Source of the DNA: Laetmonice hystrix
Lineage: Eukaryota
DNA: 64,000 nucleotides
Assembly (NCBI GenBank): GCA_965235115.1
Contig: OZ249439.1
Location: forward strand, 21,452,001-21,516,000
Direction of reading: 5' to 3'
Below the pieces are notes generated by a model. That model was not told the origin of the DNA. It was given only the letters and a program-made list of their open reading frames with translations, and did no database searches. Of this stretch, positions 1 through 64,000 are shown one piece after another (positions within the stretch are counted from its first letter, which is position 1; each line of letters opens with the position of its first letter). The position numbers and the translations under genes are program-made.

Positions 1-204
1 ACTTGCTGTGTGGTCAGAAGTGCGGGTGAGTGCGCGCGCACCCCGACCTGTTCCGTTCATTGCGGGGTCAGCCCACAGCCAGACAGGGAGGGAGGGATCG
101 AGGACCATTAGTTGATGACTCCTGACTGATGGCTGTGGGTCTTCAATCCAGAATGAAACGGCTTCTGTGAAATGAGACGGGACACGTAACACCATGCAAC
201 TAAA

Positions 205-3200
205 ATGTGGAGTATCCAAGTGTTTCGATGGAACGGACTACGACTTCCCGTCCTCCTCGTAATCTTACTTCGTGTATGTGCGACGTCACTTTCTGAGCAA
301 GGTAAGTGTGCAAACATATGCGAACCAGTATGTGTGTGTGTAAGAGAGAGAGACAGAGACAGAGAGAGATAAGCATAAGCATATGTATAGGCGTCATACC
401 GTGGAAATCGGCTACTGTCATTCCCTTGCCTTGTTAAAGGCTAAGACTTGTCAAAAAACACATTTGGACTGCCGCAAGGCCTCCATATATACTAACTTTC
501 CACAGTAGTGTCTGGAAGTAAATGCCCCCCGTTCCAAGATTTCATAATGTCGAACATGCATGATATTCCCATCAAAGTCATGCTTCAGCAGTGCCGCCAT
601 TGCGATACTGTCCGTGAGTCCGTTGACGTCACAGTGTCTCATAGTTCCGGTATATCTCTATTTGCGCATGCGCATGCTGCTGTCTGCCAGCAAGCGAGCC
701 GACCGATTCTGAATTAATCGAGCCTGGGGTTGTGTTTCATTATGATGGAAAATTATTGGATAATTCACCTTAACTTTCATTCATGTTCACTTCAAGTTTC
801 CCCCCTACTTCAACCGAGGGTACCTTATAATGCCCCATAGAAGGACACTGGAATTGAATGCTGCTGTTGTGCCAGTTTGTGACCCTTTGACCCCAGTTGA
901 CATGGAGATGTAATTGTCGATAGAGACAGGTGATGCGGTGGTCGAATCGTCGAATTCCCCAGAGAAATCCCCTTGTCACAACATCGACGTTATTCGGAGA
1001 ATTGTGACAGACAGTCGCCTCAGTCATGTGGTAATTGTCAGTGAGGATGACAATACAGGTAGGTCTACTAAATGTTCACTGCCAACCAGTCATTGGCTCC
1101 TGATCACTTCATAACGTTTATGCAGGCCCCTAACATAACAATCCCCCTGAATTATTCTAGTAATCAATAGGACAGGTATTAGTGGGGGATTAAGGTACAT
1201 ATGTAGGCCTACTTAGGCTACATAAGTTTGGGTTGGGGGGCAAGCCTCCCTCGGCCCCCTGGCTACATCCCTGCGCCGCGATACCCCTAGACGTCCTTAG
1301 TGCTGCAACAATTACAGTAGAGCTAAAGTTATCCCACATGTATGTTTTAATATATATAGATGACTCTAGATTGGCGGAGGTACTGTGGGACCAGAGGAAG
1401 TTCTCGATGTCGTGCGACCTCTGGCGGTTACCTTTGACAACTCTCGTAAACACTGACCTATCGTCACTGACTACCATCAATATCATTGTTCTGTGTAACA
1501 ATTCCACGCTGCAGGTCTGCTACAAGTCTACTCATTCATCCACATTGATCCACTCAGTTTAATTGTCTGGGGCAAACAATGGGATTTACTGACACAAATG
1601 TTGGCTTTGGCCTTCGTTAACAAACCACTTGGCCATTTTACTTATAATGACAGGGGTCTGGACCCGGAAACAAATCGATCCGTTTGTTAGCTTGTCATTC
1701 TCCGTTAAAATCCGGCGGATCCTTCCTTGGTTACTCACTCTGTCCAATAAACATCGTTAAGCACATGGGAGCACAACTTAACTTTGGTTGCCATGTTTAG
1801 GTCTTTCAGACTAAAGTGCTTTTTATTTGTTTAAAGTTTCAATAATTCATCATCCGCATCAGTATAAAAAACTGAGTGAGGATGGTGTATATGTTTTGTT
1901 GTTGTTGACAGGACCTGCTGAAGTTTACAAGATCCAGCGGAGAGCCGTCAGAACAGTCCAATAATCTGGTCTCACCGGCCTACAATATATTAACTGTCAC
2001 TGACAGTTTACCGGAACACCTCCCCATGTATCCGACAACCACTCTTATCTCTATCACACGACATCAAGTGGTAACAGAAATATATTCTATTATGTGCATT
2101 CTACCTGTCTGTGTCATTCAGGTGGCTACCACACGGTGGTCCGTATGTACCAGGCATCCATATACCCGCGGGGAAGAACCCTAATCCCGTTATGTATTTG
2201 TATAGGAGCAAATTTCTATTTCCAGGTCCCCAGTCTTTTTACCAGAAATGATAGATCAAATTATTCATTATAACGTTGTGAAAATAAACTATATGCCGCC
2301 CCCAGTGTTATGTTGCGCAAAACTGCTCCTATTATCTGGAACGCTCGACTTACTATAACTCGAGCGCTCGACTTTTGTGATGTCCTTTCCCAACCACCAT
2401 ACTACGACATGAATTCCGGTTTCTTGTTTTTCTATCCTGCAGATGACTTTCCGCGGGTTTCATGGCTCAGGGAGTTATGAACTCTTTCGATGTGAGGGTG
2501 TCCACGAATGTTCCAGAATACAAGGACGAGACCTTCAGCTTGGAGGCCATCGTAAATTGGACCTGTTAGAAGAACGTTTCGGTGGCTTCAATGGGATGGA
2601 GTTACGAGTTGGGGTTGTCAGGGTAAAGACTTGCTTGAGATCGCTGGTCGGTATAAAGAAAACTTATAGGCCTACTCGTCTCAATATACAAGTACATTCC
2701 GTCCGTGATATTAGGCCTACGGGGGTGTCCGATGCTATTGATAGGTGGGGTAGGGGTGGTGGGTTACGGGAGCCTGAAGCCAGAAGCCGCCCATCTCTGG
2801 TCAGCCTATGCATTGACAGGTGCGGATCTAGTTATTGGGGGGGGGGGGGGGGTGCCCCCCCCCGCCCCCTTTTCTGACACCGCTGCATATTATCGGCAAT
2901 ATCCTGTGGGGTGTGCCTGAATGATGTGATCGCATGTCAAGAATAGACACCACCTGGGATGATCAATAAAATACGTTCACAGACCGTAACTGAATTTTTA
3001 AGCAGGTATCTCACAATACCTGCCAGTGGGCGTTACTGCATTTCGATTGTGTGTACTATGGTGTTTGCTCGTTCGTGTGAGACACCGCATACTGATATCA
3101 AATCCTCATTACAAACCCGATTTTCTTGGTAACCTAATATATCGGTAGATCTCACACCTGGTTGTTCTCCCAGCCCGATGTCTTATTCTTGTCCAATCAT

Positions 3201-6200
3201 TAAGCAATGACCACATTAATGGCAAAACATATTTTGATGCGTTCGGCGATAGGGCTATAGATACTCCAGAGACTTCAAGTAAAGAAAACCACTAATGTAC
3301 TTAGGAATTCGTTGTTGCAAACTATGACGTCACTTGATCTTTTTTCAGTACACTCCGTTTATTAAAGGAAAAATCACTTACTCGGGGATTTGCATAGAGC
3401 TTCTGGATTTCATTTCGAGGGCCCTGAACTTTACGTGAGTATAGTAGGCCTCTTCCTGCACCGCGATTTGTCCACGATTAATTCAACAGTTGATTTCTTG
3501 TTCCATCAAGTGCCGCTGAAAGTCAAACATCTTGTCGATAGGGTGTTTGTGATGGACAGGTAATTTCTCCAACCAGGTTTATTGTACATGAACAATAGTT
3601 TACAAAAGTTAATCCTTCTTGCAGGTGCAAATATGTGTACAGTGTGGACCGGAAATTTGGAGTATTGAAATCTGATGGCAAGTGGAACGGGCTCGTTGGC
3701 ATGATGCAACGCAAGGTAGGCCTGCAGCAATCAGCCGTGTTCGGGCTCGTGGCCCCATGTACGCCTTATAATGCCCTCAACTGGGTTACCAGGGTACGGG
3801 GCGAGGGCCGGGGGGGGGGGGGGGTCGTGGGAGTATTTCCAGGATTCAGTCACTAGTCGGACAAACAGTTTTACCCGAGCCTCCTCCTCGGCCCCCTCCC
3901 ATTAACGTGAGTTGAAACTTCAAGGGGTAGGCATATGCATGGAAACAATAGCGCGAGTAGATCTACGCCCCTGGTTACAGTTCAACGCTGTGTTTTTGAG
4001 AACAGGGGCGAAGAGTACAATAATATCTAACTTTGTGATATTGCAGGAGGTTGACATGATCGTGACAGGGTTGACGATCATAGCGTCCCGGGAGACAGTG
4101 GTAGACTTTACCGTGCCATTCTGGCAGGAGGAGTCGGTTGTCGTCCTCAACACCCCACCAGAGGGCAGCAGCTCGTGGCTGTATCTTTTTAAACCATTAC
4201 AGGTAATGTGTTAAATTTTCAGCTCAAGATATTTTGCTCTGAATTTCTGGAATCTGTAGGATGGGGAAAGCTTGACCTCTGATTAATATCTTACTGTGTT
4301 CACAGGGAACCGTCTGGTTGACGATTGGCATGTCGATAGGTGTCGCCACTGTCGCCTTATTCTTGGTTGAGCGCTTTCTGCCCATGACGTCAGGAGCAGG
4401 TCCTCGGAAACGCGTGTTATCTTTAGAACAAAGTCTGTGGTGTACAATATCAGCGTTTCTTAAACAAGGTAGCTAGGCCTAATTAATGTACAAACATATA
4501 TGTCATGAGCAAGAAATTATTCTCAACATCGGCTGAAGTCACTGGAAATAGGCCAACTGAACTTTATTTATTCTTTTACCGTGTAGGTCTGAAGGTCTTT
4601 CCGGGCTATTCGTCGGGGAGTGTGATTGTTGTCAGTATATGGTTCTGCTGCCTCGTGGTCGCAGCGACATATAGCGGCAATTTCATCGCGTCACTGACTG
4701 CGGTGCACACCCTGTCACTGTCAACAATAACTGACTTGGCGGACGATCCCAGTTACACAATTATTCTGAATGGTGGCGGTGTTCAACGTTTACTGTTACA
4801 GGCATGAACTCTTGAATTCTTTAGAATAGTTTCTACGGAAGACCGGTAGTGCCACACGATTATATTGTCTGAAATTTTCTCTCGGGCGGCCGCCAGATAA
4901 GTTATGTGGTTTATGATTATGGCGGCCGCCACAAAATGTGACGGCTGCCAGACAATTAAAAGAAAATGATTCCCCCAGTCGGTACATGGCCAGGCACATG
5001 CACATGCCGTGGATTTTTAGGCACTTTAGAAAAGATTTGAACACGATTGGTCACAAATCGTCAGGATCGGTCCGCTCGCTTGCTAGCAGACAGCAGCATG
5101 CGCATGCGCAAAGAGAGATAGACTGGAAATATAAGACACTGTGACGTCAACGGGCTTTCGGACAGTACCACAATGGCGGTGTTGCTGAAGCGGGTGATTT
5201 TTATGGAAATAGGTATCATGTTCGACATATGAATTCTGGGAAGAGGGGGGGGGGGATTTATTTTCAGACACTAAGTACTGTGGAAAGTTAGGCCTAAAGT
5301 ATAGCTGCGGTTAAAATGATTCTTAGACCTTAAATTATCTGCGGCCGCCAGATAAGTTTTCTGCCAGATAAGTTATCTGGCGGCCGCTAGATAATTTATG
5401 AACAGATATTATCAGCCGTATGGCACTAATGGTCTTCCGTAAGTTTCAGTGATACTGTTATACCATATAAATTCAATGTACCCCCTATACTATAGGCTTT
5501 AGTAGGCCTATTTCCAAATGCCCTTTCGGTTGTAGGCCTGTAGGACTATAGGGCGTCAGTTCCTGGACAGGTATAGCCGGCCCAGGCTTGGCTATAGGTC
5601 TAGAGAATAAAAGTAAGGGCACATGACGAAAAGATAGCAAATATAATAAATGTCCTCTTCATTAATTAAGTTAATTCGTTCCTATCGTTTAGGAATCCAA
5701 ACAAAGTGCGTTCAGCAAACTTTGGAAGAACATTATGTCAACATCAGACGTGTCCTTCGTGAAAACAACCAAGACCGGACTCAAGAAGATGTTAAACTTG
5801 ACAGACTCTCGAAAATACGCCGTCATTGGGGACTACTCATCCGTTCACACCAAGCTTGTCCGCGACTTCCCGGGCCGCTGTGACTGGCAGTATTTACAAG
5901 AGACATTTTTTCCTTCGGGGTTTGGAATAGGTCTACCAAACGGGTCCAGATATAAAAAATATTTTGATGAAGTGTGAGTAGGCCTATTACATAATCAGAG
6001 ATAACNNNNNNNNNNNNNNNNNNNNNNNNNNNNNNNNNNNNNNNNNNNNNNNNNNNNNNNNNNNNNNNNNNNNNNNNNNNNNNNNNNNNNNNNNNNNNNN
6101 NNNNNNNNNNNNNNNNNNNNNNNNNNNNNNNNNNNNNNNNNNNNNNNNNNNNNNNNNNNNNNNNNNNNNNNNNNNCATGTGATTCTGCGCCATTCAATTA

Positions 6201-6483
6201 AATAAAAAATGATGCGTTTAGGCCTCGGCATTTATTTTAATGTTTCTGCTTCTTCAGTGTTATGACAACTCGTGAAAGAGGTTTGATGGATAAATGGAAG
6301 GCGAATCACTGGCTGAAGGCAACATCATGTAGAAAGGACTCGTCTCCGATTGCTGATACAAGTGGCATCAGCCTCAACCAGACCAAGGCTCTGTTTGTTT
6401 TCCTTCTGATAGGGGCCGCGCTCTCTGGGGGTGTCTTTGTGCTGGAGATCCTATTAGCCAGGAAAAAATGTGACATGCATTGA
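205..6483 (+). CDS. Variant ionotropic glutamate receptor (IR-like), multi-exon, ~650 aa
   Basis: Phase-consistent exons: 205-301 (signal peptide-like MWSIQVFRWNGLRLPVLLVILLRVCATS), 930-1058, 1360-1514, 1912-2070 (extent uncertain, possible micro-exon 2122-2142), 2443-2622, 3349-3434 (YTPF..GICIELL), 3625-3715 (KFGV..GKWNGLVGMM), 4047-4202 (VDMIVTGLTIIASRETVVDFTVPF), 4306-4468 (M1/M2), 4587-4801 (M3 TYSGNFIASLT), 5693-5973 (S2, FGIGLPNGSRYK), 6258-6483 (M4, stop). Short N-terminus without a full ATD. Confidence 0.9.
494..712 (+). repeat. Dispersed repeat, copy 1 (IR intron 1)
   Basis: Roughly 80% identical by eye to the reverse complement of 5061-5289; both contain GCGCATGCGCATGCTGCTGTCTGC and GTTGACGTCACAGTGTC. 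Confidence 0.85.
4836..5439. mobile_element. Tc1/mariner-type MITE with TA target duplication; contains dispersed repeat copy 2 (5061-5289)
   Basis: TA|CGGAAGACCggTAGTGCCAcACG at left versus reverse complement TA|CGGAAGACCatTAGTGCCAtACG at right; subterminal TTATCTGGCGGCCGC motifs on both sides. Confidence 0.8.
6006..6175. other. Assembly gap (170 N) in the last IR intron
   Basis: Run of N; flanking exons splice in phase across it. Confidence 1.
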
Positions 6484-6882
6484 GTTTGCGCCAAGTAACA
6501 TAGGCTTAGGCCTAACGTTTTTCATTTGAGTGATAGGCCATCTAAGCTATAGATCTATATGTTTGAGGATTTGCTTGTGTGCAGACTTAAATTGTCCGTG
6601 CTTCGAGATAATTCATTGGCGGATAGGCTAATTAGCCTATGTTTCTCGGCTTCAACTCGAAACTTCTGCTTATTTTAGGCCATGCAGTAATTAATTCTTT
6701 CGAAGCCTCAGTTTGAAATGAAGATGAGACGGCATGACGAATTTGAATTAGTACAATAAAATGATTGTGAAAATGCAGTCTTTGCTAGGTTTATGAACAT
6801 CTCACATCGGAGAAACAAGTCACTTTGTTTGCAGGGCAAACACAGTTAGGCCTAGTCAGAGACCTGCACTCTAAGAACTTAA

Positions 6883-7374
6883 AGGTAATCGATCACCCTA
6901 CGACCGCCGAGTTTTGTCCCCATCTCCTACGAATCCGCGTAATTCAAGCTTACCTGATCTTGAATCTATCCCACTGGACTGATAAAACATTCTGTTGTAG
7001 CCATAACATTGTTGTGCTAGGTCTCTTGCTGATTATGAGCCACAATGAGGCGACACATCCCATATTTTACATCTCAATGGACAGAACCGAGAACGACCGC
7101 CGTTAGCTTTGTTAGGGCGGTTAATAAGCAACGGGATTGGGCGCATGCGTTACCTCGCACTGCTCCGCCCGCCCTCCCCCCATAATCCAAATAAGGGCAT
7201 GATTTGATTCGCGTGCTCTCGTCTCTAGCCAAATAGGTACGCTTAATTAATTAAAAATATTGTCGATATGGACGCGCCATAGTACCAGACTGCTAGAAAC
7301 CCCTTAAAATAATTGTTTTTATTCAAGTTTTGTTGAATTGACTGCGTTTATTTCAATTTCCGGACAGATTTCCT
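6883..7374. mobile_element. Possible Kolobok-like non-autonomous DNA element
   Basis: TTAA at 6879-6882 and 7375-7378; imperfect termini AGGtAATCgaTC and (reverse complement) AGGaAATCtgTC. Confidence 0.45.
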
Positions 7375-8182
7375 TTAAGAGTTTCAGGGAGCTCGTAAAG
7401 AGTTGCGTGCAACTCTTTCAAACAACCTGTAGACATGGCGACTGCTCTTTTAGCCGACATTATTTAACTATTTATAACTTTCTAAAAAGCAGAAATCTCA
7501 ACACCGTAAAAGAGTTATGTCATGACTGTTTCCTGAGTTTGCAGCGATCTCGATGAAGGGGTTCGGATGACACTTGAGGGGTAGACTCTATTTACCTACC
7601 CTTTCTTGGGGGTAAATTTTCACTTCAAAATAGGCCTAGATCTAACTCTTCTTCTCTCCTTGCTGCATGGAACCTTTCTCCCAGAAAGTTCCCCCCGAAA
7701 TACCCTGTGTGTTACATACTGATTTGGTTGAAAAGTAGCTTTCAAGAATCTTTGTCCTTTCTGAAAATTATTGATGTAGACTCTGAGTGCGTCCATTTTG
7801 GTATCGCACAAATTCGACTGGTCTTGTTTTAACAACTCACCTGAAAATGAAAAGAAAATATTTATTTTCCTTGAAAATATCAACAAAGAAAAATGTGTAG
7901 ATTTTTGTGGGCCACCCTGTATATGGCAGGGGTCGATTTTAGATTCTAGGCTACAGGTTTTTAAAATGGTGGGGGGGGGGGGGGGGGGTTAGTGTAAATA
8001 TAGGCTAGGTCTAGTAGGCCTACATGGAACTCGGTGAAAGTAGCCTAACACAACTCTTTGAAAGCGTGGATTTACAATTCTTTAATTTTTAGAGTGCATT
8101 TATGCTAATATTAAACTCCACATCAATTGTGACAATGTGCCCTGGCGACGGGGTCATTTGTTACACACCACCGGGGGCATGT

Positions 8183-8357
8183 CAGGGGCGTAGCCAAGAT
8201 TTTCTGAAGGGGGGGGGCGAGATCCGCGACACACTTTTTAAACACCATATATTGGTGTTGGTATAATGAAAGTTCAATCTTTACTGGGGTAAGTTTGATT
8301 GGTGGGGGGCAAGACCCCCTTCCCCCCCCCCCGGCTATAGGCTAGGCCCTACCCCTG
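8183..8357. mobile_element. Short MITE of the CAGGGGCGTAGCC family with poly-G/poly-C tracts
   Basis: Left CAGGGGCGTAGCC, right degenerate CTACCCCTG; related to 56147-56550. Confidence 0.55.
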
Positions 8358-8427
8358 AATGTTGTTAGGCTACCTACTTGTAAAAAAAGGGGCCTAGGCC
8401 TAGCAGTCGTCTTCATGGTCTGGATCA

Positions 8428-8479
8428 CCAGACCCTTTTTCCCGCTAGAGGCCGCTCGTCGCTCGAAAAAAGGGTCTGG
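8428..8479. repeat. Small hairpin, 13-bp perfect inverted repeat (MITE-like)
   Basis: CCAGACCCTTTTT ... AAAAGGGTCTGG arms at 8428-8440 and 8467-8479. Confidence 0.75.
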
Positions 8480-9508
8480 ACGCAAAGACTACCCTCAGCC
8501 CCCTGACGGAGTGGACTGGTACTATAAGGCCAAGGTTCCTCCCGTGGCCACCAGAGCTGCATCACTATTTTGTGGTCTTCCCCAGAGGGCGCTACAATAA
8601 GTAGGTCGTAGGTTGGCTGAGCACTACGACTGCAACGATCGGTGGCTGTATGAGTCTTCTCGTCGGCCCCAGGTTCAACCGTTCTTTTTCTATTCTTTGG
8701 TGATGCACAGGGAGAGCCAGGTGTGTGGATCTGTCAAATTGAATCCTGCCACATAATTAGATTTCAGGTACCCCCGGTAAACAGTTGTCACGCCGCCACT
8801 GAGCAGGCTTACCACTGTACCAGCTTACCACCATTCGGCACCAGTCCAGTGTGGGCATTCTTTAGCACACTCTGAGACTCTCGCAGTGTCTCAGCTTTCA
8901 GTTTCAGCAACACGCTACTCTGAGCAAGTGACATGCTACCAAAACTATTAACTAGTCAAAATTTGAAACTTGAAATCGATTATTATTTTTCAAGTTTTTC
9001 TCTGTGCTGTGCATACTTTCCAACCTCTGGCCCAGTCTGGGGCGTGTGAAATATGGGGGGGGGGGGGGGGGGTCTGGTTGGCAGCCTCATCACATCAGGC
9101 ACGTGTTTCAGGACATCTGGGGCTTTCTCTGGTGTATTTTTGGATCATCTTTATCCCTTCAGCTTTCAGGGGCCTATGCAGTCCAAACCCCTGGCTATTA
9201 TTAACTTAGAGGCACAGCTTGTCATTTTACCTGTGGTAGGACTTTATTTCTATCCTTGAGAGGTCCCTGTATATTACATACCAGTACCGTACATATGAAG
9301 TTGGTTCTTGACTTCTTGTTGATTATTCGTGGTGGCTGTCGATGGTCCAACCACTGGTTGTATCAAGGTACTGTTCACACTCACATGTATTCAAGTATTG
9401 GTGTAGGCTCCCTATGCCTAATAGTCGTACTTTACGACAAGTTATATTTTTACCATTTTGTTTTTGTCTTCCAGAATTTCTAGCTCTTGATGTTCCTTGG
9501 AAGCACTG

Positions 9509-12500
9509 ATGTTGAAGCGCAGTAACATCGCCATGTTGGTTTCAGTTCAGGCTATTATTTTACTGGTGCAGTTCTTCATCTTCTACCCCTGCCTTCAGGG
9601 GGCTTCATCAGAGGGCATCGAGAGGGTCCAGTCTCCAGTGAAACACGGCCGAGTGAAACGCAGCTTACGAGCTGAAAAGGATCAGGCTCCCAAGCCATTT
9701 GCTGTTCGTGCACAAAACGTTCTTGTCAAAGGAACCCTCCTTGACAAGCCAGCACCAGAACGTTACGAACCAACATGGGAGTCTCTGGAGAGGCGGCCAA
9801 TACCGCAGTGGTATGATGACGCAAAGATTGGAATCTTCATCCATTGGGGTGTGTTCTCCGTGCCAAGTTTTGTTGGAGTTGGTACAAACGGCCTGGCAGA
9901 GTGGTTTTGGTATTATTGGCGTACAGGAGAGGAGTCAGGAGTTTTTCACACCAAGGGAGCTATTGAAAGTGTGAAGAAGTTTGTAAAGGAAAATTACCCA
10001 CCAGATTTCCGATATGCTGACCTGGCTTCACAGTTCACCGCAGAATTCTTCGACCCAGCTCACTGGGCAGACATCTTTCAGAGTTCTGGCGCAAAGTAAG
10101 TGCATCAGAACTGTCTAATTTGATTTTTCTACCCCTCACTGTTGATTATGTATACTGTATCATGTATGGCATTGATGTTCTGATGTGGTTACAGGTATGT
10201 AGTTCTCACGTCAAAACATCATGATGGCTATGCACTGTGGCCGTCCAAGAAGTCCTGGAACTGGAATTCTATGGATGTTGGCCCACATAGAGACCTAGTA
10301 GGTAAGTGTATGTGTGACAAGTCATTCTTTCAGATTTATCTATGGACATTCTACGTAACAAACTATTTTGAAGCATGGCCCATTAATGATGCTTTTTTAA
10401 TAATCTAAAGGTGACCTTGGAAAGGCTATACGATCGAAGACAAACCTCCACTATGGCCTTTATCACTCCATATTTGAGTGGTACAACCCCACTTACCTGG
10501 AAGATGAGAAAAGTGGCTTCACAACGCAGAACTATGTTAAGGTAAGTAGTTGATTGTTTGGGTTTTCTCAATCTTAATCTCCCTGGTATTCCAGGCTGCC
10601 CCAGCATGGTCACTGCAGTTAAATTCATATTTCATATTTAACATATTTCAGTTTTGAGCATTTCAGTCAGCCATATGCCAGCAGCCATCAGCAGGTTTTA
10701 AACTTGGCGACATACCGCACCTGATTGACCCATACTGTTCTCCACTGTGGCAGGACTTAGAACAAGCTGTGGATTTTTGTTTTAGAACAAGCTTCATCCA
10801 GAGTTGAAGGACCTGGTTGTGACTTACAAACCTGACATTGTCTGGGCAGATGGTGACTGGGTGGCCCCCTGCAAGTACTTTAACTGTACCGAGTTCCTGG
10901 CCTGGCTCTACAATGACAGGTAAATATTAGAGGAGTTTTTCACTTCTATTGCTGCCTTACTACCCAACATCACAATATTACGGTAAAAATCAGTTCTTTG
11001 GTGAGCAAATCTAAGAACAGTGAACATTGATACTTGATGACGATGGTAAGTTTGGCAACTCTGTATGTCAGTTGAAGGAAAAAGTAGGCCAGCAATACGT
11101 GAAAAATCTTTGAAAGGCATTTCACAGCAATTTGGTAGTTTACTAAACCTGAGTTTCTTAGCACCCTTCTGAAAATAGTGAAATTAGGGTAACTTCCCTC
11201 CAGCTGTGGCATTCTATGAAATAAAATGCCCTTGAATGAAGTTTGCCTACATGTATAGAAAAGATGTTATGCTGGCTGACATTTGTTTTCTAGTCCAGTG
11301 AAGGATACAGTGGTGACCAATGACAGGTGGGGGAAGGAGGTATCGTGTCATCATGGTGGTTACCTTACCTGTAGCGATCGATACAACCCAGGTAATAAGA
11401 TCTTTTTCTCTCTTTTTTTACTCCTATTTGATTGTTGGTATCTGGGCAGAGTCATACATGGAAACTGTCGCTGTTTGTGCCAATGTGCTTAAGTTGTAAG
11501 CTGGTTATTATTTTCTAAGGTAAAAAGCAGGCGAGAAAGTGGGAAAACTGTATGACGATTGATCGTGAGTCGTGGGGATACCGACGTAATGCTGTCCTGA
11601 AGGATTACTACACCATGGAGGGACTACTTGCACTGCTGGCAGAAACCATCAGGTAGAGACGTTATATTGATAATAAAATCTAGGCTGCATGTATTGGCAG
11701 ATGGATGACGGAATGTAGTGAAAACCCGTGGGGAGTTAGGCCTGTAATGCACAGGTCACATTAATTGGAACACAAGCGCTAATAATGTTCTAACTCTTTT
11801 TTTCGCTGTGAAGATGGCCTTAGATGTAGAGATGGCATAAAACCATCAATACTCACTCATGTTCTGACAGACAATCGAGTCAGAAATCTTGTGTTAGAGC
11901 TGAGATTGGACATCCAGAGTTCCGATGTGATTTAAGAATTGTTAGTTAAGTGTGGGAATGTTTTAGGTGTAGGTATAGGCCAGACAGGTGTACAATGACA
12001 TTTGATGAGGGGAAATAATTATGTTAGTTTGATTTCAAACTGTTGGCTTTCGGAAGATTGCATCATGTTAAATGTGTGGTGAAAAGATATCGTTGTTCCT
12101 CTCTTTTTCTTCTCAGCTATGGCGGGAACCTGTTGATGAACATAGGCCCCACAGCAGATGGCCGCATCTTGCCGATATATGAGGAGCGTTTCGGACAGAT
12201 GGGCAGCTGGTTAAAGGTCAATGGAGAGGGTATCTACGGCACACACATGTGGCACACTCCCAAAGATACGGCCTCGCAGAAAGTCTAGTAAGTAATGATA
12301 ATAAATTATTGTTTGAATTTGCATAGATCGATGAACATATTAGGGTTTCAGGAGAAATGTAGTTTTTGGTAAAGATAATAAAATAAAGGAAAGAGAACTA
12401 GACTGGTTGAGATCTTGATTTGTCATGATAATAAATTACATACATAGTGGAAAAAATAAAAACTTGATCTTTACAAACCTTGATCGAAAATAATGGAAGT

Positions 12501-12906
12501 TATAGTAAATTATAAAGAGACTCCGTTATTACCATAAAACCGAGAGTATAAGCTGGCACCTCAGTTATATGCTTGAGTGATATAGGCTAATAGTTACATT
12601 GACTGATGTTTATTTTGCTCCAGCTACACAGCAAAGACTGCATCCGACCTTGCTGGAGAGGTGACAGTCTATGCCATTCTCCTGGAGTGGCCCAAGGGAG
12701 ACGTTCTGGAGTTGGCCACGCCCACCCCACAGAACAACACTGTGGTCACGTGGTTGGGGTACAGTCGGGGCGCCATCTCGTGGAAGAAAGGAGCCAATGG
12801 CGGCATGGTTCTCAACCTGCCCAAGGTGTCACTGTCAGAGGTGCCATGTCTGTGGGCCTGGGTGTTCAAACTGACTGGGCTCCACAACTCTGATGTTCAC
12901 TCATAA
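9509..12906 (+). CDS. Alpha-L-fucosidase (GH29, FUCA-like) paralog A, predicted type II membrane anchor
   Basis: Exons 9509-10095, 10195-10301, 10411-10541, 10786-10919, 11294-11391, 11520-11652, 12117-12287, 12624-12906, all GT-AG and in phase. Motifs [24 protein letters not shown], nucleophile [30 protein letters not shown]. In-frame TGA upstream of ATG 9509. Confidence 0.96.
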
Positions 12907-13691
12907 CATCCTTTTTTATCCTCCCTTAGATGTGTGTTCTGCTTGGAAGTGAGAAAATTTACGGGTGGAACAGCACAAATCACAATAATACCGGTAAGAA
13001 AAAGAGAAAAATAGCTCGAAACATATTCATCAATAGAGATCTTTTAATTAGTTAGGAAGGATATGTTATTTCCTAATTAATGATTTAAATGTTTATGTGT
13101 ACACTGTTAGATATGTGGGTCACTTGTTCCCGTTATCTTGTCTATCCTGGTCCCTGTAGGATAGGGCTGGTGGAGGCTCACTATCATCTAATCATGATCT
13201 CATTTCACCTACAGGGAGAAAAAACCTTAGCAAAGTTTTAATGTGGAATACAACAATGCTCTTTTGGTACTATATTATTAATGTACCATCAAATACATAA
13301 AATACATAATCCTACCAACTGATTGAAACTCATTGCACCTTTTTAAAAAAAAGTTTGCATGATGTGATTTCCCATTTATTTAAATTCTCATTTGTTATTT
13401 CGAGAGTTTAATCATGTTTCAAGCTTTAACAATAGATGGTGGTATGTGGCATGGAAAGATTTCACTGGTTATGTTGTGCTATGTCTCAGGCCACAGAGTA
13501 TAAAGTTTTATTGGGGTCCTCTCATTGAATGCCTGGGGGACTCGGCGCCTTGCTTGCTGCAGTTTGAAAGCTTACATATTGACATCAGCTTGAGTGACTT
13601 GACATTCTACATCGATCCTCCTGCTTACGCAACCGCTTTCTTCTTGCCATAGGAGAGTATGTGTCGGTCTTGGGCTAGGTGGAATGGGATA

Positions 13692-14525
13692 TATGAGGTG
13701 AGAGTGGGGTATCATAGGTGGAGTTGGCTATCTATAGGTGGGAGTGTGAGGCATGAGGTGAGAGTGGGGTATCATAGGTGGAGTTGGCTATCTATAGGTG
13801 GGAGTGTGAGGTATGAGGTGAGAGTAGGGTATCATAGGTGGAGTTGGCTATCTATAGGTGGGAGTGTGAGGTGAGAGTGAGGTATCATCTATAGGTGGAG
13901 TTGGCTATCTATAGGTGGGAGTGTGAGGCGTGAGGTAAGAGTGGGGTATCATCTATAGGTGGAGTTGGCTATCTATAGGTGGGAGTGTGAGGTATGAGGT
14001 GAGAGTGGGGTATCATAGGTGGAGTTGGCTATCTATAAGTGGGAGTGTGAGGCATGAGGTGAGAGTGGGGTATCATAGGTGGAGTTGGCTATCTATAGGT
14101 GGGAGTGTGAGGCATGAGGTGAGAGTAGGGTATCATAGGTGGAGTTGGCTATCTATAGGTGAGAGTGTGAGGTGAGAGTGAGGTATCATCTATATGTGGA
14201 GTTGGCTATCTATAGGTGGGAGTGTGAGGTATGAGGTGAGAGTGGGGTATTATAGGTGGAGTTGGCTATCTATAGGTGGGAGTGTGAGGCATGAGGTGAG
14301 AGTGGGGTATCATAGGTGGAGTTGGCTATCTATAGGTGGGAGTGTGAGGTATGAGGTGAGAGTGGGGTATCATAGGTGGAGTTGGCTATCTATAGGTGGG
14401 AGTGTGAGGCATGAGGTGAGAGTGGGGTATCATAGGTGGAGTTGGCTATCTATAGGTGGGAGTGTGAGGTATGAGGTGAGAGTGGGGTATTATAGGTGGA
14501 GTTGGCTATAGGTGGGAGTGTGAGG
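13692..14525. repeat. 60-bp G-rich minisatellite, ~14 copies
   Basis: Unit GAGGTGAGAGTGGGGTATCATAGGTGGAGTTGGCTATCTATAGGTGGGAGTGTGAGG(C/T)AT; period visible against the 60-nt lines. Confidence 0.97.
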
Positions 14526-16345
14526 TGTTTAGCTAAGAGAGTTTGGGCTATGTATGGGAGGGAGTGTAAAGTGTTGGCAAGGTGGGCAGGGGAGGTGTGA
14601 GGCTAGTTTGTAGTTAATATGTGTATTTAAGGGGGGGGGGGGGGCAACCCAGGAGTGTTTGATTTTTCTCGATTTAAGTAGGCCTAATTTCAAAGCTTTT
14701 TAGTCTCACCACCGAAAGTGTGTTGGGGGGGGGGGTCCTGATATTTAACACACTGTCACAGTCATCGGTTTTGTACTACGTTATACTTGCCGAGACGACT
14801 TCGTAACATTATCTATGCCTCAGATTGTTGTTTGACTGTGATAACCAATCGCTCACGATACTACCGAGTGCCCAGTCTTCTTGCCTTACCGGGGCAATGC
14901 CACACTGAAGGATCCTGTGGTTTTCTTGCATTTTCTGTTGATTGTATGAAATTCGAAATGAGAGATTGGGTCGAGGCCAGTATCAAGTATGTCTTAATCG
15001 TCATACTGCACACTTTATCAGCCAGATCAAACGGCAGATTTGTAAGAAAACTATAGCTGATGCTCGAATTTTCACATATTTTTTCTAATAAGTGTCGCAG
15101 AATGCAAGAGAATACGATTTATAATTTAAGAGCAGGGCAATGTGAGTATAGTTTACTGCTCTGAAAATTCCTGTTAAAGACCGGGATGATTTTTTTAATC
15201 AGCATTTCTTTATAGCTCTTTACAGTGTTGTGTAGAGTAATTCTCTTATTTTTGCATTTTGTCGTATGTTTTATATGTCATTGTCAGTTCAGTTAGCATT
15301 GTGGAGAAAGTGACTTGTATCCAGGTTCCTGTTAGTGACAGTGGACAAAGGGTTTAGTGTGTTAGGCCCTGTGATTCATTGGGCCCTGTTAGCAAAGTGT
15401 CAATACAACAACATAGGATTGGAAGTCGCTCCTGGTCACTGGGTGCAGGATCGCTAGGTCGGTGTACCTCTGGCCATTGTATCGACATCGTTTAGATCGA
15501 ACACCTAGATGTTCCGTGCTGGTTGTGTGGTGACTGTGGTTGGTATGGGTTTGTTATCATTTATCATAAATTATGTGAGGAGAAATCATGTGTGGACAGC
15601 AAATATATTTGAAATTAATTATCAATGAGCATTTGATATGTTTGGAGTTAGTGATCTATGGCCATGAAATATGTTCGGAGTTATTGATGTATGGGCGTTA
15701 AATGTATTTTACATTCGGGATCTATAGACATTAAACATATTTGAAGTCAATAAGAACTGATTTAATGTGTTTTATCTTCTGTTGACGAAGGCCAGTCGGT
15801 GTGTTGACCAGGTCCATTTGTCTACGTTATGTTCACTCGCTAACGTCAACATAGGGGTATCGATTTTTTTATTAAATGTGTGTCTGGTAAATAAATACAT
15901 GCATCACGAACGAAGGCACCATAACGAGATCGTGTGTTGTTGAACTGCTATACTTGTCTACACCTAGTGGGTTGAGAAAAAGGTCCTTGAGGCAACGGTT
16001 TGGTGGTAAAGGTCCTGTCCAAAATATGGCCACGCACTATTTGGTAATAAAGTAAGTAAATGCAAAATGTGTGCTTGGGTGATATGCCGTTTCAACAGTA
16101 TTTCGGCCTCATCAGGGCGACAACAACGCCATTAAACAAGTAGGTCTACTGTACCTTATGCCTGTGAACATTGGTCAGGATATTGAGAACGGACTGGTAA
16201 CGTTTCGAATTGAAAATAAAGCTGGACAGAGTTTAGACTTCACAGTTGAATTACTGCCTAAAGGGCGTAAACAGGCCCCGACAAAAAAAAAACACTCAGA
16301 GTACCGTAAGCCAATCATAATGCCATTGATACTGCTATTAGACAC

Positions 16346-18283
16346 TTACTCTTTACTCTTCTCGCCATTAGGTTTGTCATCATGTAAAATACTTTCAACA
16401 GTGTCAATGAACACTCTCCTATCTGGTGTTCTGATAAAGTTATCATCCAGGCTGATGTGCCTTATTCCCTTCAGACATGAGATTCTCTGACTCGCGTACA
16501 AGAAGAGTTGATTTACTCTCTGTACGAGTCGACCCAGCAACTTTCCTTTAGTTCGCTCTTCTATGAAGAGAACAATCGTAATGCGTTCTAGTTTAAGTAT
16601 GTTGTCTTTAAGTTGGGATATTTCATCTATCCGCTTTGTCATAATCGCAATAAGTAAATTGACCAAGCCCATTGAAATAACGACGAGGAGAAGTATATAT
16701 ATGATCATAGCAACGTGAGGTGTTGACGCACAGGAGAAGAAGACATCCTTGGGCGACATGACAGCGAGCATGAGAAGGAATGTTCCGTACAGCGCACCCC
16801 CCATCTTGCCCAGATTGTTCAAGTCCACACAGCTCGTGTTGCTCAGTGTTGTTAGATTCTGTGCACAGGCCGGGATATCGACGTGTAGTAGGAACAGTGA
16901 CAACGCAAAGGCAAGGAACACGAGAAATATAGTAAGGTAATATATAAGGGCGTCGACCATGAGTTTTTGTATGATAATGAGCAAGTGGCCTATGTTCTTC
17001 TGTACTTGGAGGAAGAATAAGAGGGAGAGTGGGCAAAGGAGCCCACCAATTAGAAAGCAGAACCGAATATATTTTGGAAATTTGCATCTGAATGGGTAGG
17101 AGATTCCGGTAAATAGAACGGCGATACAGAAGAATAACTGAATCACCCTGTAGACAAACGTGAACGTGACGGGGAAGTGGCCTTTCAAGATGTCTCGCGA
17201 TGAACTCAGGGACTCTTGTAAGTTGTTCTTGATGTGTATAAGCTCAACGCTCAGGAATAATGCTGCAAACACCGTGGCGAAGGTGAACACCACATAGGAC
17301 ATGGATCCAGTGTTGACAAATTGTAAAAGAGATTTGGCATATAGGATGACGAGAAGTGCCCATATAACTACGACACAGACTAGTCGATGGTAAAGGGATT
17401 GAAACTTCAGCTCAATCCAGGTATTAAAAGGTTCTCTAGAAAGTAACGAACTTCTTTGTGCACGGCAAAGCTGGCCTTCGTCCATCCTTGTTAAGTGATA
17501 CAGAAGTGACCTGTGGACCTTGGCATTAGGCCCCTCAAAGTCAGTGACGTCATAGCGAGCCATTCCTGTTGACCCATAAGTGGTGCTGCTCACCTTATAC
17601 ACGCCTGGCGTGGAGATGAGGGCTTGAAGCATTTCTGGCAAGCCGAGTTCTGCAGCCAACTCTACGGGTATCCTCCTCTTAAAGTTGGGGGTTCCTAAAA
17701 CTGATTTCCAAAGACATTTATCATCCACACTTTCACGTAAGTATTGGTACATTGAAAGAGATCTGTTTGGAATTTCTTCTGAAAGCCGAACCAGAACGTG
17801 TATGACATTTTCTCCAGCTGAATCGCGTGTCTGGAGAGTCGCCCCATGGAGTAGAACTGTCCTCACCACCAAGCGGTTTCCACTGGCGCATGCCATAGCC
17901 AGCGGTAGTTCAATGCGTCCTGCACTTTGGGTTGCCGTAAGAAGACTGTGGTCGACGGTTGGAGCGTGAGACATTTCCTCGTTCACAGACTTCTGTTCCT
18001 CGGGGGACAGGTCATCCAAAATGTAACTGAGGTAGGCGTGACCTGGAAATGAAACCGCCAAGTTCTCCGGCATTGTTGTTGGTGTGTTGAAAACCAGCTT
18101 AATAAGGTCTCTGTTCTGTATTTGATCCAAGATGGTAGAAAGTTCATGATAATCGTCTTTAAATAGAGCTGTGTGTAGAGGGGTAAGCACCATTGGAATT
18201 TCGTTACTTTTAGACAGCTGAAAGTAAAACTTTTCTAGGTATAATCTACATGCTTTCAATTCGAGGGTTTTAGACAGGCCCAT
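16346..18283 (-). CDS. TRPV-like channel, copy 1 (645 aa, intronless ORF)
   Basis: Ankyrin repeats (LPLAMACASGN, GENVIHVLV, PVELAAELG), TRPV-type linker (TYGSTGMARYDVTDFE), six hydrophobic segments, S6/TRP helix VNLLIAIMTKR..ILKLERITIVLFIEER. A splice acceptor 1 nt upstream of the ATG means the true N-terminus may be longer. Confidence 0.9.
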   Translation of the reverse strand: MGLSKTLELKACRLYLEKFYFQLSKSNEIPMVLTPLHTALFKDDYHELSTILDQIQNRDLIKLVFNTPTTMPENLAVSFPGHAYLSYILDDLSPEEQKSVNEEMSHAPTVDHSLLTATQSAGRIELPLAMACASGNRLVVRTVLLHGATLQTRDSAGENVIHVLVRLSEEIPNRSLSMYQYLRESVDDKCLWKSVLGTPNFKRRIPVELAAELGLPEMLQALISTPGVYKVSSTTYGSTGMARYDVTDFEGPNAKVHRSLLYHLTRMDEGQLCRAQRSSLLSREPFNTWIELKFQSLYHRLVCVVVIWALLVILYAKSLLQFVNTGSMSYVVFTFATVFAALFLSVELIHIKNNLQESLSSSRDILKGHFPVTFTFVYRVIQLFFCIAVLFTGISYPFRCKFPKYIRFCFLIGGLLCPLSLLFFLQVQKNIGHLLIIIQKLMVDALIYYLTIFLVFLAFALSLFLLHVDIPACAQNLTTLSNTSCVDLNNLGKMGGALYGTFLLMLAVMSPKDVFFSCASTPHVAMIIYILLLVVISMGLVNLLIAIMTKRIDEISQLKDNILKLERITIVLFIEERTKGKLLGRLVQRVNQLFLYASQRISCLKGIRHISLDDNFIRTPDRRVFIDTVESILHDDKPNGEKSKE

Positions 18284-18303
18284 TCTGGAAGGTTGTTAAA
18301 TAC

Positions 18304-18853
18304 CTCTCAGAGTGTGCACTCCTCTAGAGTATCGCAGACCTCTCACAGTGTCCACTCCTTGAGAGCCTCACAGCCCTCTCACAATGTCCACTTCTCTAGG
18401 GTACCTCTCACAGTGTCCACTCCTCTAGGGTCTCACAGACCTCTCACAGTGTCCACTCTGTGGTCTCACAGACTTCTCACAGTGTCCACTCCTCTAGAGA
18501 CCTTTCACAGTGTCCACTCCTCTAGGGTCTCACAGACCTCTCACAGTGTCCACTCTAGGGTCTCACAGACCTCTCACAGTGTCCACTCCTCTAGAGTATC
18601 AGACCTCTCACAGTGTCGACTCCTCGAGTATCGCAGACCTCTCACACTGTCCACTCCTCTAGGGTCTCACAGACCTCTCACAGTGTCGACTCCTCGAGTA
18701 TCACAGACCTCTAACACTGTCCACTCTAGGGTCTCACAGACCTCTCACAGTGTCCACTCCTCTAGAGTATCAGACCTCTCACAGTGTCCACTCTAGGGTC
18801 TCACAGACCTCTCACAGTGTCCACTCTAGGGTCTCACAGACCTCTCACACTGT
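18304..18853. repeat. 33-36-bp minisatellite directly 5' of TRPV copy 1
   Basis: Unit CTAGGGTCTCACAGACCTCTCACAGTGTCCACT(CCT) with CTAGAGTATC and GTCGACT variants, ~16 copies. Confidence 0.95.
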
Positions 18854-21164
18854 TCACCATGTGCACGCTCTCACAGAGTTGTCACAGAAGTTACCTTTCT
18901 CTTCTGTCACAGACTTGTTAGAAACAAAGACAACACGTGTCACACGTTCCGTAAGTTGTCGTAAATGGGCTGGAGGCTACGTCTGAGTTCACAAAACATT
19001 GCCGCAACTATGGGAACAGCCGTATAGATTACAGCATCCAACTAATGCCCCACCTGTTTATTCTGTGATTATGTAACTGCTGATGGAAAGACTCATTGAT
19101 TCCTGGTGTAGTCTACGGACTGTAGTCTACGGACTGTAGTCTACAAATATATTCGTCATCATGTTGCACGTTTGTCATCGATTTAGATTTCGGTTGATGT
19201 AGAAAATGTATGCAGATCTATGATTCTAACAAATGTCTTTTTAAATGTCAAACGGAACTACACATTAAACTAATGTTATGGTTCAACACAAATAACCAAC
19301 TAAAACTTAATTTAAACATGTTATATTTGTGTATTGAATATGCATCCATTTAAGTTCTCTTTCGTCCAGACTGTGTTGTTTGAGAGATTTCCTGTTCAAT
19401 ATCTTTAAAAACCCGAGCGGGAAATGCAGAAGTAGAATGAGCGGGTTGCAGATTTTATGACATGTCGGCAATTAAGCCAAGCTTCACGGCGGGAACTGCT
19501 AGAAAGATCGGAATACGGAACCTATGCGCCCACAGTGAATGATGGTAGCGGATGTTGGTTCACGTTGCTGTTGTTGGGCAGAGCAAACAATATTTTCCTA
19601 GTCTGTTTTTCGACTCTAAAATATAATTCAACACTTTTTGAATAAAGACATCATCATGTCCTCCTGTGATTCGATGCGATTTGTGAATGAAAACAGAAAC
19701 AGCCTCTTTTATTAGATCTCTAAATTTTATTAAGCAGGTATACTTATTCGGTACACAACCTAGTAGCCTACGTAATAATAAAAAAAAGGCATCCTTGCCT
19801 AGTAATTTATCTTTTTTTCGGAGACAATCCTCAACTGCCTTAGGGGTAAACCATTTGATACACACCAACACAGGGGTCGGGCAACAAAATAAGAGTGTCC
19901 TTTGTGAATTGCTTCTTTTTTTGCATGTGTGACCAGAACTGCCCTTTTTTGCACCATCTGCTGCACAAACATTTTTTGAAAAGAAAATATAAAGGTTATA
20001 TATGCTCACTGTGGGTATACCATAGTTAAATCTTTATATTAGGTCCTCGACACTCTCACAGTAGCAGAATATACGATAGGATCTTAACTACATCAGTATA
20101 CTGTAAACAACTATAGTAGGACAGAAAGCACAGATGCAATATTGACCTAAAAAAGATTCGGTCTGAAAGATTCAATATACATGTAACTATAACCGATGCA
20201 GTCCCAACACTGGCAGGAGCTAGATGCCCTTATGTAGTTTTATCTGCCGCTGGTAGTACATTTACATTACATGGCGTAATCATACACAAAGCTCTACTAA
20301 ACCTGCGGGGAACACATCTTGAATGATACCATAATCTACTACAATCTACAACATGAATGTTGACGGAGACCTAGCCTACCCCTCGTTCACATTGGAGGCT
20401 TGTTCCGACGCCTACCCGCTGTTTCGGGTGGCCACCTGAACGCAATCATAAACTACATCGCGTAAGCCCCCGAGTTGGGGGCATAGCTATGTCGGTGACT
20501 ACTTACGTCGAGTAACTTCAATCTGAACGCTCGCTTGCCGACATAGTGCACCATAGTGCACCAGGGGGTACCGGTGCATTGATGCAACCCTGAAAATCTG
20601 TCCAAACTATGACAAAAATACGCGTTTCTCGGTACCAAACCTTTGGCCAGGTCGCACTACTTGATGAGGTCTCCTGGTAAGTTGACTTTACCCATTTTTG
20701 TTAAAGCGGCAGCTTGGCCATCTGCGACGCCACCTAGGTGATTCGCTTCTCGACACGCTCTGGTGGGTATGGACTTTAGTGCGGGTAAGTGTCAATGTGA
20801 ACGCGAGCAGCCGTAAGATCTTATCAGATGTGCCAGAAAATTTTGGTCCGGACGAGCAGTGTGAATTAACCCCACCTAGGCCTACTATTCTAGATGTTTA
20901 AGTACATAATGCCACTTATGCAGGAATTTAGTTATTATGAGAGTGAGAGTGCTATTCCATATGTGAAGGGAAAGAACGTCTCAGTAAATATAAAGTTTAA
21001 AACGAGAAATGAAAGAAATTGAAATAACTCAATGATTGAACAAGTAAAGAGCAGAGAACATGTTTTACTTTTACACACAACACAGTCTCAAAATGTTTAA
21101 ACAGGAATCAAAGAAGTCAGCCAAACCATCGCCCAATAGTTTCAGAGAAAAACAGAGACTATAA

Positions 21165-23063
21165 TTAGTCATCATGTAAAATACTTTCAACAGTATCAAT
21201 AAAAACTCGCCCATCTGGTGTTCTGATAAAATAATCAGCTTCATCTCGTCTCTTTGGAAGTATGATTCGTTTGTTGGAGTACGCCAAGACTCGAGTAACT
21301 GCCCGCAAAAATAGCGCCAGCAGCTTTGTTTTCGTTCGCTCTTCTATGTAAAGGACAATCGAGATGCGTTCTAGTTTGAGGATGTTGTCTTTAAGTGTGG
21401 ATATTTCTTCTATCCTTTTAGTCATAATTGCGATAAGTAAATTTACTAAACCCATGGAAATAACGACCAATAGAAATACATACAATATCATAGCAAGGAG
21501 AGGCAGTGAGGAGCATGAGAAGAAGACATCCTTGGGCGACATGACAGCGAGCATGAGAAGGAATGTTCCGTACAGCGCACCCCCAATGTTGCCCAGATTG
21601 TTCATCTCCACACAGCTCGTGTTGCTCAATGTTGTTAGATTCTGTGGACAGGCCGGGATATCGACGTGTAGTAGGAACAGTGACAACGCAAAGGCAAGGA
21701 ACACGAGAAATATAGTAAGGTAATATATAAGGGCGTCGACCATGAGTTTTTGTATGATAATGAGCAAGTGGCCTATGTTCTTCTGTACTTGGAGGAAGAA
21801 TAAGAAGGAGAGTGGGCACAGGAACCCACCAATCACGAAGCAGGCCAGAAGAAATCTGGGACATTTACATTTGAATGGCATGGAGACAACAGTAAATATA
21901 ATAGTCACACAGAAAAATAACTGAATCATCCTGTATATGAACGTGAACGTGACGGGGATGTGGCCATTCAGGATGTCTTGCGTTGACTCAAGGAACTCCC
22001 TCACATTGACCTTGACGTGGCAAACTTCAACAATCAAAAATAATGCTGGCAAAATCATGGCCAAGAAGTAGAATGCAAATGGCACATCACCAGTATTAAC
22101 AAACAGTACAAAACATACACCATAAAGGATGACGAGAAGTACCCATGTAACTATGATACAGACTAGTTGATGGTAAAGGGATTGAAACTTCAGTTCAATC
22201 CAGGTATTAAAAGGTTCTCTAGAAAGTAACGAACTTCTTTGTGCACGGCAAAGCTGGCCTTCGTCCATCCTTGTTAAGTGATACAGAAGGGACCGGTGGA
22301 TCTTGGCATTAGGCCCCTCAAAGTCAGTGACGTCATAGCGAGCCATTCCTTTTGACCCATAAGTGGTGCTGCTCACCTTATACACGCCTGGCGTGGAGAT
22401 GAGGGCTTGAAGCATTTCTGGCAAGCCGAGTTCTGCAGCCAACTCTACGGGTATCCTCCTCTTAAAGTTGGGGGTTCCCAAAACTGATTTCCAAAGAGAT
22501 TTGTCATCCACACTTTCACGTAAGTATTGATACATTGAAAGAGATCTGTTTGGAATTTCTTCTGAAAGCCGAACCAGAACGTGTATGACATTTTCTCCAG
22601 CTGAATCGCGTGTCTGGAGAGTCGCCCCATGGAGTAGAACTGTCCTCACCACCAAGCGGTTTCCACTGGCGCATGCCATAGCCAGCGGTAGTTCAATGCG
22701 TCCTATACCTTGGGTTGACGTAAGAAGACTGTGGTCGACGGTTGGAGCGTGAGAAAGTTCCTCGTTCACAGACGTCTGTTCCTCAGGGGACAGGTCATCC
22801 AAAATGTAACTGAGGTAGGCGTGACCTGCAAATGGTACCAAGGTCGTTTGGAGAGTTGTTGATGTGTTCAACACCAATTCGATAAGGTCTTTGTTCTGTA
22901 TCTGCTCCAAGATGGTAGTAAGTTCGTCATATTCGCCTCTTAACAAAGCTGTGTGTAGAGGGGTAAGCACCATTGGAATATTGTTACTTTTAGACAGCTG
23001 GGAGTAAAATTTCTCCAGGTATAATCTACACGCTTTCCACTGGAGGGCTTTACACAGACTCAT
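21165..23063 (-). CDS. TRPV-like channel, copy 2 (632 aa, intronless ORF)
   Basis: Colinear paralog of 16346-18283 with the same ankyrin, six-TM and TRP-helix motifs. Confidence 0.9.
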   Translation of the reverse strand: MSLCKALQWKACRLYLEKFYSQLSKSNNIPMVLTPLHTALLRGEYDELTTILEQIQNKDLIELVLNTSTTLQTTLVPFAGHAYLSYILDDLSPEEQTSVNEELSHAPTVDHSLLTSTQGIGRIELPLAMACASGNRLVVRTVLLHGATLQTRDSAGENVIHVLVRLSEEIPNRSLSMYQYLRESVDDKSLWKSVLGTPNFKRRIPVELAAELGLPEMLQALISTPGVYKVSSTTYGSKGMARYDVTDFEGPNAKIHRSLLYHLTRMDEGQLCRAQRSSLLSREPFNTWIELKFQSLYHQLVCIIVTWVLLVILYGVCFVLFVNTGDVPFAFYFLAMILPALFLIVEVCHVKVNVREFLESTQDILNGHIPVTFTFIYRMIQLFFCVTIIFTVVSMPFKCKCPRFLLACFVIGGFLCPLSFLFFLQVQKNIGHLLIIIQKLMVDALIYYLTIFLVFLAFALSLFLLHVDIPACPQNLTTLSNTSCVEMNNLGNIGGALYGTFLLMLAVMSPKDVFFSCSSLPLLAMILYVFLLVVISMGLVNLLIAIMTKRIEEISTLKDNILKLERISIVLYIEERTKTKLLALFLRAVTRVLAYSNKRIILPKRRDEADYFIRTPDGRVFIDTVESILHDD

Positions 23064-23579
23064 TTCAGAGTTTCTTCTCTGTGTTTTGTCTTGCCGTTAT
23101 GTCCTTTAACAGTATCTACCCTTCTGTCCGTTCTGTCCGTCACAATGTTCACACCTGTATAACACACACCTGTATCAGCAGCAAAGATGGGTTCAAGACT
23201 ATGTGTAACTAATTCTTGTATATAAATAGCGATTGAGGGGAACCAGCAGAGCCTGGGAATATGAGAAAATGAATCCATAGATTAAGGGATCCACTATACT
23301 GAGTGTTGGTTATTCAACAAATAGAAAGAGAAAAAGTCCAGATACACAAATATGTTCATCATCATGTAATTGCACCTGTCATTGATTTTGGTGTCGGTTG
23401 AACCCACGGTATTTTGTTACTGTTTAATGTCGAACAGCAATCTGTTTGTTCAGTGAATGCACCATCTATTGAATCTCGCTTTATGTACACTGGGTTGTTT
23501 GAGAAACTTTCTGTTCAAAAGCTGTACAACACTGAGCAACAAACAAAAGAAACAATATAATGCCATGTAGTCACTCTAA

Positions 23580-23860
23580 GGACGGACCATTTGATACGTG
23601 GTGGTGGGAGGGGGGGCTATGTGGGTTTCTTTTTTGAAAAGAAAACCTGTTCACCGAACACAGGGGGGAAAATAGTTTGTTCATCAAACTTCATAAAAAA
23701 AATATTTTGTTTTATATGTAAAAAAAAATATATAGTATAGTCGAAATTGGGGGGAAATAGTTTCATTAATGGTCATAGCGAAATAAAATAGCTTCGGCCT
23801 TGGGGCAAAAAGAAAAGTTCATGAAGAACCCCTCCCCCCAGGTATCAAATGGTCCGCCCC
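23580..23860. mobile_element. PIF/Harbinger (Tourist-like) MITE
   Basis: TAA|GGACGGACCATTTGATAC ... GTATCAAATGGTCCGCCCC|TAA. A related partial end (TTAGGGGTAAACCATTTGATAC) lies near 19840. Confidence 0.8.
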
Positions 23861-25383
23861 TAAGATCAGATGGATTTCGACATTAATCGATGCTGATTCG
23901 TACATGTACGTTGATGTAGTGTAATCGGGCACTGCCATCAGGTGAAAATGACAAAATCGATTAAAAGAAAGTTTCTGGCTCTCAGGTACGAACTTGAGTG
24001 TTGGTGATATGGACAGTATACTTTTTAAATACGTTTTTAGTTGTCATACTTTTTCCCTTCATTTTTTCTCTCAGCGTCATGGAACGTTAAAAAAAACAGG
24101 AAAAATAAAATCCTAATCTCAAGATTTTGAAAAAGATTTTAAAATTATCTAATCTATTAGCCCCTTTGAAAAAAAAAAATATTCGAGAAAAAAAAATTCC
24201 TAAACTAACATGATTTGCAACCCTACAACATAATCATAACTGGACATTTTCTGGGGCCGTAGTTGATTTTTATAGCTGGGGTTATGTCCAGCTTTTATGC
24301 TCAGTGCTTGAGTTCTCATGGATCATGGCAAGTCGAGATTCTCGCAGGGACTCGAGAGACAATGGCGTAATATTCTAACCTTTGTGAATAATTATGACCT
24401 CAGTTACCGACATGCCCCCGGCCAACACCCTAGATTATCTTCTGCCTTTTTGGGGCGTTTCTTGTTTTGATTTATCTGGTTGCAGGTTGCCCCAGGGTTG
24501 TGGTCCTTGTAAGACTATATGCTAGATCTAGGCAGAACTGAGATAAGGGGGGTTTTCAACTAAAATGGGGGGCAACCATAATTAGTCAATCGTTTATATC
24601 TATTTAGATATTTAATTATCTATTTTTTTGGAAGGGGGAGGGGTTCCAGGTAACCCGGAAACCCCCCTGGCTCACCCTTGATTTGGACAAAAAGAGTGTC
24701 TGCCATCAACGGCATGGGCCACACGGTCGAGATGCGGCAGCGCCTGCTGGCGGAAATTTTGGTAACTATGGCATAGCATGGCCGAGTTCGCCAAAACACA
24801 ATAGGGCGTTTAAGTATGTCACGAGAATTCAAGAGATTTCGCGTTAGCGGGACAAGGAGCAGATAGCCTCGCTGGTTTAACATTGCGATGGCCATAGGGA
24901 ACAGTGACAGTCAAATTTGAAATATTTTCATTCTGCAGTCAAGTCGCTGTTAATGTTGAGCGTTTACAATACATGATTACCGGGATGTTTACTCTAGGAT
25001 AAAGTTTGTTTTATAGTTTAGAAAGTTAGATTGTGAATATACAGGCTGGTTTTTGTGAACCTGTCGGCCCTGTCAATGCTAATCCTATGGGAAAATTTTT
25101 GACGTCACAATCGCTTGGCGCACTTTCGGCGCTATCGTGAGCTGGTTTGAGGCTATTTAACGTCATTTGCATATCCAGGTCACGAGACTTAAACCCCCTA
25201 TGCTAATAATATCGGATTAGTTGGACTGTAACGCTAATAAAATATTATGATCATTTCAGACTTTGATACCATCCCTGCTTGATATAGTTATGTTAGTGCC
25301 TATGCGCAGCGCAAGACGGTCTTTGACAGCCGACTGGCGGCCACTGATTAGTTCCATAATATCCGCGAGATGGCACTGAATAC

Positions 25384-25454
25384 GGTGCTGCCATCTATCG
25401 TTTTAACTCTGAACTAATATTGAGTTCCAAGTCAAAAGGATAGATGGCAGCACC
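25384..25454. repeat. 16-bp perfect inverted repeat with 39-nt loop
   Basis: GGTGCTGCCATCTATC (25384-25399) and GATAGATGGCAGCACC (25439-25454). Confidence 0.9.
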
Positions 25455-27020
25455 CTTTTCCGTGCTAATCACGATTCATCGGCAGCGGTGAAACTTCGCT
25501 TCGGTTCGGCACATCAAACGTTCATAGCGACGAACGAAATAATGCTTATCGCGTGTCAAGAGGGAATTAAGAAGTCAATGGTTGAAATGATTGGATTTCT
25601 TGGAGATTCTAAGTGAATTGTCAACGGAATCGTGTCGAACGTGTGTTGTTCATGTAAAATCAGCTTTCAAGCGCTTCATGAAAGTGCCACCAGTAGGCGC
25701 TGGTGTATAGTGACCGTTCACGTTGGTGTATACGCGGTTGGGGCCTCCAAAAACGACCACTCCAGGCAGAATATAGCGTAGTTCGCAACTGTATTGCTTT
25801 GTGTTAGGAATTTCTTCTTTTTGGGGGAAAGGGGGGGGCAGGCAACTCGACCCCCCCCCCCCCACCCAAAAAAAAATTTAAAAAAAGAAGAAAAAAAGTA
25901 AGTTACAGCCCTCACGGCACGGGTCCGGGCAAGACGACCCAAGTTCTCGGCGTCCTGGCATGCCGACCCAAGGACAGGAGGTACTTTAATTAAGATAGTG
26001 GAAGCAGATTAATGTGAACTTGATTTAGTATCTCTGGCGGTGGGGATTGTGGGCGGTTCCATCTACCAATTCTTTATTGAACTGATCTTTGGAAACAATA
26101 AATACAACTTTGTAGGAATGTAATACGAAACGACGTCTACTAACATCACAGTGTTCATGCAGAGAACTGTACTCCTACACCTACACCTGGCGCCCTCTAT
26201 GCACAAACAACTAAACCACCGATACATCACACAGTCACACTTGAACATCCCATAAGTCGTACATACATTGTAAATTAGTTTGTACCAAACCATAACGAAG
26301 CTATGAAAAACTGTTTTCATTGGGACCAGTACCGGTATATATTATCAATGTGCCAGTGTCACAGCTTGATCTCTCTACCAGTGTATCCCCAGGGGGTTGG
26401 CTTCCTACTCAGGCTACATTTGGTTCTGCTGGCCAAATGATTTTCCTCCCAACATGTGCAAAGAAGCATTTCTACAAAGCCAAGCTCCTGAATATCAAAG
26501 ACCACTGACGAAATGCTACCCTAACAAAAACAACTATTTTTGTTAAAAATAGGTAAAAATGGGGGCTTAAGTGTTTGGATTTGGGTATACTTATGTTATG
26601 AACCATTTGATTACACCCTTTCATCGAATCATTCACTATTTACACTCTCAACTTCATTCATATTGACAGATCTATACAAAATTAATACGGTAATATTTGT
26701 ATTAAAAGTAACATTCACTGTACAAGCGAAATAAAACGATCCCGATCTACAGTATTAAATACAATGTATTTACAAAACTCCTTTTTCCAAAATATCTAGT
26801 TCTCCAAGCTGACCCTGAACCAAATCCCCTGTGACACTGTATTTTTCAGATTGTAAGCTCAAAATCTCCTGAAGTAAAAGGCCAATAGCATCAATACAAG
26901 CACAATTTCTTCATCCCAAAATAGAAACCTGTCCATAAAAAACCCATCAGAACAGATTGTGCTTCCGTGTTTTGCACATCCCATTCTATTTTAGAAAAAT
27001 AGACAAACATCCATCTATAC

Positions 27021-30000
27021 CTACATATTTTCCAACTTGGTGATTTTAAAAACCCAGCCCCATTGGCAGGGCATTGCAGCTAGAGATATTTTAGGCAGAG
27101 AAAGAGTCATGCCTCTGTCTGTCTCTTTCTTCCAAAGGATGGAATTTGCCGGGGCACTATAGCCCAGCCATGTCACCTCTGTGTGCATGGTTGGCGTTGG
27201 TATCCCAAGTTTAAGGACGTCATTCTTGGGCCATTTTAGGACAATGGCATACACCACTCCATAGGTTTCATCCTTGGGCTGTTTGCTTGTGTAACTGTTG
27301 ATAAAACACAAGACTCCATTTTTGAAAATGTCAATGATAACCACTGAGTGAAGAAAGTGGAAACTCTGCATGCACATATTTATATGACATTAGCCTGATG
27401 CTCCTTCAGATATGTTGTCTAAAGTGGATTGCTCTAATTTCAGGAATAGCAAAGAATACAGGTCATTTTTTTCACAGCACTGACACAATTAATAGTGCTG
27501 ATATACTTACTATACATCACTGTTGAGAGAATCTTTGGGAGTGTGCCACATGTCTGTGCCATAGATACCCTCTCCATTGACCTTCAACCAGCTGCCCATC
27601 TGTCTCAAACGCTCCTCGTATATTGGCAAGATGCGGCCATCTGCTGTGGGTCCTATGTTCATCAACAGGTTCCCGCCATAACTGGAAATAAATATCTATT
27701 GAGTCAATAAACAAATTCACACAATCCAATATCTTTTTTTCATTTTGAACATCATTTCATCACTTAGAGCATTACAGCTTAAAAATGTACGCATATAATC
27801 TATGCTAACAAAAAAATAATGTTATTTTCACTTTTCCTTTCTATGCTCCTTGATTCATGTACAATAAGGTGAAATATGATGCAGGCCTACAGAATGTTTG
27901 TACATTTCTCTGGCTAGCACTTAGCTTATACAGGCAAGTCTAGATACCTATTTAACTTTACTAATCTGAAAGCCATACACATGCACTGACCTGACAGTTT
28001 GTGCCAGAAGTAAAATTAGTCCCTCCACAGTGTAATAATCCTTCAAGACAGCATTACGTCGGTAACCCCACGACTCACGATCAATTGTCATGCAATTCTC
28101 CCATTTACGTGCTTGCTTTTTCTCTGAAAAAGAAATTACAATTAAGACCTGTCAATTGAAGCAGTGAAATTGAGAAGGAGCAAATGGAAAATGCATTCTA
28201 GGCATAGAGCTTGCTGGGAGGTGACAAGGTCTTACCTGGGTTGTACCTGTCTTTACAGGTGAGGTATCCACCATGTTTACATGAGACGTCTGTCCCCCAC
28301 CGGTCATTGGTCACTACACTGTCCTTCACTGGACTGCAACCATGTCATATATAAGGTCAGAGGCAAACTACACAAAATATGGTTCCACCTACAGATATTT
28401 ACATCTAACATAATATTGTCTATTACAGAGACAATAAAGCTGCTAAATTAGAAACATGTGGAGACCTGTCATTGTAGAGCCAAGCCAAAAACTCGGTACA
28501 ATTCCAGTAGCTGCATGGAGCCTCAAAGTGCCCATCCGACCATACAACTTCAGGTTTGTAGGTATTAACGAGGTCCAGTAACTCGGGCATCATCTTTTCC
28601 TGATGAATACAGGGAAAACACATGGCATGAATAACCTGACTCCTGAATGTAAAATGCAATTCACAACTATGAACAAGACGAAACATAGAGTTAACCTTTG
28701 TGCCAAAAGATGGCAACCTTCAATAACCTAAATTTTTGTCCCAAAAATATATATATTTATTAGAAAACTAAAACATGGGGAACATTTGAGTTTCCCATGA
28801 AAACTCATCACAATGATCAGTCTCACTTAAACCGACATATTTTTTAAAAGAACGTTTAATACTTTCAAATACTCTAGTATAAAACACACTCAGTTCTCCC
28901 TTGATTTATTCTATCAGTAAATGGGTGGGTGGGTATTTGGGGTTTTACGCCAGGGTCATATCCCGGCGGTGAAGATGATGATGAAAGTCAGTTTTTCTTG
29001 GTGGAGGAAACCGGAATACCCGGAGGAAACCACCGACCTTCAGGAAGGAACTGACTGACAAACCTTTCACATATGTATGCAGCCCAGGCCGGGGATCGAA
29101 CCCAGACCATAGAGGTGTGAGGCGATGGTCCTAGGTGTCATGAGCCAACACCTTAGACCACTCAGCCACCCAAGGCCCCTTCTATCAGTAAAGCTTTTCT
29201 TTAATCAGTGCATTATAATTTATATAAGTAAAAAACCAGCTTTCTGTGCTTACTCTGACATACTGCTGTGTCTTGAATCCACTGAGTTTGTCACTGTTGT
29301 AAAGAGGGTTGAACCACTCATAGAGTGAGTAGTAAAGACCATATTTCAATCCAGCGTCTCGTACTGCTGCACCAAGCTCTCCTGCATGAAACAAATTACA
29401 CCTTAACATGCCCTTCAGCTACATTTATCTAAGATTCTTTCAATAATACATTAATTTCAAGTCTTCAATATGTACAAAGTTTCATTTCAATCTAAGTCCT
29501 GAGGGTGATAAAGACTGTTAATCTCAGAATGGCCTTTCTCAGTCAAATGTAGACCATGATATCCCAGGCCTTTCGTTTTGAAAAATCTCCACTCTTTTAT
29601 TTTAGAGACTTCCCTGGCTTGACACCTACCCACAAGATCACGGTGTGGCCCAACATCTGCTGCATTCCAGTTCCATGACTTCTTCGATGGCCAAAGTGTG
29701 TATCCTTCATGATGCTTGGATGTCAGTATGACATACCTGTATGTATAAAAAATGTTCACACCCTTCATCATGCCAGCGACATAGCACAATGTGTTCCTGA
29801 TAGAAATTGTCAACTTAGGAACTCAGTATACAACTATAAATCTGAGTGAAACAATTTGTACAGTTCTTAATAGGCAGGAAACTGAACATTGTTTTGACAG
29901 TTTTGTACAAGTTAAGAGTTCTTTGAAAAATAAAAAAAATCCAGGTCGGGAACATTTCTCAGGTCGGGAGGGGATGCTAAACAAGCAATTTTTTTTATGT

Positions 30001-30741
30001 GACTTTATGTATATGTTTAATTTTAAACGTCCTCGATCACTTTATATGATAAATCTTGAAGGCTTACCATTTTAGCCAGCTGTCATCTAAAAAAAATTTA
30101 ATTTAACAAAAAAGGCCACACCACTTTTGAATATTCCTCATACCAGAAACCAGCCATTTTTTTTGGGGGGGGGGGGGGGCAGTGTATACTTAGCTCAATA
30201 GCTGGCAATTGGCAGGGTTACAATTAGGTTTACTCTTTGACAAAGACTCACTTTGCTCCAGAGTCTTTGAATATTTCTGCCCAGTGCTGTGGATCAAACA
30301 TTTCTGCTCGGAGCTTGGGTGCAAAATCTGTGTACCGCACTTTTTGGTTGTACGTCTTATCAACAAAGTCTTTAACACTTTTAATGGCAGGAGTACATTT
30401 CTGAAGGAACATCTGAAACCTTTGCTGATGATAATTGTCAATGGGCTGCACAAACTCTTCGTTCTTCCAGTAGAACCAGAACCATTCAGCCAAACCCTTC
30501 GTTCCAACTCCAACATAACTGGGAACAGAGTAGACACCCCAGTGGATGAAGATTCCTATTTTGGCACTGTCATACCACTCTGGTATAGGCCGGGAATCAA
30601 GTGATTTCCAGTTGGATTGGTAACGAACCAAATCTACCTGCTGCTGTGAGTGCACTTTGACATCACTTTTCACAGGTGATTTGTGGGAAAGCTTATCATC
30701 GTGTGCAACACCTTGTGCACCCACTGGCACTGGTGCAACAA

Positions 30742-30799
<58 letters not shown>

Positions 30800-31186
30800 G
30801 AGCTGCTGCTGGAGCTGCTGCTGGGGCTGCTGCTGGAGCTGCTGCTGCTGAGCCTTCTCCAGTTTTTCTTCTTGCTCTCTCTGTAGCATCTGCGCCATAT
30901 TCTGCTCCTGTTGTAGCTGCGCCTGTCTCTGCAACACCTCCCGTTCCTTCTCATCTTCTTGTTGTTTCAAATTTTGACGGGGTGCGCCCCCACCGGCGTC
31001 CAGGCGGGTACCTTGGTGATGGGATTGGTGGTCATGTTCCGAGGCACGGAACACACGCAGGATGGTCGACTCTGGCGCCGCCTGCCAGCAAGGGTAGAAA
31101 ACGAACACCTGCAGCGCCACGAACACCACCTGGAAAACTACAAAGCTCCAGAAATAGTTTCTCCTGTGTGCACGTAACTGGGGCAT
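27021..31186 (-). CDS. Alpha-L-fucosidase (GH29, FUCA-like) paralog B, predicted type II anchor and polyQ stem
   Basis: Exons (minus) 31186-30252, 29736-29630, 29381-29254, 28599-28466, 28333-28236, 28123-27991, 27681-27511, 27294-27021. Intron positions match paralog A; exons 2, 4, 5, 6 and 7 have identical lengths. Motifs [39 protein letters not shown]. Confidence 0.96.
28922..29179 (-). mobile_element. Full-length tRNA-derived SINE with V/Meta-like core
   Basis: Minus strand: A box (GGTGGCTGAGTGG), B box (GGTTCGATCCC), core GGTTTCCTCCGGGTATTCCGGTTTCCTCC, (ACCC)n tail; perfect 13-bp TSD TTCTATCAGTAAA at 28909-28921 and 29180-29192. Confidence 0.92.
30743..30796 (-). repeat. Pure (CAG)18 coding tract within a longer Q-rich region of fucosidase B
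   Basis: (CTG)18 on plus; with the adjacent CAA gives 19 consecutive Gln. Confidence 0.97.
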
Positions 31187-31552
31187 CCTTTTAGTCTCTG
31201 GATTCTGTGTAGTAGAGGGAGTGAATGCTTTAAGGTGTGTGTGTGTCACTGGTTCTAATGAGCGCCCCAAAGCATCCCATCAGAGTAGAAAATGACAAAA
31301 CACACGCCGTCAGAACACAGTTATAACGGTAGGAAACATGTTAGCCCCCTTGCGGTTAACGTAAAAATCACACCGACTCAGCCTTTGGTGGGCAGGGATC
31401 CTCGCTGTGGTAGATCCATGGTTTGGGCGCTAGGGAAATCTGGGGATCCAGTTAGGACACCATTTTGAAGAGATTATTTAAAATTAAAGGGGAAAAACGA
31501 ACAGGGGTTGCACAGGGGTCTATTATAATCTCTCCCTATTTGATCCAGTTAT

Positions 31553-31603
31553 GAAAGAAAGGAAAGGAAGGAAAAGAAAGAAAGAAAGAAAGAAAGGAAG
31601 GAA

Positions 31604-31646
<43 letters not shown>

Positions 31647-31650
31647 GGAA
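31553..31650. repeat. (GAAA)n purine microsatellite upstream of fucosidase B
   Basis: Direct reading. Confidence 0.9.
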
Positions 31651-32277
31651 ACTTTCAAAAAAGAGTTACCGTAATGATCATGTTTATTATGCAACTTTCA
31701 ACAACATTAAGAATTACTGGTACATGCATGGTACACATGAATTCGGTCCCATTTTATGGGGCACAAGGATTTCTGTATGTTCTTTCTTCATTTTACCAAT
31801 GCCGCTAGGACATTACAGTGGCAATCACAAACACCACCAACTTTTGATTTTTTGAACAGGTAGGCCTATGTCCCTTTCTTCAGGCTGGACCGAGCAGGCT
31901 AGCTATGATGGTGATTGAAAGAGTTTAAGATTGGGAGAGAGCGAGAGATAGCACGACAGCAAGAGAGTGAGAGCGAGAGTGAGAGAGAGCAAGCAATAGT
32001 GGCAGATGCAGTGCCAAGTTATGTAGAATTAGATAAGCAAAAGAAAACATCATGAAGCTCTACCAAACAGTATTATTTGGTACACTGCGACTGTCTCTGA
32101 AGCGACTGCCTACCCGAAGACCTCCAGAATATAGTTTGAGCAATTATATCAACATTCAGTTGCTAATTCCATAATATTTTCTGCATGTTATACCTTACTC
32201 CTAATAAATACAGGTAAAAAAAGATAAATTGAATCATCTCTTAATAATAATTTCATTTTGGGCATCAGGAAACAACT

Positions 32278-35200
32278 TTAGAAAAGTTTCTTAGAGATAT
32301 CGTCAATACCCGTATCATTATCCCAGGGACTATCTGAGAACAGGTCATCGGATAGTTCACCTGACACATCCAGCAATCCACTGGTTCTGATATTTTGTGC
32401 CGTCGTTGCTAATAGTACACCCTCATTTTCACGTTGAATATTTGTACCACTTTGTTCAATTTCTACACCAGAATTAACACCTTTCTTCACATAGTTCCGA
32501 TTCTGGCTTGGTTTGATAACGTGCGAGTCACACAAAGACAGACTTGTGTCGGAGAACAAGTCTATGCTGTCACTCTCTTGTGGATGGTTTTCTTTGTTTT
32601 CTCCACTACCACAAACCCTCCGACTACACTGGTACTCCAAATAATTTTTCTTGATAAACTTTGCTTTCAGCTTCGTCACGGGTGAGGTTAATTTCTTCTT
32701 CAAGGATATTCTCTTTTTGAATTTTCTGATGACTTTAGTACTTGGTGGCACACAGAATGACGTATCTGAAGATGAACAAGAAATATCCAAGTTTTCGGAT
32801 GCCCAAAGAGGCTGACTTCCAGCTGCATCCTTAGGCATAACCAAAGGTGTACTGTGAAAGATTCCGTTCATCAGTGGACGACGTGGAAAGACTTCGGGAC
32901 TTGAGGGTAATTCGTGTGTTTGTGTTTCCAACGTGTTCTCTATAAACTGAGGCGATTGTTGACTAGAAAAGAGTGCAGCACCTATTCTCAAACACGATCT
33001 CCGTCTTGCTGACCTCTGTGGCAATGGTGTTTGTTTCATTCTGCTGTCTATGTCAGCAATATTCCTGGTTGAGATGAGGTCTGCAGCATAGCAGACACTT
33101 TTCCTCCTTGGCTTACTTTTCTCCTCCTTCCTCCCTTTAGTAGCCCAAGCCGTCTGCTCCTTCTGTACTCGGTCGAATGATGTGTTAGAATTATCCAAAC
33201 TTTCAAACAAGTCTGCCTGGGTACCAACTATGTCTGAACTGGAGCTGTCATTTGTTGAGGTTTCAACAATAACCTCTAAGTATCCAGTAGAATTTCCAGC
33301 CGTGCGTGTATTTCTCTCCACGGTTGCTATGCACCTACAGTCTCCGAAGGGTTCGTTTGCCATCTTGTTTTTCACTTTTGCAGGATTATTTTTCTGTACG
33401 TTAATATCTACCTTCACTTTGGGATTGACTACCACAGATAGTTTTTTGTTGCGACAGACATCAGAAGTATGATCATCATCGGATCCCGATATGACACAAG
33501 AGTCCTCATCATCAGTGAACAATGATGATGGGCTGCTGAAGAGTTCCATAGACTCCTCGGAGCTGACATTTTCAACACTGTATTGTGGTGACTTTGGTGT
33601 ATCTTTAACTCTATAACATTCTGCATGTTGCATACTTTTATTTCCGTTGTCTCTGCTACTGCACTGTTTTCCCCTCATCTCGCCTTCGGTTCCTCGATAT
33701 TGTAAACACTCAGATACTAGAGAACCACCACATGGTATTATGTTACTACCAGTGGGGAGGACGTCATCATGAGAACCTTGACCTCCCACTAACAGACCAC
33801 AGTTAGAGTCCTCTTCATCGTACGTCCTCAGACTTTTATCACAATGGTCAGACGATCTGTCCAGTGCATCACTGTCTACAGCTGCAGGACTATCATTGTT
33901 ATCATTCAGTGACACATCACACCCAGAGGTATAGCACTCTTCAAAGTGTTGGACAAATCGGTTAGTCTCAGAACAAAGTGGACCAGCTGTGGAAGTAGCC
34001 GATTCTTTAGCTGTATTCGTAATGGTGATAGCTCCCACAGAATTTTCACTCCTTAATCCTTGCTTGCCTATTGGTAGATTCTGACTCTCCTGCACTAGAA
34101 CTGTATCACTAGCCGAATTTTCTTGCTTATTAAAGCCTTTTGTAAAATCTTCCTGCTCCTCCCTGACCATTATAGAATTTTTCACAGGAGGTTTTGCCCC
34201 TTCCGAACTCTCTGTTAACTGAGCAGAATTTTCTTTGACAAGATCCTGCTGAGAGAAAGTCATGTCGGCAAGAAAAGCATCCAGATCTTCAGAAAAAGGC
34301 ATAGTCAATGGCTCCTCAGTAATGTCGACATCTGAATCTAATGTACTCCGATCCTCGGTCTTGCTATTTGCTCTGTCCCTTACAGATGGAGTCTGACTGG
34401 CAGATCCGAGTCCTACAACTGTATTCATACCACTGTTGGATTTATTATGATGAGAAACGGGGTTTAAATTGTTCTTTGTGGAATTGAAACTTTCAGTTTT
34501 AGTGTTCGTGGATGCACCTCTAATAAAGTTGGCATCTTGCTGTAATCTGTCCCTTGATTTGGTGTCTGGACTGTCCACCTGCGTAATGACCTTTGGAAAT
34601 GTCTCCAGGCCTCCAGCGAGTGGTGACTTCGATCTGACGTCAGTCTCATCCTCCAGATTGTAAGGCTCAGGATCAGCCAGCAACAGGTAACTGTCATTGG
34701 ATGACATACTCGCATCGGAAACATGAGCTATACACTCCAACATACCACTGGTATTCTCATCTTTGTTTGGCCCATCTTCAAAGTTAATACGTGCCTTAAC
34801 AGAAATTGAAACTTCATCTTGATTACAGACTTGCGTACAGCCTTGCTGGCGAATTTGTGATGGTTTTGCAATAGCCTCTTTAAAGTATTTGAAATAGTAA
34901 TTACTGTCCTCAAGTGGGGAATTTTCTTCTCCATCAATGCTACAATCATCGTTTGGCCCATCATGACAGTAAAAATTACAAGTATTTGCTTTTAAACGCT
35001 GCACATCACTGGGACTCACAAACGGGTTGTTATTGACAGGGTCACTTGGGGGAGAAAACCTTTTTGGTGATATGTAGCTGAACTCATTTAGATCAATTGT
35101 TTCATCAGGATCCATCATTTGTTCAGGGTCTGACAAAACTGGGTCGTCACTTTCGGAGGCCCCTTTTCTCTGACCAGTCTGTGACACAGTTAGTGCACTG

Positions 35201-37700
35201 GAAGATTGGTATGGTATATAGGAGTAGTTCAGCTCAGGTTTGTTGTTTCCAGGACTGTCAGAACTTTGATGATCGTCAGAATAAGATGATGGACAACCAC
35301 GCTCACAGCTGAGAATGGCAGATCCTTGTCCGTAGGTCGCAGTGAGACTGCAGCGATATGAAACACTACTTGTGTTGACCTGCTCAAAGGGTGATTCTGT
35401 GAAGGTCATTGATGGCAGAGGTCGATCAGATGATACCTGTGTACATCCAGGCTGATTTTCATTATTGCGCATAGATTTGTTCCTTAATATGGAAACAACT
35501 GTTTGTTCATTATGATTTACATGAGAAGAGCCAGCATGAATCATTTGATAAGCAACCATTGTTTGTTGTCGTGACCATTGTGGCAGAGTTTGATCGTCTT
35601 CTGATGGCTTGTGTGTGATTGTGGAGGCCTTGATGATGGCTGCAAGGGTCAATGGCAGGTGATCATGCTTCTCTGACTGAGTGCTGCCAACTGAAGCAGT
35701 TTTGAAACCAAACATGAAGAATCCACCTACAAACACTTTTTCTACAGCATCTTGAACCAAGAGCTCCTTTTCCTTGTCAGCATCTCCAGTCAACCTGAAA
35801 AATGGAAATAAAAGCACTTAGATGATTAGATGAGATTGTGAATACAGTCAGACCTCATTAATCCGTGCTTCTGTAATCCGTATACCTCACAATCCGAACA
35901 CACTTTCTGGTAACCTCTTCTACCATTTTCTATTTAAAATGATTCAGTAATCCGTATATTTCACAATCCGAACACATTTTAAAGGTGCTATTCGTGAAAA
36001 AAAGTTCAATTTTTTTATTTTTTATTTTGTTGACGTTTATGTGATCCCACCTATCATGGAAATAGATTCACAACGAAGGAAATCAAAATTTTTCATGGAT
36101 AACGGTACAAATGGGGCTCTCTCAGAAGGCCTGTGGAGACCCTGACACGCCCCACCATAGGAAATGGCTCTATCTCGGTGCGCACCGAGATAGGTTTCAA
36201 ATGCTGCACACAAACTAATAGAAGCTTTATCAGGCCAATGGTATCGGTAGGAATTTTTTCTAGTACTATGTGCACAATGTATGATAGGAGAAATGCCATT
36301 CTGTGCGAGACGAATAGCACCTTTAATGGGCACCAAGCTTTTCGGATAAACGAGGTCTGACATATATGTCATATTTGTGACTCCTTAACATTGTGACGCC
36401 TTAACATCTCAATGAAATGAAGATAATTTCTTCTCGATGGTACAGTCTAAAGGTTATTGAAGTACAGTAGCTCTTCATATTAAGTGTATTCTTAATCCAA
36501 ATTTTAGTTACCCAAATGGATTTCTTTATCAAGAGTTTCTGCATCCTAAGTTTTTGTTTACCTGGCAAATTCTGCTGCTGAACAACCAAGGAATGGTTCG
36601 AGTGTTGTGCCAAAGACTGTGACAACACACTGTAAGGTGTTGTCACATATGACCAATCCAAGTCGGTAGCGATAGTTAACATCCTTGCTGTAGGTCGACC
36701 CACACTTCAGGCACTGCCAGTATGTCCTACAAGAGTAATTACAAGTCATGTCAAAGCATAATTAACCTGGGAGGAGTTAGGCAGATGAAAATAAAGCAGA
36801 AACTGCATACATTCTGTCACAGCCATTGGCATCCAGCTTTCTCCTGATCTTACCCATTTTAACCACTTGCCGGCGTGATGAATGTTTAATTATCTGACCC
36901 CCTGGTCGGGTTAATTCTGTAAATTACATGTATTTTAATCAGGGTCCGCCAAATCGCGGGACCGAGCGCCCGGGACAACCAGAATTTCGGTCTGGGCAAC
37001 TGGATTGAATAGATTGGTCGCCCATCGGTACAATCGGTACATCAGTACATGTCACATGACATCATGTGGGCCTGGCCCCGGGGCTGGGCTGAAGCCTAGG
37101 TGCCCGCAGCCAGCATGAGAGTGATGTTGGTGCCGACAGTGTACAGTTGGCTGACCAAATAACGTTTGCAGCTGAGGGCCAAAGTTTGAGGATTTTGACC
37201 CAGACACTGCAATAGACCACTGGCTGACAGATAACCCAGGCTATCGCCATCTGGATGGCTATAAAGTAGGGGTGTGAAAATGCTTTTTTTAAGTTTTTGA
37301 GGCAAATAAAAATTTTTTTTTTGTGAATTAAAGCTTTTCTTTATTTTAACAAAAAAATCCTGGGCAACCAGTTCTATTTGTCGGGCAACCACTTTTGAAT
37401 TTGTGGTTGCCCACTGGGCAACCACATTTCTGGGGGATTTGGCGGACCCTGTTTAATGCAAATTTTTGCGTGTCATCCATTAGAATGGAAGGTTCAGTGC
37501 ATGCATATACACGTCATCTGCCGGGAAGTGGTTAAGAAAAGTTGAATAGACAAAAAAATATATTTGTAATTGTGTTACCTGTTGTTTTCTGTTGTACTAT
37601 AGATTTTGCTGTAACAGTTGAAACAGCATGGGTAGACCAGAGAGCCTTGTTTGACAGCTACCACCTGAGCTAAAACAAGGCTTCTCCCACTGTTGGCCAT
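32278..37700 (-). CDS. DDIAS: DNA damage-induced apoptosis suppressor (noxin) ortholog
   Basis: Exons (minus) 37700-37579 (MANSGRSLVLAQVVAVKQGSLVYPCCFNCYSKI), 36726-36562 (WQCLKCG..NYRYRLGLVI..VTVFGTTLEPFLGCSA), 35794-32278 (LLVQDAVEKVFVGGFFMFG then a long Ser/Asp-rich region). Matches the DDIAS N-terminal CxxC/OB-like domain from memory; 5'UTR donor at 38303. Confidence 0.85.
35845..36362. mobile_element. Tc1/mariner-type MITE in DDIAS intron
   Basis: TA|CAGTCAGACCTCATTAATCCG ... CGGATAAACGAGGTCTGACA|TA; internal repeats of TCACAATCCGAACAC. Confidence 0.7.
35983..36322. mobile_element. Kolobok-like element nested in the MITE above
   Basis: TTAA|AGGTGCTATTCGT ... ACGAATAGCACCT|TTAA: perfect 13-bp TIR with TTAA duplication. 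Confidence 0.8.
36863..37531. mobile_element. piggyBac-like non-autonomous element in DDIAS intron
   Basis: TTAA|CCACTTGCCGGC ... GCCGGGAAGTGG|TTAA. Confidence 0.75.
36940..37451. mobile_element. CAGGG-terminated MITE nested in the piggyBac-like element
   Basis: Perfect 16-bp TIR CAGGGTCCGCCAAATC / GATTTGGCGGACCCTG; TTTAAT on both sides; subterminal GGGCAACC repeats. Confidence 0.8.
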
Positions 37701-38323
37701 TCCCTGCTTCTAGGTGGGGGACAGTCTTCAACTTCTACTTGTGTCCTGTAAAACAACAACAGCCATGCCCATGGACAATTTTCCAGTACACCCCCTTTAA
37801 AGCGACAGTCTTGTCGTTCAGCACTGTGAGATAGGCTGGCCCTCCTAAGGGTCGATGTGCTATTTACAGACCTCAGTTCCTATGAGTATGGCTATGCTGT
37901 AGCATAGGTATGATTGGAAACTGACGTCTAAAATTTAAAAAGTAAAATGTCTAAGGCAGTAAAAAGTAAAATGTCTATGGCAGGGTATTTAGCGGGCATT
38001 TGGAGCAGGGGGGGGTCATGTGACCATTAAACTTCATGCAAACCATAGCCTAGGCCTGAGTGACCCTAACCCGAACCCAAAAATTTGTTTAGATTCAGTA
38101 ATAAGTCAAACTAACTACTACAGTGTGTCTAAGATAATCTTATTAAGCCGTTGCCCGCCAAAGCCTAAATTAAATATACATGTGTACATAGCAATGCGTA
38201 AATGGCGGAGCCGGAGGGAAACTAGACTGTTACACGGCTCACTCCGTCAGGGGCCTGGCCCCCTAGCGGGAGTACAGTGAAGCAGTTCTAGAGGGAATCT
38301 TACCTGGCCTTGCCCTTGGCCTT

Positions 38324-38670
38324 GGGCCGGTGTCGCGGTCTCAGATCTCCGTTGGTCTCAGAACTCCGGGGGCATGGTTTCCTATTGTTTAGATGCTGAA
38401 TCTGACTAAGTGAGCACGCGCGAGTCGCTGTTTGGGCTCACACCTCCGGTCGTCTGCTAGCTGATGGGCAGTGGAGTTTTCTTCCAAACAAGACTAAAGG
38501 ACAGTCTGGATAGGTAAACTGTAAACCAAGTATCGTAGAGGAGATGAGAGTTATTACGTGTGACTCAACTGAGAGCTGATATTTCGGATAGTTAGACTAG
38601 AACACACGGCAATGCAGCTAACCTCCCGGAGATCTGAGACCACAGAGATCTGAGACCGCGACACCGGCCC
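38324..38670. promoter_or_regulatory. ~47-bp inverted duplication around the DDIAS 5' region
   Basis: GGGCCGGTGTCGCGGTCTCAGATCTC (38324-38349) is the exact reverse complement of 38645-38670; similarity extends to 38370/38625. Regulatory role is inferred only. Confidence 0.55.
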
Positions 38671-40567
38671 CAGACTCCCAGGACCCTCCACTGGCTCCAG
38701 CCAGGCCATGGCCATCGTCTTTATTTCGCCCCTCTCCCTCTCTCCTTGACAAGAGTACAATTGGTCTTGTAACTTACTCCAAAGTACAGCTCTTTACAAA
38801 GTGCAATTGGGTCTTAAAACACGTGTGTATGGGTTTAGTTGGATATGAAGCTATTGTTATCAATATTGTTCGTTTAAATTACCCACCAACTCTCCCACGG
38901 CGGCCATTGTTACCACAAACCAGCTCTTACGAATGTCGTTCAAAAAAAATTTGTTTATAAATATGGATGTAATCTTAAATTTCTTATTCCCTATTCTATA
39001 ATTATACATTATAAAAGAAGAACAAGGAACAAGAAATTATGTTATAGACTCTAGAGGATATTTACGAGAGGAAGTAACGTCACCTCCGACTTTTGGTAGG
39101 ATGCGGATGTATGGCGGGGAAATCAAGTTTGTCAACAATCAGCGCTCGCTGTACAGAAAGTTGGAACCTGTCCGTGAACGTATGTATTCCTTCATTCTGT
39201 TTCAGCACACATGTGTAATTGGTTGAGTGATACCTGCCACTGTTGCAAACTTTCAAGAATATACTCGAGTAAACTCTAAGTAGTCTAACGTTAGTGGTGG
39301 GCGACTACGTCGCTACGACGGCTGCGTACCGCCCGCCCGCCCGAACCTCAAGCTCAACAGAGCCGCGGACGCAGTCTCAGATCTTGCGACGGGGCGCGAA
39401 TATCCGGTCACCCTGGCAACGCCTGGGAGGCTTGGTCTGATGAATACAAACGCCGTTACCCCCCCCCCCCCCCCCCCGCTTCATTTAATCATAGACATTG
39501 ACATACTGTCTCTAACTAGACTAGCAGTAGCACTAGCGGGGATGCCAGTCGCCAGGTGGCACTGTCACTGTGTCAGTCAGTGCTGTTGCAGCTGAGTGCA
39601 AACGGCTGCTCTCGAATCAATCAAGCTCTCTCACCATATCACTGTCCATGGGCATGGCATAGGAAAGCATTTGTAACATCACGATGCGCGAAGTTGGGGC
39701 ACTCATAAGTTCACTGCCCACCCCACGACCTAAAAACAATTGGATATTTAAACATTGGCCATTGCCCAATCCTGATGTTTTAGCGGGCAAATTAAAAACT
39801 ACAATATTGTTGCTTATTTGATTATTTAAAAAAAATTATAACCGCTATTCTTGTGCAGCAAAACAAGGCAGGGAGGCTTAGGTGCGTAAAGACCAGTTAG
39901 GGGCCTACACTAGGCTACAGTATTATGTAAGGAGCTGTGGATTGTGGTTTTTCACTTGCCCAAGCAACTCAATGGCACAGGAGTGGAGAGGTAAATAAAA
40001 TGGCCAAGTTTGTGTAACATGGGGGGGGGGGAGAAGATATTTGAATTTATTAGAATTTAGGGGGGTCTGGGTCCTCCCCCCGAAGATTTTTGAATTGAAA
40101 AGGCAAAGAAACGCAATTTCCCGGCATCTATAGATAGAAAAAAGTTTCTCAAAGCATTTAGGCCTAGCCTACCAATAACACATGCGGGGGGTCTGGGGGC
40201 CTCCCAAGAAAATTTGTGAATTTAGAAGGCAAAAAAACACCATTAATTTTCCTGACCCCCCAAAAAGGGGATCCAGACCCCCTGGACCCCCCCCCCCCTG
40301 CACATCAATGGGTTTACTAGGATTTAGCTCAGTGGGGGTAATTTTTTAGGTTCTGTATAAATGATAAAAGATTTTATGTGAAAATCTCTTACAATAATAA
40401 TTAAACTTAAAAACATAATGGGATTACATGAACCATTTACCAAGTAGATTTGCCAACCTGAAACTATCTTCGCATGATATATTGACACCGGGACCGGGGT
40501 GCCATTGACACCGGGTAGGGAGGACCTTGTGAATAAGTACGTATAGATTGACGCATGAAGTGAACAG

Positions 40568-40629
40568 GTTTGGCATGTCTCAAGGTCAGTTTGGCATGTC
40601 TCAAGGTCAGTTTGGCATGTCTCAAGGTC
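40568..40629. repeat. 21-bp tandem repeat x3
   Basis: GTTTGGCATGTCTCAAGGTCA. Confidence 0.9.
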
Positions 40630-43600
40630 GATGGTTTCTGCCATACAGGTCGCCGAAGGGACCGACTGACTGCATGCAGACCGCAGGGCCGATACTATAA
40701 CTACCGCCCACAACTGGAGTCCTAGTGCTTTAAATATCCCTCTTACATAACAACCCTCGCCCCCACATAGAAGTACATGTAATGACTAATGGATAACTCG
40801 AACCGAAACGAATGCTGTTTTCATCCTACCGGATAAATATACACCAGCGGGGTCAGGATGGCAGGAGCCTCCAAAGTTCAAAGGTCACGGAATCAGTTTG
40901 GTAGAAATTTGTTTGGTTAAAACATTTAGGACAGTTTGTAGACAGGCGGATAGATGGATGGCATCTTCCCATTTCTAGCTGTACTTCTTGTCTTTAGTTC
41001 TAGTATTAGTGTAAGTATATCTACACGTATCCTACAACAAGGGTAAAGTTTTTAGTCTCCTTTTGTATGGTGATTTGGTCAGGTGACATAATCAGTTGGT
41101 TAAGTTGATTCCTTTTTAACAAAACCACTTAGAGGGTGGTCCTTTGTCCACCTTTAGGATGTAAAATTGTCACAGGACAAACCAACACTACTTCCCGACA
41201 CATCACACAGTCCAGTCATCACTAATACCTGCCGGGCCATCAGAATTATAACCCCCCCCCCCAACCCCCTTAATAAAACGATTTTGGTCTTTTACCTCCT
41301 TCCACAATATCTCAAGCGAAGCTGTAAGCAGATGCATTATATTTATTCTAGGTACAAATGGATGGTAATAGATTTCAATGCCAGGTACCTCGGTGAATAG
41401 GGCCGTGGACATTATGGCTGTGTGTGCGTCAGTCATTGTACGGAATCTATGACCGAGTCAGTCTGAACCGTGCTGTATAGCAATGTAGACACCTCACGGG
41501 AGTTTAAAGCCAACCCTAGGCCATTTTCTCTTGAGTACATTTGAATTATTTGAATTGTAAATCTAATTAATGTGACTGTCACGAATTTATGGGAGGCAGA
41601 GGAATTTAATTAGCGTTCCCCAGTGAGTTGGGAGTTACCTCAGATCTCCGTGCCGAGTGCGCGCCTTCAAAGCTTCGCCAAGAATTCCGACCGCGGTTGG
41701 GGCCATATAATGCAAACAAGTGATTTACAAACGAACAGTCATCATAACGCTGTCCAAGGGCCCCCCTGTGGCCACCCGGACTTTGTTGCCGACTTTGATA
41801 TTGAGGAGAGGCGACGGCAATTGGTTAATTGTGGCATCGGGTCGATATGGTTCATTTAGCGGCCCGGAGCAAGGGTTGGGGTGGGTGGGTGACCAGGCCT
41901 GTTCCCCGCAGGAGTTTGCATCTCAGACCATGCAGAGTTATGTAAATATGGCGGGTGTTACAAGAAGATTGTGGTTTGTGAAGGAGGAGGGGGGGGGGGA
42001 TATACAGTAGGCTGTTGTCCCCTTTACTATCACAGCTGCAACACTTCTGTGTGTGTGATTTTTTTAGATTCACGGGCATCAAGCGTAACTCAGTTACTTT
42101 GAGAATGTCCGGAAAGAGAAAGGTCCTCCTCTGGAGTTGAACCCCGGCCCCAAGATTACTGCATACATTCACATATAGCGAAAGGTATCAACGCCCATGA
42201 CCACTTGGCCACCGCCACTTCCAAAAAGGAAGCTTTGGTGGTCGAGCAGAATAATGGACCACCCCCCCCCCCCCCACACACACACACACATCTTCCGAGA
42301 TGAAACTGAATCCATGCTTTCCGAGATAGAGCCAATCTCCCATAATGCGATCTCTGTCCGGAGAGTGAGATAGAGCTACACGTGATTTCTACGGAACATT
42401 CTACGGTTAATGTCATCCTGGCACTGGTTAATTGTGTGATTTTCTTGAGGGGGGGGGGTGATTTTTCAGTGTTTTTAGCCGATATTATCAAATATATTGC
42501 ATGTTGATATATCATTATCAATATCGAGTATTTAGAACGATAAGGACTTGCGTACCTTGCGAAAAACACGAGGTTCTCCTAAAGTTATGACTGAAAAAAA
42601 TCCCTTTAAAAATCCAGCACTGGAAAGAGTTTTCCAAGACCCTACGCACGCAGGGGTAGAATCGGTCGGAGTCGGACCATGACGAACTACCCCGCCTTCT
42701 CACCCCTCCCCACCCCCCCGCCTTCTGCCATTGGCTGACTCAGGCCGGCGGGTTGGCACCCCCACCCCTCCCATCTGACCACTGTTTACCTGATCCCGTG
42801 GCTGTCAGATATAGGAGATTTCATGTTTACAAACATGGGGGTGATTCGCGCATGCGCATGACTGGCGCCATGACTCTGGCTGGCAGAAAGTACACACCAG
42901 CAGCTGTGTTTACTACCACTGACCACAGAGTCCGTCGGAAACTATGCTGCAATCATGGATAATAACTGGTCCGTACGTTCTAAACCTAGATAGGCTACAG
43001 ACACTAAAGAGCGATGTAAAGCCAAACTTGAGTATGATGGCAGTTTGATTTTTAACTGACCCGTATTTCGTCAAAGAAGGGTGGACTCGGGCCAGTCGGG
43101 CCCAGTCAGCCCGCGAGCCGTCACAGCTTCTTGACCGCCCGGCCCCCAGTGTTAGTTGACCCGGTTGCACTCTACTGACGAGCCGGACTGAGAGCGCTGG
43201 TTGGCATGCTCTCTTTCACTTTCAGTTTATATGTAGTTTCTCATGTTTTTTTTAAATGAATCCCTAACATTTTGTTGCATGGGACTGGAGAAACTTTTTT
43301 GACGAATGGACAGATGGAGGTAAAATACCCCCCCCCCCCCCCCCCGTCATCTAAATTTGGGTAAAAAAGGGGAAGGTAACCACCAGAACACAAGCACGCG
43401 TGTCAGTGTACCCAGCTCCCGGCGTTCACGCAGCCACCCCCGGCACCGTGCATGCTTACACCCGTGGCCTGGGGCCCGTAGCATAAAAAATCCCCGCCTG
43501 CTCCGTAAACCACCCAGACCTGACCTGTCCAGCCTTCCTTGACCTCGCTAATAGTGCTTAGTATGTATACTGTGCAGGATACAACTATATTTGGTTGTTC

Positions 43601-44251
43601 TATGAAAAACGTGCATAAACAGACAAAATACGGAGAAGAATCTGTATTGTTTACAGTGCATCACTGGCTCCATTGTTAACTTTCTGCCAGCCAGAGCGCT
43701 GTAGGTGGTTACGTAACCACCCCCGCTATCGGAAGTGACGTAGTGCCTGAAACCTCCTATAGGGCCAGTTTTCACAGAGACCGCCAGACGTGCTGACCAC
43801 CACTCCGTGAACACTTGTGTTTGTTTCCGAAGATCACATCCCCCACTCGTGACTTGGTGTTACATACACGCCCCTTTGTCTCCCTCTGTGAAGTGATCAA
43901 ACACCAGACCATTGAGGCGGTGCCGCCACTGCCGCCGAGTGGCTACCAAAGTCTGAGTGATCATTATCTCATCACCTCCACCAGCATCAGCAGCCAGATC
44001 GGTCCCGTCTCCCACGGCCCCCGGAACCGGACAGTGGTCACTTTGTCCAGGAAGGCCATCAACTAACTTCAGGCTCAGAGCCATCTCAGCCACTCCCCTG
44101 GGAATGAGGAGCGACTACCGGAGTACCTTCCAAACGATTCTGACGTCTTGATGGAGTTGGGCCACTGTTCAAGTTTAAAACAGTGAAGCGCTGCGCCCAG
44201 GGTGCTTTGTATCGGAGTTGTTGGTGTCGGGAGGGTTACAATAATAGGTAG

Positions 44252-44410
44252 GGTGGTCGTTACAACGGGATGAGAGGATTGACGGAGATGGAGGCGTACA
44301 TCAACAGGTGTGTGGAGCTGGTCAAGATGGAGGGCTTTCCCGTGGAGCACGACTGTGACATCCTACTCCAGCATCTTGTAGGTGGGTCTGCCTTTACATC
44401 AACTCCAGGG
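44252..44410 (+). pseudogene. Possible LTR-retrotransposon gag relic
   Basis: GGRYNGMRGLTEMEAYINRCVELVKMEGFPVEHDCDILLQHLVGGSA loosely fits the gag capsid pattern (F/Y)xG..ExY....G....L..L.G.A; in-frame TAG just upstream; no LTRs or pol found. Confidence 0.3.
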
Positions 44411-47015
44411 GGTGCCGTCATTGTCACCCTGGAGGTACTGGTAGGATGGGGTGGTCGCCCTGCATAAGCGGGGGTAATTAAACCCCCTATACATACCGGA
44501 ATTCTGGTAGGAAGGACTTGATTTTGTTGAAGGGTGCCAGAAGTCAATATAATAGTTAGGTAGAAAGGAAGTAAATGCACTTGCATTATTAGGGAGAGGT
44601 ATTCTTTGCACATATACTAACTACAAATATTTTGTCTTGAATATGGATTTTAGCCGTATATTATTCGTCTTGTTGAGAGGGTCTCAAGTTCTGGACTCAC
44701 AAACCTGAGACAGGTTGCTGTATCCAGTAGGTCTATTTGAAAGCCGAAAGATCTCTACTAAATATGCCAGACCGTTTTAGGCCAAGGGCTCATAAAAGAA
44801 AATCCTAGTTTCAGAGAAGTGTTGCAGAAGAGGGGCCGCATCAAGTATTGATTTACATTTACTTCTTTTGAGGGGGTGGGAGGGGAAATAATCCATGTGA
44901 AGGTACCAACGGTCCGCAAGGTACCAACGAGTCGTATCAGTCTTGTTTCTACGCTTGGCTTGGACAGAATGTGCACTTTGAAAACTTTATTGTGAAAGAT
45001 TAATAAGTCTAACTTGCACGTGGATTTGATCTTGAGTGGTCCATCTTTGGAAACTAGGATTCCGATTAATTTGGCCTGACCAGATGTATGGGTTTAAAAT
45101 GTCAAGATCTGTGGTTTGAATGATCGTGATCTTTATTGAGCGCTCGATGTGCTGAGTTGAGCCAGGATGAAGGGTGGGAGGGTTGGACCATTCGAAACGT
45201 GTATCCCCGATACGATGTGGCCGAGTGCCCAGTGGGCGGGCGGTGCATGATAGCCCGGCGGCCGTCAGCGGGTTACGTACCACCGGCACACGGGCGGTCC
45301 GCCCTCCCGACATGGCCGGTCCCTCCCTCCCCGCACACCGGGACAGCCCTCCCACACGGCGCTGCCTCCCGCCCTACCTAATTACAGGGGGGCACGTACG
45401 CCCCTCCATTGACAACTCACAATAACTATAGCTCGTCCCAAACCCTCACTACAGGAGAAGGGATGCACCCTAAGTGACCTCCCATTACCCCAACCCTCGA
45501 TGTGTGTTTTCCCTTTGAGCTGTGAGGTTCTGCCTCACTGAGGGTACATTGATATCTATAAGTCTGCCACTGTCCTAGGGGGTTACAGGCACCCAGCCAC
45601 CCATGTCATCAGCCAGTCACATCAAAGGTAGAAGATGACCACCAACCACCGGCCAGACAAACCACCCCTAGTTCTCGGTCCCGGAAAGACCAGGCAGAGA
45701 GTGGATACAGGAGAGAGGAAATGAGAGAATCATCACCCAGACAGTATTTCTGGTGGTTTTTGTGTGACCCACAGACATGTCAGGCTCAAATCTAACAAGA
45801 ATTTCAATTACGACTATTCATGTGTGACTGAACCCCCTTTCTTTATTGTCAGTGACTCAGCAAAGGAGTTAAAAGGATTGCATTGTTATGAAAACAACTC
45901 ACGTGACTTGTTGCCTTATCTCTGGGAATGCTGGTAAAATAGTGTTTACAAGATTTAACCTTGTGTTTGATATGTAAAATGGTTCCGGTGTTTGTGTCAG
46001 AAATGCAAGACGAAGAATCAGTTTCCTGAGTGACCATACGGTTTCACCCCAAACTTGTCTCTAAGTCTGAAAGCTACTTTGTTTTGAAACAGCGACCAGG
46101 TTACTACAAAGAAATCTGCATGCAGTAAGGCAGAGCATTTGACCTTATGTAAATGAACTTTGCACCTTGCATTCAGCCATTGTAGTTTGGTTTATGGCAG
46201 TACTGTAAATAGTAAGTTGTAAAGATGGACCTAATGTGGGGCCAATACACTTGACTTTGCTAATAGCATGGGTCAGTATGCTAATGTATTGCAAAATCCC
46301 CCCCCCCCCCCCGATCCAGAGATAAACTACAGATCAGTCTAGAAGTTGTTTTCTCCCCATAGGGCACCCAGTGTCATAAATCTGATGTTTGAAATACCTT
46401 TAACAGACTTTTCACTCCGTGCAGTTAATTGTATTTTACCTTGATTAATTCCTGGTTTCTCATACATAAACTGCATAAAACGACAGTACGTGTATATTCC
46501 ATGATCATAAAATGTATATTATTTCAGTCATTGAATCATTGAATAAAGAAACTGATTTATGCACGGTATATATAGATAAAAGAAATTGATAACATACACG
46601 AATATTTATTTTTTCAGTTTGAAGCATCAAATCTGTATTATTGAAAATGCTTCTCTTGCTCAGCTTCGCCAGTGAATGCCCTCCTTTCCAAGTGCAACCC
46701 CTTAAAATGTTTTAAAGTTCAAACGGGAACCGTTCTCCTGGGAACCTTTCAAAATTGCCCACAGACACTTAACTAAGTTAAGGAATGAAATGTGCTTAAT
46801 GGGAGTTATAGTTGGAGTTGGGGATTCAGCTTCACAACACCTAGATGTGTTATCTGCAGGTGGTCAGTGTGACTGGTCGTGGCAGCCAGACGAATCAATT
46901 ATTACCAAGTTTCTCAGATAAAGTAGAAACATGTATTTTTTTATTTGTCAAATGAGGTTTAGAGATCTATACATGAACATTGGAATGAGTGTTTTTGTTT
47001 GTTACAGCGGATAAC

Positions 47016-50000
47016 ATGGACTTTGATGACTCGTTTGATGAGATAGATGAGAACTTGCTCCGTAACCTTCCCCTCGATTTCCCATTGGATGATGATGTGG
47101 TCGAGACGAGTACAGAGACAGACAGTGGTATTGGCTCACATGATGCAGGTACACTCACTAACACTTGGCAGCATTTTATGTTTCACATTTTTGTGTGGTT
47201 GTGGACTACTTTAAATTCCCGACACAAAAACCAAGGTTAGACCTACTGGTACATCTAGGGTGTGCTTGGGACTACCTCTCTGAGATCCTTAAATAGTATG
47301 CTGGTAGTTTTCATCATGAGTAACAAATAATAGATGAGGCCCTGAGAGTGGATGTTGAGCTGAGTGATGACAGCCATTGTGATTCAACCACCTTTGTGCT
47401 TGTTCTCCAGAGCCAGTGGTTGACGTGCCCCATGAGTTTCCATTCCCATTCCAACCGTACGACATTCAGGTTGGATTCATGCAGAACATCTACCGCAGCC
47501 TCGAGCTGGGAAAGATCGGAATCTTTGAGAGTCCGACTGGCACCGTGAGTAACTTTGATTGTCCCTTCTATTTCTGATGTTTTCACATTCAGCAAAATTC
47601 GAGGTATAAATCCATGTTCTGTCTGCAGGGCAAGTCTTTGAGCCTAATCTGTGGTGCGTTGACATGGTTACGTGACTACGAGGAACGCCAGCAACAAGAA
47701 CTGGAGCAACTCATCCAGGAGCAGGCGACTCCCCTGCTCGTTGGTCCCACGACCAAAAGGGTGACTGCACCCAGCCAAGGTCAGGGGTCAAGGACAAATT
47801 CTGCAGAGAATAGGAAGTTTGTTAAATGTGGATTGGTGTCTGCTATAAATTTTTATTGTGTACTGCAGATGAAATATTGAGTAGAAATCAGAACAAACGT
47901 GTTACTCTGTTAATTCATTGTTCACTAATAGGGTGCTACTTTTGTGACAGGAGATGACTGGATTGCTGCATTTGCCAAGAAGAAGGAAGAAGATGAAACG
48001 GCCAAGAAGTTGCAGGTAAGGGTGGAGTGGATGTTTTATCTTTACCTTTAGTACGGAGCTAATTTAAAGGTAAAATTATCTTTACCTTTATTACTGAGCG
48101 TACAAAATCACTTGCAGCATTATTGGCATTGATTAAATGTATCACCTTTTTTCATTACCTAGGACAGCTCTAGTCTGATATCATCATAAATTTGATGTAA
48201 CCGATCCAAATCGAAACATTTCCTTAAGTTCCTAAAATTTGGGAATTGACGAATAATGAGTATTGAGCAATAAACGGTTCTTTCATCAGGAAGAGCGTGA
48301 ACAGAGGCTTAAACGGGAGGCAAGACTGAAAGAGCTACGCAGTAATCTACGGCCAAACCCAAGGTTCAAGAGAAAGGTAAACCTTACCTACGAGCAGTGC
48401 CCTGTCTTTAATTACAGGCCACAAAACTTATTTAGAAAGTGCAGGTTATTAACTGACTGTGTGTTGTGTAGGATATGAAGAAGTCTTAAATGTCTAACCA
48501 GTGCCCATATTCATTTCCAGAGGCAAACACTGGACGAAACCTTCGATGAGCTGTTCAAAGATGCCCCAAAAGATCTGAAGGAAAAGTTGAGCTCAGAACT
48601 AGAGAATGGCGAGAATGTAGACTCGGACAGTCTTGATGACCACATTGTTGTAGCAGAGTACCTGAGCGAAGATGAGGTAACAAAAGATGACTCGAGCGAG
48701 GATGAAGATGACGAGGAAATGCATGTAACCAAGGTAACCATAGCCAATTGTTCTAGCCAGGATTACCTAGCAGGTGGGAGTAGATGTCATCCAAGTTATT
48801 CTGGAAAAAAAATCCTCCTTTGGAAAAGCAAACAACTATAATATTGATTCCAATGTGAATAAAACCCCTAGCAATTTCTGGCTGTGTTTGTCCCCAGGCA
48901 CTGCACAAATGATGCACACTTGGCATTTTGGAAAATCTTGAAAAAGAAGAAACAGTAAAAAGACAAAACTGCAGATAACCAGAGTAGGACCTTTTATTGG
49001 CCCTGTATTTTGCACAAACTGACTTGAAAGCCAGAGACAATTGGTCTATTTCACTTGTACAGATATACTACTGTAGCCGCACCCATTCCCAGCTGGCCCA
49101 GTTTGTAAGAGAGCTACAGAAGAGTCCGTTTGGTGATGATACTCGCGTTGTCACGCTTGGCTCCAGGCAGGTGAGGATTGGGCTTAAACAACCAATTGGG
49201 ACATTTGGCTTGGTGCTCAAATAAATGCCCAAACATTTATTCAAGGATAAATGTTGGTCAAAAGGGATGGGCCTTTATTCAAGCTTGAACACCTACCATG
49301 GTAGGGCTAAATTTTGTAGAAAAGGGTGCCCTAGTATAAGGATCAAAGTTGGATGAGCAATCAAATTTGTCACATTTGTATTTTGTCACTGATAGCTTTG
49401 TAGGTGGAACACGGCAGATCATGTCAAATTATCTTCAGATTGAAGGGATTTAATCTTTGCAGAAAGTGTGAAACAAATTATGAGAAATAGAATCTGCCTC
49501 TTACATTATGTAATGTACCTTCTGACTGTGAACATATTAGTTATTCTGTGCATGTTTGTCATGACCTCAGAACCTGTGTATAAACGATGCGGTGAGGCGA
49601 TTGAAATCTCTGAGTCTTATCAACGATCGCTGCCAGGAGCTCCAGAAACACCGCAGTGGTCAGTGATACTGATTAGATATTTAGAACTTTTGAAGCAGAT
49701 ATGCAAGCTTGTAGAAATGAATCGTTTATGATAAGCACTGACTCGAAGGCAGTGTCAAAAACTGTAGGAAGCAGGCGTTATCTGCATAGAAGTATAGCAA
49801 TAAACTTCAGTGGAGTCTTCAGTCTTATCACTTTATATTTAAGGTGTTTCAAATATTCAATTCTTTTTGACAAAATACACCAAAGCATTATATAAGAACT
49901 GTTTGACTGCTCCAGAACCTAAGAGGAAGAACGGGGAGGCAACGGCCAAGAAGAAAAAGTCTGTTGGCGGCTGTCCCTTCTACAAACAACAAAATCTCAC

Positions 50001-53000
50001 TGACTACAGGGACAGGGTACTAGTGAGTACAGCCAAAGACTTTAAATTGTGCTTAAAATTCTGCAATAGATCGAAGGTTCTTTTCACTTCAGTGGAATTA
50101 ATATACATGACAGATTATACAATACTAATTGAACGCCTGAGCTTCTACAATTACTGATTGTGAATTCTGTGCAGAAACTTCTCTAATGTTCCGATATGAT
50201 CAAAAGTGGTATTTGTAGAGAACCATATGACATGGCTCTCGACTCTAATATATCTGTTTAATTATGACCTTTGTGTGTTATTAGGTTGAAGTGAAGGACA
50301 TAGAGCAACTGGTGACATTAGGCCGACATACCAAGGCCTGCCCTTACTACGGCACCAGGGTCTCCATACCCATGGCACAGGTAACAACTCTTATACCCAA
50401 CCAAAACCCTTACACGGCACCAGGGTCTCCATACCCATGGCACAGGTCACAACTCTTATACCCAACCAAAACCCTTACACGGCACCAGGGTCTCCATACC
50501 CATGACACAGGTAACAACTCTTATACCCAACCAAAACCCTTACTACGGCATCAGGGTCTCCATACCCATGGCACAGGTCACAACTCTTATACCCAACCAA
50601 AACCCTTACTACGGCACCAGGGTCTCCATACCCATGGCACAGGTAACAACTCTTATACCCAACCAAAACCCTTACACGGCACCAGGGTCTCCATACCCAT
50701 GGCACAGGTCACAACTCTTATACCCAACCAAAACCCTTACACGGCACCAGGGTCTCCATACCCATGACACAGGTCACAACTCTTATACCCAACCAAAACC
50801 GTTACTACGGCACCAGGGTCTCCATACCCATGGCACAGGTAACAACTCTTATACCCAACCAAAACCCTTACTACGGCACCAGGGTCTCCATACCCATGGC
50901 ACAGGTCACAACTCTTATACCCAACCAAAACCCTTACTACGGCACCAGGGTCCCCATACCCATGGAACAGGTCACAACTCTTATACCCAACCAAAACCCT
51001 TACTACAGCACCAAAAATCGCACAGATAACCCTGAAAATACTGATAAAAACGCGGTTGAAATGATTAAGATGTAGATTGCCTGTCACGACTAGTGATTTA
51101 TGAGAAAGCCTTCAAAAGTTGAAGAAAGTCATGATATATTGTGTAAGGTGTTTATGCCAGCTTTGATTGTTTACAGGTTGTGGCACTACCGTACAACCTA
51201 CTCCTTCACAAGTCGACACGGTCGGCATGTGGCATCAAATTGAAGGGAAACATTGTTGTCGTGGACGAGGCTCACAACCTTATAGAAACCATCAACAATG
51301 TGCACAGCATAGAGGTGACAGGAGCACAGGTAAGAAACTTTTATAGTTTACCTCAATTTTTCTTTATGAAAAAGAGGAAACATTTCTTTGTTGTCTTATG
51401 GAGCTCAATTACTTAAATTGAAAAAAGAAAATTGATTCTTTCACCTATTTTATGTTGATGGTGGAAATCGCCCTAATTCTGCATGGTCTCACACTCTGAA
51501 AAGAGGGCTAAGGGTCATGAAACGTTTACCACATTGCATCATGATTAGGAACCCCTAACGGTTTGATTGGGTTATTTTGGCTGCAGGTTATGTGTGCTTA
51601 CTCTCAGCTGACTCAGTACATGGACCGGTACAGGTCGAGACTGAAGGCCAAGAACCTCATGTACATCAAACAGATCCTCTTCATCCTCTCCTGCTTTATC
51701 AAGTCTCTCGGAGGTTAGACAAAAATAAATTCGTGGTAGACATACAGTAACATGAAAATCAGTGGACATTAGGAATACGGAACGCAGTTGGCTCGGTTGG
51801 TTAGGTAGAGGCAGTGGGTTTCTTTCACTGACCTCAGCCACTGTAATTTAGCATCTAATATTCCTTGTAAGCGTTTAGGTGTTGACAAATTTACAGTAAC
51901 ACTAATTGTGACTCTGGACGTACTCTATCCAATTTACTGTATCACTAATTGTGACTCTGGACGTACTATCCTATTTACTGTATCACTAATTGTGACTCTG
52001 GACGTACTATCCTATTTACTGTATCACTAACAGTGAATTGACTGGTCTACTGTAGGTAAGCCCGGCATGCCTGCAGACAAACAAAAGATCGGGAAGACTG
52101 AGACACGATTACAGACAATCAATGACTTCCTCTTCGATACCCAGTTAGACAACTTGAACCTCTTCAAGGTCATGAAGTACTGCCAGCGGAGCCTCATCTC
52201 AAAGAAGGTCAGTTATTACCACAACAAGGCTCAGTGGCAGTGCACCGTCTTACGGAACAATCACAGCATTTTGATGAACATCACGAGAAAGTTGTCTGAT
52301 AGTTGTCAGAAAGTTGTCCTCAGCCAGGATGTTGGCCAGTTTGTGAGCCCCTGGTTTAGCCTACTTTGCATGGTTTAGGAAAACAAGCATTAGTTTACTT
52401 ATTTTTCCTCATTCACTTACTAACGGTAGTTATATTCTTTATTTATGTGGTCAGAGTGGTAGCTATAATGGTCGTGTGTTTGATTGCAGCTCCATGGGTT
52501 TGTTGAGAAGTATCAGCCAGGAATGGTTCAACCAGGTGAGGAGGCCTGTGTTACACTAACTTTAATCACAATCAGAATGTCACAGTCCATGTACAGCTGT
52601 ACATGATTAAAACAACCTCTGATTTATCAGTAAATGTTAAACATCATTGTCTGATCTTTAGGTTTGGATAGAAAAATGAAATGACATCCAACCAAGTCAG
52701 GCATTAAGAAATAAATGTATTCCAGCAATTTAAATAGTTTGATATGTGGTAAAAAGAGAGAATTTACATTTGCACTTTTTGATTTGTTTTGAAGTTGTCG
52801 AGAAGAAGAAAGATGAGGCCCCCACCTGGGCGTTAAGCAAGTTCCTGAAGGAAATTAGCCAGGACAACACCTCACCCCGCTCCTCGCCGACAAGTGAGTC
52901 CCTCCTCCTGACATGTCACTTCTCATGTCACATCCTGAAACATTCTTGTGTCACAATGGCAAGGAGCTCAGTACCCGCCTCCAGATTTAAAAGTTTCTTA

Positions 53001-56000
53001 CTTTTTGCCATAATATTTTTTTTATATTTATAGACATGTTCTCATCTTATCTTACAAACCACTGAAAATAACCCTAACAGCTTTATTTTATCTGATAACA
53101 TGATAATTTGTGATGATTTACAAAATGATAAATATGTAATGTAAAGCTGTTTGCGATTGTCATCCTCCAGAGGAGAAGCAGGAGGTGGAGGATGCAGAGG
53201 ACGCCTACTCAAGTTTCTCATCACCACTCATGCACATCGAAGGATTCCTTGAGGCTCTCACCAACGCCGACAAAGACGGAAGGATTGTTATAAAAAAGCA
53301 AGGTAAAGGAACCCGTCTGGGGCACTTTGTGAAAAACTGGGGGGAAAATAGATTACTTTTTTTACTGTAAAGCCTTTATTTAATATTTTTTAGAATTTAG
53401 TTAACCTGCGCAGAATGTTGTTTTCTGTGTTTTCAGACATGTTGAGCAAGTCGAGCCTGAAATTCCTGCTGCTGAACCCGGCAGTCCATTTTGCTGACAT
53501 CCTCTCTGAGGCACGGGCAGTCATTATGGCAGGTGGCACCATGCAGCCGGTCAGTAGGCCTATATCTTGTCCTCGTTTGGGGTTTGGGTGTATGGGGTGT
53601 GGGGTAAAGACTGAACACTTGGTGTAAACCAAGGTCACTGGTTAGTGAGGATGTTGTCTCGGGTTGGTTCAGAACATTTGGTGTAGGCCAAGGTCGTTTT
53701 GAAGGTCACAGACAGTGTAGTATCATGTTCGTTTAACATTTAAACGGGAAGGGAAGGCTTTTTACTCAGTTTTAGGATGGCTCTTCTAACTTTGAAGACT
53801 TAATGTGAATCCCAAATTGATTTCCGTTCTGTTGAACATTTCAGCTCTCAGAGTTTAAGGAGCAGTTATTCTTTGCTGCGGGTGCTGACCCAAGTCAGAT
53901 CCTGGAGTACTCCTGTGGTGAGTACTGATAGAGAAACTCGCTATTTATTTGTGTTGGATGAATGCACCATATGCAATTCCCCTATGGCACATGGCTATGG
54001 CTAGACCTTTATTGCTCCATCTTCTGAAATTTCCAGAACTCTGAAGTGTTTTTGCTTCGCCAAGGTTAACTCTAAATGCCAATGTGTCTGCCACAGGTCA
54101 CGTGATCCCAGCCGAGCAGTTGTTGCCGTTGGCCCTAGCACGTGGATCATCTGGGCTGGAGCTGGACTTCACCTACCAGAACAGGGATCTCCCACAGATG
54201 GTGAGTGAAAAAGTTTCTACCTTGCCAGTGTTTACCAGGTGAATAGAAGGTCATGTGTTAATCATTACATGTCAGGGAAGGATTTTGGCTAGGTGAGTAG
54301 GGATGCCTGATCAGAAAGGGATCTTACTGTAATAAATGTATTTCAAAGCCACTTAGTTTCCTGAGTGAAGCGGTGAAGGGGGAATTTAAGATTTGTCTGT
54401 AGAAGCATTACAGGTATTGACATTATAATGCCAAACATTGTGCCAGATACCCTCACACGCCACCTGGCCGATAAAAACGGCACTTCGCAGGCCAATAAGG
54501 GCCTCTGGTGCCATCTAGCGGAAATATTTTGACACTGCCGCGATTGCAAATGGTGAACCTTTACCGACAGGCGACACCATTAGTCTGACTGCGTGATTAC
54601 GTAATGCCAATCAAGGAAAAGTCTAGAATTAAAATTCAGTTGTTTGAATGATTGAATACCAGAGCTAGGCCTACTTACTTTAAGGTGGGGACGGGGGGGG
54701 GATATCCAGATTGTAATATTAACAATAGGCAGCTACATTAGATTTGCGTGCTGTAAAGGTTATACATGTTCAGCCAGGTAAGATCAATTGCAAATTGGGG
54801 TCCACAGGATAAGATCATTAGTCATAACCTGTGAGTCTGGCTCTATTGATCGAGACTCCGTGGAGTGGTGGTAACGCCCACTCGGAGGTCAAGAGTGACC
54901 AGATGACATAGATATAGAACCTCGCTGTCACTCCAGCGTCTCTCCACGCCCCGCCCACTGCCGTGTGGTCAGGTGACGTCATGACGGTCACAGCGAGGCG
55001 GAGGTCACCAAGGCGACGGCCTCACTGTGCCCTCGCTCACCTCGAGGTCGCGACTCGGCCACCGACCGCGAGTGACCTGGATCACACGACCTGACCAGGT
55101 GACTGGTCGCTGACCTCATTGACCTCAGCCGAGATCAGGCCATGGTGACCATTGAGGGGAAGGGGGGGGGGGTCGTGCGCAGACATGGCAGGCAAGAGGA
55201 GGTCAATAGAAGACCATGGCGTGAACCACATTCACATGGCAATGGGAAGGGGTTATAATGCGCTGGGCCATTGCTTTGTGTGTGTGGTCAGTTTATGCCT
55301 CCCTACCCGCCACCCCTCTATGTCTCAGCCAAGTACGACCGTCCGGTAGGACTGGGTGATCTGATGGCGCGTCCTCTTGGCTTGCCGACTCACCTGAGAG
55401 TTGAAAAATAGGCCTAGCTGATTCCCACAAAAAACGGTGTAATATATTAGTAATATATACATTAATATCGGCCTGCCTACGGGCAAAAGGTTCGATATCT
55501 TACCGCGAACATGAAATGAATAAGGTTTTATTTATAATCAATTAGTATATTCTGCTGTGAGATTTCCTTGTCGGACCGTCATGCTGTGAGCAATAATCGT
55601 GTAATCCCCGACAACCATGTTACGGTGTGGTGTTGGTTGATTCCATTGTTGATGCGCAGCAGACTATGTGAGAATTCTCCCCAATTTGGACATTCCTCAG
55701 TGGTGACAATCCCTCGAGATTTAGGGTCGGGATTAGTGGCAGGGGTAGGGCCAGGGGTAAGTAATATCTTTTAGAGGAAGGCCTGAGGAGCAAGGTTTGA
55801 GACTAGGATTAAGGCTAAACATTATGATAGACTTTTAGATCATTACCCCCCCCCCCCCCCCCGTCGAAAAAAAATCGTGGTGATTTGACCATGGGGTTCG
55901 ACCCATAAATCGCACATAAGCATTCCAACTTACCCCGGCTGTCGAGTAGACTCGCCCGTGTTTGGAGGTCACTAAAGGTAAGCGGCGCTAAGATTGACCA

Positions 56001-58879
56001 CCCACCCGCTCGCACAACGTGATGTGCCTATTTAATTAGTCAACGCTCTGCATATGACCTTTTGACATCATGGCTGGAGGCGGGTCCTAGTCTCTTGACC
56101 GCCCCACTCCACCGGATCCCCAGGAGGGATAAAGCGGAAATAATTTCAGGCCCGTAGCCAGAGGGGTCGGGGGGGGTCGCACGACCCCCCCCCCCCCCTC
56201 CCCTTGCCCATCCCTACGATTTTGTTTCACCCTTTAGTGCTGGATAGGCTCTGGGAAACCTTGGATTTATTTCCCAGATGCCAGGAAAACGCGTATTTGG
56301 CCCTGTAATTTCTATATGTTCTGGCGGAGGGCCCCCAGACCCCCCACTCATGTCCTCGAGCCTTCCCTTTCTCCTGGATCCACCCATGACTGCCCCTCCC
56401 CCCCCCCCCCCCCACCTCCACTCAGAAATTTCTAGCTACGGCCCTGTCCTAGACCGCCCAACCATATCCTGTTCCGCCCATCGAAGTCCAGACCCCCCCC
56501 CCCCCCCACACACACACACACACACTCCTGGAAGGCTGGCTACGGGCCTGAATTTAGTCCCTGAAAATTCCAGGTGAAATTCACAAATTTATAACACAAG
56601 AAATTTAGGGTTATTTTAATACGAATTCCGCGGCACAGGCCGCCCTCCCTCATGCTCTGGCTGAGTACAGTTGTGGGGATGTTTCTTGGTTTTCGTAAAA
56701 AAAACCAACCAACTTTCTATTGATCGTGATTAAACTCTCAGAAGGTCCAACATTGTGGGTAAACATTAATTTCCCCGACTTTGTGTGTTGGCTGGCAGAT
56801 GGACGAGCTAGGCCGCGTCGTGTATAACGTTTGTAACGTGGCACCAGGGGGCGTGGTATGTTTCTTCCCGTCCTACGAGTACGAGCGCGTCGTCTACCAG
56901 CACTGGGAGAAGGCCGGATTCCTGCAGAAGATGTGCGCCCGCAAAAAGGTCGGCTTGACTTCCCATATGGAAAAGACATTTTTAGGAGATCTTTCAGTAC
57001 ATGTACATCCTATGAAAATACATCGTAGTTTTAAAGTTGGAGTTGTGCCAAAAACATAGCTTAATCAAGGTTGTAGGCATAACCAATTTCTTTGTGATTT
57101 TTGATAGTTGTAGTTGTTGGTACATTTGAATGATACATTTATTGACCTGATTGATTTGTTGATAGGTTTTTCGTGAACCAAAGCAAGCTAGTCAAGTGGA
57201 TCATATTCTGACAGAATACTCAGCATGCATACGGGTAAGTACAGGGCAACGCTGCTAAAACGAAATCAGATGAAAGAAATAAAATATAAGAGTACGATAG
57301 GTAATGAAGTAAAGAAATGATATATTCTAATATATAATTAAACATATGGAAGGTGACCGTTGTGAAGATTCAATGTCTGTGATGTGATTGGTGTTCCTTT
57401 TGTTGGTACCACAGAGGTCAGCACAGGCCAAGTCAGGGTCACTGACTGGAGCGCTGCTGCTATGTGTGGTAGGAGGAAAGATGAGTGAGGGCATCAACTT
57501 CTCTGATGAACTCGGAAGGTACGGCCTTTCTCTCTACCTCTTGCCAGTCCATACATAGCATTAAAATGGATTTTTAGTTAGTAGGAGTAAAAATATCCAT
57601 TGAAATATGGTGGTGATGGGGAAGCAGAATTTCCAGAAATCTGACTTTTGATTCGTTTGATACGAAAGTATAATGGCGTGTATCTCCTACAATAATGTAG
57701 GTGTGTTATCATGGTCGGCCTGCCGTACCCAAACCTGCGATCTCCTGAACTGAAGGAGAAGATGGACTACCTGAACGCTAATATGGCACGGCTTCCGGAT
57801 GGCAGGATGCCAGGACAGCTGCACTATGAGAATCTGTGCATGAAGGCCGTCAACCAGTCCATAGGTGAGACTTCTCCTCCTCCTCCTCGCCCCTTGTCCT
57901 CCTCCTACTCCTACTCCCCCCCCTTGTCCTCCTCCTACTCCTCCTCCCCTTCCTCCTACTCCTCCCCCTTGTCCTTCTCCTACTCCTCCCCCTCCCCCTA
58001 CTCCTCATACTCTTCTTCCTCCCCCTTCTTCTTTGTCTTCATCTTCTATGATTGATAGATTAATGTAGACACGAATAAGATATTTAATGCCAGCTTCCGC
58101 ATTCAAATATATGTAATCGTCTATCAGTTGTTCCCCCACAACCCAACGTGTTGCCCTCGTCAAAATCCCAATTCTACATAAACTTCCAAGTCTGGTATAA
58201 TTATAATATTTTTGTCTGCCATGGTAAGCTCTACCTGTACATGAGTAAAATAAAATGAGTGGGTCTCGCTCTGAGCGTCAACCTATGTGAGAACTTGTTA
58301 TTTGCCGAGCCACCGTAACAGTTTCAGTACACAGTATTTTATATCCTGTGCCAGGGCGGGCCATCCGTCACAAGGGCGACTATTCCTGTATCCTGCTGCT
58401 TGACCACCGCTACCTCCGGCCCAGCATGAGACTCAAACTACCCGCCTGGATTGGGGACCACCTGCGGGCCGTTGACCGGTTTGGGCCTGCTTTCGCTGCC
58501 ATGAGAAAGGTGCGCCAATGTGTTTTTCTTTCCAGAAGCCTTTATATTGTCAAGAAAAGGATCTTACTTTAGGCCCCCAAAAATAAATAAATAAGTTCCC
58601 CGGTTTCTGGTATGCCCGCGCATCATTTATGGAGCAGCACATCGATCCTTTTTTGTTCTTGCCCTCACAAAAGATCTATGAATGAGGTCTTTGCCCTCAC
58701 CCAGCATGCCAATGTGAATTGTGCTGCCACCTAGCGTTAAGGCTTGAAAATACACTTTACATGATAATTCTTATGAGGCTTACCATTTCAGTCAGCTGTG
58801 ACCCAAAACTAAAGCTTGCCTTATTCTGTTTTATTTGTAGTTCTTTGCGGACCAAAAACCGCCGGTATCCAAAAGCTGA
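47016..58879 (+). CDS. DDX11: ATP-dependent Fe-S DNA helicase DDX11/ChlR1, 25 coding exons
   Basis: Exons 47016-47148, 47411-47544 ([18 protein letters not shown]), 47629-47779 (GKSLSLICG), 47951-48015, 48290-48376, 48521-48733, 49063-49170 (YCSRTHSQL), 49571-49658, 49916-50022, 50285-50380, 51177-51329 (DEAHN), 51587-51713, 52056-52207, 52490-52535, 52795-52893, 53171-53302, 53437-53549 (AGGTMQP), 53845-53917, 54097-54200, 56799-56948, 57166-57234, 57415-57518 ([10 protein letters not shown]), 57701-57864 (AVNQSIG), 58355-58509 (RAIRH), 58841-58879. All four Fe-S Cys present (NLC, DRC, GCPF, ACPYY). Confidence 0.97.
50341..51012 (+). repeat. 65/66-bp minisatellite made of the DDX11 exon 10 end plus intron start, ~10 copies
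   Basis: Unit CCCTTAC(T)ACGGCACCAGGGTCTCCATACCCATGGCACAG|GT(A/C)ACAACTCTTATACCCAACCAAAA. Confidence 0.97.
51900..52030. repeat. 41-bp tandem repeat x3 in DDX11 intron
   Basis: CACTAATTGTGACTCTGGACGTACTATCCTATTTACTGTAT. Confidence 0.9.
56147..56550. mobile_element. MITE with CAGGCCCGTAGCCAG TIRs
   Basis: CAGGCCCGTAGCCAG ... CTGGCTACGGGCCTG, flanked by direct AATTT; internal poly-C tracts and a second CTACGGCCCTG-type end near 56447. Confidence 0.85.
57872..58030. repeat. C/T-rich (CCT)n low-complexity tract after a DDX11 donor
   Basis: Direct reading. Confidence 0.9.
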
Positions 58880-59841
58880 TGTAGCATCATGTCATTTTGT
58901 GACGACATTAAACCTGGTGTATGACGTCATCAACCTACACCAAGGCCTGAAGTGAGGGCCTGCAGTATCTCCTTGTGAAAAAAAAACAGTCAAGGTAGAA
59001 ACCAGGCAGGCACTAGGATAAGTTACAGATTGGTGAAGAATTACTTCAATGCGTTCCTAATATAAGACAAGTTAAAATGTTCAGAGTTATGAACTTGTTT
59101 CAACGTTGCTCTTTATTTATTTTCATAACTAGATCACAAAGTGTGTACTAGGTCATAGCCGCTGGTCGGAATCACTTATTAAATTAATGTTTATGGATGA
59201 CGTTCAAGTACCCCCACAGCAGTATAATCCGTGACGTCAGAAGCGATGTCAGAGATGTAATCCAAATGTAATTTATATGTAACCACCAGGTAACTTGGCA
59301 TTGTAACCACCTACACATGCTGTGGTTGAGGGATGTGTTAGAGATGTTTACGGTGGTTAGGTATCCGGTAAGGCAGTGCGCCATGTCAAAGGCGCCAAGT
59401 CACAGCGGGTGCGTGGTTGATCTGCGCCATGTGACCCACAGTGATGACGTGTGACCTATAACTGCGCCATGTGACCTCTAGCGGGCCGACCCAAGGCACA
59501 GTGACGCCATAGGTTTGATATTATCGTCGGTGATTATATTGGTGATATAAATTATAAGAGGTGAATGCATTGAGCTTTCCTCAAGTGACTACAAAAGATA
59601 AACTGAGAGAGGAGGATGAAGCTTTGAATAGAGGACATGCGTAAACCACGACTGTTCCATGATTGGTGAGTTTCATGACGTCACAGGATACGCCGGTGTT
59701 GACGTCATAGTTTCACTGACCACCTGCTGTACAGGTCAGCCAGCTGCATGGGGAGGCAAGTGACTGACGTCAATGGCGAGATGCTATTGGGCTGTCATGG
59801 ACTTGGGAATTTGAATCTGGTGTCAGCATACGGTCAGCATA

Positions 59842-60028
59842 CAGTGGGCACCGGATCTTCGGCTTGCAGTGGGCACCGGATCTTCGGCTTGCAGTGGGCA
59901 CCGGATCTTCGGCTTGCAGTGGGCACCGGATCTTCGGCTTGCAGTGGGCACCGGATCTTCGGCTTGCAGTGGGCACCGGATCTTCGGCTTGCAGTGAGCA
60001 CCGGATCTTCGGCTTGCAGTGAGCACCG
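59842..60028. repeat. 25-bp minisatellite, 7.5 copies
   Basis: CAGTGGGCACCGGATCTTCGGCTTG; six identical copies, then a G>A variant in the last 1.5. Confidence 0.97.

Positions 60029-64000: not shown

What the first reader, a model, noticed from the sequence alone, without database searches (positions are those of the whole stretch)
9509..9780. Fucosidase A: type II signal anchor, stem and furin site
Seen: MLKRSN, hydrophobic [24 protein letters not shown], ~55-aa stem with RVKR|S, then RYEPTWESL where GH29 begins. The TM motif Qx6QxFxFYPCxQ is shared with paralog B despite unrelated stems. Established: FUCA1/FUCA2 have cleavable signal peptides and short leaders; basic tail/TM/stem is the layout of Golgi glycosyltransferases and mannosidases; RxKR is the furin consensus. 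Inference: a Golgi or surface enzyme that can be shed.
Basis: partly seen in the sequence, partly recalled or inferred. Interest (0 to 1): 0.7.

Follow-up and report, generated by a model that had tools for sequence, protein, structure and literature searches.

The report
Membrane-anchored fucosidase with conserved anchor
This marine invertebrate gene encodes a fucose-removing enzyme that probably stays tethered to a membrane by a strongly conserved N-terminal helix, unlike the soluble lysosomal form, and carries a conserved site where a protease could release it; none of this has been tested at the bench.

Summary
The ATG at 9509 opens an intact 8-exon, 547-aa GH29 alpha-L-fucosidase (A). Its layout is basic tip MLKRSN, a 23-residue hydrophobic segment ending in FYPC, a 55-aa stem with RVKR|S, then the catalytic domain from RYEPTW. 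Paralog B (659 aa, minus strand) shares the hydrophobic motif but has an unrelated poly-Q stem.

New here:
- The motif is not private to this pair. A gapless block R-x5-F-x2-FQ-x2-F-x3-Q-x3-FYPC recurs in 22 GH29 sequences, including a bivalve, an octopus and a brachiopod.
- The block is almost as conserved as the catalytic domain (44% vs 53% identity). Stems score 20% and ordinary signal peptides 11%.
- Its conserved residues lie on one helical face.
- The same genome has two canonical paralogs with 18-aa signal peptides.
- RxKR is kept in all three A-type orthologs and in none of 19 other clade members.
- It sits in a stretch that AlphaFold2 models as disordered.

Best reading (about 0.6): a type II signal-anchored fucosidase of an old lophotrochozoan lineage, shed by a furin-like convertase in the A subtype. 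Main rival (about 0.25): a long cleavable signal peptide followed by a furin-removed propeptide. Golgi versus cell surface cannot be decided. I found no published description. This is a new variant of a known kind, and all evidence is computational.

The parts
9488..9490 (+). In-frame TGA stop upstream of the start codon
   Evidence: Read directly from the sequence. It fixes ATG 9509 as the first in-frame start whatever the 5' exon structure.
9509..9526 (+). Cytosolic tip MLKRSN (net +2, plus the free amino terminus)
   Evidence: Orthologs read MSFRRR and MFTRRR. An Arg 24 residues before the Cys is present in 69% of clade members.
9527..9595 (+). Hydrophobic segment I7-L29, the predicted signal anchor / transmembrane helix, with Q14 and Q21
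   Evidence: Best 19-residue Kyte-Doolittle mean is 2.53. The uncharged hydrophobic run is 26 residues, against a median of 15 in canonical GH29 leaders. The block aligns without gaps across 22 sequences. The ortholog model is helical over residues 2-22 with pLDDT 80-87.
9581..9592 (+). FYPC motif at the lumenal end of the helix
   Evidence: Frequencies in 18 non-redundant clade members: F 89%, Y 83%, P 83%, C 89%.
9596..9760 (+). 55-aa basic stem/linker (11 K+R, 6 D+E, no N-glycosylation sequon)
   Evidence: Stems across the clade are 12-189 aa long and about 20% identical. The equivalent region of the ortholog has pLDDT below 50.
9650..9661 (+). RVKR, followed by Ser at 9662-9664: candidate proprotein-convertase (furin-type) cleavage site
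   Evidence: RxKR occurs 17-23 residues after the Cys in A, P0151 (RSKR|A) and P0002 (RVKR|D), and in 0 of 19 other clade stems. It appears in 5.7% of composition-preserving shuffles of the A stem.
9761..10095 (+). Start of the GH29 catalytic domain within exon 1 (RYEPTWESL onward)
   Evidence: PF01120, E = 2.1e-35, residues 81-196.
10195..12906 (+). Exons 2-8 of fucosidase A (10195-10301, 10411-10541, 10786-10919, 11294-11391, 11520-11652, 12117-12287, 12624-12906)
   Evidence: Gene model with GT-AG at every junction and an open 1644-nt CDS. PF16757 matches the C-terminus. The motifs WADGDW and KWENC are present.
27021..31186 (-). Paralog B, 8 exons, 659 aa. Exon 1 (31186-30252) encodes the basic tip [10 protein letters not shown], the same TM motif (FYPC at 31099-31088) and a 155-aa Q/E-rich poly-Q stem.
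   Evidence: PF01120 starts at residue 180. B is 71% identical to A over the catalytic domain.

Best explanation
Fucosidase A is a single-pass type II membrane protein with the N-terminus in the cytosol. The segment I7-L29 acts as an uncleaved signal anchor. A flexible 55-aa stem holds an active GH29 alpha-L-fucosidase domain in the lumen of the secretory pathway or at the cell surface. A belongs to an old lophotrochozoan GH29 lineage defined by a sequence-conserved transmembrane helix, R-x5-F-x2-FQ-x2-F-x3-Q-x3-FYPC. The invariant residues form one stripe along the helix, which suggests a specific intramembrane contact such as self-association, a partner protein or sorting. In the A subtype, a conserved RxKR about 20 residues outside the membrane lets a furin-like convertase release the soluble enzyme in the late Golgi, endosomes or at the surface. 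Shown here: the anatomy, the conservation and the contrast with the canonical paralogs. Inferred: non-cleavage by signal peptidase, the topology, use of the RVKR site, and the compartment.
For: 1. Layout and intact gene.
2. Positive-inside: the N flank is +2 (+3 with the amino terminus) and the 15-aa C flank is -1. The basic tip is conserved in orthologs, one of them seen in a transcript contig.
3. There are 20-22 residues between the last basic residue and the helix-breaking Pro27. This is longer than the 18-19-residue 50% cleavage threshold measured for human signal peptidase (bioRxiv 10.64898/2026.09.20.752496; see also PMC13578380). It is also longer than the canonical GH29 leaders, median 15.
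4. The hydrophobic block is 44% identical across the clade without gaps. The catalytic domain is 53%, stems 20% and canonical signal peptides 11%. A versus its orthologs gives 70% in the TM, equal to the catalytic domain.
5. The best-conserved positions F-18, Q-14, F-11, Q-7, F-3, C0 and A+4 fall within an 80-degree arc of a helical wheel.
6. In 11 of 18 non-redundant members, the only small-x-small site after the Cys is followed by Pro at +1. That is the substitution used experimentally to block signal-peptidase cleavage.
7. The same genome has two canonical GH29 genes with 18-aa signal peptides that abut the catalytic domain directly.
8. RxKR is conserved in 3 of 3 A-type orthologs although stem identity is only 9-26%, and it is absent from 19 other stems.
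9. The stem of the ortholog is modelled as disordered, pLDDT below 50 over residues 26-66.
10. The genome encodes several proprotein-convertase P-domains.
11. There is precedent: the type II Golgi proteins GP73 and GPP130 are shed by furin/PC7 at stem sites close to the membrane (PMC3448521 and PMC12250082).
Against: No signal-peptide or topology predictor, and no experiment, could be run.
- A has a formally acceptable signal-peptidase site (Pro at -5, Leu at -3, Gly at -1: PCLQG|A).
- The three A-type sequences lack the +1 Pro found in most of the clade, so the A subtype may have become cleavable.
- Two Gln residues make the segment only marginally hydrophobic. A simple sum on the Hessa scale gives about -0.3 kcal/mol for A and +1.3 for B (scale values recalled from memory, so approximate).
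- RxKR arises by chance in 5.7% of shuffles of the stem, and three orthologs are few.
- No RNA data exist for this species.
- The tree does not resolve the motif-bearing sequences as one clade.
Confidence: 0.6

Rival explanations
1. Residues 1-31 are an unusually long but cleavable signal peptide. The next roughly 20 residues, ending in RVKR, are a propeptide removed by a convertase. The mature enzyme is soluble: secreted or lysosomal, and made as a pro-fucosidase.
For: The c-region looks classical, with Pro at -5 and small or neutral residues at -3 and -1. All three A-type sequences have lost the +1 Pro that blocks the homologous site in most clade members. Natural h-regions can behave as shorter than they look. 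The conserved RxKR fits a propeptide boundary equally well.
Against: The hydrophobic block is conserved as strongly as the catalytic domain and on one helical face, which is not expected of a discarded signal peptide. Its length exceeds the measured cleavage threshold. Canonical paralogs in the same genome manage with 18-aa leaders.
Confidence: 0.25
2. A is a signal-anchored membrane fucosidase, but RVKR is not used. The enzyme stays tethered, or is released by another route such as SPPL3-type intramembrane cleavage or a metalloprotease sheddase.
For: 19 other clade members, including paralog B, have the anchor without an RxKR. Release of Golgi enzymes by intramembrane proteolysis is widespread (PMC8918473, listed; abstract only read).
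Against: RxKR is kept at the same distance from the membrane in all three A-type orthologs, while the rest of the stem drifts to 9-26% identity. The site lies in a predicted disordered region.
Confidence: 0.1
3. The N-terminal extension is an annotation artefact: a wrong start codon or a wrong first exon.
For: The Kozak context of ATG 9509 is weak (C at -3). An overlapping upstream ORF starts at 9490. M9 has a better context. There is no RNA for this species.
Against: There is an in-frame stop 6 codons upstream and a continuous ORF into GH29. A relative's transcript contig encodes the same layout, with a basic tip and an upstream stop. NCBI models of Solemya, Octopus and Lingula share the layout. 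Starting at M9 would still leave the whole hydrophobic block.
Confidence: 0.03

Closest known systems
Vertebrate FUCA1 / FUCA2 (GH29A lysosomal and plasma alpha-L-fucosidases; human FUCA1 structure 7PLS)
   Same: Same fold and family. The ortholog P0151 aligns to 7PLS over residues 70-524 at E = 1.7e-149, and the WxDGxW and KWExC catalytic motifs are kept. The C-terminal Fucosidase_C domain is present.
   Different: FUCA1/2, and this genome's own two canonical paralogs, have a short cleavable signal peptide directly abutting the catalytic domain. A and B instead have a conserved 23-residue hydrophobic helix plus a 55-155-aa stem. They also keep a longer loop after HWGVxSVP, which the canonical animal clade has shortened. 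In the tree they fall outside the canonical animal clade, which has SH-aLRT 92.
GP73 (GOLM1), GPP130 and CASC4: type II Golgi proteins shed by furin/PC7
   Same: Short cytosolic tip, one N-terminal transmembrane span, and a convertase site in the lumenal stem close to the membrane that releases a soluble ectodomain (PMC3448521 and PMC12250082). B's Q/E-rich helical stem also recalls their coiled-coil stems.
   Different: Those proteins have no enzyme domain and share no sequence similarity. Cleavage here is inferred, not shown.
Insect FDL ('fused lobes') GH20 hexosaminidase
   Same: A member of an otherwise lysosomal, soluble glycosidase family that carries a transmembrane domain. It resides in the Golgi and secretory pathway and trims N-glycans during biosynthesis (PMC4339880). 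It is the best functional analogy for a tethered GH29.
   Different: Different family (GH20) and a different sugar. A glycan-processing role for fucosidase A is a hypothesis only.
Membrane-associated sperm alpha-L-fucosidases of ascidians, bivalves and insects
   Same: A fucosidase held at a cell surface and used for binding fucosylated egg-coat glycans has long been described biochemically (PMC9265791, PMC3528131, PMC6718869).
   Different: The passages I read describe no membrane-spanning segment for those enzymes. No expression data link A or B to sperm.

Membership tests
GH29 alpha-L-fucosidase (Pfam PF01120 + PF16757) | Match to the family profile above the curated cut-off | tested here: met
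   PF01120 scores 123.2 bits for A exon 1 and 98.1 bits for B exon 1 (cut-off 25.2). PF16757 scores 66.2 bits (cut-off 25.6).
GH29 alpha-L-fucosidase (Pfam PF01120 + PF16757) | Catalytic nucleophile Asp (WxDG) and acid/base Glu (KWExC) conserved (residue roles from my knowledge of human FUCA1 and T. maritima work) | tested here: met
   A has WADGDW at 295 and KWENC at 359. B has WSDGHF at 410 and KWENC at 474. The ortholog aligns to 7PLS through both motifs.
GH29 alpha-L-fucosidase (Pfam PF01120 + PF16757) | Alpha-L-fucosidase activity | not testable with these tools
   Needs an enzyme assay.
Type II (signal-anchor) membrane protein | N-terminal hydrophobic segment of about 20 or more residues, with the more positive flank on the N side | tested here: met
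   I7-L29 is 23 residues. The N flank is +2/+3 and the C flank -1. A basic residue is conserved 24 positions before the Cys.
Type II (signal-anchor) membrane protein | The segment is not removed by signal peptidase | tested here: inconclusive
   The length (20-22 residues) exceeds the 18-19 threshold and the block is conserved like a functional domain. However, A has an acceptable PCLQG|A site and lacks the +1 Pro of most relatives. No predictor or experiment was available.
Type II (signal-anchor) membrane protein | Demonstrated membrane integration and N-in topology | not testable with these tools
   Needs carbonate extraction, protease protection or glycosylation mapping.
Proprotein-convertase (furin-type) substrate | R-X-K/R-R motif in a lumenal, accessible region | tested here: met
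   RVKR|S lies at residues 48-52. The equivalent region of the ortholog model is disordered, pLDDT below 50.
Proprotein-convertase (furin-type) substrate | Site conserved in orthologs beyond the background conservation of the region | tested here: met
   3 of 3 A-type orthologs keep RxKR at +17 to +23 from the Cys, with stem identity of 9-26%. None of 19 other clade stems has it.
Proprotein-convertase (furin-type) substrate | A convertase is present in the organism | tested here: met
   PF01483 P-domain matches over the cut-off at six or more places in the genome.
Proprotein-convertase (furin-type) substrate | Actual cleavage after R51 | not testable with these tools
   Needs mutagenesis, inhibitor treatment and N-terminal sequencing.
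Canonical FUCA1/FUCA2-type soluble fucosidase | Short cleavable signal peptide directly followed by the catalytic domain | tested here: not met
   A has 84 residues before the catalytic domain and B has 188. The genome's paralogs on contigs C1 and C12 do meet this feature, with 18-aa leaders followed by QYQPNW.

The most novel reading that the evidence does not exclude
The conserved polar-aromatic stripe of the transmembrane helix (F, Q, F, Q, F, C on one face) may be a dedicated intramembrane recognition or sorting module. It would define a previously unrecognised class of tethered fucosidases in lophotrochozoans. Two forms are possible. The first is a Golgi fucose-trimming enzyme that edits N-glycans during biosynthesis, analogous to insect FDL. 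The second is the molecular identity of the long-known membrane-bound sperm or cell-surface fucosidase. The A subtype would add regulated release by a convertase. A further possibility is a functional link to the two membrane-protein genes that A and B bracket.
Probability: 0.15. Interest if true: 0.75.

Novelty: new variant of a known kind. Interest (0 to 1): 0.5.

Why it matters
Animal GH29 fucosidases are treated as soluble lysosomal or plasma enzymes. A lineage tethered to the membrane, shared by brachiopods, molluscs and this (probably annelid) worm, points to fucose removal at another location: in the secretory pathway or at the cell surface. The anchor itself is conserved as strongly as the catalytic domain.

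This gives two old questions a concrete gene candidate. One is how invertebrate glycans lose or remodel fucose during biosynthesis. The other is what holds 'membrane-associated' fucosidase on gametes. The conserved one-faced Q/F/C transmembrane motif is also a testable example of a sequence-specific signal anchor. The A subtype offers a natural comparison of tethered and sheddable forms.

Tried and rejected
- A word-indexed homolog search restricted to residues 1-84 of exon 1 found nothing: 6 candidates, none scored. This reflects the length window and the E-value scale, not absence, because the exhaustive search found relatives.
- The sequencing-run search found only DNA runs of one sample and no RNA. 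Laying them confirmed genomic contigs that run through introns, with no splice joints. The only joint skips 57 bases within the intron between exons 6 and 7. There is one stem polymorphism at 9678. Expression and the transcript 5' end in this species are therefore untested.
- The genome-wide DNA pattern for QxFxFYPC gave three extra hits. All lie in tiny ORFs and the total is no higher than the reversed-pattern control, so they are chance.
- I considered the longer loop after HWGVxSVP as a derived insertion marking the clade. I rejected this because bacterial GH29s have even longer loops, so the canonical animal clade has a deletion instead.
- The Atlas look-up only returned GH29 clusters.
- A 10-kb flank around the ortholog P0002 showed only retroelement ORFs, so nothing can be said about conserved synteny.
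- Pfam did not confirm the neighbouring ORFs as TRP channels. It gave only sub-threshold ankyrin hits.
- I did not run a complex prediction for helix self-association, because I do not claim binding.
- The full-length spliced protein A could not be handed to the fold and search tools by reference. I used the ortholog P0151 for the structure model and the PDB alignment.

Full report
**Anatomy**

The window is eukaryotic DNA with GT-AG introns. From ATG 9509 an open frame runs to a GTAAGT donor at 10096. With seven further exons it gives a 1644-nt CDS of 547 aa, and every junction is canonical. An in-frame TGA lies six codons upstream.

The product has these parts:
- MLKRSN
- I7-L29 ([23 protein letters not shown])
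- a 55-aa basic stem with RVKR|S at residues 48-52
- the GH29 domain from residue 81-85, PF01120, E = 2e-35
- a Fucosidase_C domain at the C-terminus

The catalytic motifs WADGDW and KWENC are present. The ortholog P0151 aligns to human FUCA1 (7PLS) through both motifs at E = 1.7e-149.

Paralog B lies on the minus strand (31186-27021, 8 exons, 659 aa). It begins [10 protein letters not shown], carries the same Q-x6-Q-x-F-x-FYPC-x-Q motif, and has a 155-aa Q/E-rich stem with a long poly-Q run.

**Context in the genome**

A profile search of the whole 627-Mb assembly finds four GH29 genes. The two on contigs C1 and C12 start with MVAGVVLLVSLILPATLG and MVALVVLLVSLILPAAVS. Each is followed directly by QYQPNW, the start of the catalytic domain. 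These are ordinary FUCA-type genes with 18-aa signal peptides. A and B are additional, differently built paralogs.

**The hydrophobic block is a conserved domain, not a generic leader**

An exhaustive search with exon 1 and two indexed searches recovered GH29 proteins that align to A from residue 9 onward. When anchored on the Cys, 22 sequences align without a single gap from 24 residues upstream to 5 downstream. They include A, B, models from the bivalve Solemya velum, Octopus bimaculoides and the brachiopod Lingula anatina, and many unnamed contigs.

In 18 non-redundant members the residue frequencies are as follows:

| Position relative to Cys | Residue | Frequency |
|---|---|---|
| -24 | R | 69% |
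| -15 | F | 61% |
| -14 | Q (otherwise E) | 83% |
| -11 | F | 83% |
| -7 | Q | 94% |
| -3 | F | 89% |
| -2 | Y | 83% |
| -1 | P | 83% |
| 0 | C | 89% |
| +4 | A or S | 83% |
| +5 | P | 61% |

Mean pairwise identity of the 20-mer is 0.44. The first 100 catalytic residues give 0.53, the stems 0.20 even after optimised alignment, and right-anchored canonical signal peptides from the same phyla 0.11. A versus its two orthologs is 70% identical in the block, the same as in the catalytic domain.

On a 100-degree-per-residue wheel, F-18, Q-14, F-11, Q-7, F-3, C0 and A+4 fall within an 80-degree arc. The 23 residues between the conserved Arg and the Cys would span about 34 Å as a helix.

An AlphaFold2 model of ortholog P0151, built with a 45-sequence alignment, shows three regions:
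- a helix over residues 2-22, pLDDT 80-87
- a disordered stretch over residues 26-66, pLDDT below 50, which contains RSKR
- a confident GH29 domain from residue 70

In this genome the DNA pattern for QxFxFYPC occurs in real ORFs only in A and B.

**Anchor or signal peptide?**

Evidence for an anchor:
- The N flank is the more positive one.
- There are 20-22 residues between R4 and the helix-breaking Pro27. The 50% cleavage threshold reported for human signal peptidase is 18-19 residues (preprint; concept in PMC13578380). Canonical GH29 leaders have a median of 15.
- Sequence conservation on one face is not expected of a discarded peptide.
- In 11 of 18 members the only small-x-small site after the Cys (VNA, VSA, VRA, QAA and similar) is followed by Pro. 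This is the +1 substitution used experimentally to block cleavage.

Evidence against, for A specifically:
- A and its two orthologs lack that Pro.
- They have acceptable sites (PCLQG|A, FLSA|D, LLGA|Q).
- Two Gln residues lower the hydrophobicity of the segment (the scale was recalled from memory).

I put the anchor at roughly 0.65-0.7 for A, and higher for B and the rest of the clade.

**The dibasic site**

R-x-K-R lies 17-23 residues after the Cys in A (RVKR|S), in P0151 (RSKR|A) and in P0002 (RVKR|D). Their stems are otherwise only 9-26% identical. None of 19 other clade stems has the motif, and it arises in 5.7% of shuffles of the A stem.

The true N-termini of the two orthologs, read from their DNA, are MSFRRRII and MFTRRRC. 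One of them comes from an intronless 4-kb contig, which is presumably a transcript. The genome encodes several convertase P-domains.

Shedding of type II Golgi proteins by furin/PC7 at membrane-proximal stem sites is established for GP73 and GPP130. The site is therefore probably functional. It would serve either as a shedding site (main reading) or as a propeptide boundary (rival).

**Phylogeny**

I built a quick maximum-likelihood tree of 50 catalytic domains, rooted on three bacterial sequences. All motif-bearing sequences fall outside a canonical animal clade of 30 sequences (SH-aLRT 92). That canonical clade holds the signal-peptide forms from molluscs, annelids, echinoderms, vertebrates, arthropods and cnidarians.

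The motif-bearing sequences themselves are not resolved as one clade. A pairs with P0151 (support 89) and B groups with P0283 and P0285 (support 89), so the A/B duplication probably predates those species splits.

Two further points follow from other calls:
- The clade keeps a longer loop after HWGVxSVP. Bacteria also have it, and the canonical animal clade has shortened it.
- Other invertebrate GH29s carry unrelated N-terminal anchors and stems, in Mytilus, Priapulus, Branchiostoma and Glandiceps. Tethering of this enzyme seems to have arisen more than once.

**Literature**

Full-text searches found no description of a transmembrane or signal-anchored animal GH29. A survey of GH29 evolution does not mention membrane anchors (PMC6718869). 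The closest functional analogies are the Golgi-resident, membrane-bound FDL hexosaminidase of insects (PMC4339880) and the biochemically known sperm-surface fucosidases.

**Limits**

Everything here is computational. There are no RNA data for this species and no topology predictor was available. The compartment (Golgi or surface) is undetermined. My recollection that Phe-rich exoplasmic halves are typical of Golgi spans is only a hint. Earlier notes of this scan call the animal a marine, probably annelid, worm, and I did not verify that.

**Verdict**

The gene is a new variant of a known enzyme family, and the most notable feature is the phylum-spanning conservation of the anchor sequence.

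Noticed in passing
window 16346-18283 (-) and 21165-23063 (-): Two intronless paralogous ORFs of 645 and 632 aa with several hydrophobic segments lie between fucosidases A and B. Another first-reader note calls them TRPV-like. Pfam gave only sub-threshold ankyrin-repeat hits, so the channel identity is unconfirmed here.
   Followed up: partly
window about 30745-30860 (-), within exon 1 of paralog B: A long CAG/CAA run encodes a poly-Q tract of about 40 residues inside a Q/E-rich, probably helical stem. A B-type relative (P0011) also has a Q-rich stem, so the composition is conserved although the sequence is not.
   Followed up: partly
window 9490-9525 (+): An 11-codon upstream ORF starts at ATG 9490, runs out of frame across the main ATG 9509, and stops at 9523-9525. 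The main ATG has a weak Kozak context (C at -3), whereas M9 (9533) has G at -3.
   Followed up: no
window 31055-31044 (-); residues 43-46 of B: B and its relative P0011 both carry RVFR, a minimal RxxR motif, 11 residues after the Cys within a conserved STILRVFR stretch. P0155 lacks it.
   Followed up: partly
G000:C1:60896209-60903178 (-) and G000:C12:21402042-21407075 (+); loci L001, L002: Two canonical GH29 paralogs have near-identical first exons and 18-aa signal peptides.
   Followed up: partly
proteins P0087, P0127, P0130, P0137, P0148: A separate set of GH29 first-exon products has a signal peptide followed by 430-650 residues of extremely basic K/R/H/S-rich sequence before the catalytic domain. 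Their origin is unknown.
   Followed up: no
proteins P0318 (Mytilus), P0319 (Priapulus), P0298 (Branchiostoma), P0333 (Glandiceps), P0293/P0294: GH29 proteins inside the canonical clade have unrelated N-terminal hydrophobic anchors and 30-90-aa stems. This suggests repeated evolution of tethered fucosidases in invertebrates.
   Followed up: partly
window 9678: An A>T difference in one of three DNA runs of a single sample would change K57 to M in the stem. No differences were seen in the hydrophobic block or in RVKR.
   Followed up: no
window 6006-6175: A run of 170 N (assembly gap or masked stretch). I left it untouched.
   Followed up: no

Follow-up and report, generated by a model that had tools for sequence, protein, structure and literature searches.

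Tandem duplicates of a channel gene may come to resemble each other in some parts and not in others, and the pair found in the 64,000-nt stretch of Laetmonice hystrix DNA analysed here (the window, contig OZ249439.1) raises the question of which process drew the borders between such parts. According to the original prediction, gene conversion keeps the subunits compatible for assembly while the sensor module diversifies. Gene A (16346..18283) and gene B (21165..23063), both on the minus strand, are intact intronless open reading frames of 645 and 632 amino acids, respectively, encoding TRPV-like channels; they are tandem neighbours with ~4.78 kb from start to start, and share 79% protein identity over their whole length. 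Directly upstream of the start codon of A lies a minisatellite with a 33-34-nt period (18288..18893, no strand assigned), absent upstream of B, and the intergenic spacer contains a high-copy dispersed repeat (20316..20912, no strand assigned; contig depth 1200-3000 vs. ~70). The flanks had been described as not aligning, which was nearly right: in blastn comparisons homology ended at the start codon and at the stop codon of B, except for two short collinear matches that survive upstream (19143-19197 with 23346-23401, and 19370-19418 with 23489-23537), their ~580-nt offset being explained by the ~600-bp minisatellite that sits only upstream of A. Nesting of the channel genes inside a fucosidase gene was ruled out, as the catalytic-domain exons stop short of the pair on both sides.

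The expected TRPV-type identity of the two products was borne out by sequence, profile and fold searches. A single-sequence phmmer search against PDB retrieved TRPV2 (E 3.5e-11), with Nanchung scoring below TRPV1-6; when a 40-sequence family profile was used, all 60 top matches were TRPV1-6 (E ~1e-45; 2e-45), in an alignment that begins in the later ankyrin repeats and extends through the TRP helix, and the top 50 Foldseek matches were all TRPV (E 1e-15, TM 0.55-0.63, ~650 columns). Matches of A and B to Pfam Ank were sub-threshold only (20-22 bits), Ank_2 matches were present in 26 of the 40 family members, and the ankyrin domain was recognized from paired helices over residues 35-223 of the AlphaFold model and from the alignment of the family profile to the TRPV repeats. 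In agreement with the helix assignments of the original prediction, the model predicts six transmembrane helices, S5 and S6 being separated by a pore helix (S1 ending at 325, S2 330-353, S3 376-398, S4 403-425, S4-S5 linker and S5 429-467, pore helix 486-505, S6 522-557), followed by a TRP helix (559-579), and DSSP strands at 230-236, 239-245 and 624-631 suggest that the TRPV-like linker beta-hairpin plus C-terminal strand are present. The S6 gate motif NLLIA (542-546), whose N542 is invariant in the family, aligned to the TRPV2 gate, in agreement with the N-x-x-I-A lower-gate fingerprint of S6 as defined in PMC9242649. No TRP-box tryptophan was found in A or B, where ILKLE (also the family consensus) aligned to IWKLQ of TRPV2. 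The filter sequence VMSPKD aligned to IGMGEL of TRPV2 with no glycine opposite GMG, alignment confidence around the turret and filter being low; P511 does not vary among family members.

By profile and fold searches A and B group with the TRPV channels, as predicted group-I TRP channels of the TRPV type. The ankyrin repeats, hairpin, pre-S1, S1-S6, pore helix and TRP helix are common to them and to TRPV channels in general (vertebrate TRPV1-6; invertebrate TRPVA/B, e.g. Nanchung and Inactive; TRPVC/D), yet A and B are only 15-19% identical to solved TRPVs, and differ from known ones in being short and intronless, with leucine in place of the TRP-box tryptophan and apparently no glycine aligned to the GMG filter. 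As divergent TRPV relatives they can be likened, by description only, to TRPVL (vanilloid-like) channels, a sister family of TRPV that comprises divergent TRPV-related channels of some invertebrates, and to molluscan TRPV-related genes, which are among the unplaced lineage-specific clades near TRPV and TRPVL (PMC12980990, PMC9242649).

A tandem pair could also arise as an assembly artefact, either from two haplotypes of one locus laid in tandem or from polishing that homogenised the blocks. The read data consisted of Logan contigs, all derived from a single sample or study that was probably the source of the assembly itself; no read record spans both copies, and the linkage between A and B rests on the assembly. 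No RNA run was found to contain the region. In these data the 423-nt unitigs specific to the S1-S4 region of A and of B had depths of 78.8/52.7/31.7 and 65.6/57.7/34.8, respectively, as compared with 72.6/56.1/33.4 for the unique spacer and 134.7/108.2/73.9 for the shared block. Each S1-S4 version therefore had the depth of a single diploid copy and the shared block had double that depth, whereas a true heterozygous site (20954) stood at half depth. Moreover, contigs of the shared block mixed letters of A and B, the variant letters being those of B, and the flanks and spacer differ. No haplotype collapse, an outcome that would have counted against the original prediction, was seen, an artefact is highly improbable, and A and B are separate real loci.

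The distribution of differences along the pair was analyzed by two-state segmentation of the codon alignment, which delimited two low-divergence blocks (alignment codons 80-303 and 417-517), here termed converted. Block I (17375..18046 in A and 22158..22829 in B, minus strand; 672 nt, residues 80-303) contains the later ankyrin repeats, the linker beta-hairpin, the pre-S1 helix and the first turn of S1, and differed between copies at 19/672 positions (dS 0.05; 0.049). Block II (16733..17035 in A and 21516..21818 in B, minus strand; 303 nt, residues 417-517) contains the C-terminal half of S4, the S4-S5 linker, S5, turret, pore helix and filter, and differed at 8/303 positions (dS 0.03; 0.029). 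Between them lies an unconverted S1-S4 cassette (17036..17374 in A and 21819..22157 in B, minus strand; residues 304-416), in which 98 of 339 nt differed (71% DNA and ~52% protein identity; dS 0.54, dN 0.31, dN/dS 0.56). Also unconverted were the 5' part (18047..18283 in A, minus strand; residues 1-79; dS 0.48, dN/dS 0.33) and the 3' part (16346..16732 in A, minus strand), the latter comprising S6 and the TRP helix (dS 0.78, dN/dS 0.21), a variable tail and a C-terminal beta-strand that purifying selection has conserved (dS 0.62, dN 0.03). Overall, the blocks were ~97% identical in DNA with dS of 0.03-0.05, as against 0.5-0.9 for the unconverted N-terminus, S1-S4, and S6/TRP helix/C-tail (segment values of 0.48, 0.54, 0.78 and 0.93). 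Two further low-divergence patches, at codons 22-39 (2/54 differences) and over an identical 27-nt stretch at the 3' end (codons 628-636), were too short to call.

Direct comparison reproduced exactly the hand counts behind the original prediction, of 9/534 differences (17387-17920 vs. 22170-22703) and 7/302 (16734-17035 vs. 21517-21818), and the stretch between the near-identical blocks was indeed diverged (99/351 nt). The outline of the blocks required revision: block I reaches ~125 nt further 5' than had been proposed, and the near-identity of the ankyrin block holds for residues 80-303, the N-terminal domain being unconverted over its initial 80 residues. Likewise, near-identity of the pore holds for the second half of S4, S5, turret and pore helix only, since S6, the gate helix, and the TRP helix have the background dS; these two helices are conserved between A and B by purifying selection only.

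The coincidence of the blocks with the best-conserved parts of the family would be expected if there had been no exchange and the blocks were alike through very strong purifying selection alone. Silent sites make this the least credible of the explanations considered: only 3/152 of the 4-fold degenerate sites differed within the blocks, against 24/77 outside (98% and 69% identity; Fisher p=3.4e-10), none of 10000 permutations produced a silent identical run as long as the 83 sites observed, and S6/TRP helix, equally conserved in protein, has nevertheless accumulated the silent divergence given above. It is because silent 4-fold sites are also near-identical, within the blocks only, that conversion is preferred to mere constraint, and the silent-site divergence, 10-20x lower in the two blocks, agrees with the predicted homogenisation by gene conversion. 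A reverse history, in which other paralogues donated diverged N-terminal, S1-S4 and C-terminal cassettes after a recent duplication (dS ~0.04), would likewise yield a mosaic; however, three imports, separate but of the same age, would be needed, and the flanks are too diverged to align. In addition, no third-copy donor for the S1-S4 cassettes was found in the 627-Mb assembly, where they matched only themselves and the partner (73%), and the next paralogues of A and B are at most 32% identical in protein, which makes this history very unlikely.

The mosaic is best explained, with a probability of about 0.85, by recent interlocus gene conversion between old tandem duplicates, with borders set by constraint-dependent homology. 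A and B are old duplicates (silent divergence ~0.5-0.9) of an intronless TRPV-like cation-channel gene, both retained through purifying selection, in which recent non-allelic conversion (silent divergence 0.03-0.05) has most probably overwritten two tracts within the gene (672 and 303 bp). As the two blocks are equally diverged from the partner (p=0.83), they may reflect a single discontinuous event or a pair of events close in age, and the 339-bp S1-S4 segment, the first 80 codons and the region from S6 through the C-tail have kept their original divergence. The tracts coincide with regions of high family-wide constraint and stop where constraint falls; family conservation drops at residue ~301 and rises at ~421. 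Identical runs are up to 174 and 158 nt long in the blocks vs. 19 nt in S1-S4 and 15 nt in S6-TRP, and with runs of at most 19 nt in the diverged parts homology-dependent repair could probably no longer start or pass there, so that the mosaic would be self-sustaining. GC-biased conversion found no clear support, as GC3 was raised in block II only (0.62-0.64) and block I was not above the remainder. Against this explanation, the strongly constrained S6/TRP helix is unconverted in A and B, so that constraint alone does not predict every border. Classically, conversion is proven when paralogues cluster by species within the converted tracts and by gene outside them; with the closest relative at 48-49% identity, the mechanism is here an inference.

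A and B are members of a lineage-specific expansion that comprises at least 28 genes, with further tandem clusters at C6:27.63-27.64 Mb, C11:1.199-1.216 Mb and C8:18.89-18.90 Mb. Homologous-protein and exhaustive representative searches returned no relative above 48-49% identity, and the closest relatives (40-49% identical) were single copies in their contigs, within +/-10 kb for the three best. In two other independent tandem clusters of this genome the N-terminal tract also ends at the pre-S1/S1 junction, the low-divergence tracts of the three clusters ending at A-equivalent residues 303, 309 and 294-296. The same process acts family-wide, the N-terminal cytoplasmic domain being homogenised up to this junction in the two other clusters as well. 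Among the five pairs from the three clusters, S1-S3 was the sole part never converted, and the repeated occurrence of a boundary at S1 is in line with a systematic sparing of the sensor module.

In TRPV and TRPM channels, ligand sites are held in S1-S4 and in its interface with S5. This general knowledge favours a selective version of the conversion history, in which conversion acted gene-wide and tracts carrying the partner's S1-S4 were purged because the sensor modules had diverged in function; we regard it as unlikely. In this version the subunits would remain able to co-assemble through their homogenised cytoplasmic and pore-entry parts, and the S1-S4 peak of divergence would be an imprint of selection, like that of the red/green opsins. 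On its side are the absence of conversion from S1-S3 in all five pairs, a dN in S1-S4 about twice as high as in the other unconverted parts, with dS the same (p=0.01 for dN; dS not different, p=0.6, and p=0.38 in a second test), and the presence of converted tracts on either side of the diverged segment, a published signature (PMC3924837). On the other hand, dN/dS in S1-S4 was significantly below 1 (p=0.017), a pairwise average that may hide a few selected sites, and the replacements were conservative and fell on family-variable columns, with 3/54 on conserved columns, two of these being V/I and L/I. Moreover, S1-S4 is the least conserved region family-wide, and this weakest constraint by itself predicts early escape from conversion, while the N-terminus and S6/TRP helix escaped as well. 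No positive selection was detected in S1-S4, and the idea that it was diversified by selection is not supported.

The simpler account is that conversion lasts only where constraint keeps the DNA alike. A design that keeps assembly compatible and diversifies the sensor, with heteromers and ligand tuning, is possible, but the data do not discriminate between this reading and the simpler one; nothing yet shows the mosaic to be an adaptive design. Somewhat less likely than the selective version is a broader scheme, in which domain-bounded concerted evolution is built into this expanded intronless family: the N-terminal domain (in A and B also the core from the second half of S4 through S5 to the pore helix) would be kept identical by conversion and the S1-S4 cassettes distinct by selection, so that the clusters would provide interchangeable co-assembling subunits with different sensors, a combinatorial receptor system.

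Silent-site statistics show that homogenisation of tandem channel paralogues can be partial and follow the borders of protein domains. Partial homogenisation makes whole-gene identity, trees and duplication dates misleading for such families; in the present pair, an overall identity of 79% conceals that the duplication is ~10-20x older than the converted blocks suggest. The S1 boundary shared by three independent clusters (at least seven genes) in one genome offers a system for asking whether constraint-dependent homology or selection on the sensor sets such borders. If selection sets them, the clusters would be natural S1-S4 "swap experiments", mapping what a TRPV-type sensor domain detects.

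No direct precedent for gene conversion in TRP channels was found within the literature searched, but mosaic divergence is an established outcome of interlocus conversion (bioRxiv 10.1101/2025.10.29.685298; PMC3924837). In primate red/green opsins and in the HMA4 copies of Arabidopsis halleri, as in A and B, tandem duplicates show very low divergence beside strongly diverged stretches, a divergence peak lies between converted tracts, and the effective rate of conversion differs from one part of the gene to another (PMC3924837; bioRxiv 10.1101/2025.10.29.685298). The opsin peak centres on known spectral-tuning sites, whereas that of A and B has a dN/dS below 1 and no known functional sites; of the features of an opsin-type "peak of divergence", the pair shows the flanking converted tracts and no sign of diversifying selection or of a functional difference. 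A and B further differ from both systems in being intronless, so that all borders of the mosaic fall within coding sequence, where they coincide with borders of protein domains.

Genes A and B are two long open reading frames, intact and intronless, in tandem on the minus strand (A, 16346-18283, 645 aa; B, 21165-23063, 632 aa), with a start-to-start distance of ~4.78 kb and no further copies within the window (C4:21452001-21516000; assembly of 627 Mb in 35 contigs). A minisatellite of 33-34-nt period (18288-18893) adjoins the start codon of A and is absent upstream of B, so that promoter-proximal sequence differs between the genes; the plus-strand open reading frame at 18293-18796 is this repeat in translation. 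Between the genes lies a high-copy dispersed repeat (20316-20912; contig depth 1200-3000 vs. ~70 in unique sequence, with many loose ends). Two convergent alpha-L-fucosidase paralogues flank the pair, their 3' ends facing it. Their catalytic-domain exons, matched exon by exon to Pfam PF01120 (~9749-12228, plus strand; ~27570-30649, minus strand), stop short of the pair on either side, and nesting inside fucosidase genes was therefore rejected. The last catalytic exons of these paralogues are inverted copies of each other (12106-12267 vs. 27531-27692, 92.6% identity). With a diverged remainder, such an identity would be unexpectedly high, and the repeat may be another conversion tract. Elsewhere in the window, a minisatellite of 60-nt period (13621-14670, at least 11 copies) shows a very strong skew in GC (0.40 across 14-16 kb), the open reading frame at 14194-14511 being its mere translation; another, at 32278-35817 (minus strand, 1179 aa, GTG start as listed), had no Pfam match at E<=0.001, and 170 N at 6006-6175 represent an assembly gap or masking.

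Searched singly against Pfam, A and B gave only ankyrin matches, all below threshold. Phmmer against PDB retrieved TRPV2, 3, 4, 1, 5 and 6 (E down to 3.5e-11), and a profile of 40 sequences matched TRPV1-6 from the later ankyrin repeats through the TRP helix (E ~2e-45). An exhaustive search yielded 490 relatives, most of 600-650 aa, and at least 28 family members in the genome are intronless. The AlphaFold model (pLDDT 87, pTM 0.83) contained ankyrin-type helix pairs, a beta-hairpin (230-245), pre-S1, S1-S6, a pore helix, the TRP helix and a C-terminal strand (624-631), and all of the best 50 Foldseek matches in PDB were TRPV channels. The S6 'NLLIA' gate fingerprint (defined in PMC9242649) was found in A/B. 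In contrast to canonical TRPV, the TRP-box Trp is replaced by Leu in A, B and the whole family (ILKLE, residues 562-566). Opposite the GMG filter the alignment, of low confidence around turret and filter, has no glycine (~506-512), and P511 is invariant in the family; pore and gating details may thus differ from those of canonical channels. Judged by sequence and fold, A and B are TRPV-like, with both TRPV proper and TRPVL (PMC9664204, PMC12980990) as possible homes of their clade.

The original prediction described S1-S4 as strongly diverged between near-identical blocks, and its hand counts (~9/534 and ~7/300) were exact: direct comparison gave 9/534 differing nucleotides (17387-17920 vs. 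22170-22703) and 7/302 (16734-17035 vs. 21517-21818), against 99/351 in the stretch between. Two-state segmentation of the codon alignment (gaps of one codon before and three codons within the C-tail, and a nine-codon length difference at the 3' end) placed the borders, in alignment codons, as follows. Low divergence characterized block I (codons 80-303; A 17375-18046, B 22158-22829; 97.3% DNA identity), reaching ~125 nt further 5' than predicted, and block II (codons 417-517; A 16733-17035, B 21516-21818; 97.7%). Divergence was high in the N-terminus (codons 1-80; 81%), the S1-S4 cassette (codons 304-416; A 17036-17374, B 21819-22157; 71%) and from S6 to the C-tail (codons 517-627; 72%). Homology stops at the start codon and at the stop codon of B, in line with the claim that the flanks do not align, except for two short collinear upstream matches (283-475 nt before B, 860-1135 nt before A), whose offset equals the length of the 18288-18893 minisatellite. 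Flanks evolving neutrally should, at dS ~0.6 and with indels, no longer be alignable, consistent with a duplication of old date.

Silent sites separated constraint from exchange. Nei-Gojobori dS was 0.049 in block I and 0.029 in block II, vs. 0.48 in residues 1-80 (dN/dS 0.33), 0.54 in S1-S4 (dN/dS 0.56), 0.78 in S6 and the TRP helix (dN/dS 0.21), 0.93 in the variable tail and 0.62 in the C-terminal strand. Within identical codon families, 3/152 four-fold degenerate sites differed in the blocks vs. 24/77 outside (Fisher p=3.4e-10), and none of 10000 permutations reached the observed maximum of 83 consecutive identical silent sites. In protein, S6 and the TRP helix match the blocks in conservation, but their silent sites have diverged. 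On this evidence, protein-level constraint cannot be the cause of the blocks. The blocks were homogenised recently, and the underlying duplication is 10-20 times older. Gene conversion, as predicted, is thereby supported. Near-identity of ankyrin and pore regions holds in part, within blocks I and II and not in the first 80 residues, S6 or the TRP helix. Divergence was equal in both blocks (p=0.83), which suits either a single, discontinuous conversion or two conversions close in age. The reverse history, in which a young duplicate imported diverged cassettes, was rejected, since each S1-S4 cassette matched in the genome only itself and its partner (73%), and the next paralogues share <=32% protein identity.

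Contigs from a single sample, sequenced in three public runs (X1/X2/X3) and probably the source of the assembly, break exactly at the block borders. Depth of the A-specific (16993-17415; 78.8/52.7/31.7) and B-specific unitigs (21776-22198; 65.6/57.7/34.8) was that of the unique spacer (18820-20297; 72.6/56.1/33.4), and approximately double in shared block I (134.7/108.2/73.9). By this contig depth, with no record spanning both, A and B are separate loci at diploid dosage, and not a haplotype collapse. Variant letters inside the shared block were all those of B, so shared-block contigs are merged A/B paths. A true heterozygous haplotype (A>G at 20954, 3 nt inserted after 20958 and a further 36 letters between 20991 and 20992) showed about half single-copy depth in all runs at 20954-20992.

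The main addition to the original finding is recurrence across clusters. Running the same segment analysis on other close family pairs gave, overall, five pairs in three independent clusters. Tandem L018 and L020 (C11:1199090-1208985, with a third gene at 1214271-1215818; 58% aa identity, 22% to A/B) share a single tract of 214 nt (96.3% identical; dS 0.06-0.16 vs. saturated background) spanning linker and pre-S1 and ending at A-equivalent residue 309, the start of S1. In the intronless trio L033, L039 and L040 (C6:27630305-27640968, one inverted relative to the others; 77-81% aa identity), DNA identity is 97.7-98.5% throughout the N-terminal cytoplasmic domain (~1050 nt), up to A-equivalent residue 294-296, vs. 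a transmembrane dS of 0.5-1.9; L039/L040 have a second tract, running from the end of S6 through the TRP helix into the proximal C-terminus. A tract thus ends within ~15 codons of the pre-S1/S1 junction in all three clusters (chance ~0.002 under uniform placement over ~630 codons, a rough post-hoc estimate), and S1-S3 is the only part unconverted in 5/5 pairs.

As to why tracts stop there, conversion gated by constraint is ranked ahead of selection, which is possible too; the two are compatible and may act together. S1-S4 is the least conserved region family-wide, and conservation steps (0.44-0.54 at 201-300, 0.30-0.36 at 301-360, 0.56 at 421-440) coincide exactly with block edges; the segment evolving fastest would escape conversion first, and the escaped state would then keep itself going. 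Identical runs now extend to 174 and 158 nt within the blocks, vs. at most 19 nt within S1-S4 and 15 nt within S6-TRP, and the diverged parts are thereby closed to homology-dependent exchange. The less favoured explanation, that of the original prediction, is that selection removes conversion of a functionally diverged S1-S4 sensor. It draws on the resemblance to the 'peak of divergence' signature (PMC3924837), the recurring tract end and an S1-S4 dN twice as high as in the remaining unconverted parts, with dS being equal (p=0.01). However, S1-S4 dN/dS is significantly below 1 (p=0.017), its replacements are no less conservative than elsewhere and fall on family-variable columns (conserved columns touched by 3/54), and run X1 shows two SNPs in the S1-S4 of A, both synonymous. 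Conversion likewise spared S6, the TRP helix and the first 80 residues, so a plain division into sensor and remainder does not describe the pattern. The proposed design for ligand-tuned or heteromeric receptors is possible.

Mosaic divergence of tandem paralogues through interlocus gene conversion is well established (PMC3924837, PMC3966223, bioRxiv 10.1101/2025.10.29.685298), and A/B is a clean further case; no report of such a mosaic in TRP channels was found in the literature searched. Compared with known mosaics, its extra feature is a tract end at a domain border, found again in other clusters of this lineage-specific TRPV-like expansion.
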